A stretch of DNA of 64,000 bases from Macrostomum lignano (Eukaryota). Below are positions 1-64,000 of the stretch, one piece after another. Location of the stretch: the NCBI GenBank assembly GCA_002269645.1, contig NIVC01002154.1, positions 84,706 to 148,705 on the forward strand, given 5' to 3'. Made by a program: the position numbers and the translations under genes. Position 1 is the first letter of the stretch. The number at the start of each line of letters is the position of its first letter. A model generated the notes under the pieces. The model saw nothing but the letters and a program-made list of their open reading frames with translations, had not been told where the DNA came from and did not search any database.

Positions 1-3000
1 AGATATCTTTCTAAGAAACAGTTTACCGTCCTACTCAGGGCCGGCCTTGTCAGATATCTTTCTAAGAAACAGTTTACCGTCCTACTCAGGGCCGGCCTTG
101 TCAGATATCTTTCTAAGAAACAGTTTACCGTCCTACTCAGGGCCGGCCTTGTCAGATATCTTTCTAAGAAACAGTTTACCGTCCTACTCAGGGCCGGCCT
201 TGTCAGATATCTTTCTAAGAAACAGTTTACCGTCCTACTCAGGGCCGGCCTTGTCAGATATCTTTCTAAGAAACAGTTTACCGTCCTACTCAGGGCCGGC
301 CTTGTCAGATATCTTTCTAAGAAACAGTTTACCGTCCTACTCAGGGCCGGCCTTGTCAGATATCTTTCTAAGAAACAGTTTACCGTCCTACTCAGGGCCG
401 GCCTTGTCAGATATCTTTCTAAGAAACAGTTTACCGTCCTACTCAGGGCCGGCCTTGTCAGATATCTTTCTAAGAAACAGTTTACCGTCCTACTCAGGGC
501 CGGCCTTGTCAGATATCTTTCTAAGAAACAGTTTACCGTCCTACTCAGGGCCGGCCTTGTCAGATATCTTTCTAAGAAACAGTTTACCGTCCTACTCAGG
601 GCCGGCCTTGTCAGATATCTTTCTAAGAAACAGTTTACCGTCCTACTCAGGGCCGGCCTTGTCAGATATCTTTCTAAGAAACAGTTTACCGTCCTACTCA
701 GGGCCGGCCTTGTCAGATATCTTTCTAAGAAACAGTTTACCGTCCTACTCAGGGCCGGCCTTGTCAGATATCTTTCTAAGAAACAGTTTACCGTCCTACT
801 CAGGGCCGGCCTTGTCAGATATCTTTCTAAGAAACAGTTTACCGTCCTACTCAGGGCCGGCCTTGTCAGATATCTTTCTAAGAAACAGTTTACCGTCCTA
901 CTCAGGGCCGGCCTTGTCAGATATCTTTCTAAGAAACAGTTTACCGTCCTACTCAGGGCCGGCCTTGTCAGATATCTTTCTAAGAAACAGTTTACCGTCC
1001 TACTCAGGGCCGGCCTTGTCAGATATCTTTCTAAGAAACAGTTTACCGTCCTACTCAGGGCCGGCCTTGTCAGATATCTTTCTAAGAAACAGTTTACCGT
1101 CCTACTCAGGGCCGGCCTTGTCAGATATCTTTCTAAGAAACAGTTTACCGTCCTACTCAGGGCCGGCCTTGTCAGATATCTTTCTAAGAAACAGTTTACC
1201 GTCCTACTCAGGGCCGGCCTTGTCAGATATCTTTCTAAGAAACAGTTTACCGTCCTACTCAGGGCCGGCCTTGTCAGATATCTTTCTAAGAAACAGTTTA
1301 CCGTCCTACTCAGGGCCGGCCTTGTCAGATATCTTTCTAAGAAACAGTTTACCGTCCTACTCAGGGCCGGCCTTGTCAGATATCTTTCTAAGAAACAGTT
1401 TACCGTCCTACTCAGGGCCGGCCTTGTCAGATATCTTTCTAAGAAACAGTTTACCGTCCTACTCAGGGCCGGCCTTGTCAGATATCTTTCTAAGAAACAG
1501 TTTACCGTCCTACTCAGGGCCGGCCTTGTCAGATATCTTTCTAAGAAACAGTTTACCGTCCTACTCAGGGCCGGCCTTGTCAGATATCTTTCTAAGAAAC
1601 AGTTTACCGTCCTACTCAGGGCCGGCCTTGTCAGATATCTTTCTAAGAAACAGTTTACCGTCCTACTCAGGGCCGGCCTTGTCAGATATCTTTCTAAGAA
1701 ACAGTTTACCGTCCTACTCAGGGCCGGCCTTGTCAGATATCTTTCTAAGAAACAGTTTACCGTCCTACTCAGGGCCGGCCTTGTCAGATATCTTTCTAAG
1801 AAACAGTTTACCGTCCTACTCAGGGCCGGCCTTGTCAGATATCTTTCTAAGAAACAGTTTACCGTCCTACTCAGGGCCGGCCTTGTCAGATATCTTTCTA
1901 AGAAACAGTTTACCGTCCTACTCAGGGCCGGCCTTGTCAGATATCTTTCTAAGAAACAGTTTACCGTCCTACTCAGGGCCGGCCTTGTCAGATATCTTTC
2001 TAAGAAACAGTTTACCGTCCTACTCAGGGCCGGCCTTGTCAGATATCTTTCTAAGAAACAGTTTACCGTCCTACTCAGGGCCGGCCTTGTCAGATATCTT
2101 TCTAAGAAACAGTTTACCGTCCTACTCAGGGCCGGCCTTGTCAGATATCTTTCTAAGAAACAGTTTACCGTCCTACTCAGGGCCGGCCTTGTCAGATATC
2201 TTTCTAAGAAACAGTTTACCGTCCTACTCAGGGCCGGCCTTGTCAGATATCTTTCTAAGAAACAGTTTACCGTCCTACTCAGGGCCGGCCTTGTCAGATA
2301 TCTTTCTAAGAAACAGTTTACCGTCCTACTCAGGGCCGGCCTTGTCAGATATCTTTCTAAGAAACAGTTTACCGTCCTACTCAGGGCCGGCCTTGTCAGA
2401 TATCTTTCTAAGAAACAGTTTACCGTCCTACTCAGGGCCGGCCTTGTCAGATATCTTTCTAAGAAACAGTTTACCGTCCTACTCAGGGCCGGCCTTGTCA
2501 GATATCTTTCTAAGAAACAGTTTACCGTCCTACTCAGGGCCGGCCTTGTCAGATATCTTTCTAAGAAACAGTTTACCGTCCTACTCAGGGCCGGCCTTGT
2601 CAGATATCTTTCTAAGAAACAGTTTACCGTCCTACTCAGGGCCGGCCTTGTCAGATATCTTTCTAAGAAACAGTTTACCGTCCTACTCAGGGCCGGCCTT
2701 GTCAGATATCTTTCTAAGAAACAGTTTACCGTCCTACTCAGGGCCGGCCTTGTCAGATATCTTTCTAAGAAACAGTTTACCGTCCTACTCAGGGCCGGCC
2801 TTGTCAGATATCTTTCTAAGAAACAGTTTACCGTCCTACTCAGGGCCGGCCTTGTCAGATATCTTTCTAAGAAACAGTTTACCGTCCTACTCAGGGCCGG
2901 CCTTGTCAGATATCTTTCTAAGAAACAGTTTACCGTCCTACTCAGGGCCGGCCTTGTCAGATATCTTTCTAAGAAACAGTTTACCGTCCTACTCAGGGCC

Positions 3001-6000
3001 GGCCTTGTCAGATATCTTTCTAAGAAACAGTTTACCGTCCTACTCAGGGCCGGCCTTGTCAGATATCTTTCTAAGAAACAGTTTACCGTCCTACTCAGGG
3101 CCGGCCTTGTCAGATATCTTTCTAAGAAACAGTTTACCGTCCTACTCAGGGCCGGCCTTGTCAGATATCTTTCTAAGAAACAGTTTACCGTCCTACTCAG
3201 GGCCGGCCTTGTCAGATATCTTTCTAAGAAACAGTTTACCGTCCTACTCAGGGCCGGCCTTGTCAGATATCTTTCTAAGAAACAGTTTACCGTCCTACTC
3301 AGGGCCGGCCTTGTCAGATATCTTTCTAAGAAACAGTTTACCGTCCTACTCAGGGCCGGCCTTGTCAGATATCTTTCTAAGAAACAGTTTACCGTCCTAC
3401 TCAGGGCCGGCCTTGTCAGATATCTTTCTAAGAAACAGTTTACCGTCCTACTCAGGGCCGGCCTTGTCAGATATCTTTCTAAGAAACAGTTTACCGTCCT
3501 ACTCAGGGCCGGCCTTGTCAGATATCTTTCTAAGAAACAGTTTACCGTCCTACTCAGGGCCGGCCTTGTCAGATATCTTTCTAAGAAACAGTTTACCGTC
3601 CTACTCAGGGCCGGCCTTGTCAGATATCTTTCTAAGAAACAGTTTACCGTCCTACTCAGGGCCGGCCTTGTCAGATATCTTTCTAAGAAACAGTTTACCG
3701 TCCTACTCAGGGCCGGCCTTGTCAGATATCTTTCTAAGAAACAGTTTACCGTCCTACTCAGGGCCGGCCTTGTCAGATATCTTTCTAAGAAACAGTTTAC
3801 CGTCCTACTCAGGGCCGGCCTTGTCAGATATCTTTCTAAGAAACAGTTTACCGTCCTACTCAGGGCCGGCCTTGTCAGATATCTTTCTAAGAAACAGTTT
3901 ACCGTCCTACTCAGGGCCGGCCTTGTCAGATATCTTTCTAAGAAACAGTTTACCGTCCTACTCAGGGCCGGCCTTGTCAGATATCTTTCTAAGAAACAGT
4001 TTACCGTCCTACTCAGGGCCGGCCTTGTCAGATATCTTTCTAAGAAACAGTTTACCGTCCTACTCAGGGCCGGCCTTGTCAGATATCTTTCTAAGAAACA
4101 GTTTACCGTCCTACTCAGGGCCGGCCTTGTCAGATATCTTTCTAAGAAACAGTTTACCGTCCTACTCAGGGCCGGCCTTGTCAGATATCTTTCTAAGAAA
4201 CAGTTTACCGTCCTACTCAGGGCCGGCCTTGTCAGATATCTTTCTAAGAAACAGTTTACCGTCCTACTCAGGGCCGGCCTTGTCAGATATCTTTCTAAGA
4301 AACAGTTTACCGTCCTACTCAGGGCCGGCCTTGTCAGATATCTTTCTAAGAAACAGTTTACCGTCCTACTCAGGGCCGGCCTTGTCAGATATCTTTCTAA
4401 GAAACAGTTTACCGTCCTACTCAGGGCCGGCCTTGTCAGATATCTTTCTAAGAAACAGTTTACCGTCCTACTCAGGGCCGGCCTTGTCAGATATCTTTCT
4501 AAGAAACAGTTTACCGTCCTACTCAGGGCCGGCCTTGTCAGATATCTTTCTAAGAAACAGTTTACCGTCCTACTCAGGGCCGGCCTTGTCAGATATCTTT
4601 CTAAGAAACAGTTTACCGTCCTACTCAGGCCGGCCTTGTCAGATATCTTTCTAAGAAACAGTTTACCGTCCTACTCAGGGCCGGCCTTGTCAGATATCTT
4701 TCTAAGAAACAGTTTACCGTCCTACTCAGGGCCGGCCTTGTCAGATATCTTTCTAAGAAACAGTTTACCGTCCTACTCAGGGCCGGCCTTGTCAGATATC
4801 TTTCTAAGAAACAGTTTACCGTCCTACTCAGGGCCGGCCTTGTCAGATATCTTTCTAAGAAACAGTTTACCGTCCTACTCAGGGCCGGCCTTGTCAGATA
4901 TCTTTCTAAGAAACAGTTTACCGTCCTACTCAGGGCCGGCCTTGTCAGATATCTTTCTAAGAAACAGTTTACCGTCCTACTCAGGGCCGGCCTTGTCAGA
5001 TATCTTTCTAAGAAACAGTTTACCGTCCTACTCAGGGCCGGCCTTGTCAGATATCTTTCTAAGAAACAGTTTACCGTCCTACTCAGGGCCGGCCTTGTCA
5101 GATATCTTTCTAAGAAACAGTTTACCGTCCTACTCAGGGCCGGCCTTGTCAGATATCTTTCTAAGAAACAGTTTACCGTCCTACTCAGGGCCGGCCTTGT
5201 CAGATATCTTTCTAAGAAACAGTTTACCGTCCTACTCAGGCCGGCCTTGTCAGATATCTTTCTAAGAAACAGTTTACCGTCCTACTCAGGGCCGGCCTTG
5301 TCAGATATCTTTCTAAGAAACAGTTTACCGTCCTACTCAGGCCGGCCTTGTCAGATATCTTTCTAAGAAACAGTTTACCGTCCTACTCAGGGCCGGCCTT
5401 GTCAGATATCTTTCTAAGAAACAGTTTACCGTCCTACTCAGGGCCGGCCTTGTCAGATATCTTTCTAAGAAACAGTTTACCGTCCTACTCAGGGCCGGCC
5501 TTGTCAGATATCTTTCTAAGAAACAGTTTACCGTCCTACTCAGGGCCGGCCTTGTCAGATATCTTTCTAAGAAACAGTTTACCGTCCTACTCAGGTCGGC
5601 CTTGTCAGATATCTTTCTAAGAAACAGTTTACCGTCCTACTCAGGGGCCTTGTCAGATATCTTTCTAAGAAACAGTTTACCGTCCTACTCAGGGCCGGCC
5701 TTGTCAGATATCTTTCTAAGAAACAGTTTACCGTCCTACTCAGGGCCGGCCTTGTCAGATATCTTTCTAAGAAACAGTTTACCGTCCTACTCAGGGCCGG
5801 CCTTGTCAGATATCTTTCTAAGAAACAGTTTACCGTCCTACTCAGGCCGGCCTTGTCAGATATCTTTCTAAGAAACAGTTTACCGTCCTACTCAGGGCCG
5901 GCCTTGTCAGATATCTTTCTAAGAAACAGTTTACCGTCCTACTCAGGGCCGGCCTTGTCAGATATCTTTCTAAGAAACAGTTTACCGTCCTACTCAGGGC

Positions 6001-7885
6001 CGGCCTTGTCAGATATCTTTCTAAGAAACAGTTTACCGTCCTACTCAGGCCGGCCTTGTCAGATATCTTTCTAAGAAACAGTTTACCGTCCTACTCAGGG
6101 CCGGCCTTGTCAGATATCTTTCTAAGAAACAGTTTACCGTCCTACTCAGGGCCGGCCTTGTCAGATATCTTTCTAAGAAACAGTTTACCGTCCTACTCAG
6201 GCCGGCCTTGTCAGATATCTTTCTAAGAAACAGTTTACCGTCCTACTCAGGGCCGGCCTTGTCAGATATCTTTCTAAGAAACAGTTTACCGTCCTACTCA
6301 GGGCCGGCCTTGTCAGATATCTTTCTAAGAAACAGTTTACCGTCCTACTCAGGGCCGGCCTTGTCAGATATCTTTCTAAGAAACAGTTTACCGTCCTACT
6401 CAGGGCCGGCCTTGTCAGATATCTTTCTAAGAAACAGTTTACCGTCCTACTCAGGGCCGGCCTTGTCAGATATCTTTCTAAGAAACAGTTTACCGTCCTA
6501 CTCAGGCCGGCCTTGTCAGATATCTTTCTAAGAAACAGTTTACCGTCCTACTCAGGGCCGGCCTTGTCAGATATCTTTCTAAGAAACAGTTTACCGTCCT
6601 ACTCAGGGCCGGCCTTGTCAGATATCTTTCTAAGAAACAGTTTACCGTCCTACTCAGGGCCGGCCTTGTCAGATATCTTTCTAAGAAACAGTTTACCGTC
6701 CTACTCAGGGCCGGCCTTGTCAGATATCTTTCTAAGAAACAGTTTACCGTCCTACTCAGGGCCGGCCTTGTCAGATATCTTTCTAAGAAACAGTTTACCG
6801 TCCTACTCAGGGCCGGCCTTGTCAGATATCTTTCTAAGAAACAGTTTACCGTCCTACTCAGGCCGGCCTTGTCAGATATCTTTCTAAGAAACAGTTTACC
6901 GTCCTACTCAGGCCGGCCTTGTCAGATATCTTTCTAAGAAACAGTTTACCGTCCTACTCAGGCCGGCCTTGTCAGATATCTTTCTAAGAAACAGTTTACC
7001 GTCCTACTCAGGGCCGGCCTTGTCAGATATCTTTCTAAGAAACAGTTTACCGTCCTACTCAGGGCCGGCCTTGTCAGATATCTTTCTAAGAAACAGTTTA
7101 CCGTCCTACTCAGGGCCGGCCTTGTCAGATATCTTTCTAAGAAACAGTTTACCGTCCTACTCAGGCCGGCCTTGTCAGATATCTTTCTAAGAAACAGTTT
7201 ACCGTCCTACTCAGGCGGCCTTGTCAGATATCTTTCTAAGAAACAGTTTACCGTCCTACTCAGGCCGGCCTTGTCAGATATCTTTCTAAGAAACAGTTTA
7301 CCGTCCTACTCAGGCCGGCCTTGTCAGATATCTTTCTAAGAAACAGTTTACCGTCCTACTCAGGCCGGCCTTGTCAGATATCTTTCTAAGAAACAGTTTA
7401 CCGTCCTACTCAGGCCGGCCTTGTCAGATATCTTTCTAAGAAACAGTTTACCGTCCTACTCAGGCCGGCCTTGTCAGATATCTTTCTAAGAAACAGTTTA
7501 CCGTCCTCTCAGGCCGGCCTTGTCAGATATCTTTCTAAGAAACAGTTTACCGTCCTACTCAGGCCGGCCTTGTCAGATATCTTTCTAAGAAACAGTTTAC
7601 CGTCCTACTCAGGGCCGGCCTTGTCAGATATCTTTCTAAGAAACAGTTTACCGTCCTACTCAGGGGGCCTTGTCAGATATCTCTAAGAAGTTTACGTCCT
7701 ACTCAGGCCGGCTTGTCAGATATCTTTCTAAGAAACAGTTTACCGTCCTACTCAGGCCGGCCTTGTCAGATATCTTTCTAAGAAACAGTTTACCGTCCTG
7801 CTCAGGCCGGCCTTGTCAGATATCTTTCTAAGAAACAGTTTACCGTCCTGCTCAGGCCGGCCTTGTCAGATATCTTTCTAAGAAA
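1..7885. repeat. 51-bp satellite array (~155 units; truncated by window start)
   Basis: Unit AGATATCTTTCTAAGAAACAGTTTACCGTCCTACTCAGGGCCGGCCTTGTC is repeated perfectly to ~4620. After that, 50-bp (GGG>GG) and other variants increase toward 7885. Confidence 0.99.
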
Positions 7886-7973
7886 AGGCCGCGAAACCAG
7901 GGCGTTTGATGATGGATCAAATTGCTCATCCCGGTGAGCTTTGGTGTCAGTTGCTTGGTGTGTCAAGACTGTA

Positions 7974-8735
<762 letters not shown>

Positions 8736-8902
8736 TAGCTCAGGTTTACTGCCAGTTTGTAGTTATGGCTCAGGATTCTGTCTTTGACTGTCTTTTGTAA
8801 AGACTGATTCTGTTTACAGACTGTAGCTAAGGCCATGGGATTCTGTTAAAAAACTGTACATCCGCATATTCGTTATTTCGATTGCGAAACTACACGGTAA
8901 AT

Positions 8903-9855
8903 TGATGTGTTCCTTATTACCAGACTTTCTCTGTAATCAAGAAACAATCACTTCTAGCTCTTAGCTAGGCAACCCAGTTATCAATGAAGGTACTGCTTAT
9001 CTTGATTCCGGTGAGATCTCGTCTGTAGTCTCCTGCGTCAGTAGTTCTCTCAGTTGATCTGGTAGATCAGCGCCTTGGTTCTTCAGTTGCTCTGGTCCTG
9101 GTTCTTCTGTACTTCCGATGAAGTTACTTCGGCCGGTATCCGCAGTCAGGACCAATCAGAGGCCTCGTATCAACAATGGGATCCCTGCGCCGAACTGCGG
9201 TTTCACTTAAGCCTTCTCCTTCTAGCAGTGCCTCCATGCACTCTAGGTATTGCTCCGGTAATCTCTAATAGATCCTCTAAGATTATTAAGGTAGTCCTTC
9301 GGCGACTACAGCCAATGGGTCTCAAATGGACTCAAGAGTCTCAACAGACTCCAACACTAAAAACAATAGTGAGTCGACTCAACAACTGGCGCAAATGAGC
9401 AAGGCTTACCGCGACAACTCGACCGAGTCTCGATTGACTAGGCGATCAGGAGGTCTCTCTAAGGACTTCCTCTTCGGAGCGCTCCTCTTCCGTGGGAGTA
9501 TGACTCCGGTACCGCTAATTGGACGCTTGTATTTATAGACGATTTTGCAGGCCAAAAATAGTAACATGACTCATGGGTTGCGCTAAAAATAGTAACATGA
9601 CTCATTGCGGCTATTATTAGTAACATGATTCATTCTGATGCTATAAATAGTAACATGATTCACTTTGCTGCTATAAATAGTAACATGAATCATCCTGCTG
9701 CTATAAATAGTAACATGATTCATCCGCTAAAAATAGTAACATGAATCATCTTTAAAGTTGCATGCATGTTCATGCGCATGCATGCACTAGCTTACTTATA
9801 GCAGAATTCTATGATTAACTATTCTACTTCTTTCTGTGGGAGGTAGAACATTACA
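8903..9855 (-). mobile_element. Solo LTR (953 bp, probably Gypsy-like)
   Basis: TG...CA termini with imperfect inverted ends (TGATGTGTTC / TGTAATGTTC). 4-bp TSD AAAT at 8899-8902 and 9856-9859. Minus-strand TATAAATA at 9530-9537, preceded by a tandem enhancer-like array. Confidence 0.75.
9552..9750. promoter_or_regulatory. 7-unit MEF2/AP-1-like array in putative LTR U3 (duplicated at ~12132-12330)
   Basis: Units are CTA(A/T)4TAG-TAACA-TGA(C/T/A)TCA (first unit CCA...) separated by 4-9 nt variable spacers. Confidence 0.55.
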
Positions 9856-11224
9856 AAATGCTGTCCTCGGCCTCCCTGCTCTGTCAGGTCTCAATGTTTG
9901 CGGAGGCCTGGAAGCTGCACGCGCTCCGTCAAGCCGGCGACAGAAGCAACCCGATTGCCAGGCCGCGCAAGGGCACCTGCGCCGCCGCCGCAACATGTTG
10001 ACTTCGACACCACCGCCCGACGCTGACGACAACCTTGGCTGATGAGGTCGGTGGGAGTTCAGCAGTGCCGTTGATGGCATGAACGGTCTGTCAAGTCCGG
10101 GAGAGCTTCTGATCAGCTCCAGCCCAAGTCTGGGACGGAAAGCTCCGAACTAACCTACACGCTTGCTCACCCGATTGTATCAGAATTGAGTTTTTCTGCT
10201 TTTCCTATTAGCATGTCAATTTTGGCATGTCAGCCTTGAAGCTTCTTTACTTTTAAGCGTTTTTTAATTTAGTGTACATGCAATTATTTCAGGGTGTTAT
10301 GAATTCTTTCTTAATTGTTCGCTTCTGTAGCCTATCCGTTAGTTTGGTTCTATTCATATTGTTTACATCGTACATGCGAAAGCGGGTGGGATACTCATAT
10401 GATGCAATTAATTCAATGAAATATACGTAGCTGGTTCTAACAATATTCATTGTGAGCACGAGATTCTACCAATAAAGAAATTTACTGAATGCATGTAAGT
10501 ACCCTTTGTCCTGCAGATAATTGGCCGCATACATCAGAGTAAAACATTAAATCTTCAAGCAAAATATTTTACTGGCTGTGAAAATGTTGTTCGATACTTT
10601 TTGTGCTAAATTTACTATGAAGAATATTATAGAAATTAGATAGAGCTATCGGTTCATGTACATAAATGTACATCGACATGACGAGCGTACATGTACATGT
10701 ACGGAAGTACAATCTATGGGATCCAACCGTGAATCAAGAGCCTGGCTTGTCAATTTGGCAGTGAGTTTAACTGTATAACTACCAGGATTCCGCCTGAACA
10801 TTTTTCACTGCGCGGAAAGGAACAGGGCATGAAATCAACAAAACGTTAACTTTTTGTGCGCACTCCTTGCCAGCCCTCTGGACCCCAGGGTAGTCCGAAG
10901 ACACAGTGGAGAGGCGAGCGCCACCCATTCCGCTAGCCCTCTAATCCCGTTGAGGTATTAAAAAATTCTGCCAGAAGGTCGGATTTTTCTCATACTCGTA
11001 TACAAGCGCTATATATAGATCATCTACTCAATCCCAAGCAACAGGTACGCGCGTTTTACGCGCATTTTTTGGTAATTCTGTACGCGCGTAAGCGAACGCA
11101 CAAAATACGCGCCTTTTGTAACAGAAAATACGCTGTAATAACGCAATGCTAACTGCAGACTGGTACAGGAACAGGACTAAACCATACATGTACATATATG
11201 TAGGTTCGCGGATTCGTTTATTCA

Positions 11225-13817
11225 GGAGCCAGATTTGATTCTGATTGATTTTTGCTAATAAAGTTTCTATTAGCCCAGTCCTGGAACTTTTCTGACACAC
11301 CTCGTAGCTCAGGTTTACTGCCAGTTTGTAGTTATGGCTCCAGGATTCTGTCTTTGGACTGTCTTTTGTAAAGACTGATTCTGTTTACAGACTGTAGCTA
11401 AGGCCATGGGATTCTGTTTAAAAACTGTACATCCGCATATTCGTTATTTCGATTGCGAACTACACGGTAAATTGATGTGTTCCTTATTACCAGACTTTCT
11501 CTGTAATCAAGAAACAATCACTTCTAGCTCTTAGCTAGGCAACCCAGTTATCAATGAAGGTACTGCTTATCTTGATTCCGGTGAGATCTCGTCTGTAGTC
11601 TCCTGCGTCAGTAGTTCTCTCAGTTGATCTGGTAGATCAGGCGCCTTGGTTCTTCAGTTGCTCTGGTCCTGGTTCTTCTTGTACTTCCGATGAAGTTACT
11701 TCCGGCCGGTATCCGCAGTCAGGACCAATCAGAGGCCTCGTATCAACAATGGGATCCCTGCGCCCAACTGCGGTTTCACTTAAGCCTTCTCCTTCTAGCA
11801 GTGCCTCCATGCACTCTAGGTATTGCTCCGGTAATCTCTAATAGATCCTCTAAGATTTATTAAGGTAGTCCTTCGGGCGACTACAGCCAATGGAGTCTCA
11901 AATGGACTCAAGAGTCTCAACAGACTCCAACACTATAACAATAGTGAGTCGACTCAACAACTGGCGCAAATGAGCAAGGCTTACCGCGACAACTCGACCG
12001 AGTCTCGATTGACTAGGCGATCAGGAGGTCTCTCTAAGGACTTCCTCTTCGGAACGCTCCTCTTCCGTGGGGAGTATGACTCCGGTACCGCTAATTGGAC
12101 CGCTTGTATTTATAGACGATTTTGCAGGCCAAAAATAGTAACATGACTCATGGGTTGCGCTAAAAATAGTAACATGACTCATTGCGGCTATTATTAGTAA
12201 CATGATTCATTCTGATGCTATAAATAGTAACATGATTCACTTTGCTGCTATAAATAGTAACATGAATCATCCTGCTGCTATAAATAGTAACATGATTCAT
12301 CCGCTAAAAATAGTAACATGAATCATCTTTAAAGTTTGCATGCATGTTTGCATGCGCATGCATGCACTAGCTTACTTATAGCAGAATTCTATGATTAACT
12401 ATTCTACTTCTTTCTGTGGGAGGTAGAACATTACAAAATGCTGTCCTCGGCCTCCCTGCTCTGTCAGGTCTCAATGTTTGCGGAGGCCTGGAAGCTGCAC
12501 GCGCTCCGTCAAGCCGGCGACAGAAGCAACCCGATTGCCAGGCCGCGCAAGGGCACCCTGCGCCGGGCGCACATGTTGACTTCGACACCACCGCCTCCGA
12601 CGCTGACGACAACCTTGGCTGATGAGGTCGGTGGTGAGTTCAGCAGTGCCGTTGATGGCATGAACGGTCTGTCAAATCCGGGAGAGCTTCTGATCAGCTC
12701 CAGCCCAAGTCTGGGACGGAAAGCTCCGAACTAACCTACACGCTTGCTCACCCGATTGTATCAGAATTGAGTTTTTCTGCTTTTCCTATTAGCATGTCAA
12801 TTTTGGCATGTCAGCCTTGAAGCTTCTTTTACTTTTTAAGCGTTTTTTAATTTAGTGTACATGCAATTATTTCAGGGTGTTATGAATTCTTTCTTAATTG
12901 TTCGCTTCTGTAGCCTATCCGTTAGTTTGGTTCTATTCATATTGTTTACATGCTCGTACATGCGAAAGCGGGTGGGATACTCATATGATGCAATTATTCA
13001 ATGAAATATACGTAGCTGGTTCTAACAATATTCATTGTGAGCACGAGATTCTACCAATAAAGAAATTTACTGAATGCATGTAAGTACCCTTTGTCCTGCA
13101 GATAATTGGCCGCATACATCAGAGTAAAACATTAAATCTTCAAGCAAAATATTTTACTGGCTGTGAAAGATGTTGTTCGATACTTTTTTGTGCTAAATTT
13201 ACTATGAAGAATATTATAGAAATTAGATAGAGCTATCGGTTCATGTACATAAATGTACATCGACATGTACGAGCGTACATGTACATGTACGGAAGTACAA
13301 TCTATGGGATCCAACCGTGAATCAAGAGCCTGGCTTGTCAATTTGGCAGTGAGTTTAACTGTATAACTACCAGGATTCCGCCTGAACATTTTTCACTGCG
13401 CCGGAACGGAACAGGGCATGAAATTCAACAAAACGGGTTAACTTTTTGTTGCGCACTCCTTGCCAGCCCTCTGGACCCCAGGGTAGTCCGAAGACGCAGT
13501 GGAGAGGCGAGCGCCACCCATTCCGCTAGCCCTCTAATCCCGTTGAGGTATTAAAAAATTCTGCCAGAAGGTCGGATTTTTCTCATACTCGTATACAAGC
13601 GCTATATATAGATCATCTACTCAATCCCAAGCAACAGGTACGCGCGTTTTACGCGCATTTTTTGGTAATTCTGTACGCGCGTAAGCGAACGCACAAAATA
13701 CGCGCCTTTTGTAACAGAAAATACGCTGTAATAACGCAATGCTAACTGCAGACTGGTACAGGAACAGGACTAACCATACATGTACATATATGTAGGTTCC
13801 GCGGATTCGTTTATTCA
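11225..13817. repeat. Tandem segmental duplication, copy 2 (~2.59 kb)
   Basis: Matches copy 1 with many single-base indels and a few substitutions. Includes a second mariner right TIR at 11276-11304. Confidence 0.95.
11473..12435 (-). mobile_element. Solo LTR, duplicated copy
   Basis: Same termini and AAAT flanks as 8903-9855. Minus-strand AATAAA at 11856-11861. Confidence 0.75.
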
Positions 13818-16603
13818 TGCAAGCGTACTTCATTGTCATAAGGCTTTAATTACATCGAATAACCCAGAAGGAACGTTAGCTGAGCCAATCCAAGGCTGAA
13901 GTGGCTTTTAGTAAATAAAGTATAGGCAAAATCAATACAAATATTGGTCAGTTTATGCATCAAAATGCTAGCTCGCAGGAACATTGTCGAAAATGGAGTT
14001 CTGATAAATGAACTGCAATTTTTATTTATAAAAAATAATTTAAGAACAAAGAGATACATAAGAGTGTAATGAAAGAGCAACTTAAATTAACGAGTGATTA
14101 AGCATAAAAGAAAAAGCCGCAAAAGCACACGAAAGTATACCTGTTCACAATTCTGACCGAGTTGAAAAAAGTGAAAAGTAAAAGGATTTGGATTACCATT
14201 ATATTTTCAAACAAAAAGCAACTAAATCTAGTTAAATAAGTGCAGAATATAAATGTAAAACGGAAACAACAATAAAGCAATCCTTTTGTTTTTCAAAAGC
14301 TTTTGAGGCCATTTAAGCTTGAAATATATAAAATCCAAAGTGTATAATATATTTTAAAGTTATGAAAGCAACCAAATTAATGCATGATAAAGTGTATCAT
14401 TAGCTATATCTTAAAATATTTCTATCTAGCTATAATCAACTATCTAAATATAAGTCGTATAAAGCAAAGTAATCCATAAAACAAGTGTTGCATGCTCCAG
14501 ATTACATGCAGTTTAATTGGCTTAAGTCTAACTAATGTTGACACGAAACACATGCTGAGTATGCTTTAAAAATAACTATTGAAAAGAATGGTTCTACTGT
14601 AACGATAGGAAACAGAGAATAAAATAAAATACTAACATATTAACAAAAGCATGCGAACGCCTGTTGCTTGGGTATGGACTGCACTCCAGCTGTTGTAGTG
14701 ATTTTTATACTTTCGCTGATCAAGCCTCGAGTTAAGTACCACTAGGAACACTTCCTTATAGTCTAGTAGTACTGTCTAGTCTAGCTGTAGTCCTTGCCTC
14801 TAGTACAGTTGGGCGAAACCTCAACTGATGGAATCCTCAACTACAGCTGTACACTTAGTCTATAGCTCTCATGGTCATCACCTCGAAGCTGCCAATTCCT
14901 TCTAATATCAGCAAAATTTACGAATAGTGTACTTGCTATAAAATTATAGCAAGTATAAAGCAAAACTATAAAGCGAAAACACGTTTATATCGTTATAATG
15001 AACTCTCTGAACACTGCTTCATAGTTGCGCGCGATAAATAAATAGAAGCTCGTCAATGTTTTGCAAAATTCTCAAAATTTTAGATCAAATTAAACTGAGT
15101 AACTTAAGGTATATCACACATGCGCCAAAACGTATAAATTTGCTACAGCTGATAATTAAAAAACTCGTTTTGTTAAAATGAGTTAATGATGCTTCGTGTC
15201 TTGCATTTGAGTTAGGCAAATAACAGTGCCAAAACTCTGGCAGGTTCTATCAATCAATCAACTTTTTGTAGTTCTTTTGAGTCTTTGTTTTCTTCGTCAT
15301 TGTGGGTTAGTCGGAGACTTCTCTCTTTCACCAAAAATTTATATTGAGCATCCATGGTAGCATTTTGACTTTCGTGAATATAATGTACTTTATATACTGC
15401 TTTAATGTTTCATCCTTCCTTCTAGCCAAAATAGACAACAAGTTGCATAAAATCGTGTTGGAGCAAAGAACTTAAATTTATTTGAATAAAAAATGAAACA
15501 TATGAAAGATTAAAAAATTCTATTATTCATTAATTGACTTTTCCATTTTTATAAAAAAACAGCAGACAAAAATTTGTATTGAGTCTAGCTCGCAAAAATA
15601 ATGTAATGAAATAGAAAATATGAAAATGAAAAAATATTGAAACATTATATATCAAAAAATATATCCTTCTTGATTTTTTTGATGAATTTCAAATCATACT
15701 TAGTTCACAAATATGGTTATATTTTTGGATTGTAAAGGATCTCAAATGCAGAATACCATTTTTATTGATCTTAAGGTTAGTTACTGGTTAGTTTTTACAT
15801 TAAATAGAAATTTTTTGTGCTAAATCGTAGGCTACAGGATATGATATTCATATTAATAATTATTACTTATTAATGTCACTCATGTGAATTTTCCATCCGA
15901 AATAGAGGGAAAAAGGACACTTCTCAAATATTAACAACGTAATAAAATTTTCATACTTTACCAATTCCATTTATTAAAATCTGCAATTGAATATAAAAAT
16001 CATTGACGGTGATGATATGTTTTGTCAATTTTTAACTTTGCTAACTTTAGTCATTTAACATTAAGAATCTTATCTTATTAGTGAGAATAAGAAAATAGTA
16101 AGTATAGTTTAGCTTTTCAAATATAAAAATGAATAGTTCTGTTTTTTATAATCAAAAGACAGAAACTTTAACTAAAGTAAACTAAATTTAATTAAAAAAA
16201 CTAAATAAACTAAAACTAGGCAAACAAATAAACAAACACTAAAACTAAATGTTTTTATTTCATTTGAATATCCTTATATTTTTTGTATTTGAGTATGGCG
16301 CGAATTAAATGGGTGTGATGTCAATGCTTTTGGCACTTTTTAATAATCATAAAAGGCTAGTTAAAAGGCTAGTTAAAAGCATATATGGTGTCCAAAAGCA
16401 TAGCTGAGTGTGAGTCCATGTTTCTGCTATTATCTAGGCTTTATCAAGGTTTATGATTTCAAATTTTGATTTTACAAGGGGCTGGTAGTGGAGGATGTTG
16501 GCTGTTAATTCGATTGAGAAACGAACACTTGTTTAATGTTTATGGCTAAAAATAAGAATGAGAAACCCTGATTCACTATTAAGGCGTTAAATGATTAAAG
16601 ATC

Positions 16604-17028
16604 GGGAAGATCACAGAGTGGGAGATAACAGGGACGGGGAGATCACAGGGACGGGGAGATCACAGGGACGGGGAGATCACAGGGACGGGGAGATCACAGG
16701 GACGGGGAGATCACAGGGACGGGGAGATCACAGGGACGGGGAGATCACAGGGACGGGGAGATCACAGGGACGGGGAGATCACAGGGACGGGGAGATCACA
16801 GGGACGGGGAGATCACAGGGACGGGGAGATCACAGGGACGGGGAGATCACAGGGACGGGGAGATCACAGGGACGGGGAGATCACAGGGACGGGGAGATCA
16901 CAGGGACGGGGAGATCACAGGGACGGGGAGATCACAGGGACGGGGAGATCACAGGGACGGGGAGATCACAGGGACGGGGAGATCACAGGGACGGGGAGAT
17001 CACAGGGACGGGGAGATCACAGGGACGA
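16604..17028. repeat. 17-bp minisatellite (GGGACGGGGAGATCACA)
   Basis: Perfect tandem units seen directly. Confidence 0.97.
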
Positions 17029-17788
17029 GGATCTCGAGAAGTTCTCCCGTGATCTCGGGAGATCACGAGAAGTTCGGGGAGCCAGAACAGGGAGACCACA
17101 GTAAGATCGCAGGATCCAACAATGTTAAAAGCTGCTTATAACTTTTACTTTAACATTGGCCCAGTCTGCACGGCTCCCTGCTCGAAGTCAGCCAGAGGTG
17201 AACAAAGGAGACCAGCTGGGAGAGCTGCAGCCCAGATTCGGGCTGTCGTGCTCAAGCGCATTATGAAGCTGAAGTTTTTCAACTGATTCACCTGAGCGAA
17301 TCTAATTGGAACTCAACTTGACAGTGAAGAATGCTCTGGGGTATCCAGAGTTGCAGTTTTTTTCATTCTTCACTTTTTTAAGCGAAGGAAAATCCGTCCT
17401 TGAAATGCATCGCCAACTTTTTCAACGGCCGGGTCTGGCTGTCAAATTCGCCACTTTCGAACCGCTTCTTCATGTCAATCCCGGATCACGCGACACGATC
17501 GGAGACTCGGTTCCGCCTGGTTCTGGGCTAATTACCCTGTGATGGGCTGGATGCCCTCAGCTTTACCGCCCCATCAGCAGCTCCCCCATTGGCTGGCGCA
17601 CCCAGCATCTTCACTAGCTTCATCTGCCGCCGCTACCACCGCATTGGCCTCTACCGTTCGTGCTTCGTTTTTTTCTTTTGCAAGACAGAAGGCGCTGGGC
17701 CGGGTACATAAGGCGGCGGAGGCCCGCACCGGCTCGTCAGACACCTCCAGTCAGGCTGAACTCTGTCTGAATGTTTCACAGATCCGAC

Positions 17789-18052
17789 ATGCTGCCGCCT
17801 CCTTCTTTGTTTCCGTTGATGTCGGAGTCTGCGGCCGCTGCCGCTTTTCTGTCTTCCCAGCGGCAGCGGCAGCAGAGGTTCCTGCCGCACTGCCATCCCG
17901 TCAGGCAGCTGCTGGCCGCCGGTCTCCATGGCTGCCCGCCCGCCGGCCTCCCGCCGTTCTTGAGTCCATCGGCGGCCGCGGCCGCTGCGGCGAATCTGCT
18001 GTCCTCAGCGTCGCCGCTGGCCCGGCTGCAGGGCCACTGCTTCCTGGCTGCC
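17789..18052 (+). CDS. Putative first coding exon of the NFI-like gene (low-complexity N-terminus)
   Basis: TTTCACAG acceptor just upstream of the ATG. GC-rich Ala/Pro/Gln frame. GTGAGT donor at 18053 is phase 0, compatible with the exon at 18812. No homology support. Confidence 0.45.
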
Positions 18053-18247
18053 GTGAGTTCGCTGAAGGGCCGGCCTCTCCCCACAGATCGGAGGGAAGAG
18101 GCGAAGAGATGGAGATTAGAGAGAGAGATGGTTTCTCACGGACGAGGAAGCACGAATACTAGTACGAGTAGATCGCAACTTGCATAGCAGATTATTTACG
18201 AGCCGTAGCATGCAAGTTTAAGTACATCATAGGAACAGGTCCATGCA

Positions 18248-18612
18248 GATAAGAGTCAGGTAGATCACAGAGTCAGGCAGATCACAGAGTAGGTAAATCA
18301 CAGAGTAGGTAGATCACAGAGTCGGGTAGATCACAGAGTCAGGCAGATCACAGGATTCAGGCAGATCACAGAGTCAGGTAGATCACAGAGTCGGGTAGAT
18401 CACAGAGTCGGGTAGGTCACAAAGTCAGGCAGATCACAGAGTCAGGCAGATCACAGAGTCAGGCAGATCACAGAGTCAGGCAGATCACAGAGTCAGGCAG
18501 ATCACAGAGTCGGGCAGATCACAGAGTCGGGCAGATCACAGAGTCAGGCAGATCACAGAGTCAGGCAGATCACAGAGTCAGGCAGATCACAGAGTCGGTT
18601 AGATCACAGGAT
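18248..18612. repeat. 17-bp minisatellite (GAGTCAGGCAGATCACA), intronic
   Basis: Tandem units; 13/17 identical to the 16604 unit. Confidence 0.95.
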
Positions 18613-18811
18613 AAATCAAAGAGTCTTTGAGATCACAGGTTTAAATAACGAATGAGTGATGGAGATGTGATAAAATTACAGAATTAAATCAAATTTGATT
18701 GTTAAATTTTCAATTCTGTTCATCTTCAATCGAATTCGGAATTGGACGCGGTGATGCGGTAAAAAACCGCCCTGTTCTGACATTGTGACAGCAGTTCCTT
18801 TCACTTTTCAG

Positions 18812-19144
18812 ATGGGAGCCCAGTCTCCTCAACCGCTGGACTCCGTGGCCTACGGCGGCGCTCAGCATCATCAAGCGGCTGCTGCGGCCTCGTCTTCGGG
18901 GTCGGCCGGCGGCTCCCAGCAGCAGCAGCAGAGCCTGGCTTCCCAGCAGCGCGGCAGCCGACAGTCGCGCAGGTTCGGCGAGAACATCGTCATCCTGCTG
19001 TGCATGAACCGCGTGCGCCGCATGGGCGGCCGCTGGTACCGGGCGGTGTCGCACATCCGCACAGGCAAGAAGAAGAAGGAGAAGAAGCGAATCTTCAAGC
19101 CGTCCGACTATGCCAGGCTCAGGGAGGCCTCTGATGCCGCCATG
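18812..19144 (+). CDS. NFI: Nuclear Factor I (NFI/CTF)-like transcription factor, exon (N-terminal part of DNA-binding domain)
   Basis: TTTTCAG|ATG ... CATG|GTGAGG. FGENIVILL...RWY...KKKKEKKR aligns loosely to NFI EFHPFIEALL...TWFNLQARKRK. Phase 0 to the next exon. Confidence 0.75.
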
Positions 19145-19189
19145 GTGAGGGCTTGCCTTTGTTTTAGCTAATTCGGTTCCTTGAAGGTC

Positions 19190-20245
19190 AGATGAACCCC
19201 TCCATGCTTAAATATTCGGAGATGACCCCCTCCATGCTTAAATATTCGGAGATGACCCCTCCATGCTTAAATATTCGGAGATGACCCCTCCATGCTTAAA
19301 GCTTCAGAGATGACTCCCTCGATGCTCAAATCTGCAGAAATTACCCCCCTCCATGTTCAAAGCCGCAGCAATGACCCCCCCTCCCCCTCCATGCTCAAAT
19401 CTGCAGCAATGACCCCCCTCCATGCTCAAATCTGCAGTAATGACCCTCCTCGATGCTCAAATTTGCAGCAGTGACCCCCCTCGATGCTCAAATCTGCAGC
19501 AATGACCCCCTTTGATGCTCAAATCTGCAGCAGTGACCCCCTTCCATGCTCAAATCTGCAGCAATGACCCCCCTCCATGCTCAAATCTGCAGCAGTGACC
19601 CCCCTTCCATGCTCAAATCTGCAGCAATGACCCCCCTCCATGCTCAAATCTGCAGCAGTGACCCCCCTCCATGCTCAAATCTGCAGCAATGACCCCCCTC
19701 CATGCTCAAAGCCGCAGCAATGACCCCCTCCATGCTCAAAGCCGCAGCAATGACCCCCTCCCCCTCGATGCTCAAATTTGCAGCAAAGACCCCCCTCCAT
19801 GCTCAAATCTGCAGCAGTGACCCCCTTCCATGCTCAAATCTGCAGCAATGACCCCCCTCCATGCTCAAAGCCGCAGCAATGACCCCCTCCCCCTCGATGC
19901 TCAAATTTGCAGCAATGACCCCCCTCCATGCTCAAATCTGCAGCAGTGACCCCCTTCCATGCTCAAATCTGCAGCAATGACCCCCCTCCATGCTCAAATC
20001 TGCAGCAGTGACCCCCTTCCATGCTCAAATCTGCAGCAATGACCCCCCTCCATGCTCAAAGCCGCAGCAATGACCCCCCTCCATGCTCAAAGCCGCAGCA
20101 ATGACCCCCCTCCATGCTCAAAGCTGCAGCAATGACCCCCCTCCATGCTCAAATCTGCAGCAATGACCCCCCTCCATGCTCAAATCTGCAGCAATGACCC
20201 CCCTCCATGCTCAAATCTGCAGCAGTGACCCCCTCCATGCTCAAA
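19190..20245. repeat. ~31-bp intronic minisatellite (CCATGCTCAAATCTGCAGCAATGACCCCCCT)
   Basis: Tandem units with variants. Confidence 0.95.
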
Positions 20246-21047
20246 TCGCCCCATAAATGCCTTGAACGCCTGCACGTTTAGCTGAAATTTCTTGGAAAAC
20301 TTTCGCTAAACTGCCGCGCAAAAATTCAAGCGAATGAGACAGGGGTGGGGGCTTCTTGGCATCCCCGATCTGCAGGGGGAGAAGAGATCCCCATCGAAAA
20401 TTCCGATGGCTGCAGCTAATGGGGGCGCCGCGCCCGCTGGCAGAGCCGGTCGGAGTCGCATAATTGATCAGCTGGCGATGCGGCAGCCCCCGCCCAGCAG
20501 CGCCAGCAAATTTATGACCGCAGATGTTTAGGAAGTCTGGACTGCCCTCCCACTCTGTCAATTCTTATAAGAATCCCTTGTTGCCTTCCCGACCCCCCCC
20601 GCCCCTAACTAACATATCCGGGCATTTACGTTTTTTCAAACACGGGGCCGGTGACATTTCTGTCCTACCAAAGCCGCCAGCTCGGCTGCTGCTTCTGAAG
20701 CAGACAACCCGCGGGCTCGCTGTGATTTATTCGGCCATTTACTGCCTCTATCTTATGCCTGAATTATTAGGGCAGGGTGGTTTCAGCAGCCGCCTCATCC
20801 TGTTCAGGGATTCTTCTGCAGCTAACTGATCTATCCCCAGAAATCAGGCGGACTTATTACTATTTAGTGACACTTCTTTTCGCGAAAGATGCCGCACAGC
20901 AAATAATTATTTACCGATATTATCGATACACCGTGTAAGAGGGGTCGGTCTCAGTTCCGGATCCTTAGGCTGGTCAGTCGTCGGATGTCAGATTCAAATC
21001 AGTCAAATTTAACCACTTGCACTCCTGACAATGACAAGTTTAGAGCC

Positions 21048-22068
21048 ACTGTGCCTAAGTCTGTTGTCTCTGCTGTCTGTGTCTGTGCCTGTTGTCTGTG
21101 TCGGTGCCTATTGTCTGTGCCTATTGTCTATGCCTATTGTCTGTGCCTGTTGTCTGTGTCGGTGCCTGTTGTCTGTGCCTATTGTCTATGCCTATTGTCT
21201 GTGCCTGTTGTCTGTGTCTGTGCCTGTTTTCTGTGTCAGTGCCTGTTGTCTGTGTCTGTGCCTGTTGTCTGTGCCTATTGTCTATGCCTATTGTCTGTGC
21301 CTGTTGTCTGTGTCGGTGCCTGTTGTCTGTGCCTATTGTCTATGCCTATTGTCTGTGCCTGTTGTCTGTGTCTGTGCCTGTTTTCTGTGTCAGTGCCTGT
21401 TGTCTGTGCTTGTTGTCTGTGTCAGTGCCTGTTGTCTGTGTCAGTGCCTGTTGTCTGTGTCTGTGCCTGTTTTCTGTGTCTGTGCCTGTTGTCTGTGTCT
21501 GTGCCTGTTGTCTGTGCCTATTGTCTATGCCTATTGTCTGTGCCTGTTGTCTGTGTCGGTGCCTGTTGTCTGTGCCTATTGTCTATGCCTATTGTCTGTG
21601 CCTGTTGTCTGTGTCTGTGCCTGTTTTCTGTGTCAGTGCCTGTTGTCTGTGCTTGTTGTCTGTGTCAGTGCCTGTTGTCTGTGTCAGTGCCTGTTGTCTG
21701 TGTCTGTGCCTGTTTTCTGTGTCTGTGCCTGTTGTCTGTGTCTGTGCCTGTTGTCTGTGCCTATTGTCTATGCCTGTTGTCTGTGCCTGTTGTCTGTGCC
21801 TGTGCCTGTTTTCTGTGTCTGTGCCTGTTTTCTGTAACTGTGCCTGTTGTCTGTGCCTGTGCCTGTTGTATGTGTCTGTGCCTGTTGTCTGGTGTCTGTG
21901 CCTGTTGTCTGTGTCTGTGCCTGTTGCTTGTGACTGTTGTCTGTGTCTGTGTCTGTTGTCTGTGTCTGTGCCTGTTTTCTTTGTCTGTGCCTGTTGTCTG
22001 TGCCTGTGACTGTTGTCTGTGCCTGTGACTGTTGTCTGTGTCTGTGCCTGTTGTTGGTGTCTGTGCCT
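21048..22068. repeat. Degenerate TGTCTGTGCCTGT-type low-complexity repeat, intronic
   Basis: Seen directly; generates the spurious Cys/Val-rich ORFs. Confidence 0.95.
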
Positions 22069-22163
22069 AAGCTTGTGCACTTCCAAGGCGACGGCGGAGC
22101 GGGCCGCATTATTGCGTGACGGTGTCGCAAACTCAGGCCCAAACCCGATTTTCTGCTTCCTAG

Positions 22164-22647
22164 GTGATGTCGGACACGGAGCTGGCCGACATCGTGGCCA
22201 GCCTCTTGAAGAAGATATTCAAAGAGATCCAGGAGGAGCACCGCGAGGCCTTCGTCCGCGTCTGGCTGGACAGCGGCGACGACTCCCGCTGCGTGCTGAC
22301 GCTGCCGGACGGCAAAGGCAAGATGAAGCGAATCGATGGCCTGCGCGGCTCCGACAAGGTGTGGCGCCTGGACACCCTGGTGGCGATCCTGTTCCACGGC
22401 GTGCCCATGGACAGCACGGACACCGGACTGCTGGTGCACCGCTGCGAGGACGAGCTGTGCATCAACCCGAGGCACTTCAAGTTCCAGTGCAGCCCGGCTA
22501 TGATGGCCGTCACCATGGAGATGCTGCGGCTCAGCGGCTACCGGATCTCGCCGCCGGAGCCGGGGGTCGGCACCGCGGAGGAGCAGCTGCGGTTCTTCCA
22601 GTTCACCTCGCCCTTCCCAGTAGAGTTCATTCGCAACGAGATGAACG
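22164..22647 (+). CDS. NFI: NFI-like exon encoding the MH1-like DNA-binding/dimerisation core
   Basis: CVLTLPDGKGKMKRIDGLRGSDKVWRLDTLVAILFHGVPMDSTD matches NFI [44 protein letters not shown]. CCTAG acceptor, GTGAGA donor (phase 1). Confidence 0.93.
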
Positions 22648-22656
22648 GTGAGAGGC

Positions 22657-22735
22657 CGGTGGGTGGCGCGCGGGTTAAACGGGTTCAGTCCGGTGCTAAA
22701 CCGAAAGGTCAGAGGTTCGAATCTCGTTGCATTAC
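22657..22735 (+). mobile_element. Degenerate tRNA-like/SINE head in intron
   Basis: A-box-like TGGCGCGCGGGTT and B-box GGTTCGAATC at tRNA-like spacing. No intact cloverleaf. Confidence 0.4.
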
Positions 22736-23225
22736 CCAGAAGTCTGTTGGCCTTCAAGAACAAGTTTAAAAGCGAATCGAACCCAAACCTCTATCCCAGG
22801 ATTCCCAGGAGCACCTTCTTTCTGTTCATACCTCTGTCTTATAAAATTACTTAAATAAGCAAAATGCTCATGTTTGCCTGAAGTGTTCCTTGCCAGTGAA
22901 TCGGCACTGGTATCAAGTTTTTGTGCAGCATTTTAACAATCTTACCTGACACATTTGCGTTTTTTCACCTCTGGAATCGAGTCAAAGGCACGCGGCCGAT
23001 TGCTGAGGTAAGTGCGCCGAAACCCAAACCCAGTGTTGAGTCAAGCTCAACCTACGAGTAATCCCATGCATTACGTACTCAAGCTTAATCCCCCACTGCT
23101 CAGTATAAGCTTCAGCTTGGGTTTATTGTTAGAAGCCGAAAAATTTTCTACATGATTTGGTGATAAACTAGCTAATGATCTTTTAGCTGCGATAAATTGT
23201 CAGAAAATTTTGCATTATTTAGGGC

Positions 23226-24294
23226 AGCTCAGGAGAGGGGAAATGAGTGGGGAGGAGAGCTCAGGTGGGTGGAAATGAGTGGGGAGGAGAGCTCAGGTGG
23301 GTGGAAATGAGTGGGGAGGAGAGCTCAGGTGAGGGGAAATGAGTGGGGAGGAGAGCTCAGGTGAGGGGAAATGAGTGGGGAGGAGAGCTCAGGTGAGGGG
23401 AAATGAGTGGGGAGGAGAGCTCAGGTGAGGGGAAATGAGTGGGGAGGAGAGCTCAGGTGAGGGGAAATGGGTGGGGAGGAGAGCTCAGGTGAGGGGAAAT
23501 GAGTGGGGAGGAGAGCTCAGGTGAGGGGAAATGGGTGGGGAGGAGAGCTCAGGTGGGGGGAAATGGGTGGGGAGGAGAGCTCAGGTGAGGGGAAATGGGT
23601 GGGGAGGAGAGCTCAGGTGAGAGGAGTGGGGAGGAGAGCTCAGGTGAGGGGAGTGGGGAGGAGAGCTCAGGTGAGGGGAGTGGGGAGGAGAGCTCAGGTG
23701 AGGGGAGTGGGGAGGAGAGCTCAGGTGAGGGGAGTGGGGAGGAGAGCTCAGGTGAGGGGAGTGGGGAGGAGAGCTCAGGTGAGGGGAGTGGGGAGGAGAG
23801 CTCAGGTGAGGGGAGTGGGGAGGAGAGCTCAGGTGAGGGGAGTGGGGAGGAGAGCTCAGGTGAGGGGAGTGGGGAGGAGAGCTCAGGTGAGGGGAGTGGG
23901 GAGGAGAGCTCAGGTGAGGGGAGTGGGGAGGAGAGCTCAGGTGAGAGGAGTGGGGAGGAGAGCTCAGGTGAGGGGAGTGGGGAGGAGAGCTCAGGTGAGG
24001 GGAAATGGGTGGGGAGGAGAGCTCAGGTGAGAGGAGTGGGGAGGAGAGCTCAGGTGAGGGGAGTGGGGAGGAGAGCTCAGGTGAGGGGAGTGGGGAGGAG
24101 AGCTCAGGTGAGGGGAGTGGGGAGGAGAGCTCAGGTGAGGGGAGTGGGGAGGAGAGCTCAGGTGAGGGGAGTGGGGAGGAGAGCTCAGGTGAGGGGAGTG
24201 GGGAGGAGAGCTCAGGTGAGGGGAGTGGGGAGGAGAGCTCAGGTGAGGGGAGTGGGGAGGAGAGCTCAGGTGAGAGGAGTGGGGAGGAGAGCTT
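23226..24294. repeat. 27/32-bp purine-rich intronic minisatellite (GTGGGGAGGAGAGCTCAGGTGAGGGGA[AATGA])
   Basis: Tandem units seen directly. Confidence 0.97.
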
Positions 24295-25492
24295 AGATGT
24301 GTAAACTTGGAAGCTCAGGAGCAAAGCGAATGGGATTTATATACAAGGGTAACGAGAGAGTGGACAAGTATCAAGCATGAATCAGCTGACAGTCGAGCTG
24401 TTAAAAGATCAACAAACAAAACGCGTTTACAGGCTTTCAATTAGTCTTTGTTGCTCTGCATGCGATCCCCGCCACTCCGAGACCGCAGCAATCTATTTAA
24501 ATACTCGCAGTTGGGGCGCAATAAATCTTGGTCTCAGAGCCCCCTGCTACAAAGACTGCAACGCTTAATAGGCAGGAGAAAATTACCCAACTACCTGGTG
24601 ACGCTGCCCCCGCCCCCATACCGGGTTGCCGCCGCCTAATCTGTGAGGATTGTAAATTAGTGGGATTTGAAGGGGAAGCAAAGGAGGGGAAAAATTGACA
24701 CCGAGGAATTTTGACAATCGACAATTCGGAATGCCGTCTGCGGTCACCGCAGTGTCTGCGGACCGCGAGTCTTTGTTTTGTTACGGAATTCTATTAACGA
24801 TGCTTCCGTGACAGCAATAGTTTTGACTGCATTTTGAAGAAACACTTCAGCATCTTGGTGTGGCGATCTGTGAGGCAGGAGTTATGGCCCCGCTCGGGAC
24901 CAGCTGCTATGGGAACCCGACCTTACCTGGGGCTGGCGAAATCCTTAACTTGACGGATGGCCCGAGACTGGACAGCAGTCTGAATTCCCAGCTGCTTTGT
25001 AGGGTTCTCTTCCCAACTGGTTTTCAGGAATAATTAACAGGACTTTCCAGTCTGCTCTTCTATGCGGTCCTTTGTCGTTCATTTTGAAGTTGCATCAGCG
25101 GTGGTTGCGTTGATGTCACCGAGTGGTTGCCCACAACTCTCTGGCGAATATTTATATTCATAAGTAGTTTTCCAATTAATGGGGCTCAACTTTGCCGATT
25201 TCACCCCGTGAAGTTTGGCAGCACCAAACTCAAACGAGGAACTCAGCGCGTGTGAGAAAAACAGTCCAGGTTCAGTGAACAAGTCTGTTGCATGAACACT
25301 CGTTCACTCCGAAGCTATAGGCCTCGATAATTTCATAACCCAAGAGGCCCACCCAAAGTGCATGCAGGGCCGATTACTTTTCTTAGAAAGCGACCACCAT
25401 TTACGACTTGAGTATTTAACAAGCTCTTTTTCTCGATATCCATAGCTTGTCCCAAACGTACTTTTAAGCAAACCCAGACCTTTCACATACGT

Positions 25493-25571
25493 CTTCAAAA
25501 GTGAGATTCGAACTCACGCCAGTCCAAGACCAGTTTCTGAGTTCTCAGTCAGCGGATATTAAACCGCAGCC
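25493..25571 (-). pseudogene. Degenerate tRNA-Leu-like pseudogene or SINE fragment
   Basis: AAGTGAGATTCGAACTCACGCC...GACCAG...TGAG resembles the reverse complement of a tRNA-Leu 3' half. The 5' half is degraded. Confidence 0.4.
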
Positions 25572-25925
25572 TTTTAGCAGCCATTTTGCATCTACACTAT
25601 TAAAGTTGCATCACATGCTTGTCTTGCTACTTTGAATAGTAGGCAAAAATCTCTGATACAATCTACGAGTAGCTATTATCCTCAGCTTTTGAAAAAGAGT
25701 TATGAAATTATTTTGTTCTAAGCGTCCTGTACTTAAGAAAAAGCGTTAACTTTTAACTCATTAAAACAGTTTGTTTTTCCTACCTGCCATCCCGAACAAC
25801 TGTAGAAGCTTGTAGGCAGTACCTGAAGAGTCATATTTAAAAAAAATCTGACTGAACATGTCGGGCTTCTGAAAAAATCCACATTTTCCACGACGCCGTC
25901 ACAACCTTCAATGCGAAACCCGCAG

Positions 25926-26312
25926 CCTCGATGTCCGTGCCACCGCCGCTGCTCGACCGCTACCAGCTGTCGCCGGAGGACGCCGCCTTCGTGCGCGACA
26001 GCTACCCGGCCGTGTGGGCCGCCTACCAGGACTCCCTGGCTACCGGCCGGCGCCAGCTCGACCATCGGCGCGGCGGAGGTGGACCGGCGGCCAAGCGCCG
26101 TTGTGTCCGCGGCGGCGGCGGTGGCAGACGACGCGCCCACAAGAGGACTCGCATTGACGACACCGAGGAGGAGGAGGAGGCAGACGATGGGCCGGAGGAC
26201 AGCGATGATAGCGATGATGGCGGCGAACCTGCCGGAGATGAGACGGACAACGAGGAGGCTGATCGACCGCCAGCCAGGAAGCGGCGAGGCGCTGAAGCTG
26301 CTGCCGTGTTCA
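25926..26312 (+). CDS. NFI: NFI-like gene exon (basic/acidic low-complexity region with NLS-like AKRR, RKRR)
   Basis: CCCGCAG acceptor and GTGAGT donor. A 387-bp symmetric phase-1 exon that keeps the frame between flanking exons. Confidence 0.72.
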
Positions 26313-26499
26313 GTGAGTGCGATTAGAGACGATTGCTGAAACAAAAGATCAATTATTAGTTTACTTCAGTGATCATTCACTCCGTCGAGTGATGGGAACT
26401 TTTCTAAATCAACTTTTTATTTAGAAAGTCATCAAATCACCAACCAACCAGTCAGTAAGCAAATAAATTTGCCTGTTAATCGATCAAATTCCGTTGCAG

Positions 26500-26780
26500 A
26501 GCACGCCAAAAGCGGCCATTCAATTGCCGACACCAGCGGGTCGACGTCTGCCGCTGCCGACGATGTTGACGTTGACGTCGACGAAGAAGACGCTGGCGCA
26601 GACGCCGCCGCTCAGCAGCAGCAGCGCCGTCGGCTGCGCCTGCTGCGCCAGCAGAACAGCCAGACGGAGGCGGAGGTGGCGGAGATCACCGGCCTGCCAG
26701 CCGGCGACGCCGCCAAGGAGCCGCTGTCAGCCGCGGCGGCTTCGCTGCACTCGCTGCGCGGCTCGCCCTACTGCAGAAGC
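26500..26780 (+). CDS. NFI: NFI-like gene exon
   Basis: GTTGCAG acceptor (phase 1), GTGAGT donor (phase 0), open frame EHAKSGHS...PYCRS. Confidence 0.75.
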
Positions 26781-27126
26781 GTGAGTGCTCGCCGCCTGCT
26801 GACGGCAAATAGAATTCACAGCGTGTATGCATTGCATCATCTTAAACAGGCATTCGCACTCTTTTTTCTATAGCTTTTTCATGAAAATAAGCATAAAATT
26901 CGTTTTAAACAAAAAATTTGTTCGTTTTTGTAACGTGAAATTTCAATCGATTTTCGATGAAACGCCCTGCTCGAGGATCATTGACGGACAAAACGTTAGG
27001 CGTTAGCAAAAATCAGTTTTTTTTTCAAATCATGGAAGCCACTCATTGAAATTAATCAAATCATTTACTACTCTAAGTAGAGTTACCGGGTCATTAACTT
27101 GTTCTTTTATTCCATCCTTTTCTCAG

Positions 27127-28050
27127 CCGATGACCTCGGAGTTGAACTTCACGGCCTTTCCGTTTGCCGGAGCCTCTTCAGTAGTTTCCGCTTCCGCATC
27201 GGCTTCCGCCGCTGCTGTCTCGTCCGTGTCCTCCATTCACGGCGGCGGGAACAGCGGAGGCGGCGAAGGCGGCGGCAGCCGACGATCCAGCGATTCGCCG
27301 GTCTGCGGCGGCGCCTCGACCTCCTCGGGCGGGGCCTCCTCGACCACAGCGAATGTCGATGCGCTCCCAGCGCCGCCCCCGAGCTCCGCCGTTGTGATCG
27401 TCACCCCTACCGCCGAGCTGGAAGTCGCAGCTGGCAGCCAAACTGCGGGAACTACGGCAGCCAAAGCCAGCGCCGCCACCGCCGCCGCCGCAGCCGCCGC
27501 CGCAGCTGCAGCCGCGATGCCCGCTCCGCAGCTGCGTCATCTGCCTCGGCCTCGGCCGCTTGTGCCCGGCCGGGACGGCACACTGAAGGAGCGGGACGAG
27601 GGGCAGCAGCTTCATCACCAGCATCACCAGCAGCAGCAGCAACAGCAGCAGCAGCAGAGTCAGCGCCAGCATCAGCACCAAATGCACCACAGCCGGTCCT
27701 CAGCCGCCGACCTGTTCCGCCCAATCCTGTCCTCGCCAATAGACTTTTGCCGCAACGACACGCCGAACGCGATCAAGATGATTCTGGAGCTGCAGCGGGA
27801 CTCCAGCCCGGCAGGCGCCAAGCTGTCCCGCGCGGCCGGCATCGACCACTTTGAACACATCTTTCGCGCTACTCCGGGCGCCACGCCGACCTGGCCAGGC
27901 GCCAGTCCGGTTGGCGCCAGTCCGGTGCGCTTTCTTGCTGCTGCGGCTGCTGCGGCTGCTGCTGCCGCCGCCGCCGCTGCTGCCACAAGCAAGGCTCCGC
28001 CTGCGGCTGCCACCGCTGCCGTAGCCGGAAGTCCTGGAGCTGGTCACTAA
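27127..28050 (+). CDS. NFI: NFI-like gene terminal exon (Ser/Ala/Gln/Pro-rich putative transactivation region)
   Basis: TTCTCAG acceptor phase 0, long GC-rich frame to TAA. Exons from 18812 join to 2409 nt (802 aa). Confidence 0.75.
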   Translation, partial: PMTSELNFTAFPFAGASSVVSASASASAAAVSSVSSIHGGGNSGGGEGGGSRRSSDSPVCGGASTSSGGASSTTANVDALPAPPPSSAVVIVTPTAELEVAAGSQTAGTTAAKASAATAAAAAAAAAAAAMPAPQLRHLPRPRPLVPGRDGTLKERDEGQQLHHQHHQQQQQQQQQQSQRQHQHQMHHSRSSAADLFRPILSSPIDFCRNDTPNAIKMILELQRDSSPAGAKLSRAAGIDHFEHIFRATPGATPTWPGASPVGASPVRFLAAAAAAAAAAAAAAAATSKAPPAAATAAVAGSPGAGH

Positions 28051-30174
28051 TCTGCTGCTTGGAGCTTTGCTTTATAATATCTAACCTGAAAAGACCTGAA
28101 GTAGAGGAGAAACCCAAATTATCCGATCCGAAATTCGTTGGCTAAGTCTTGTTTCTTGCTGCTCAGGATACACAGCCTGTCACAATGTATTCTAGCTACT
28201 AGACTGTTATTCGTCTTCGTGGCTTTAATAAGATAAATAATACGACTATTTTGACAAATTTAGTTTTAATTAGAGCTAGTTTATAATTAACCCTTTTACT
28301 GCGCCATGGCATCTTTTCAAAATATGTACACAGAATTATTTGGTACCTTTTTAATGAGTGTGTGCTTCGACAGCTTTGTTAATTTGTTAATGTGTAAGAT
28401 GTCTATATAGTGCTAATTCAAATTATTTAATTGGAGCTCTTAATGGCCCATAGTCGCTTTACAACTTAATAAGCGTTTTACTCTGCTACTTCTCACTTTA
28501 CTTAGCTCGCACCGTTCACCCCGAGTCCCCAAACTGTTTGCAGACTAAACAACTTCAACTTGTAGGCCATAAAACTTGAGAGAGTCGGGAGCTGGCGTAG
28601 CGGGTTGGAGTGGGTGTGAAAAAACCAGCCCTTTACAGCTTAGCCAATGAGCGCTCAGCGGAGTGAGGTGGGCGCGTTGGGTGAGGAATAAAAAAAACAA
28701 ATAGCACAATCTGGTGTTAAATCTTGTGGTTAATTTATTCTAGCATACGATTTTCGTATAATAATAATGTAAAATATTCTGTCCCTAATTTTTAAGCCCT
28801 TTGCTAATTCGTAATTCTTCTGTAAAGTCCCTTCTGACATCAAATGTTATTTCCGTTATTTTACTACTTATAGTAGCGTTGCAGCTATTTAAGCAGTAAG
28901 TAGTACGAGCTCTGTTTGAAATACGATTAATCTTGTTTTTGCTAGGTTTTTAATACTTTATTGCTGTAATATTTCTAATGACTTATCAGTAAGTTTCCGA
29001 AACGTTTATTAGATTGTTTTTTGTAGGCTGTCGCAATGCTTAAATGGCATTATCATGTTTCGCAGTACATTACACAGCGTAATTAGAATGCTATCTCTAA
29101 ATGCATCGTTGTCCCGTATTTAAATAGGTAATGCTTTTGATAAAGTTTGTCTATTGTTTGACATTTTATACTGATCGTTTGAGCGACTTTATTCACAACT
29201 TTAATCCGATGATGCGAGACTATCGGTGGATAAGTAGTATATTAATGAAAAGTAGTATCAATGAGTATTTGTGTTCCGACAATCTGCTCAGATTTTTTGA
29301 GTTCATTTTTAGGAGTTATTAAATCACAGAGAAAAGGTGTTTTACTTCCCCGACCGCTTTCCCCTTTGCTGGCAGCGCATGCGACACCTGCTACAGTGAG
29401 ATGCTGTTTTTACATGCCTATAGTTTTTGCTCTTCTTTTTAATTATTGCTTTGCCAATGCGACATGCGCTTTGAGGGCGAGTGTACACCGACTGGAGGCT
29501 GCAAGGCTTGCAGAAATCCCTCCGCCCTGCATCGCCTGTCCCAGCGGCCGCTTCCCCCGCGTGCAGCTGGCCGCGGGCAACTCATGGCATCCCGATGTGG
29601 CGTCCGGATCATTCGATGGCATTTTTGCGAGAATTTTCCGCCTCCCCTGATTCCCCTAAGCTGCTTTCTGCGCTGCTTCTCTCGGCACAAGCGTTGTTGA
29701 CCCTGTTTTCATGATTTACTCTTCAGAACCTTGTGCTGTACGAACATCATTCGATGTGACTTTTCAGTTTTATGTAGACTGGATTAAGTCAAATATGGCT
29801 GAAGTCAAGAAGCCGTGTGTACTTCAGTGAGCCTGAGCCCAGAATGTCCCGCAAACGATTCTCGTCTAAATTAATTTTTAACCTGTGTTTTCCCCTATCT
29901 TCCCAATTGGTTTTCCCCTATCTTCCCAATTGCAAGCAGGTCATGATGATCATGTAAAGTAAGTTTTCTGTTGTAAAAAATGGTCATTTTAGTTCGGTAG
30001 TATTTCATTCAAACAAAAACAGAAAAAGCTGCGTCAATTCATTGAGTTATTTAATACGATCGAAGAATGAGCTGTTCGACTCATTTTTTTGTTCCATGCA
30101 AGCTTGATGGGCTCTTTGAAACCACGGCCGGATGCTGTCTGTGTATAACAGTAGCAATTCGAATTTGAATGCTC

Positions 30175-32031
30175 AGAGCCCACCCCATCAACCCACCATC
30201 TGACCCCACACCCCAGCACTCAGCCCTCCCCACCAACCCCACCATCTGACCCCACACCCCAGCACTCAGCCCTCCCCATCAACCCACCATCTGACCCCAC
30301 ACCCCAGCACTCAGCCCTCCCCATCAACCCACCATCTGACCCCACACCCCAGCACTCAGCCCTCCCCATCAACCCACCATCTGACCCCACACCCCAGCAC
30401 TCAGCCCTCCCCATCAACCCACCATCTGACCCCACACCCCAGCATTCAGCCCTCCCCACCAACCCACCATCTGACCCCACACCCCAGCATTCAGCCCTCC
30501 CCATCAACCCACCATCTGACCCCACACCCCAGCACTCAGCCCTCCCATCAACCCACCATCTGACCCCACACCCCAGCACTCAGCCCTCCCCCACCATCTG
30601 ACCCCACACCCAGCACTCAGCCCTCCCCATCAACCCACCATCTGACCCCACACCCAGCACTCAGCCCTCCCCATCAACCCACCATCTGACCCCACACCCC
30701 AGCACTCAGCCCTCCCCACCAACCCACCATCTGACCCCACACCCCAGCATTCAGCCCTCCCCATCAACCCACCATCTGACCCCACACCCCAGCACTCAGC
30801 CCTCCCCATCAACCCACCATCTGACCCCACACCCCAGCATTCAGCCCTCCCCATCAACCCACCATCTGACCCCACACCCAGCACTCAGCCCTCCCCATCA
30901 ACCCACCATCTGACCCCACACCCCAGCACTCAGCCCTCCCCACCAACCCACCATCTGACCCCACACCCCAGCATTCAGCCCTCCCCATCAACCCACCATC
31001 TGACCCCACACCCCAGCATTCAGCCCTCCCCACCAACCCACCATCTGACCCCACACCCCAGCATTCAGCCCTCCCCATCAACCCACCATCTGACCCCACA
31101 CCCCAGCACTCAGCCCTCCCACCAACCCACCATCTGACCCCACACCCCAGCACTCAGCCCTCCCCACCATCTGACCCCACACCCAGCACTCAGCCCTCCC
31201 CATCAACCCACCATCTGACCCCACACCCCAGCACTCAGCCCTCCCACCAACCCACCATCTGACCCCACACCCCAGCACTCAGCCCTCCCCATCAACCCAC
31301 CATCTGACCCCACACCCCAGCATTCAGCCCTCCCCACCAACCCACCATCTGACCCCACACCCCAGCATTCAGCCCTCCCCATCAACCCACCATCTGACCC
31401 CACACCCCAGCACTCAGCCCTCCCCACCAACCCCACCATCTGACCCCACACTCCAGCATCCAGCCCTCCCCACCAACCCCACCACCATCTGACCGCACAC
31501 ACCCAGCATTCAGCCCTCCCCACCAACCCCACCACCATCTGACCCCACACCCAGCACTCAGCCCTCCCCACCAATCCCACCACCATCTGACCCCACACCC
31601 CAGCATTCAGCCCTCCCCACCAACCCCACCACCATCTGACCCCACACCCAGCACTCAGCCCTCCCCACCAACCCCACCACCATCTGACCCCACACACTCC
31701 AGCATCCAGCCCTCCCCACCAACCCCACCACCATCTGATCGCACACACCCAGCATTCAGCCCTCCCCACCAACCCCACCACCATCTGACCCCACACCCAG
31801 CACTCAGCCCTCCCACCAACCCCACCACCATCTGACCCCACACCCCAGCATTCAGCCCTCCCACCAACCCCACCACCATCTGACCCCACACCCAGCACTC
31901 AGCCCTCCCCACCAACCTCACCATCTGACCCCACACCCAGCACTCAGCCCTCCCACCAACCCCACCATCTGACCCCACACCCAGCACTCAGCCCTCCCCA
32001 CCAACCCCACCATCTGACCCCACACCCCAGC
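30175..32031. repeat. ~45-bp C-rich minisatellite
   Basis: Unit CCCACACCCCAGCACTCAGCCCTCCCCATCAACCCACCATCTGAC with variants. Confidence 0.97.
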
Positions 32032-33197
32032 ACACAGTCCTAGCTGTGCCGATTACAAAACCGATTTACAGCACTCTGAAATATATTTTCACCTTATTCA
32101 TATATATTGAAGCACTGAGCTTAAACTGTTCAGATAAGTGCAGTAGAATGAGTCTTGAACTTTAAGGTACACCGGAAATCCCTTTTTCCTCCACTATTTT
32201 GTTCGACTTTACTGCTCAGGCTGAAGTCTGGAGTCACTTTTTGAAGCTTTGTTTGCAAAAATATGCTTATATTTTGTCAATGAGCTTGTCATGTGATATA
32301 AATATTTCAAATACGTTTTAGATCGATTGATTATTATTTTTATCTCTATTTTTGTCGACTTTTTTTCCAGACGAATATTGCAAAGCTTTTATTCTTGGCA
32401 ATTTTTAAACATTGCATCAATACACGATTGACAATTCCGGGCAATATTTGTCTGGTAATCAAAACTTGTACTTTTGTGTGTTGCAATAAAACCCACTGGC
32501 TGTCAAGTATCTTGAATCATTTCAATCAAATTTGCTACATTTTGACGTGTGGGAAATTAACCTTTGAGCAGTGAATTGAGCAGGTTTGCTGTACTTTCTT
32601 GCTCCTCTCCCAGTAAAGCTGTGCAATTTGATGCATTCAATTGAGCATAGCTTTGTCGCAAGGGGCTCAGAATCTTAAATTGTTGGTACAATTTCCCCCA
32701 AAGTTTGATAGCTACTCAAGTAGGGAAACTATATACGTCTCTTGGAACATTTTAGGAGGCAGCTTTTACAGAAAAAAATACTTAAGGGAGATGGGGGTTT
32801 TCATTATTTTAGCACAAAAATTGTTACTGCCTTTGATAGGAGGCTGACCCAATGTTCATCTTTTGATGACTTGCTTTTCTTATATCTCATTTTTTGTAGA
32901 CTCTTTGGAATCACATTCTGTGTGAATCATATCCGATGATTGGACTAAAAAACAAAAGATTAGGATAAACGAGCGTAAAACAAAAAACACAGTACTACTA
33001 ACTAATAGTAGTAAATGAGTATCTACTTCTAAAAAACTAAGTTAGTAAAACAAAATTAAGAAAAAATTTCAACTCTTTCTATAATGCCAATGAGACTTAC
33101 ATCAGGCTTTGGATATATGCAAATTTGCTCAACTTTTAGACTGCGGCAAACTTCTGGCTTCATATTCTTTTTTTCAAGCTTGATATTGGGGTTCCGA

Positions 33198-35175
33198 TGA
33201 TGAGATTGGAAATCTGATGGTAAGATTGGAAATCTGATGGTGAGATTGGGGATCTGATGCTGAGATTGGGGATCTGATGCTGAGATTGGAGATCTGATGG
33301 TGAGATTGGAAATCTGATGATGAGATTGGAGATCTGATGGTGAGATTGGGGATCTGATGCTGAGATTGGAGATCTGATGGTGAGATTGGAAATCTGATGG
33401 TGAGATTGGGGATCTGATGGTGAGATTGGGGATCTGATGCTGAGATTGGAGATCTGATGGTGAGATTGGAGATCTGATAGTGAAATTGGGGATCTGATGG
33501 TGAGATTAGGAATCGGATGGTGAGATTAGGAATCTGATGGTGAGATTGGGGATCTGATAGTGAGATTGGAAATCTGATGGTGAGATTAGGAATCGGATGG
33601 TGAGATTGGAGATCTGATGGTGAGATTGGAGATCTGATAGTGAGATTGGGGATCTGATGGTGCGATTGGAGATCTGATGGTGAGATTGGGGATCTGATTG
33701 TGAGATTGGAAATCTGATGGTGAGATTAGGAATCGGATGGTGAGATTGGAGATCTGATGGTGAGATTGGAGATCTGATGGTGAGATTGGGGATCTGATGG
33801 TGAGATTAGGAATCGGATGGTGAGATTGGAGATCTGATAGTGAGATTGGAAATCTGATGGTGAGATTAGGAATCGGATGGTGAGATTGGAGATCTGATGG
33901 TGAGATTGGAGATCTGATGGTGAGATTGGAGATCTGATGGTGAGATTGGAGATCTGATAGTGAAATTGGGGATCTGATGGTGAGATTGGGGATCTGATAG
34001 TGAAATTAGAGATCTGATTGTGAGATTGGACATTGGAGATCTGATGTTGAGATTGGGGATCTGATAGTGAAATTGGGGATCTGATGGTGAGATTAAGAAT
34101 CGGATGGTGAGATTGGAGATCTGATGGTGAGATTGGGGATCTGATGGTGAGATTGGAAATCTGATGGTGAGATTGGAAATCTGATGGTGAGATTGGGGAT
34201 CTGATGGTGAGATTGGGGATCTGATGGTGAGATTGGAGATCTGATAGTGAGATTGGAAATCTGATGGTGAGATTAGGAATCGGATGGTGAGATTGGAGAT
34301 CTGATGGTGAGATTGGAGATCTGATAGTGAGATTGGGGATCTGATGGTGCGATTGGAGATCTGATGGTGAGATTGGGGATCTGATTGTGAGATTGGAAAT
34401 CTGATGGTGAGATTAGGAATCGGATGGTGAGATTGGAGATCTGATGGTGAGATTGGAGATCTGATGGTGAGATTGGAGATCTGATGGTGAGATTGGAGAT
34501 CTGATAGTGAAATTGGGGATCTGATGGTGAGATTAAGGATCTGATAGTGAAATTGGAGATCTGATTGTGAGATTGGACATTGGAGATCTGATGTTGAGAT
34601 TGGGGATCTGATAGTGAAATTGGGGATCTGATGGTGAGATTAAGAATCGGATGGTGAGATTGGAGATCTGATGGTGAGATTGGAGATCTGATAGTGAGAT
34701 TAGGAATCGGATGGTGAGATTGGAGATCTGATAGTGAAATTGGGGATCTGATAGTGAGATTGGAAATCTGATGTTGAGATTAGGAATCTGATGGTGAGAT
34801 TGGGGATCTGATGGTGAGATTGGAGATCTGATAGTGAAATTGGGGATCTGATGGTGAGATTGGGGATCTGATGGTGAGATTGGAGATCTGATGGTGAGAT
34901 TGGAGATCTGATAGTGAAATTGGGGATCTGATGGTGAGATTGGGGATCTGATAGTGAAATTGGAGATCTGATTGTGAGATTGGACATTGGAGATCTGATG
35001 GTGAGATTGGGGATCTGATAGTGAAATTGGGGATCTGATGTTGAGATTAAGAATCGGATGGTGAGATTGGAGATCTGATGGTGAGATTGGAGATCTGATG
35101 GTGAGATTGGAGATCTGATGCTGAGATTGGAGATCTGATGGTGAGATTAGAGACCTGATAGGGAGATCGGGGATC
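33198..35175. repeat. 20-bp minisatellite (TGAGATTGGAGATCTGATGG)
   Basis: About 100 variant units, with internal higher-order blocks. Confidence 0.97.
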
Positions 35176-35977
35176 TGCTGGATTGCCAGATTTACTTTCT
35201 ATGAAATGGTCAGGCATTGCAAGGAATGTGACTGGCGCCAATTTCCAGTCACAGGCCCCGCACTTACAAACAACCTCTTCTCTGAGCGGGGACGCCGAAG
35301 CGAGATAGGGTGAAGCCTCTTTATAGGAGCTAAAAGTGGCCGGAACGGTTTGGCCGCGGCGGAAGATGTTAAGCTGGAGAGCGCTGCTCTATAGTAAGGC
35401 CATGGCAAAACATTTGGCTCAGAGGAAGCAAGGCTGAGTTGCCTGAGCTGTCACAGTTTGGGCCTCAAGTGGCCCTCTGTAACCTCGCAAAGGCTTTTCT
35501 ATGGCAAGTACAGACCGCCGACAGCTCCAGCCTTCCTGAGCTGGAAACTTGCTGCCGCAAGTAAACTGCGTCGCTTGATCAGAAAAAACGGAGGGAAGTT
35601 ACTTTACCGTTTCTCCTTCCCTCCCGCGCTGTCCTTGTATCACCGCCGGCTCAAAGCCTTCCTCAGCGGGAGGATTTCGGGTGAACTGAGTCACGGCACA
35701 GCGCAGTGGCACACTGCTCAAGCAATCCTAAGTCCTCCAGTCCCCTCCAGTCCCTGTCCCCCGATCTGCTCTCCCCTCCTGGCCCCGGGCGAGTGCCTCC
35801 AATAGGATCATCAGAGCCGGGTTGGCAAATTGAGATGCCATTTTACTCAATTCCAAGCTCATTTTGATTTGGAGCTCCCAGTCCTGGCGGCTCGTCTCCC
35901 TCTCCTAATTCTTCTTCGGTAATCCCAGATTAGAGTCCACATTAGACCAGCTCTTATTGAATGTAGCATCTTCGTCT

Positions 35978-36565
35978 ATGTCATTCCCGCCTGAACTCTT
36001 GGCGACGACGGCCCTCCCGCCAACGAAGCTGTCATCAGCCGGTGTGGCCCCGTCAGCTCGTATCGCAGTGATCTCCACAGCCGTGGCCGTGTCGGTCCTG
36101 GCCAGCTTATTGTTCACTGTCTGCGTGCTGAAGGCCGTTATTCAGACTCGACGAAGCGACAGTGACGATGACGAAGAATCTGACGCCGGTGTCCGCAGTC
36201 AGTGCTGCCGCTGCTGCTGTCCAAGGAGAACCGGCGGGAGCAGTCTTGATTGCAGCGACTGCGAAGCCGCATTGGAAGCGCCGACCGAACCGATCCTGCG
36301 GCAGGCGTCCTCAACTCTGCTGATTCCCTGCACGGAGGACCTGGTCGTGTCGAACTGGCGATGCGGACTGTCAGCAAGGGAAGCGTCCAGCACAACAGCG
36401 GCTGCGAGCTTCCTGTTGGTGCGGCAGGAGAGTGTGGACTGCGTGGCTGCGTCGGACGACGCCGGAGCTGCAGCGGCAGTGTCGCAAAGGTGGCGCAGCG
36501 GTCGTCGACCTGCAGGGTCTCATCAGCATGCTCAGCAGACGATAAAACGAGAATTCTTTGTTTAG
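35978..36565 (+). CDS. Hypothetical single-pass membrane protein (195 aa, or last exon of a longer gene)
   Basis: GC-rich frame with hydrophobic IAVISTAVAVSVLASLLFTVCVLKAVI, then an acidic stretch and CCRCCCP. AG at 35965-66 just upstream of the ATG. No recognised family. Confidence 0.55.
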   Translation: MSFPPELLATTALPPTKLSSAGVAPSARIAVISTAVAVSVLASLLFTVCVLKAVIQTRRSDSDDDEESDAGVRSQCCRCCCPRRTGGSSLDCSDCEAALEAPTEPILRQASSTLLIPCTEDLVVSNWRCGLSAREASSTTAAASFLLVRQESVDCVAASDDAGAAAAVSQRWRSGRRPAGSHQHAQQTIKREFFV

Positions 36566-38534
36566 TTTCGTAAAAGTACTGGACCGTACAGCATTGTTTT
36601 CGACAAAGAGTACCGTAAGACCTACTATATGTATATTGTACAGCGTACTTGCTTGTGCATGTACATTTACAATGTAAATGTAAAGCTACTTTTATCACGG
36701 CCATGCATTGAGAAACAATGCATCTATCGAACCAAGAAACACTGTATTTCTCACCTTTAACCCACTATATTTACCTACTGTCATTTCCCTGTTTGCACGC
36801 GTGCATAGCTATGTACTGTTACTGCGGATTTACTGGAATCATGCTCAACAAATCATGGTCCTACATGTACATGTACAGTGTAATTGTTGCAGGAATTCGG
36901 GATCTCACGGAACCTGGTTTTTACTATTTAATTAGACTAAAAATCATTCAGTAATCGAAAATTTCTTACATCTGACCTGGTAATGCCTATATTATCTGTA
37001 CTTAATTTATAGTCAAGTAGTTCAGTGACAGACAAACTGTTAATGTATATTGCACGTTTATACATGTAGTAGAATCAGCTATAAGTACTTATTGCATAAC
37101 TTTATCTAAAACTTGATCCTCAATGCTAATGTTCTTTAATTACAGAACTCTTATTCCCCTTTTTGCTTGACTCCGAGATCACATACGAGCGTAAAATCGT
37201 CCCAACTACTCACATTAGTCCACATTACTCACTTCTAGACGTAAATGTGCGCGCATACACCAGAATGTTAGATTTCTTTTCTTAGTTTTAATATCATAAA
37301 TTTTATCTGTAATAATATTAGTATCCTCAACCAAAGAATAGATAAAGAATATTATTTATCTTTAATAATGAATAATATACACCAATGCTGATTTGTTTAA
37401 AGCTGCGCACTTAAATACCATGGATACCAAACAGCTATTTTAACGTATAAAATTCATAACTTTTAACACCACGTGTCATAACCCATATACTAAAATTAGC
37501 TATCTAAAACTCGTGAATAGAGCAAAGAATTAAAATAATATAATTTATACAAGACAGAAGCATGATCCACTACACATTGATTCTATTGGTTTGATTTTTA
37601 TTCTATTTAAGGATGATACATATATTTGCAACAATGCTTAAAACGATGGACCGGACTGAAACACTCGGAAAGGCCGAAAAATCCTTAAAACGAGAAAGTC
37701 TAAGCTAAGTGATCAGTGTTTCAGTGACTAGCGAGATTGCAAGAAGTTTTGATTTTAACTAAAATGCCAGTATTTAATGGAGTTCTTTTCAGAAAATTAT
37801 AGCCACATTGGCACAATATTTCATTGTCAAATATTTGAGTGAATCTCTGGTATAATAAAATATACTCATATTCTCGTTTTCAATACTTCTCCCTTTATCA
37901 ATTTACTCTGGATAAATATTCACTCACAAATAGAGATTTGAAGAGATCTTCTTAGGGACTGTCAAACAGGCAATATACCAACCAATAAAAATCTAATCAG
38001 TTAAATTGTTAGCCAAACTTAAATCTAATGCATTTTATATTTATACTTGTTTATTTATTTACAAAGGAAATTTATCTGGACTTTTACAAAGGAATTTCAA
38101 ACAAAATTGAACAGATATTGTTTGTTTACTGAATTAGTGTTCAATTTTACCCATTTATTAATAATAATTTATTAACTAATTTATTAATAATAATTAGTTT
38201 GTATTTTTATGAAATCTTTTAGACTTCAAAGCTTTATATTTTGCACAGGGTGGACCATGAACCAATGATGGGTAAAAATAATCCAAAAAACCACCTGAGT
38301 TGCAGAGTTTTCTGAAACAAAAATAGACTTTTTGCATCTACGTTTTTATCACATTGACTATCATCAATGATTTATTGATACATGTAAAAAAATGAATTCG
38401 AGATAAATACAATGGTGACTTAGCATTACGAGCTAGATGAACCATTTGATGTATGTATTGAGCTGGACTTAAAAATATTGAGTAGGATTTTTGTTACCAT
38501 GCGGTCCGCAAACTGGCTCAGTTGCAGCCCCGCC

Positions 38535-39086
38535 ATGCCCAACGTGAAGCTGCTCAGCAGCGACAATGAGATCATCGAGCTGGACTCGGACGCTCTGCGG
38601 CTCTCCGAGCGACTCCGCCGGCTGGCCGACTACCCCGGCGGCGATGGCCACGAGATCCCCGTGCCGAACGTCACCTCGGCGACGCTACGTCGCGTGGCCA
38701 CCTGGTGCGCGCACCATCGGGACGACCCGGCGCCGCCCGAGGACGACGAGAACCGCCTGCAGCTCGGCAGCGTCGCTAGCGGCGTCTACGGCAGTGGCGG
38801 GGGCGGCGCGGTCTTCAGCGTGTGGGACAGCGAGTTCCTCAACCTGGAGCCCGTCTGCCTGTTCGAGCTGCTGCAGGCCGCCGCCTACCTAGACGTCCGC
38901 GGCCTCGTTGACGCCTGCTGTCTGGCCGTTGCCGATATGATCCGCGGCCGCGGCCCGGAAGACATTCGCAAAACCTTCAACATCAAGTGCGACCTGACGC
39001 CGCAGGAGGAGGAGCAGGTCAGGCAGGAGCTCGCCTGGTGCCACGACCCGCCGGAGGAGAAAAGCTCTGACTCACTGCCTGACTGA
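38535..39086 (+). CDS. SKP1: Skp1-family protein (intronless, divergent paralog, 183 aa)
   Basis: MPNVKLLSSDNEII, IPVPNVTSATLRRVATWCAHHRDDP, WDSEFL, LFELLQAAAYLDVRGL and IRKTFNIKCDLTPQEEEQVRQELAWC match the Skp1 POZ and dimerisation domains. Confidence 0.93.
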   Translation: MPNVKLLSSDNEIIELDSDALRLSERLRRLADYPGGDGHEIPVPNVTSATLRRVATWCAHHRDDPAPPEDDENRLQLGSVASGVYGSGGGGAVFSVWDSEFLNLEPVCLFELLQAAAYLDVRGLVDACCLAVADMIRGRGPEDIRKTFNIKCDLTPQEEEQVRQELAWCHDPPEEKSSDSLPD

Positions 39087-39176
39087 CTGCCTGACTGACT
39101 GACTGACTGACTGACTGACTGACTGACTGACTGACTGACTGACTGACTGACTGACTGACTGACTGACTGACTGACT
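39066..39176. repeat. (GACT)n microsatellite overlapping the Skp1 stop codon
   Basis: Seen directly. Confidence 0.97.
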
Positions 39177-39397
39177 ATCAACTCGTTTATTCGCTGTTCT
39201 TGCCACAAGCACTTTTTCCATGTTGTTTCTTTTTACTGATTATGTAATCAATATAACTCCCAGCCAACATCATAAAGCTAACTTTTCTTCTCCAGTATTT
39301 TAAAGTAGCTTAAAAAATTGCTATAATTGCCATTGACAATTCACTGCTGTTGTGCAGCCAGCGTTTGTAGTTACCTTGTAATTTTTTTGGCTTTTTG

Positions 39398-39995
39398 TAT
39401 TGCTATCGGTATTGCATTGCTATCGGTATTGCATTGCTATCGGTATTGCATTGCTATCGGTATTGCATTGCTATCGGTATTGCATTGCTATCGGTATTGC
39501 ATTGCTATCGGTATTGCATTGCTATCGGTATTGCATTGCTATCGGTATTGCATTGCTATCGGTATTGCATTGCTATCGGTATTGCATTGCTATCGGTATT
39601 GCATTGCTATCGGTATTGCATTGCTATCGGTATTGCATTGCTATCGGTATTGCATTGCTATCGGTATTGCATTGCTATCGGTATTGCATTGCTATCGGTA
39701 TTGCATTGCTATCGGTATTGCATTGCTATCGGTATTGCATTGCTATCGGTATTGCATTGCTATCGGTATTGCATTGCTATCGGTATTGCATTGCTATCGG
39801 TATTGCATTGCTATCGGTATTGCATTGCTATCGGTATTGCATTGCTATCGGTATTGCATTGCTATCGGTATTGCATTGCTATCGGTATTGCATTGCTATC
39901 GGTATTGCATTGCTATCGGTATTGCATTGCTATCGGTATTGCATTGCTATCGGTATTGCATTGCTATCGGTATTGCATTGCTATCGGTATTGCAT
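39398..39995. repeat. Perfect 17-bp minisatellite (TATTGCATTGCTATCGG)
   Basis: About 35 identical units. Confidence 0.98.
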
Positions 39996-40364
39996 ATTGT
40001 CGGCTCTGAACTACTGAGAGAAGTGAATAAAATTCACTTTGACACAGACTGCGAACTTAATCAATGAAATCAATGAAATCAAGGATTGTGTATCTTTCGG
40101 GCTGGACACTTATTTCGCCAGCAAACGGCTCTTGCTTAAACGAGTTCGTTAGTAATTACTTAGTAGTACCTGGAGCCTTGCTAGGCATGCCCAACTTAAA
40201 AGTCTTCTTTGCTCATCTGACACGTATACATTGAAATTTTGTTTCAATTTCAATATATCTTTTATTTCTGTAAATGCCACTTGCGATCAAGTCAGTTCGA
40301 GCTTCACACACGGAAACAGCAGCTCTTCAGAGATAATGAAACATATTGCCATTTACTCACAGCC

Positions 40365-42431
40365 AGTGCAATAATCCCTTTCTAAGCTAGTGCAATAATC
40401 CCTTTCTAAGCTAGTGCAATAATCCCTTTCTAAGCTAGTGCAATAATCCCTTTCTAAGCTAGTGCAATAATCCGTTTCTAAGCTAGTGCAATAATCCGTT
40501 TCTAAGCTAGTGCAATAATCCCTTTCTAAGCTATAGTGCAATAATCCCTTTCTAAGCTAGTGCAATAACCCTTTCTAAGCTAGTGCAATAATCCCTTTCT
40601 AAGCTAGTGCAATAATCCCTTTCTAAGCTACTGCAATAATCCGTTTCTAAGCTAGTGCAATAATCCCTTTCTAAGCCAGTGCAATAATCCCTTTCTAAGC
40701 CAGTGCAATAATCCCTTTCTAAGCTAGTGCAATAATCCCTTTCTAAGCTAGTGCAATAATCCCTTTCTAAGCTAGTGCAATAATCCCTTTCTAATCTAGT
40801 GCAATAATCCCTTTCTAAGCTAGTGCAGTCATCCCTTTCTAAGCTAGTGCAATAATCCCATTCTAAGCTAGTGCAATAATCCCTTTCTAATCTAGTGCAA
40901 TAATACCTTTCTAAGCTAGTGCAATAATCCCTTTCTAATCTAGTGCAATAATCCCTTTCTAAGCTAGTGCAATAATCCCTTTCTAATCTAGTGCAATAAT
41001 CCCTTTCTAAGCTAGTGCAATAATCCCTTTCTAAGCTAGTGCAATAATCCCTTTCTAAGCTAGTGCAATAATCCCTTTCTAAGCTAGTGCAATAATCCCT
41101 TTCTAAGCCAGTGCAATAATCAATGTCTCAGCAGGTGAAACAATCCATGTCTCAGCAAGTGCAACAATCCATGTCCCAGCCAGTGCAATAATCCATATCT
41201 CAGCCAGTGCAATAATCCATGTCTCAGCCAGCGCAATAATCCATATCTCAGCCAGTGCAATAATCCATATCTCAGCCAGTGCAGTAATCCATGTCTCAGC
41301 CAGCGCAATAATCCATGTCTCAGCCAGCGCAATAATCCATGTCTCAGCCAGCGCCATAATCCATGTCTCAGCCAGTGCAATAATCCATGTCTCAGCCAGC
41401 GCCATAATCCATGTCTCAGTCAGTGCAATAATCCATGTCTCAGCCAGCGCAATAATCCATGTCTCAGCCAGTGCAATAATCCAAGTCTCAGCAAGTGCAA
41501 CAATCCAAGTCTCAGCAAGTGCAACAATCCAAGTCTCAGCAAGTGCAACAACCCAAGTCTCAGCAAGTGCAATAATCCAACTCTCAGCAAGTGCAACAAT
41601 CCATGTCTCAGCCAGTGCAACAATCCAAGTCTCAGCCAGTGCAACAATCCATGTCTCAGCCAGTGCAACAATCCAAGTCTCAGCCAGTGCAACAATCCAT
41701 GTCTCAGCCAGTGCAACAATCCAAGTCTCAGCCAGTACAACAATCCATGTCTCAGCAAGTGCAACAATCCAAGTCTCAGCCAGTGCAACAATCCAAGTCT
41801 CAGCCAGTGCAACAATCCATGTCTCAGCCAGTGCAACAATACAAGTCTCAGCAAGTGCAACAACCCAAGTCTCAGCAAGTGCAATAATCCAACTCTCAGC
41901 AAGTGCAACAATCCAAGTCTCAGCCAGTGCAACAATCCAAGTCTCAGCCAGTGCAACAATCCATGTCTCAGCCAGTGCAACAATACAAGTCTCAGCCAGT
42001 ACAACAATCCATGTCTCAGCAAGTGCAACAATCCAAGTCTCAGCCAGTGCAACAATCCAAGTCTCAGCAAGTGCAACAATCCAAGTCTCAGCCAGTGCAA
42101 TAATCAATGTCTCAGCAGGTGAAACAATCCATGTCTCAGCCAGTGCAACAATCCAAGTCTCAGCAAGTGCAACAATCCATGTCTCAGCCAGTGCAACAAT
42201 CCAAGTCTCAGCCAGTGCAATAATCAATGTCTCAGCAGGTGAAACAATCCATGTCTCAGCAAGTGCAACAATCCAAGTCTCAGCAAGTGCAACAATCCAT
42301 GTCTCAGCAAGTGCAATAATCCATGTCCCAGCCAGTGCAATAATCCAAGTATCAGCCAGTGCAATATCCATGTCTCAGCCAGTGCAACAATCCAAGTCTC
42401 AGCCAGTGCAACAATCCAAGTCTCAGCTAGT
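40365..42431. repeat. 24-bp minisatellite with two related subfamilies (switch at ~41105)
   Basis: AGCTAGTGCAATAATCCCTTTCTA changes to AGCCAGTGCAA(T/C)AATCCA(T/A)GTCTC. Confidence 0.97.
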
Positions 42432-43311
42432 GACTGGCTGAGACATGGATGCCAGGCCGAATCTGTGCGTCCCGTCGCCTCCCGCAGTTAAATTTACTCA
42501 GTGAGTCATGTGGCAAAGTGCCACTGAACTGATCTGAGGTTGCTTGGGGGTGTAGGGTTGCGTGGGCACGTTGATTATTGCTTAAGTATATGCACCTCAT
42601 TGATTCCTAGTCCTTGCGTGTACGTGTATCGTGTACTAATGTACGTCGTGCCTATTAAATATATATGCGCGTGTGCTAACTAGCAGTCGCTCAAGTTTTC
42701 TCGAGAAGTTCTAACTTACCTAACCAGTGGAGTCCGCGTGAGCTATTACAAGTCCCAACGCCTGACAGCATCTACAACATTACTCGTATAATATCTAGAT
42801 CGGACTGTGGAGTGGGGACAGTAACGACCACAGTAACAGAATTGCCGGTTGTGCACGTGGACATGTTTTTATGTACATGTACAATCTTTTTTTGCACATA
42901 AATTTTTCATTTTCACTAGCCGAAGACAAAGAATATTGAGTTACTGTGGGCGCTACCTTATGATGCAATCGTTATTCAATTCCAGTCAGAATGGCTCACA
43001 ATAACCAATATGGTCACGCAATGTAAATCAAATTGCAATGTAAATCAAACTAACAAGTTCCCTTGACCTTTGCGAAAAAGCATGTTTTTTAAATACTTAA
43101 TCCCTTTAGAATTGAGCTATTTCTTAGCCAAGACACATGCACCGTCAGGTAAAAATTCTGATTGAATGGTGCAAGTTTGAAGAAAATCGGTTGAGCCGTT
43201 TTTTTAAATCGATCGCATGCGTACCGACAAACCGTTTTAGTATTTGGAACTAGCCATTTAGCCCCCTCTGGGGAGCACAAGCAGAATTTCAGTACTTACG
43301 AGATTGGATCA

Positions 43312-43440
43312 TGATAGGGGTCATGGGAGTCATGGGAGTCATGGGGGTCATGGGGTCATGGGAGTCATGGAGGTCATGGGGTCATGGGAGTCATGGGGTC
43401 ATGGGGGGTCATGGGAGTCATGGGAGTCATGGGGGCCATG
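43312..43440. repeat. 9-bp repeat (GGGAGTCAT)
   Basis: Seen directly. Confidence 0.9.
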
Positions 43441-43884
43441 ATAAGATGGAAGATCTTACTGGTATCATGGTGCTTCTGCTTCTGCCGGTGCTGCACCCAT
43501 CCGTAACAGACCCCAGCCCACCGATAAGCACATAAGCATAAGCACCACCGATGGCAGTAGATGAGTCTTTGTACTCTCCGTTCGGGTGGGCGCAGTGACA
43601 GTTCTTGAATCACCAGCCACCTTTAAACACTTTTGCACAGTTGCCAGAGATAATGTCATGATCGGCGTCCTTCGTGCTGAACTGCATGCCGTTGCTCTGG
43701 GGGAGGCAGTCGCCGATGCCGGCGCTGCCGGAGAAGCCGGACACGCTCAGCTGGTAGTTGTCGGACTCGGGACCCACGGAGAAGCTGGAGTACTCAGCCC
43801 AGTGCTCAGAGTCGTTCCACGCCTTCATCAGGATCCTCAGCTTCCGAGGACCAGAAGCAGTGAGAGCGTGAAGAGAGTTCAGGC
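43440..43884 (-). pseudogene. Fibrinogen-related domain (FReD) C-terminal exon, disrupted
   Basis: GLNSLHALTASGPRKLRILMKAWNDSEHWAEYSSFSVGPESDNYQLSVSGFSG...NGMQFSTKDADHD...NCAKVFKGGW*FKNCHCAHPNGEY. TGA replaces the second Trp of GGWW, and the downstream frame is also disrupted. CCCAG acceptor at 43885-86. Confidence 0.85.
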
Positions 43885-44929
43885 CTGGGAAGATGCGAGC
43901 AAGCTCTAGCTATTGACATCACACTTTCTACACCATCTCGCGTATGATTGGCTGCCCCTCCCAGGTTGAATTGTGGTCGACCGTTCTGTTATTTAGTCAG
44001 TTCGATTGGCTGCTCTCTTTTTGGCTGCCTAAGTGCCAGTTTTCTACCCCTGTTCTTTTTCCCTCAGGCCCCGGCCTGGCAAGTCTATTTATTGAGACCC
44101 TTTGCAAGCCGCTTTCTAAAAATGTTCGAAGCGCTTCGGACAGCTCTCTTGGCGCTTGGGATTGGAGCCAGCCAGAGACAATCGGGAATTACTCGAGCAT
44201 TCTGGTCTTCGGACTACTTAGTGTTGTTTATGCTTAAGTTAAGTAGAACGTGTCTGGTGGCAGCCTTCTCTGCATCGTTCGCGAGTGCAATAATCCACTT
44301 CTCAGATTTATTTTATACTTTGAGCTGGCATTTACACACAAATTTCACGCCAGGAAAAATTTACTTCCAGACATTCACGAGACCCATGCAAAGTTCTATG
44401 AATACAAACAGAAAAATATTTCTTTGAAAAATTTCCAAGCCTTTTCTAGCGGGTACATACGCTGACACCAAAGCTCAGCAGAGAATGTCTGCCGTGTCCC
44501 ACAGTGACCTACGCCAACACCAAAGGCAGCTGTGAGTGCACCAAATGACACTCAAAATGACACTTACTCAAAATTCAAAGGCGCCTTCTGATGCGCGCAG
44601 TGTAATTTAGGGCTTCTTCTAGCAAAACAGCCGGAATGACTTATTTATCTCGCAAAAGAGGCTAGTTGAACTGGGCTTTCGCTGCGATTCAGATGGTTCG
44701 GATAGATATAACCAATAAATTGGATTGGATTGGGCCAATAACGCAGAAGCAAGAAGCGATTGCGTATATAGGAAAGTCACAGAGGCTTAGAGGTCCCGGC
44801 CGGTGGGCACATAAACATACGAGCGTAACTAGCCGTGATTAAGAAAGCAGCCAAACCTCCGCCCAGCCTAGGCCTGTCTGGCAGGCAGACAAACCCCAAC
44901 CAATCAGATCGAGAGAACTCTAACAGGGG

Positions 44930-45365
44930 TGCAAGCGAGGTACACAAACCCGGTTGTCAGAGTGCCATCGTTTAGCAACCAGGACCTGCGGGCCCAGACG
45001 CCGGATGATCTGTTAAGTTTCGCCGAGCCTTGTCGCCAGCTTGTGAGAGCCGTCTGTGGCCTGCGGACGCGCACGGAGTCACCAGACTGCAGTCGCGAGT
45101 ATTGGGCTCCTCGGCGCCTTACAGCGACTCCTTCAGGATCCGGTTGAGGCGTCTGACGCTCGAGTTTGACTACCATCACATCACATGCTGCACGCCGTAG
45201 TAGCTAAATAGAACTCTCTCGAAGGCGTAGCTGGTGAACTGAGGCCCGTTGTCGGTCCCGATCGCGCCTGGCAGTCCCCATCGAGCGAACAGGTCCTTGA
45301 AGAAATCGGCGCTGACCTTTTAGCCGTCACCGAAGCCGTAGCCCTCGGCCACTTAAAATGCAAGT
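44930..45365 (-). mobile_element. Degraded Gypsy/LTR-retrotransposon integrase remnant
   Basis: Frameshifted pieces KWP, DLFARWGLPGAIGTDNGPQFTS..F....YGVQH, RLNRILKESL and LQSGDSVRVR. Confidence 0.85.
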
Positions 45366-47158
45366 GCTTGAATTTACGCAGGGGATTTCGGGGGCCGCGT
45401 CTCATCTGCCTTTCTCCACTGTGTACGTGTACGCCACTGAATTTTTACACCTGTTTCACCTAGATATATCTATACCTGATCTTTTTCTTCATCCTTGGGT
45501 TTAGGCTTTTGTATAGAAAGGACCACTGTATATACAGTATATACAATATCTACGGCCAGCCCAATATACTGTATATTGTATATACTACAGTTCTCCTTTT
45601 AATGTTAAGCTAAAGGGTCTTGATAGCCATGTAGCTTAGGGAAAAAGTTTGCTATTACGTTTTTATAACACATTGTTCCTAGAGCTTGTTAGTGTCTTAT
45701 TCGTATAAATTATTCTTCTTAGCCCAACTGCTCCGAACTACAATCGTCTGAACAACTTGCCTTTGATTGCCACCTGAGTTCCCTTTCAGTCAGAAATTGA
45801 CAAGAAGTGAAAAAAATGCCGAAAACACCGCACAAAAAACTAACAAAGCTATGAAGCGGAAATTCACAAAATTGTGTACCTTGTCAAAAAAGTGCCCTAA
45901 TTATTTATTTTTAATTATTTAAGCCAAATTCTTTTCTTACTTTGCAAACTTTCTTATTCTCTTATGTAGCCAATTGCTATAGACTTTAAATAAAATATAT
46001 ATGAGATGAATTTGCTTGGGTTAACATTTTTGTTGTTGTAGCTCTTCTGCTTTACTCATCCTCATCAACATCGCGATCGACAAGCTCAGGCAGGCTGCAA
46101 CTGTCGGAGTCGCTTCTCCCATTCGAAGCATTCAATATCAAAGGAAATAACCTATTTTTGTTATTTCCTCAAAAGCATGGAAATTAACATTGACAACATC
46201 AATCAACTCAAATATTGATCTACTAGGTAGGCAGGTAGCAAGTAACGTAAGTATTGCCTTTTTAACTGAGGACTTCCATGCCTTACCGTTCCCGAGCGTA
46301 ACACAACACAACACTTTCCTGTATTAGTGACTAAATTGCTTACTTTAGATTTGATCCTGCAACACCAGCTGTGAAATGAAACAAATTTTGTCATCCTAGA
46401 CTGCAACTGACGGCTTAGCGTCGCGTCTTGCCTACTCCCACTCGCGAGTCGCGTCTTGCATGCATATGGTCTATAAAATTCATCTAAAAAGCAGTGCAAA
46501 TCGAGCCGATCAAAAGTTATGCTCATTAGAATATCATATTTAGTCTAGAGTCTACAAAATTCAGCAAATAGCCTTAATAAAGCCAAGTAACGGTTAAAAA
46601 CCTGATTGATTCTAAACTATAGTATTGGTTATACTGATTGCCAGCATAAAAAAATAGGCCTTACCTAATCTAATCCAACTATAAAATAATAATCAGTGTC
46701 AGTGATAAAGTTTTTAGACAAACAATAAACCATATTTTAGCATATTTAACTAGGCCTAAAATTTTTACTTTTTCAAGTCTAATTTAAAAATAGCTGGTAA
46801 GCTGGGCCCCTATCAATAAAAATGAATTATTGCTACAAGCCATAGGCCTACTTTATGTAAATATTGTAAATAACTTATTAAGTAAATAAAAAATAGCACT
46901 AGGGCCTGTATAATTAGCCATGCAAATTTCTTTGGCTTTAATTATATTGTTAAAACTCATTAAGACATATTTTAGTCTTTAATATTTTTGTTAAATAATA
47001 CACATAAACATACATTCAACTAACATGCAACTTATAGACCTAATGTATAATTCCAATATCTTGTCTTCATTATATTTTTGCTATGTATTTTCTATTGACC
47101 TTATAGCATTTTAGTTATTTTGATTTTTGATTAACTGTATCTTAAGTTAGCTAATATC

Positions 47159-47161
<3 letters not shown>

Positions 47162-47205
<44 letters not shown>
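47162..47205. repeat. (AT)n microsatellite
   Basis: Seen directly. Confidence 0.95.
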
Positions 47206-47209
<4 letters not shown>

Positions 47210-47416
47210 CATATAGGCTTCTGTCTAACATGATAATAAACCAAAATAATATTTTGTATATCCAAACTTTTTAGTGCCATTGGCCTTATTCAAAAAAAAT
47301 TTATATAAAGGATGTTTTTTATTATTATTTATCTTATTGCTTACTGAGCCAATTGCAAAAATTCTTTCATAGCCATACAGAGGAAATAAGGTAGGGTATA
47401 GGGTAGATCATTAAAA

Positions 47417-47636
47417 CAGCAGTTCTCAACCTTTTCTTAGGTGACCCTAATTTATTCACTTGCATTGTTTTTTAATGTTTGCAACCCCCTTTATTATTAA
47501 TATAATGCTTTATATTTATATAATGTCATCATTAAGTATGACATACTTACACTCACACATTTCTTAGTGCTACAACCCCTAGAAAATGGTGATGCAATCC
47601 CACTATGGGTTGCAACCCACAGGTTGAGAACTACTG
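47417..47636. mobile_element. hAT-family MITE (220 bp)
   Basis: 16-bp TIRs CAGCAGTTCTCAACCT / AGGTTGAGAACTACTG (15/16 match) and a perfect 8-bp TSD CATTAAAA at 47409-16 and 47637-44. Confidence 0.9.
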
Positions 47637-48586
47637 CATTAAAACAACAATTCAAATGTTTAAAACAAAAAGGGTACTTTTAAACAAATATTTAAGTTTG
47701 AACAAAAATATCAACTATTAACTACTTTTATCACTAACTATTTTATCAGTTAAAACAACAATTTATATTTATCTTTGTAATAGCAATAATTCAAAAAGTG
47801 CCTACTTCAATATTGACAACAATATTAAAAATCAAAGCTTTAAAGTATTTTAAATCATTTGCCTTTAAATTATAAAATTGCATATATGTTTGTATATTAG
47901 TATTTCTCTTATTAATTCTATATCTATAATTCTATATTTCTATAATAGATTTCTCTATATTATCTATACCTATTAGAATCACTTATTAAGTATATTAATG
48001 AAATTAGTCTATGTATACTTTTAGACTTATTTTATAATTGCTAATATTGTGTAAACAAATATAATTTTATTGCGTTATATAGCCTTAGCATATTTGATAG
48101 CAACTTTAAAGCCTATTTTCGCTATTGGATCATATTTGTTTATTTTAAATTAATAAATATTTTTACTTTGTAATGTGAAAATGATTTTGTATATATACAA
48201 ATTTCTCCTAGAGTATAATATTTTATTGCTGATCAACAATAGATTTATTAAAGTTGTTTATTATTTGAAAGACAAAAATAATGCTTATTGATTCTATGAC
48301 CTAATTGGTAGTTTGTGATTTTTTCACTAAAGCACTAAACCAGCTCTCGAATTGTAGCCAATTTGATGATTTATAGTTTACAAACTGGCAAATATTCAAT
48401 GTAGTTGCATATCTTGTTTTAAAATGATTCCAAGGCAGACCAATACTTAGGTAATCAGGTAGTCTTGGCAATGTTAACTTAGCCTATAGTGTCTGCACAA
48501 CACTCCAGCGCGACACTATTGAGCAGCTTGAGTCACAGCAGCAGCAGTGGCAGCCGGAACTCCCCAGCCCAATCCAGCAGGCCGAC

Positions 48587-49867
48587 ATGACCAGCAGCGA
48601 GAGCGGCCTTAGCGGCCTGGGAGTCTGGCGCCGGTGGAGCATCGGCCTTGTCCCGGACTACCAGCAGTCCTTGGTCAGCCTCTGCTCCGCTGTCCGGCAA
48701 CGGGCCGCCGCGCTGCTCCTGCTGCCCGCTTGGACCGGCGCGCCTTCGGCCGGCCAGGCCTCGCTGTCCGAGTCGCCTTTTCTAGACGGCGAGATCGTCT
48801 ACTCGCGCAACAACGTCTGTGTGCACATCGAGCAGCCGTCCGGCTCGGACACTGTGCACCACCTGGGCTACCTGTGCATCGTCAGCCGCGTGCGGCCGGC
48901 CGGCCACACCGAGTTCCTGCTCAAATGGACGCCCAACGTCAAGCTGTCCAGGCAGATGAGCGCCGAGTCCACCGCCTCCGTGGCGACCGCCTCCGACGCC
49001 TCGGACGCCACCGTCCGGTCGGCGCCGCCGCGGATCCCCGGCTCGGCCGCGCCGCCCGGCGTCTTCCTGTGCAACCTGATGCACTCCGGCTGCGTGCTGG
49101 TCTGCCCCGGTCACGTGATCGTGCGCAGCCCCGAGTCCCAGCTGAAGATCTTCCACTTCCACAGCGGAAGCGGCGGCGGCGGCGGCACGGAGGCCATCGA
49201 GCGCCTGCTGGCCGGACAGCCCGGCTCGTTCCGCTGCCGCCGCCGGCCGCGCTCGCCCTACGCCGAGTTTCACGCCCTCCGCCAGCAGCAACAGCGGCAG
49301 CCGCGGCACTTGCGGATTCTGGAGCAGCCGCTTCATTCTATTCGGGCGGCGAACGACGCTGCGGCGGTGACACCTCGAGAGATTCGCCAGCAGCGGCAGG
49401 AGGCCGGCGGCAACGGGGACGCCGAGAGCGTCGGCAGGCCGACCCGGCTGAACTCGGCGAGCTTTGAAGACCTGGTGAGCATCGAAGGCTTCGTTGAGGA
49501 CCCGACCCAGTTCAAGCGGACGGTGTACCTGTCGGGCGTCGACTCCAGCGTTCGCAGGCAGGTCTGGCCGCTGCTGATCGGCCTGTACCCGTTTGAGAGC
49601 TCAACGGAGCAGCGCTACCAGGTTTACTTGGAGGCCGAGGCCGAGCTGGGCCGCCTGAGACACTCCAGGCACTGCGCGCAGGCGCTGCTGTCTTCGCCGA
49701 CAGCGTCCGGGTCCGCAGCGGCCGCCTCCGTGCTGACCGAAGCTGCTGAGGTCGACTTGAGCGGCCTGCCCGAGCAGCTTCGACTGCGGGAGCTGCTGCT
49801 GGACTTCGCCCACGCCTGCGGGACCTTTGATGAGGCCGCGCCCAGCCTGCTGAGCACCCTGCTGCAG
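48587..49867 (+). CDS. TBC1D16: TBC1D16-like Rab-GAP-domain protein, exon 1
   Basis: LDGEIVYSRNNVCVH...HHLGYLCI...LKWTPN matches the TBC1D16 N-terminus. FKRTVYLSGVDSSVRRQVWPLLIGLYPFESSTEQR marks the TBC start. CAG|GTGAGG donor, phase 0. The frame is also open upstream to ~48490. Confidence 0.88.
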
Positions 49868-49890
49868 GTGAGGGGATTGACTGGCATCAA

Positions 49891-50220
49891 ATAGGATCTA
49901 ACCGGTATCAACTAGGATCTAACCGGTATCATCTAGGATCTAACCTGTATCATCTAGGATCTAACCGGTATCAACTAGGATCTAACCGGTATCATCTAGG
50001 ATCTAACCTGTATCATCTAGGATCTAACCGGTATCATCTAGGATCTAACCTGTATCATCTAGGATCTAACCTGTATCATCTAGGATCTAACCTGTATCAA
50101 TTAGGATCTAACCTGTATCATCTAGGATCTAACCGGTATCATCTAGGATCTAACCGGTATCATCTAGGATCTAACCGGTATCATCTAGGATCTAACCGGT
50201 ATCAACTAGGATCGAACAGG
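49891..50220. repeat. 21-bp minisatellite filling TBC intron 1 (TAGGATCTAACCGGTATCATC)
   Basis: Seen directly. Confidence 0.96.
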
Positions 50221-50254
50221 TAACCTACAACCCAGGAAACGCTCCCTTTCGCAG

Positions 50255-50511
50255 GTTCTGGACGACGACGTGGAAGCCTTCTGCTGCCTCCGCCTGCTGG
50301 TCTCTGACGGCTTCCTGCTGCGCTCTGAGCAGCAGCTTGACTCGGACCTGGCCTGCCTCAGCGAGCTGCTCCGCCTGCTCAAGCCGGAATTCCAGGCCGT
50401 CTACGACCGGCCCGCGGATCTCGGCTTCGCCAGGCGCTGGCTGACCGCCTGCTTCCTCTGGGAGTTCCCGCTGGACGAGGCGCTGGCCGTGTGGGAGGCC
50501 TGCTTCTGCAG
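50255..50511 (+). CDS. TBC1D16: TBC1D16-like exon 2
   Basis: TTTCGCAG acceptor. LSELLRL...FARRWLTACFLWEFPLDEALAVWEAC matches LRELLRL...FCHRWLLLCFKREF..EALRIWEAC. Phase-2 GTGGGT donor. Confidence 0.88.
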
Positions 50512-50552
50512 GTGGGTGACTCTGGTGCCGTTTTTAGTAGTTTTTTGCAGAT

Positions 50553-51133
50553 TATTGACTGCCAGTGACAATTGACTGTCAGTGAAAATTGACTGCCAGT
50601 GACAATTGACTGTCAGTGAAAATTGACTGCCAGTGACAATTGACGGTCAGTGACAATTGACTCTCAGTGACAATTGACTGTCAGTGACAATTGTCTGCCA
50701 GTGACAATTGACTGTCAGTGACAATTGACTGTCAGTGACAATTGACTGTCAGTGACAATTGTCTGTCAGTGACAATTGACGGTCAGTGACAATTGACTCT
50801 CAGTGACAATTGACTGTCAGTGACAATTGTCTGCCAGTGACAATTGTCTGCCAGTGACAATTGACTGTCAGTGACAATTGACTGTCAGTGACAATTGTCT
50901 GTCAGTGACAATTGACTGTCAGTGACAATTCCTGACATTGCTGCCAGTGACAATTGACTGTCAGTGACAATTGACGCCAGTGACAATTGACTTTCAGTGA
51001 CAATTGACTGTTAGTGACAATTGACTGTCAGTGACAATTCCTGACATTGCTGCCAGTGACAATTGACTGTCAGTGACAATTGTCTGTCAGTGACAATTGA
51101 CTGTCAGTGACAATTCCTGACATTGCTACCAGT
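50553..51133. repeat. 17-bp quasi-palindromic minisatellite filling TBC intron 2 (CAGTGACAATTGACTGT)
   Basis: Seen directly. Confidence 0.96.
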
Positions 51134-51159
51134 CAATCCCTGCTGAACTCGCACTGCAG

Positions 51160-51469
51160 GTACGCCACTGCCAGCTTCCAGCTGTTCCTCTGCGCCGCTC
51201 TGATCGACCTGTACGGCGACTTTTGCCTGGAGAAGCGGCTGCCGGCCACCGAGGCCGCCGCCTACTTCGCCCAGCTGTCCGGCGGAGTCGACTCCGACCA
51301 GCTGCTGCGCCGGGCGCGCCAACTTCTGCGCCAATTCCGGCGCCTACAGCGGGTGCCGTGCCGGTTGGCGCCGCTATGCCGTGGCGCGCCGCGCGGCATG
51401 TGGGACTCCTGCCCGGGCCCCGGGCTCGCCTGCCCGCCGGAGCCGCACGACTGCGGACTGCCGCAGTGA
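51160..51469 (+). CDS. TBC1D16: TBC1D16-like exon 3 (terminal)
   Basis: FQLFLCAALIDLYGD...LLRRARQLLRQFRRLQRVPCRL..LC...GMWDS matches the TBC1D16 C-terminus. Joined CDS is 1848 nt (615 aa). Confidence 0.9.
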
Positions 51470-51513
51470 GTCGCCGCGCCGCGCTCGAGCGGCGCCTTGA
51501 AGTGTCGGTCTGG

Positions 51514-51527
51514 GTCGCCATAGCAAC
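51514..51527. promoter_or_regulatory. RFX X-box-like motif GTCGCCATAGCAAC
   Basis: Fits the 14-nt RTHNYYWTRRNRAC consensus. First of a cluster of related sites. Confidence 0.45.
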
Positions 51528-51659
51528 AACTTGCTGACCTTGACAATGATTTTTTACCAAGGAAACGAGTTTGTAATTTTAGCAACAGGTTGTCTACTTT
51601 TGCAATGTGTTGCCTAGCATAGCATGCTTGTCAAAACTTTGAAAACACGTTGTTTACTA

Positions 51660-51925
51660 TAGCAACGGGTTGTTCACCTTAGCAACGGATTGATTACCTT
51701 AGTAATGGGTTGATGGGTTGACCTTAGCAACTGGTTAAATTACCTTAGCAACTGGTTGATTACCTTAGCAACGGGTTGATTACATTAGCAACTGGTTGAT
51801 TATCTTAGCAATGGGTTGATTATCTTAGCAATGGGTTGATTACCTTAGCAACTGGCTGATTACCTTAGCAACTGGTTGATTACCTTAGCAACGAGTTGAT
51901 TACCTTAGCAACTGATTGATAACCT
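51660..51925. repeat. 20-bp minisatellite (TACCTTAGCAACTGGTTGAT)
   Basis: Seen directly. Confidence 0.92.
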
Positions 51926-52746
51926 TTTTATCTTAGCAATGTCTTTCTTAACAAACGCATTTTACCTTAGCTTACCTGGACTATTTTATTATAGCTTGAA
52001 ACAGCATTAAATTAGAGATGAGCGCCGTCACTAAGGTAAACAACAGCTGTTGCGATGTCTGCGTTTTTCTTTTTTAGCCATTTTTTACAAAAGAATTCGA
52101 GATCTCTAGGTATTCAATACCTGTTAGCTGCGTGAGGACTTGATCAAATCCGCTAGCTTTTTTATTCCTGATAGTCACTAAAACAAAAACGGGTTTTTTT
52201 CCGTGAAGTTTGAATTCGAATTTTATAGTTAATTTTTTGTTGCTCTTGGCTGTTGTGTCCCGAATTAGTTGAATTTGTAATTCTGTCTCTTAGCTGTTCT
52301 TATCTCTGCATGGCTAGTTACATTTTTAAGATAAATCAAATTTTATTAGGAATCAATTTTTTAGTAACAAAGACTGCCTGCTCCGTCTAGGCGGATGCGG
52401 ACTGTTCAGAGTCTGACTATTTTTTGTTTTAATCAACTCGAACCTGCCCTGTCGCACAGCCGGCCCCCTTTTTTGGGGCCTTTTTTTGCCGCAAGCTTTT
52501 TTGTGTACTTCTAGTCTGGTCCATTTTAACTGTCCATTCAGATTTATTTAGCAAGGCATCAACTACATTGTTCGCTATTCTCTCGCGGCGGCTCTGACTG
52601 TGTGTCTCTGGTGCCAAAGCAGCTCCGCATCTTGCTTTTTTCTGCTGCCGTTCTAGTGCGCTCGTGCCCCAACTTCTGGTATCCCGGCATGCTGATCTTT
52701 GAGTAACTCCAACTCCCAGGAGACTGGCGTGTAGCGGCGGATTGTA

Positions 52747-53265
52747 AGCGGTGTCCCGCTGAAGAACTGCAGGGGTAGCGGTGAAGGGGGTAGCGGTGTC
52801 CCGCTGAAGTGTGAAGGGGGTAGCGGTGTCCCGCTGAAGTGTGAAGGGGGGTAGCGGTGTCCCGCTGAAGGGTGAAGAGGGGTAGCGGTGTCCCGCTGAA
52901 GGGTAAAGGGGGGTAGCGGTGTCCCGCTGAAGGGTGAAGGGGGTAGCGGTGTCCCGCTGAAGTGTGAAGGGGGGTAGCGGTGTCCCGCTGAAGGGTGAAG
53001 AGGGGTAGCGGTGTCCCGCTGAAGGGTAAAGGGGGGTAGCGGTGTCCCGCTGAAGGGTAAAGGGGGGTAGCGGTGTCCCGCTGAAGGGTAAAGGGGGGTA
53101 GCGGTGTCCCGCTGAAGGGTAAAGGGGGGTAGCGGTGTCCCGCTGAAGGGTGAAGAGGGGTAGCGGTGTCCCGCTGAAGGGTGAAGAGGGGTAGCGGTGT
53201 CCCGCTGAAGGGTGAAGAGGGGTAGCGGTGTTCCGCTTAAGAGTGGGGGGGGGGGTAGCGGTATC
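52747..53265. repeat. ~31-bp G-rich minisatellite with internal AGCGG-TGTC-CCGCT hairpin
   Basis: Seen directly. Confidence 0.95.
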
Positions 53266-54111
53266 CCACGGAAGAACTGCAGGGCTGTGGGGGCGGTGAC
53301 CTACGGCAGTAAAAAGTGCAGCCAAATTCCCGCTGCGCAAGGCAGCGATATGAAAGTAGGTTTCCTATTGTTCTCCTAGCCGATCCCGGATGGCCCGGAG
53401 AGGCTGAACCCGTTCCCGTTGAATGAATGAATGCTTTGTTTTTTTGTTATTCTGTTATCGTCCCGACACTGAGCTGCTAGATGCTATCCGGTGTGACTTC
53501 TCTGTTGGCAGGCAGTTGGGTATGTTGTGTTCGTGCGCCCTTGTTTTCGTACAAACCCCCTTTGCGGCGGAGACAAATACACGCTGGAAGTCGCACCGTG
53601 TCAGGTGTAGCATTTCTCAGGCCTTTCACCGTGTTGCTCATTCGCTTTCATTGATGGAGGCGGTGGAAAAGTACAGCATGGGCTAAATATGGCATTTTTG
53701 TGGGGAACTCTGGCTAGGATGGCGAGCAGCTGGGGGGACTGTTGAGTTTGGAGTGCGGCAGCAGCTCGTCTCTAATTTTGTTGACAGGCGCTCCCGGCTA
53801 AATATGGCTCAGGCTGCACTTGAGTCGGGGGGTGATGGATGGTGCACATTGTTTCACTTCCCTTCCCTGCCCTACTCGGCATTGCCCCATTATTAGTCTA
53901 GGGGGTGGGTTGAGGGGTGAGGAGCGACTCGCTGTCTTGCTGCTTTCTTACCTTTTTTGTCCCACTTTCTTGCCACCCAGCTCCGGGTGAGCGCATTGTC
54001 TCTGCCGTGTCCATATTTGGCAATGTTTGCTTCTGCAGAAGTTTTTTGCTGTATTTGCAAACAGCTTTACCTGTGTTAATTTCTGTGCCAGTTCTAATGA
54101 CAGTAGCCGTA

Positions 54112-55053
54112 ATATGACCTGGCAGTGGCAGGTGTTAATTGCTGGCTTTATGACCTGGCAGTGGCAGGTGTTAATTGCTGGCTTTATGACCTGGCAGTGG
54201 CAGGTGTTAATTGCTGGCTTTATGACCTGGCAGTGGCAGGTGTTAATTGCTGGCTTTATGACCTGGCAGTGGCAGGTGTTAATTGCTGGCTTTATGACCT
54301 GGCAGTGGCAGGTGTTAATTGCTGGCTTTATGACCTGGCAGTGGCAGGTGTTAATTGCTGGCTTTATGACCTGGCAGTGGCAGGTGTTAATTGCTGGCTT
54401 TATGACTTAACAGTTCCAGGTGTTAATTGCTGGCTTTATGACCTGGCAGTGGCAGGTGTTAATTGCTGGCTTTATGACTTAACAGTTCCAGGTGTTAATT
54501 GCTGGCTTTATGACCTGGCAGTGGCAGGTGTTAATTGCTGGCTTTATGACTTAACAGTTCCAGGTGTTAATTGCTGGCTTTATGACCTGGCACTGGCAGG
54601 TGTTAATTGCTGGTTTTCTGACCTGGCAGTGGCAGGTGTTAATTGCTGGCTTTATGACCTGGCAGTGGCAGGTGTTAATTGCTGGCTTTATGACTTAACA
54701 GTTCCAGGTGTTAATTGCTGGCTTTATGACCTGGCACTGGCAGGTGTTAATTGCTGCCTTTATGAACTGGCAGTGGCAGGTGTTAATTGCTGGCTTTATG
54801 ACCTGGCAGTGGCAGGTGTTAATTGCTGGCTTTATGACTTAACAGTTCCAGGTGTTAATTGCTGGCTTTATGACCTGGCACTGGCAGGTGTTAATTGCTG
54901 CCTTTATGAACTGGCAGTGGCAGGTGTTAATTGCTGGTATTCTGACCTAGCAGTGGCAGGTGTTAATTGCTGGCTTTATGAACTGGCACTGGCAGGTGTT
55001 AATTGCTGGCTTTATGACCTGGCACTGGCAGGTGTTAATTGCTGGCTTTATGA
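54112..55053. repeat. 36-bp minisatellite (TATGACCTGGCAGTGGCAGGTGTTAATTGCTGGCTT)
   Basis: Seen directly. Confidence 0.97.
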
Positions 55054-55476
55054 CTCAGTGGCATAAAAAGATTGCGCACATCAAAAGCTTTTATCATATT
55101 CATGTTTTTGATTCGCATAAATTAGCAAGCTCTTGTATTCGCTTTGTTATCTCTTCATGATTTTTGTGCGTTTATTGCCATGGCTCATTGCTTTTGACAT
55201 TCGATTTGTAGCTCACGTGTGAGTGCTTGTTAGCTAGTAAATATATAATTGACCATTTGGTCAGCTTCTTTGTTTGAAGCCATCGCTTTTTTAGTTCTCA
55301 TTTTTGCACTGCCTACAGTGATACGAGCGTAGCTAGATTGCGTGTGCATCAATTGTGCATATAGGACAGGGATTGCTTGTGAAATGTGTTGCACTGCAGA
55401 TTCTGAAAAGGTTTGGTTACTCTGTATGGGTGAACCGTAAATGAGCAAAGTGAAGACCGTAAATAGGATAACAGGG

Positions 55477-56530
55477 ACCGTGAACAGGCACAGCGGAGAC
55501 CGTGAATAAGCAAACCAGGGACCGCGAACAGGCACAGCGGAGACCGTGAATAGGCAAACCAGAAACCGTGAATAGCAAACCACAGACTGTGAATAGGCAA
55601 ACCAGAAACCGTGAATAGCAAACCACAGACCGTGAATAGGCAAACCAGAGACCGTGAATAGGCAAACCAGAGACTGTGAATAGGCACACCAGAGACCGTG
55701 AATAGGCAAGGCGGAGACCGTAAATGTAAATAGGCACAGCGGAGACCGTGAATAGGCAAACCAGAGACCGTGAATAGGCAAGGCGGAGACCGTGAATAGG
55801 CAAACCAGAGACCGTGAATAGGCAAACCAGAGACTGTGAATAGGCAAGGCGGAGACCGTGAATAGGCAAACCAGAAACCGTGAATAGCAAACCACAGACC
55901 GTGAATAGGCAAACCAGAAACCGTGAATAGCAAACCACAGACCGTGAATAGGCAAACCAGAGACCGTGAATAGGCAAACCAGAGACTGTGAATAGGCACA
56001 CCAGAGACCGTGAATAGGCAAGGCGGAGACCGTAAATGTAAATAGGCACAGCGGAGACCGTGAATAGGCAAACCAGAGAGCGTGAATAGGCAAACCAGAG
56101 ACCGTGAATAGGCAAACCAGAGACCGTGAATAGGCAAACCAGAGACCGTGAATAGGCAAACCAGAGACCGTGAATAGGCAAACCAGAGACCGTTAATAGG
56201 CAAACCAGAGACTGTGAATAAGCAAACCAGAGACCGTGAATAGGCAAACCAGAGACCGTGAATAGGCAAACCAGAGACCGTGAATAGGCAAACCAGAGAC
56301 CGTGAATAGGCAAACCAGAGACTGTGAATAGGCAAACCAGAGACCGTGAATAGGCAAACCAGAGACCGTGAATAGGCAAGGCGGAGACCGTGAATAGGCA
56401 AACCAGAGACCGTGAATAGGCAAACCAGAGACCGTGAATAGGCAAACCAGAGACTGTGAATAGGCAAACCAGAGACCGTGAATAGGCAAACCAGAGACTG
56501 TGAATAGGCAAACCAGAGACCGTTAATAGG
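55477..56530. repeat. 22-bp minisatellite (GAGACCGTGAATAGGCAAACCA)
   Basis: Seen directly. Confidence 0.96.
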
Positions 56531-57022
56531 CGAGCACGGGAGCACGTTATTTCTCCCTACGATATTCCCGCATCTTCTAATTTCTGCGGGAAAAGTTCCG
56601 CATCTGTCTAGGCCACCCCCATTTTTATAAATAGAAGAAAAGAATGTTGAGCCATGCAGGGCAGACAAAAAGAGCCGAGTTCTGAAAGAAAAAGGCAGAT
56701 AGACGAGAGGAAATTATTAGTTTGCGCAGACTCTGCTACACAAGCCTGCGCCAGTGACAGTGTGGGTTGATAGCCTAGCAGCAGGGGCGGTCCTCTCCAT
56801 CCCTGCCGTCCCGTTCGTGACTGAGCTGGGGGGCGGCCCCGAGTTCGAAACTCGCCGAACGGGGGCGGCATTGCAATAAAAATAGAAGAAGTTCGCCCGG
56901 CCTGATTGATGGCTGATGAACTAGCTAATAGCTCAAGTTCGCTCGCGTGCATGCGGCTCCGATTGCAGCTGCTCCCGAGGCGTGTAGTTCTGAATTTCAG
57001 TATATGTGAAGTGGAGGCAGCA

Positions 57023-58382
57023 TCAGTTTACTCCAGAGTGTGGCTGTGAAACTCCATGGCTTGAGCATCGATCAGTTTACTCCAGAGTGTGGCTGTGAAA
57101 CTCCATGGCTTGAGCATCGATCAGTTAACTCCAGAGTCTGGTTGTGAAACTCCATGGCTTGAGCATCGATCAGTTAACTCCAGAGTGTGTTTGTGAAACT
57201 CCATGGCTTGAGCATCGATCAGTTAACTCCAGAGTCTGGTTGTGAAACTCCATGGCTTGAGCATCGATCAGTTAACTCCAGAGTGTGGTTGTGAAACTCC
57301 ATGGCTTGAGCATCGATCAGTTAACTCCAGAGTGTGTTTGTGAAACTCCATGGCTTGAGCATCGATCAGTTAACTCCAGAGTCTGTTTGTGAAACTCCAT
57401 GGCTTGAGCATCGATCAGTTAACTCCAGAGTGTGTTTGTGAAACTCCATGGCTTGAGCATCGATCAGTTAACTCCAGAGTCTGGTTGTGAAACTCCATGG
57501 CTTGAGCATCGATCAGTTAACTCCAGAGTCTGGTTGTGAAACTCCATGGCTTGAGCATCGATCAGTTAACTCCAGAGTCTGGTTGTGAAACTCCATGGCT
57601 TGAGCATCGATCAGTTAACTCCAGAGTCTGGTTGTGAAACTCCATGGCTTGAGCATCGATCAGTTAACTCCAGAGTGTGTTTGTGAAACTCCATGGCTTG
57701 AGCATCGATCAGTTAACTCCATAGTCTGGTTGTGAAACTCCATGGCTTGAGCATCGATCAGTTAACTCCAGAGTGTGTTTGTGAAACTCCATGGCTTGAG
57801 CATCGATCAGTTAACTCCATAGTCTGGTTGTGAAACTCCATGGCTTGAGCATCGATCAGTTAACTCCAGAGTGTGGTTGTGAAACTCCATGGCTTGAGCA
57901 TCGATCAGTTAACTCCATAGTCTGGTTGTGAAACTCCATGGCTTGAGCATCGATAAGTTAACTCCAGAGTGTGTTTGTGAAACTCCATGGCTTGAGCATC
58001 GATCAGTTAACTCCAGAGTGTGTTTGTGAAACTCCATGGCTTGAGCATCGATCAGTTAACTCCAGAGTCTGGTTGTGAAACTCCATGGCTTGAGCATCGA
58101 TCAGTTAACTCCATAGTCTGGTTGTGAAACTCCATGGCTTGAGCATCGATCAGTTAACTCCAGAGTGTGGCTGTGAAACTCCATGGCTTGAGCATCGATC
58201 AGTTAACTCCAGAGTGTGGCTGTGAAACTCCATGGCTTGAGCATCGATCAGTTAACTCCAGAGTGTGGCTGTGAAACTCCATGGCTTGAGCATCGATCAG
58301 TTAACTCCAGAGTGTGGCTGGGAAACTCCATGGCTTGAGCATCGATCAGTTAACTCCAGAGTGTGGCTGTGAAACTCCATGG
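57023..58382. repeat. 49-bp minisatellite
   Basis: Unit CCAGAGTGTGGTTGTGAAACTCCATGGCTTGAGCATCGATCAGTTAACT, about 27 copies. Confidence 0.98.
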
Positions 58383-59094
58383 CGCCATGGCAACACGAGA
58401 TTAAACAGGCAGGCACGGGGGGTTGCTGCTCAACACGTTCACTTACTTTTTGCCTTCTCTTCCCAGGCGTTCTGAGTTTGGGATTTCCTTTTTTGGCCAC
58501 TAGAATATGAAGAGGCCGGGCTGATTTTATCCACTGCCTGCCCCGCCCTGCCACAGCGAATGTCAAAGCAGCCCTCTGCTCTCCTTTTTTCTGCTGCTCA
58601 AAAGATTTCCTAATAGCAGCGGCGGCGATGGGGTTGGGGATGAAATAAAAACATTTTTGTAGCTGGACATGGGATTTCGGGCAATGTCTATTTTTAGTAT
58701 GCTGGGAGATTTCCTTATTTATCCAACACAAGGAAGCAAAGATATAAAATTTTCTTTGCCATGCGAGCCTGTTGTGGATATGCTTTATGTTTTATCAAAA
58801 CTGCTCCATCAGTGATGTAGCTGCTGTCCTGCTTTCAAAGAGCGATTTTCCAAGAAAAGCTGTTGTTGCAAATCAAATGTTTCCTAAATTAGTTTTCAAG
58901 CACAAATGGCTTGCTACAATAGTTCTTAAAAAAGTGGGTTTCCTAGAAGAGGTCTAAAATGTGATGTGTTTCTTAGAAAGGACTTGTATATGTTTCTTAG
59001 AAAAGAACTCAATCGGAAGCTCAGTATAACAAATATCTACAGTTCCTGAGAAAAAAGAGTACAGTTTTTTAAGCTTCATTTTCCGCTGGCCTTC

Positions 59095-59646
59095 ATGGAA
59101 GACCACGACAGCTTTCTAACTGCAGGTGGCAGTGGCTTCGGCGGCCATGTTGCCATGGCAACTGACCTCCTGCGCCGTCTGCCTGGCCGCCAGCAGCAGC
59201 TGCGCAGCCTCGACGATCTTGGCGACGTCGTTGAGTTTTTCAGCGAGGTTTTCGCGCTCACCTGCCCGGAGGCCGCGACTTCCGTGCTTGACGAAGGCGG
59301 CGGCGCTGACGGTCTCGATAAACTGCGCGGCATCATCGACAGTCTGGCGGATGACGTCATCGGAGTGTCGCTGTCGCACATCCGGCCGAAGGACGTGCTG
59401 GCCGGGACCGGACCGCCGTCGGCAACCTGGTGGAGATTTTCCACGGCTTGGCCGAGTTCGCGCCCGACCTGGAGGCCGCCGCTGAGCCGCCGAGGACGTC
59501 AGCCATCGAGGCGGCGGTCGATGCGCGACCGCGTCCGCGTGCGGCTGCTGACGAGTTTCGGCCGGCAACGCCGCCGAGGCCGTCGGAGAATTCGACGCGG
59601 CAGCAGACATCAGCGGCGGCTGCGCGTATCGACTATGATAACCCTG
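59095..59646 (+). CDS. CEP95: CEP95 (CCDC45)-like centrosomal protein, exon 1 (frameshift at ~59404-59406)
   Basis: [25 protein letters not shown] + [18 protein letters not shown] matches CEP95 [43 protein letters not shown], if one G is added to a GGG run. GTTAGC donor at 59647. Confidence 0.8.
59149..59162. promoter_or_regulatory. Perfect palindromic RFX X-box GTTGCCATGGCAAC inside CEP95 exon 1
   Basis: Exact canonical X-box. A second near-match GGCGCCATGGCAAC lies at 58381-58394. Confidence 0.5.
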
Positions 59647-59651
59647 GTTAG

Positions 59652-60200
<549 letters not shown>

Positions 60201-60206
60201 TCGCAG

Positions 60207-60693
60207 GCCCAACTAAATCGCCAACCCGCAGCCCCGGAGATGCCGCCCTCGTTGCGCCGCTCCTACGAGCAGCTGCACCGGCTGGCGGACCGGACGCTGC
60301 GCCTGTCCAGGGAGGCGGTCACCGCTCCGGCCCCGGCAGCCAGCCGACTGGAGGACGACTCGGAGGACAGCGACGCCGGAGACGAATTTCAGCGCGGCCA
60401 GCAGTTGCGTTGGCGTCGGGCTTCGGAGGGCGCCGAGTTCAGAAATGATAACACAGAGAGTGATGAAGCTCCAGACGATGCCGCTTCAGCTTCCGACGGT
60501 GGAGATTCCGGGGTTGGCGGCGGCGGCGGTGAGGGTGGCGGCCGAGGCGGCCTCTGCTGCGGCCTACCGGCCACATCGCCTCGCACCAGGCTTGCGGGCT
60601 ACGCGGAGGAGCACGCGGTCCGGGTGGAGGAGGAGCGCCTGCGGCTGCGGCGGCTGCAGCGCGAGCGACAACTGCGGCTGGCTGCCGAGGCTG
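60207..60693 (+). CDS. CEP95: CEP95-like exon 2 (boundaries tentative)
   Basis: TGTCGCAG acceptor. Frame AQLNRQ...[21 protein letters not shown]...[15 protein letters not shown]. Probable GTGGGC donor at 60694 (phase 1); alternative GTTCGT at 60711. Confidence 0.55.
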
Positions 60694-60789
60694 GTGGGCG
60701 GGCCGACGGGGTTCGTGAAGCTGCTGTGGCTGCGTGCTGGGCGATGGGACTGAGAAATGAAAGACTGGGAGTCTCAGCCTTGGTGATGC

Positions 60790-61380
60790 AGAGCTGAGAG
60801 GCTGGACGAGGTGGACTGAGCGTCTGGGAGATGAAGGACCAAGAGTCTGGGAGATGAAGTGCCGAGAGTCTGGGAGATGAAGGACCGCGAGAGTCTGGAA
60901 GATGGAGTACCGAGAGTCTGGGAGATGAAGGACCGAGAGACTGGGAGATGAAGGACCGAAAGTCTGAGAGATGAAGGACCGAGACTGTGGGAGATGAAGT
61001 ACAGTGAGTCTGGGAGATGAAGGACCGCGAGAGTCTGGGAGATGGAGTACCGAGAGTCTAAGAGATGAAGGACCGAGAGTCTGGGAGATGATGGACCGAG
61101 AGTCTGGGAGATGAAGGACCGAGAGTCTGGGAGATGATGGACCGAGAGTCTGGGAGATGATGGACCGAGAGTCTGGGAGATGAAGGACCGAGAGTCTGAG
61201 AGATGAAGGACCGAGACTGTGGGAGATGAAGTACAGTGAGTCTGGGAGATGGAGTACCCAGAGTCTGGGAGATGGAGTACCGAGAGTCTGGGAGATGGAG
61301 TACCGAGAGTCTGGGAGATGCAGTGCCGAGAGTCTGGGAGGTGAATGACCGAGAGACTGGAACTGAGAGTGGACTGAGAG
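60790..61380. repeat. 23-bp intronic minisatellite (GAGAGTCTGGGAGATGAAGGACC)
   Basis: Seen directly. Confidence 0.94.
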
Positions 61381-61465
61381 TCAGCAGACGAAAGGGCAAC
61401 AGGGTAATCGAACTCATCTCAGAACTCAAACTTATTGATTTTTTGAACTCTCCAAAAACCCTCAG

Positions 61466-61632
61466 CGAGACACAGCGGCGGCAGCCGAGACGGCGATGCT
61501 GACAGAGCGCCGCAGGCAGCTGGAGGCGGCCTACCGCAGTCCGAGCGGCAGCTGCGGGATGAAGTAGGCGGAGGTCGGGGCCGCGGCGGCGGCCTCATCA
61601 AGAGCCGGGCGAGGCAGTGCCCTATAAAACAG
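61466..61632 (+). CDS. CEP95: CEP95-like exon 3 (tentative)
   Basis: CCCTCAG acceptor and CAG|GTGAAG donor. A 167-bp phase 1-to-0 exon that fits its neighbours. Confidence 0.55.
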
Positions 61633-61707
61633 GTGAAGGTTGTTGGGCCATGAACTTTTTATCATAGCTTATGCTAGCATTTGCTAGAATTTACCTTAGA
61701 TCAGGGT

Positions 61708-62410
61708 CCAGACCAGTCTCAGACAATGGCCCAGACCAGCCTCAGACAATGGCCCAGACTAGCCTCAGACAATGGCCCAGACCAGCCTCAGACAATGGCC
61801 CAGACTAGCCTCAGACAATGGCCCAGACCAGCCTCAGACAATGGCCCAGACTAGCCTCAGACAATGGCCCAGACCAGCCTCAGACAATGGCCCAGACTAG
61901 CCTCAGACAATGGCCCAGACCAGCCTCAGACAATGGCCCAGACTAGCCTCAGACAATGGCCCAGACCAGCCTCAGACAATGGCCCAGACCAGCCTCAGAC
62001 AATGGCCCAGACCAGCCTCAGACAATGGCCCAGACTAGCCTCAGACAATGGCCCAGACCAGCCTCAGACAATGGCCCAGACTAGCCTCAGACAATGGCCC
62101 ATACCAGCCTCAGACAATGGCCCAGACCAGCCTCAGACAATGGCCCAGACCAGCCTCAGACAATGGCCCAGACTAGCCTCAGACAATGGCCCAGACTAGC
62201 CTCAGACAATGGCCCAGACCAGCCTCAGACAATGGCCCAGACCAGCCTCAGACAATGGCCCAGACCAGCCTCAGGCTATGGCCCAGACCAGCCTCAGACA
62301 ATGGCCCAGACCAGCCTCAGGCTATGGCCCAGACCAGCCTCAGGCTATGGCCCAGACCAGCCTCAGGCAATGGCCCAGACCAGCCTCAGGCAATGGCCCA
62401 GACCAGCCTC
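61708..62410. repeat. 23-bp intronic minisatellite (CAGACCAGCCTCAGACAATGGCC)
   Basis: Seen directly. Confidence 0.97.
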
Positions 62411-62436
62411 AACCCTCCCCATTCCTAACCGCGCAG

Positions 62437-62873
62437 GCCAAGCAGCAGCGCAAGCGCTGTCCGGCTGCCCCCGGCGACCCCCAGCTGCTGCCGGAGCTGC
62501 TGTCCGAGTTCCCCTTCCTAGACGTGTCTGAGGCCACCCTCAGGCAGATGCGGGACCGCCTGGACCGCCACAGCCGCCACATGGCCGCCACGGCGGCTTC
62601 GGCTAGCCGAGGCGCCGGCGGCCGCGGAACAAGGCGGCGGCTGTTGTGGCGGACGCGGAGCGGCGGCAGCGGCTGCTGGTGGAGTCGCTCAGGCGGGAGG
62701 CGGCCGCTGCGGAGCGGCAGCGCGAGCAGTCGGAGAGGCGCGCGGCGGCGATTCGAGTCCGGGCTCTCGATCGGGAGCGGCGCAGTGAGTCGGCGAAGGC
62801 CAGGCAGTACTATGACCAGTTCGTTGCCAGGCAACGGGCTCGCATGCTGGCCAAGCGGTCCGTGGAGGAGCAG
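62437..62873 (+). CDS. CEP95: CEP95-like exon 4 (frameshift at ~62641-62646); downstream exons not identified with confidence
   Basis: LLPELLSEFPFLDVSEATLRQM matches [48 protein letters not shown] matches [32 protein letters not shown] donor at 62874. Confidence 0.82.
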
Positions 62874-63084
62874 GTGAGACTTAGAAGTACCTTGATGTAC
62901 TTTTTTCTGACTGAGGCCTTTACCGACCTGATTACCGGACACTCTTCCTCAAAGTGAATGCCTGTAAGACTGGGAGTTTTAATTAATCCGCATTGAAAGC
63001 GGGCCGGATTTGTACTTTGTTTCATTTGCCAGGCCATCCGCCCAGGGCCGGCGCTACGGCCGCTTCTCAGACAGAAAACCTGTT

Positions 63085-63342
63085 CTTCAGGACAGCTGAC
63101 CTGTTCTTGAGGACAACTGACCTGTTCTTGAGGACAGCTGACCTGTTCTTGAGGACAACTGACCTATTCTTGAGGACAACTGACCAGTTCTTGAGGACAA
63201 CTGACCTGTTCTTGAGGACAACTGACCTGTTCTTGAGGACAACTGACCTGTTCTTGAGGACAGCTGACCTGTTCTTGAGGACAGCTGACCTGTTCTTGAG
63301 GACAGCTGACCTGTTCTTGAGGACAGCTGACCAGTTCTTGAG
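63085..63342. repeat. 21-bp minisatellite (TTCTTGAGGACAGCTGACCTG)
   Basis: Seen directly. A degenerate unit resumes at ~63658, after the SINE. Confidence 0.95.
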
Positions 63343-63352
63343 GGCATGACTA

Positions 63353-63658
63353 TGGTTATAGCGTAGTGGTTAGAGCGTCGGACTCGCGACTTGAAGGTCA
63401 GAGGTTCGATTCCCGATCCCAATCGCGAACAAATTGCGTCCTTGAGCAAAGCACTCAACTCTGCATTCGTCAGTTCACCCAGCTGTAAAATGGGTGCCGG
63501 CATTAGCTGGGGTAATTGAGGGTGTGGCGACCCCCCAGTCCTTGGACTGAACAGCCGTACGCAGCCTTCAGATGCGCCGCGCAAAAGCTGCAGCTGACCT
63601 GTCGGTTGCACACCTGCGCATTGGGGCAGGTGTAATCAATTTCTTATTACTATTATTG
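63353..63658 (+). mobile_element. tRNA-derived SINE with CORE-like central domain
   Basis: A box TAGCGTAGTGG (63359), B box GGTTCGATTCC (63403), then GTCCTTGAGCAAAGCACTCAAC...CAGTTCACCCAGCTGTAAAATGGG resembling the MIR/CORE consensus, and a TTA-rich tail. Confidence 0.85.
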
Positions 63659-64000
63659 AGAGGCAACTGACCAGTTCTTATGTGTCAGTTCTTGTCTGTC
63701 AGCTCTTATGTATCAGCTATTTTCTCCAATTTAAATTCCATATATTTTCTCATCTGGCAATATGTATGGAAAAATTAGTTTCCGCACTGAAGCGAGGTGC
63801 AACTCGAGCAAACGTCACAAGAATTAAGGAAGCCGCTTGTGTGCGGGGCTTCCAGAAACAAAGAGGGCCGGTCGTTGAGCCCCTCGACCTTGCGATCTCT
63901 CGAGTAATATGCACTAGTCAGGGAGGAGATGACACCTCTAGGTCACTCCTGCTCGGAGCTCGAGAAGTGCTGAGAAGCTCTTCCGCCTATAATATAAGTG

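What the first reader, a model, noticed from the sequence alone, without database searches (positions are those of the whole stretch)
49560..50330. TBC1D16-like protein lacks both catalytic fingers: candidate pseudo-GAP
Seen: the gene is intact (3 exons, canonical splice sites, 615 aa, no frameshifts), and its N- and C-terminal TBC1D16 motifs are well conserved. However, where TBC GAPs have IxxDxxR (TBC1D16: VDKDVVRTDR) it reads VLTEAAEVD, and where they have YxQGM it reads GTFDEAAP. Established: TBC Rab-GAP catalysis needs both the Arg finger (IxxDxxR) and the Gln finger (YxQ). Inference: a catalytically dead but maintained paralog acting as a Rab effector, scaffold or dominant negative. My alignment across this region is by eye.
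Basis: partly seen in the sequence, partly recalled or inferred. Interest (0 to 1): 0.7.

Follow-up and report, generated by a model that had tools for sequence, protein, structure and literature searches.

The report
Finger-less TBC1D16 paralog in a flatworm
The flatworm Macrostomum lignano has a second, fast-evolving copy of the Rab-GTPase switch-off enzyme TBC1D16 that keeps the enzyme's fold but has lost both catalytic residues, so it is probably a non-enzymatic "pseudo-GAP", a kind of protein already known from other organisms.

Summary
Window 48587-51469 (+) is an intact 3-exon, 615-aa gene. In an alignment with 33 TBC1D16-family proteins, every homolog keeps the xDxxRTDR and YxQ motifs. 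The window protein reads VLTEAAEVDL and TFDEAA instead (catalytic Arg->Glu388, Gln->Glu416), and a missed exon cannot restore them.

The window comes from Macrostomum lignano contig NIVC01002154.1. The same assembly holds a canonical paralog, BOX15_Mlig019128g1 (42% identical), with both fingers intact. The two are sisters (NJ bootstrap 200/200), and the window branch is about twice as long.

Losses of family-conserved residues cluster in the catalytic segment (15/19 versus 28/80 elsewhere, p=6e-4). The PH-like N-domain, TBC fold (AlphaFold model, TM 0.83-0.88 to TBC1D15) and Cys-rich tail are retained. GC3 is 0.89. Two further copies of the locus (93.6-97.5% identical upstream DNA) keep the gene's start.

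Caveats:
- The submitted annotation calls no gene over the gene's first 500 bp, and the protein database holds no matching protein.
- I have no expression data.
- I could not reach the finger region in the other copies.

Best reading: a catalytically dead, probably maintained TBC1D16-derived pseudo-GAP. This is a lineage-specific new member of a known kind (compare TBC1D7, TBC1D23). Interest is modest.

The parts
48587..51469 (+). Whole coding region of the TBC1D16-like paralog (615 aa; ATG 48587, TGA 51467-51469). Corresponds to NIVC01002154.1 133292-136174.
   Evidence: Spliced translation. Best relative is the M. lignano TBC1D16-like protein P0001, E 3.7e-87. Contig identified.
48587..49867 (+). 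Exon 1 (aa 1-427). Holds the PH-like domain, the linker, the N-terminal half of the TBC domain and both degenerate finger motifs.
   Evidence: ORF 48587-49894. Donor CAG|GTGAGG at 49867/49868.
48776..49216 (+). N-terminal PH-like domain (aa ~64-210). This is the segment best conserved with the canonical paralog (65/117 aligned residues identical).
   Evidence: Pfam PF12068 is sub-threshold (15.9 bits against a cutoff of 22.4). Invariant DGEIVYS-NNVCVH and LKWTPN motifs. AlphaFold predicts a beta-sandwich followed by a helix. Identity per domain.
49730..49759 (+). Remnant of the Arg-finger motif. VLTEAAEVDL (aa 382-391) stands where the family has V(D/E)KDVVRTDR. The catalytic Arg is Glu388 (49748-49750).
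49823..49840 (+). Remnant of the Gln-finger motif. TFDEAA (aa 413-418) stands where the family has GYxQGM. The catalytic Gln is Glu416 (49832-49834).
49868..50254 (+). Intron 1, filled by 15.8 copies of a 21-bp minisatellite (49892-50222). The exon-1 reading frame hits TAG at 49892.
   Evidence: The alignment to P0001 is gap-free across the junction Q427|V428.
50255..50512 (+). Exon 2 (aa 428-513), central TBC helices including the conserved RW motif (R488, W489).
50513..51160 (+). Intron 2, filled by ~34 copies of a 17-bp minisatellite (50554-51115).
   Evidence: The alignment is gap-free across R513|Y514.
51161..51469 (+). Exon 3 (aa 514-615). Holds the C-terminal TBC helices (to about 51346) and the TBC1D16-type Cys-rich tail PC-L--LC---GMWDS--P--CP--PH-C (51356-51454).
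   Evidence: family consensus IPCTL..LC..CGPG.WDS.

Best explanation
Window 48587-51469 encodes a lineage-specific duplicate of the Macrostomum lignano TBC1D16-type Rab-GAP.

Shown:
- It is sister to the canonical M. lignano TBC1D16-like gene and has evolved about twice as fast.
- It keeps the N-terminal PH-like domain, a complete predicted TBC fold and the family's Cys-rich C-terminal tail.
- Its catalytic segment has decayed. The Arg finger is Glu388, the Gln finger is Glu416, most flanking motif residues are replaced, and the loop between the motifs is ~7 residues shorter.

From established knowledge: TBC GAPs hydrolyse Rab-bound GTP through the dual Arg/Gln-finger mechanism, and mutating either finger abolishes activity. 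This protein therefore cannot work as a conventional Rab-GAP.

Inferred:
- The gene is still under coding constraint, so it is a pseudo-enzyme rather than a dead gene.
- It acts non-catalytically through the retained PH-like domain and TBC surface. It could be a Rab- or membrane-binding adaptor, or a competitor that shields a Rab from the canonical GAP.
- Two acidic side chains at the finger positions may instead prevent docking at the nucleotide pocket. In that case function would rest on the PH-like domain and the tail.
For: Gene and family:
- Intact 615-codon ORF over three exons with canonical GT-AG borders. Only 2 of 20000 composition-matched shuffles are stop-free.
- Family assignment rests on phmmer against 1.84 billion representatives. 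The best hit is M. lignano P0001 (E 3.7e-87, 42% identity). The next hits are proteins named TBC1D16 in sea urchins, scorpions, a tunicate and hagfish.
- Pfam RabGAP-TBC scores 39.4 bits against a cutoff of 25.2, but matches only profile positions 92-211. P0001 matches positions 3-209 with 109.6 bits.

Finger loss:
- Seen against 33 full-length and 112 region-covering relatives.
- Residues 361-398 hold only Arg361, at the edge, and there is no Gln at or near the finger position.

Paralog status:
- The window is 100% identical to NIVC01002154.1.
- The canonical copy, with VDRDVSRADR and GYVQAM, is on NIVC01001409.1 of the same assembly.
- The two group together in 200/200 NJ bootstraps, with branch lengths 0.76 and 0.36.
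- Tajima relative-rate counts are about 60 versus 29 unique changes (p 1e-2 to 3e-5).

Signs of constraint:
- Losses of family-conserved residues are concentrated in aa 382-420 (15/19 lost versus 28/80 elsewhere, Fisher p=6e-4). P0001 shows no comparable concentration (8/19 versus 16/80, p=0.046).
- GC1/2/3 are 0.69/0.51/0.89, against 0.43 in the introns and 0.27 upstream.
- The AlphaFold model has pLDDT mostly above 85-90 across the TBC domain. Foldseek gives TMt 0.83-0.88 and rmsd 2.1 A to the TBC1D15 GAP domains 5tub and 5tuc.
- Two further copies of the locus in the assembly (L002 97.5% and L004 93.6% identical in the upstream 1 kb) keep the ATG and the first 58 and 42 codons.

Literature:
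- Only 10 of 18 Toxoplasma gondii TBC proteins keep a recognisable dual-finger site.
- A finger mutant (R74A) binds its Rab in yeast two-hybrid where the wild type does not (PMC11101121).
Against: - The submitted annotation calls no gene over the part of the locus I could list (window 48587-49086). No protein matching this gene exists among ~15 billion database proteins. There is therefore no sign that it was seen in the transcriptome-based annotation.
- I have no RNA-seq evidence.
- The branch is twice as long as its paralog's, and the segment aa 365-395 is Ala/Ser-rich. Both also fit general relaxation of constraint.
- GC-rich sequence has few stop codons, so ORF length is weaker evidence than usual. 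Other frames here carry ORFs of 184-277 aa.
- dN/dS against the paralog is uninformative because dS is about 1 and saturated.
- I could not read the finger region in the other two copies. Current purifying selection is therefore untested.
- Glu at both finger positions could abolish Rab binding altogether.
Confidence: 0.58

Rival explanations
1. It is a young, untranscribed or decaying pseudogene. The duplicate lost its function, the active site decayed first by chance, and the ORF is still open only because too little time has passed and the GC-rich sequence rarely creates stop codons.
For: - The submitted annotation calls no gene over window 48587-49086, and the protein is absent from the database.
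- The branch is twice as long as the paralog's.
- The window protein keeps only 56 of 99 family-conserved columns, against 75 for the paralog.
- Long spurious ORFs occur in other frames of the same GC-rich DNA.
Against: - There is no stop or frameshift in 1845 nt, and both introns excise precisely in frame.
- Stop-free shuffles number 2 of 20000.
- Strong codon-position periodicity, with GC3 of 0.89 exceeding the canonical paralog's 0.79.
- Losses are non-uniform: active site 79% versus 35% elsewhere.
- The divergence from the paralog (d about 1.1 substitutions per site) is far too large to have accumulated neutrally without breaking the frame.
- Copies of the locus differ by 2.5-6.4% in the upstream 1 kb and carry indels there, yet this copy is unbroken. 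My rough estimate is about a 6% chance of that under neutrality, inferred from the indel and substitution counts.
Confidence: 0.3
2. It is still an active GAP that uses non-canonical catalytic residues, for example another Arg or Gln supplied from a different structural element, or the Rab's own Gln.
For: The TBC fold is intact, and the RW motif and many helix residues are conserved. From my own knowledge, not checked here, a few TBC proteins lacking one canonical finger have been reported with residual or disputed activity.
Against: - Both fingers are replaced by acidic residues.
- Six of the seven family-conserved columns in the Arg-finger motif and all six in the Gln-finger motif are replaced.
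- Residues 361-398 hold only Arg361, at the N-terminal edge, and there is no nearby Gln.
- All other family members examined keep the fingers.
- Single finger mutations abolish function in other TBC GAPs (PMC11101121).
Confidence: 0.04
3. It is an artefact. Either a gene-model or assembly error creates an apparent loss (a missed exon, a mis-joined contig or long-read errors), or it is simply the species' only TBC1D16 ortholog.
For: The assembly is highly repetitive and the window ends at a contig end.
Against: - Both motifs lie inside one uninterrupted ORF between well-aligned blocks. The changes are about 15 substitutions plus an in-frame deletion, not indel noise.
- The alignment is contiguous across both junctions.
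- A canonical paralog is present in the same assembly.
- Three copies of the locus exist.
Confidence: 0.03

Closest known systems
TBC1D16 (TBC1D15/16/17-Gyp7 group of Rab-GAPs), specifically M. lignano BOX15_Mlig019128g1 (PAA68243.1)
   Same: - Same domain order: PH-like N-domain, linker, TBC domain and Cys-rich C-terminal tail.
- 42% identity over the full length.
- Sister relationship in 200/200 NJ bootstraps.
- Predicted TBC fold superposes on TBC1D15 at 2.1 A.
   Different: - Both catalytic fingers and most motif residues are replaced (R->E388, Q->E416).
- The loop between the motifs is ~7 residues shorter.
- The branch is twice as long.
- None of its intron positions matches the paralog's. 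It lacks the intron right after the YxQ codon that P0001 shares with the Styela gene.
Natural non-catalytic TBC proteins (pseudo-GAPs): TBC1D7 (TSC complex subunit), TBC1D23, and several Toxoplasma TBC proteins such as TgTBC16
   Same: A TBC fold without the dual-finger active site. These proteins work as adaptors or complex subunits rather than enzymes. TBC1D7 and TBC1D23 structures appear among the fold matches. The T. gondii tally is 10 of 18 with fingers (PMC11101121).
   Different: It has an independent origin. This one derives from a recent, lineage-specific duplication of TBC1D16 and is not orthologous to TBC1D7 or TBC1D23, which give far weaker fold matches (E 1e-5 versus 1e-15). Its partners and function are unknown.
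Engineered finger mutants of TBC GAPs (R->A/K, Q->A) used as Rab traps or dominant negatives
   Same: Loss of the finger residues in an otherwise intact TBC domain. Such mutants can bind Rab-GTP more stably than the wild type.
   Different: Here both fingers are charge-reversed to Glu and the surrounding motif is rewritten. Retention of Rab binding cannot be assumed.

Membership tests
TBC / RabGAP domain superfamily (Pfam PF00566) | Sequence match to the TBC profile above the curated threshold | tested here: met
   39.4 bits against a cutoff of 25.2, E 7e-10. Only the C-terminal half matches (profile 92-211 of 216). The paralog P0001 matches profile 3-209 at 109.6 bits.
TBC / RabGAP domain superfamily (Pfam PF00566) | All-helical TBC fold | tested here: met
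   AlphaFold2 model with pLDDT mostly above 85 over aa 290-590. Foldseek against TBC1D15 5tub/5tuc gives E 7e-16, TMt 0.83-0.88 and rmsd 2.1 A. It also matches Gyp1, TBC1D22 and TBC1D20.
Catalytically competent TBC Rab-GAPs | Arg finger in the IxxDxxR motif | tested here: not met
   VLTEAAEVDL stands opposite V(D/E)KDVVRTDR, with D->E385 and R->E388. Residues 361-398 hold only Arg361, at the edge.
Catalytically competent TBC Rab-GAPs | Gln finger in the YxQ motif | tested here: not met
   TFDEAA stands opposite GYxQGM, with Y->F414 and Q->E416. The nearest Gln is Q427, inside the next helix.
Catalytically competent TBC Rab-GAPs | Measured stimulation of Rab GTP hydrolysis | not testable with these tools
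   Needs recombinant protein and a GTPase assay.
TBC1D16 subfamily | Closest relatives are TBC1D16 proteins; monophyly with a TBC1D16-type gene | tested here: met
   Top representative hits are named TBC1D16 (Lytechinus, Strongylocentrotus, Centruroides, Styela, Myxine). It is sister to M. lignano P0001 in 200/200 bootstraps.
TBC1D16 subfamily | N-terminal PH-like domain (PF12068) and conserved C-terminal Cys-rich tail | tested here: met
   - The family motifs DGE---KNNVCVH, GYL and W-PN are present.
- 56% identity to P0001 across aa 62-200.
- The tail PC-L--LC---GMWDS---P--C is present.
- The Pfam PF12068 score itself is sub-threshold (15.9 against 22.4).
Maintained pseudo-enzyme (pseudo-GAP) as opposed to pseudogene | Evidence of expression and of purifying selection after loss of the catalytic residues | tested here: inconclusive
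   - Indirect support: intact ORF, GC3 of 0.89, localised loss (p=6e-4), retained fold, and three copies of the locus with intact gene starts.
- The annotation calls no gene over the gene's start, there are no transcripts to consult, dS against the paralog is saturated, and the finger region of the other copies is out of reach.
Processed pseudogene / retrocopy | Intronless copy with frame disruptions | tested here: not met
   It has two precisely excisable GT-AG introns and no disruption. An old retrocopy that later gained introns is not excluded, because neither intron position matches P0001 or Styela.

The most novel reading that the evidence does not exclude
M. lignano may maintain a matched pair: a canonical TBC1D16 GAP and a charge-reversed (Arg->Glu, Gln->Glu) finger-less sister. 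The sister would occupy the same Rab or membrane site through its conserved PH-like domain and TBC surface and act as a natural anti-GAP or dominant negative, tuning endosomal Rab lifetime. That would be a recent, datable birth of a pseudo-GAP by duplication, kept in several copies of the locus.
Probability: 0.2. Interest if true: 0.5.

Novelty: new member of a known kind. Interest (0 to 1): 0.3.

Why it matters
Pseudo-enzymes among Rab regulators are known, but their origins are mostly ancient and obscure. Here the catalytic parent and the finger-less daughter sit in the same genome as clear sisters, in a flatworm in which, to my knowledge, RNAi and transgenesis are established. If the gene is expressed, it offers a tractable case of how a GAP turns into a non-catalytic regulator and what the TBC scaffold does without its fingers. 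If it is not expressed, it is an ordinary decaying duplicate. It also marks a real gene that appears to be missing from the current M. lignano annotation.

Tried and rejected
1. Exact-sequence look-ups of the spliced protein, the exon-1 ORF and three neighbouring ORFs found nothing in the collection.

2. My first assignment of the window to contig NIVC01002735.1 was wrong. That contig (L002) holds a ~97% identical copy of the locus. The window is NIVC01002154.1.

3. I tried to reach the rest of the other gene copies. L002 and L004 stop after 58 and 42 codons because of the 10-kb flank limit. I tried to anchor from the downstream putative gene (59095-60797), but it has no database match. dN/dS among the copies could therefore not be computed. 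The 175 nt available show 1 non-synonymous and 1 synonymous difference (L002), and the 126 nt of L004 show 2 non-synonymous and 1 synonymous. That is too few to interpret.

4. Nei-Gojobori dN/dS against the canonical paralog gives pS 0.56, dS about 1.0 and dN 0.59. It is saturated and biased by GC3, so I did not use it.

5. I looked for orthologs of the finger-less copy. None of 147 relatives is clearly closer to it than to P0001; one short fragment, P0081, scores about equally against both.

6. The missed-exon idea is rejected. One frame of the 21-bp repeat in intron 1 is open (my own reading of the repeat unit), but it is not the exon-1 frame. The alignment has no gap at the junction, and the motifs lie upstream in exon 1.

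7. The idea that minisatellite-filled introns are special to this gene is rejected. All three introns of the canonical paralog are also minisatellite arrays.

8. Retrocopy origin is left open. Intron positions differ from P0001 and Styela, which is not decisive.

9. The first Biopython bootstrap script timed out. I redid it with my own NJ code.
Full report
**Observation**

Reading 47500-52500 shows a GC-rich block inside AT-rich, repeat-laden DNA. Joining 48587-49867, 50255-50512 and 51161-51469 at canonical GT..AG borders gives 1848 nt, which is 615 codons plus TGA, with no frameshift.

VLTEAAEVDL is aa 382-391 (nt 49730-49759) and TFDEAA is aa 413-418 (nt 49823-49840).

**Family**

- Pfam finds RabGAP-TBC above threshold (39.4 bits against 25.2), but only over the C-terminal half of the profile (positions 92-211). 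PH_RBD scores below threshold.
- phmmer against PDB sequences finds the TBC1D15 and TBC1D17 GAP domains (E 1e-17 to 1e-14). It aligns IEKDVNRTDR and GYVQGM to the two degenerate stretches.
- An exhaustive phmmer search of 1.84 billion representatives gives 710 hits. The best is P0001 from Macrostomum lignano (E 3.7e-87, 42% identity, full length). All others are at most 37% identical among the full-length hits (short fragments reach 46%).
- Cluster names identify the next hits as TBC1D16 of sea urchins, scorpions, Styela and hagfish.

**The finger loss is real**

I aligned the protein with 33 full-length relatives using MAFFT (A2).
- All 33 carry the (D/E)KDV-RTDR-type Arg-finger motif, one with the final Arg replaced. 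All 33 carry YxQ, followed by GM in all but P0001.
- The canonical M. lignano paralog has VDRDVSRADR and GYVQAM.
- The window protein has D->E385, R->E388, R->L391, Y->F414, Q->E416, G->A417 and M->A418, plus a loop about 7 residues shorter between the motifs.

The HMMER pairwise alignment places the first motif 3 residues differently but again supplies no Arg. Independently of any alignment, aa 361-398 hold only Arg361 at the N-terminal edge. The only Gln in aa 405-432 is Q427, inside the next helix.

Of 112 relatives among the best 148 that cover the region, only the window protein is substituted at both positions. The other eight flagged sequences each miss one motif and look like gene-model errors such as unspliced introns or truncations.

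A missed exon cannot rescue the motifs. Both lie in exon 1 between well-aligned blocks, and the alignment to P0001 is gap-free across both junctions. Intron 1 is a 21-bp minisatellite whose exon-1 frame stops at 49892.

**Where the window comes from, and the canonical copy**

A Skp1-like ORF in the window (38526-39086) led to the source.
- Locus L003 is 100% identical to window 28526-49086. It is M. lignano assembly GCA_002269645.1, contig NIVC01002154.1, positions 113231-133791.
- Record position therefore equals window position plus 84705, and the window ends at the contig end.
- P0001 (BOX15_Mlig019128g1, PAA68243.1) lies on NIVC01001409.1 of the same assembly.

One exists, so the window gene is a paralog and not an ortholog that lost its fingers.

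**Relationship and rate**

- On 442 well-occupied columns, the window protein and P0001 are sisters in 200/200 NJ bootstraps. Branch lengths are 0.76 and 0.36 after a shared stem of 0.41.
- Tajima-type counts give about 60 changes unique to the window protein against about 29 unique to P0001 (p between 0.03 and 3e-5, depending on the outgroup).
- None of 147 relatives is clearly closer to the window protein than to P0001; one short fragment scores about equally. No ortholog of the finger-less copy is visible in the database.

The duplication is therefore lineage-specific but old, with d about 1.1 substitutions per site.

**Live gene or pseudogene?**

Evidence for constraint:
- The ORF is intact, and only 2 of 20000 composition-matched shuffles are stop-free.
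- GC1/2/3 are 0.69/0.51/0.89, with sharp drops to 0.43 in the introns and 0.27 upstream. GC3 is even higher than the canonical paralog's 0.79.
- Losses of family-conserved residues are concentrated in the catalytic segment: 15 of 19 conserved columns lost in aa 382-420 against 28 of 80 elsewhere (Fisher p=6e-4). P0001 shows no comparable concentration (8 of 19 against 16 of 80, p=0.046).
- The PH-like domain is the part best conserved between the paralogs (65/117 identical), followed by the C-terminal TBC half (76/153).
- The AlphaFold2 model (mean pLDDT 75, TBC domain mostly above 85-95) superposes on the TBC1D15 GAP domains with TMt 0.83-0.88 and rmsd 2.1 A.
- The assembly holds two more copies of the locus: L002 (97.5% identical in the upstream 1 kb) and L004 (93.6% identical there), both on NIVC01002735.1. 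Both retain the ATG and the first 58 and 42 codons, with 1-2 amino-acid changes. M. lignano is a recent hidden polyploid (PMC5704211, PMC10733133), which accounts for such copies.

Evidence against:
- The submitted annotation calls no gene over window 48587-49086.
- No database protein corresponds to this gene.
- I have no transcript data.
- dS against the paralog is saturated.
- I could not reach the finger region of the other copies. The 10-kb flank limit stopped me, and the downstream anchor gene has no database entry.

I therefore put roughly 0.6 on a maintained pseudo-GAP and roughly 0.3 on a young or unexpressed pseudogene.

**Mechanism**

From established knowledge, TBC GAPs insert an Arg (IxxDxxR) and a Gln (YxQ) in trans into the Rab nucleotide pocket. 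Mutating either abolishes function (for example TgTBC9 R74A and Q101A; PMC11101121). With Glu at both positions and the motifs rewritten, conventional GAP activity is excluded for practical purposes.

What remains is a PH-like domain, a TBC scaffold and a Cys-rich tail. The most likely role is non-catalytic binding to a Rab, a membrane or a partner protein, possibly competing with the canonical paralog. Finger mutants can bind Rabs more stably than the wild type. Two acidic fingers could equally repel the phosphates and block docking. This step is inference.

**Comparison with known systems**

The protein belongs to the TBC superfamily and the TBC1D16 subfamily by sequence, domain order and fold. 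It fails both defining features of catalytically competent TBC GAPs.

Functionally it resembles the known natural pseudo-GAPs. These include TBC1D7 and TBC1D23, both among the fold matches, and the eight Toxoplasma TBC proteins without a recognisable dual-finger site. It arose independently from a TBC1D16 duplication. It is therefore a new member of a known kind.

**Gene structure side note**

- P0001's gene has introns after aa 112, after Q385 (directly after the YxQ codon) and after R449.
- The Styela TBC1D16 gene shares the intron after YxQ.
- The window gene lacks that intron. Its own introns lie 11 codons downstream (Q427|V428) and 2 codons upstream of another Styela intron (R513|Y514).

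This fits either long independent intron turnover or an old retrocopy that later gained introns. It does not bear on the main conclusion.

Minisatellite-filled introns are common to both paralogs, so they are a habit of this genome rather than a feature of this gene.

**Verdict**

Interest is modest (0.3). This is a clean, datable example of pseudo-GAP birth if the gene is expressed, and an ordinary decaying duplicate if it is not.

Noticed in passing
window 1-7885: About 155 tandem copies of a 51-bp satellite at 99% identity fill the first 7.9 kb of the window. They also create long spurious repeat ORFs.
   Followed up: no
whole window (30 TRF rows); L001 10378-13834: Nearly every intron and intergenic stretch carries its own minisatellite array (periods 13-59 bp). 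Both introns of the finger-less gene and all three introns of its canonical paralog consist almost wholly of such arrays.
   Followed up: partly
window 38526-39086 (+); L002, L004: An intronless, annotated Skp1-like gene (Skp1_POZ plus Skp1 domains, with a Gly-rich insert) is present in three copies in the assembly. It is only 65% identical to another M. lignano Skp1 protein. Two of the copies lie in opposite orientation on the same contig, NIVC01002735.1.
   Followed up: partly
window 59095-60797 (+): A GC-rich putative two-exon gene is interrupted by a (CTGT)n microsatellite (59652-60199). The reading frame appears to change near 59410. It has no homolog in the protein database and a weak DUF2967 match.
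   Followed up: partly
window 22164-22769 (+): An ORF has a weak, sub-threshold MH1 (SMAD N-terminal) domain match (E 1.7e-4, 22.2 bits against a cutoff of 25).
   Followed up: no
window 9554-9753 and 12131-12330: Two tandem-repeat arrays give identical TRF rows 2577 bp apart, which implies a direct duplication of about 2.6 kb.
   Followed up: no
window 48587-51469 vs L001 10001-14304 and L005: The paralogs share no intron positions. The canonical copy keeps an intron directly after the catalytic Gln codon that the tunicate Styela also has. The finger-less copy lacks it and has introns at nearby but different positions.
   Followed up: partly
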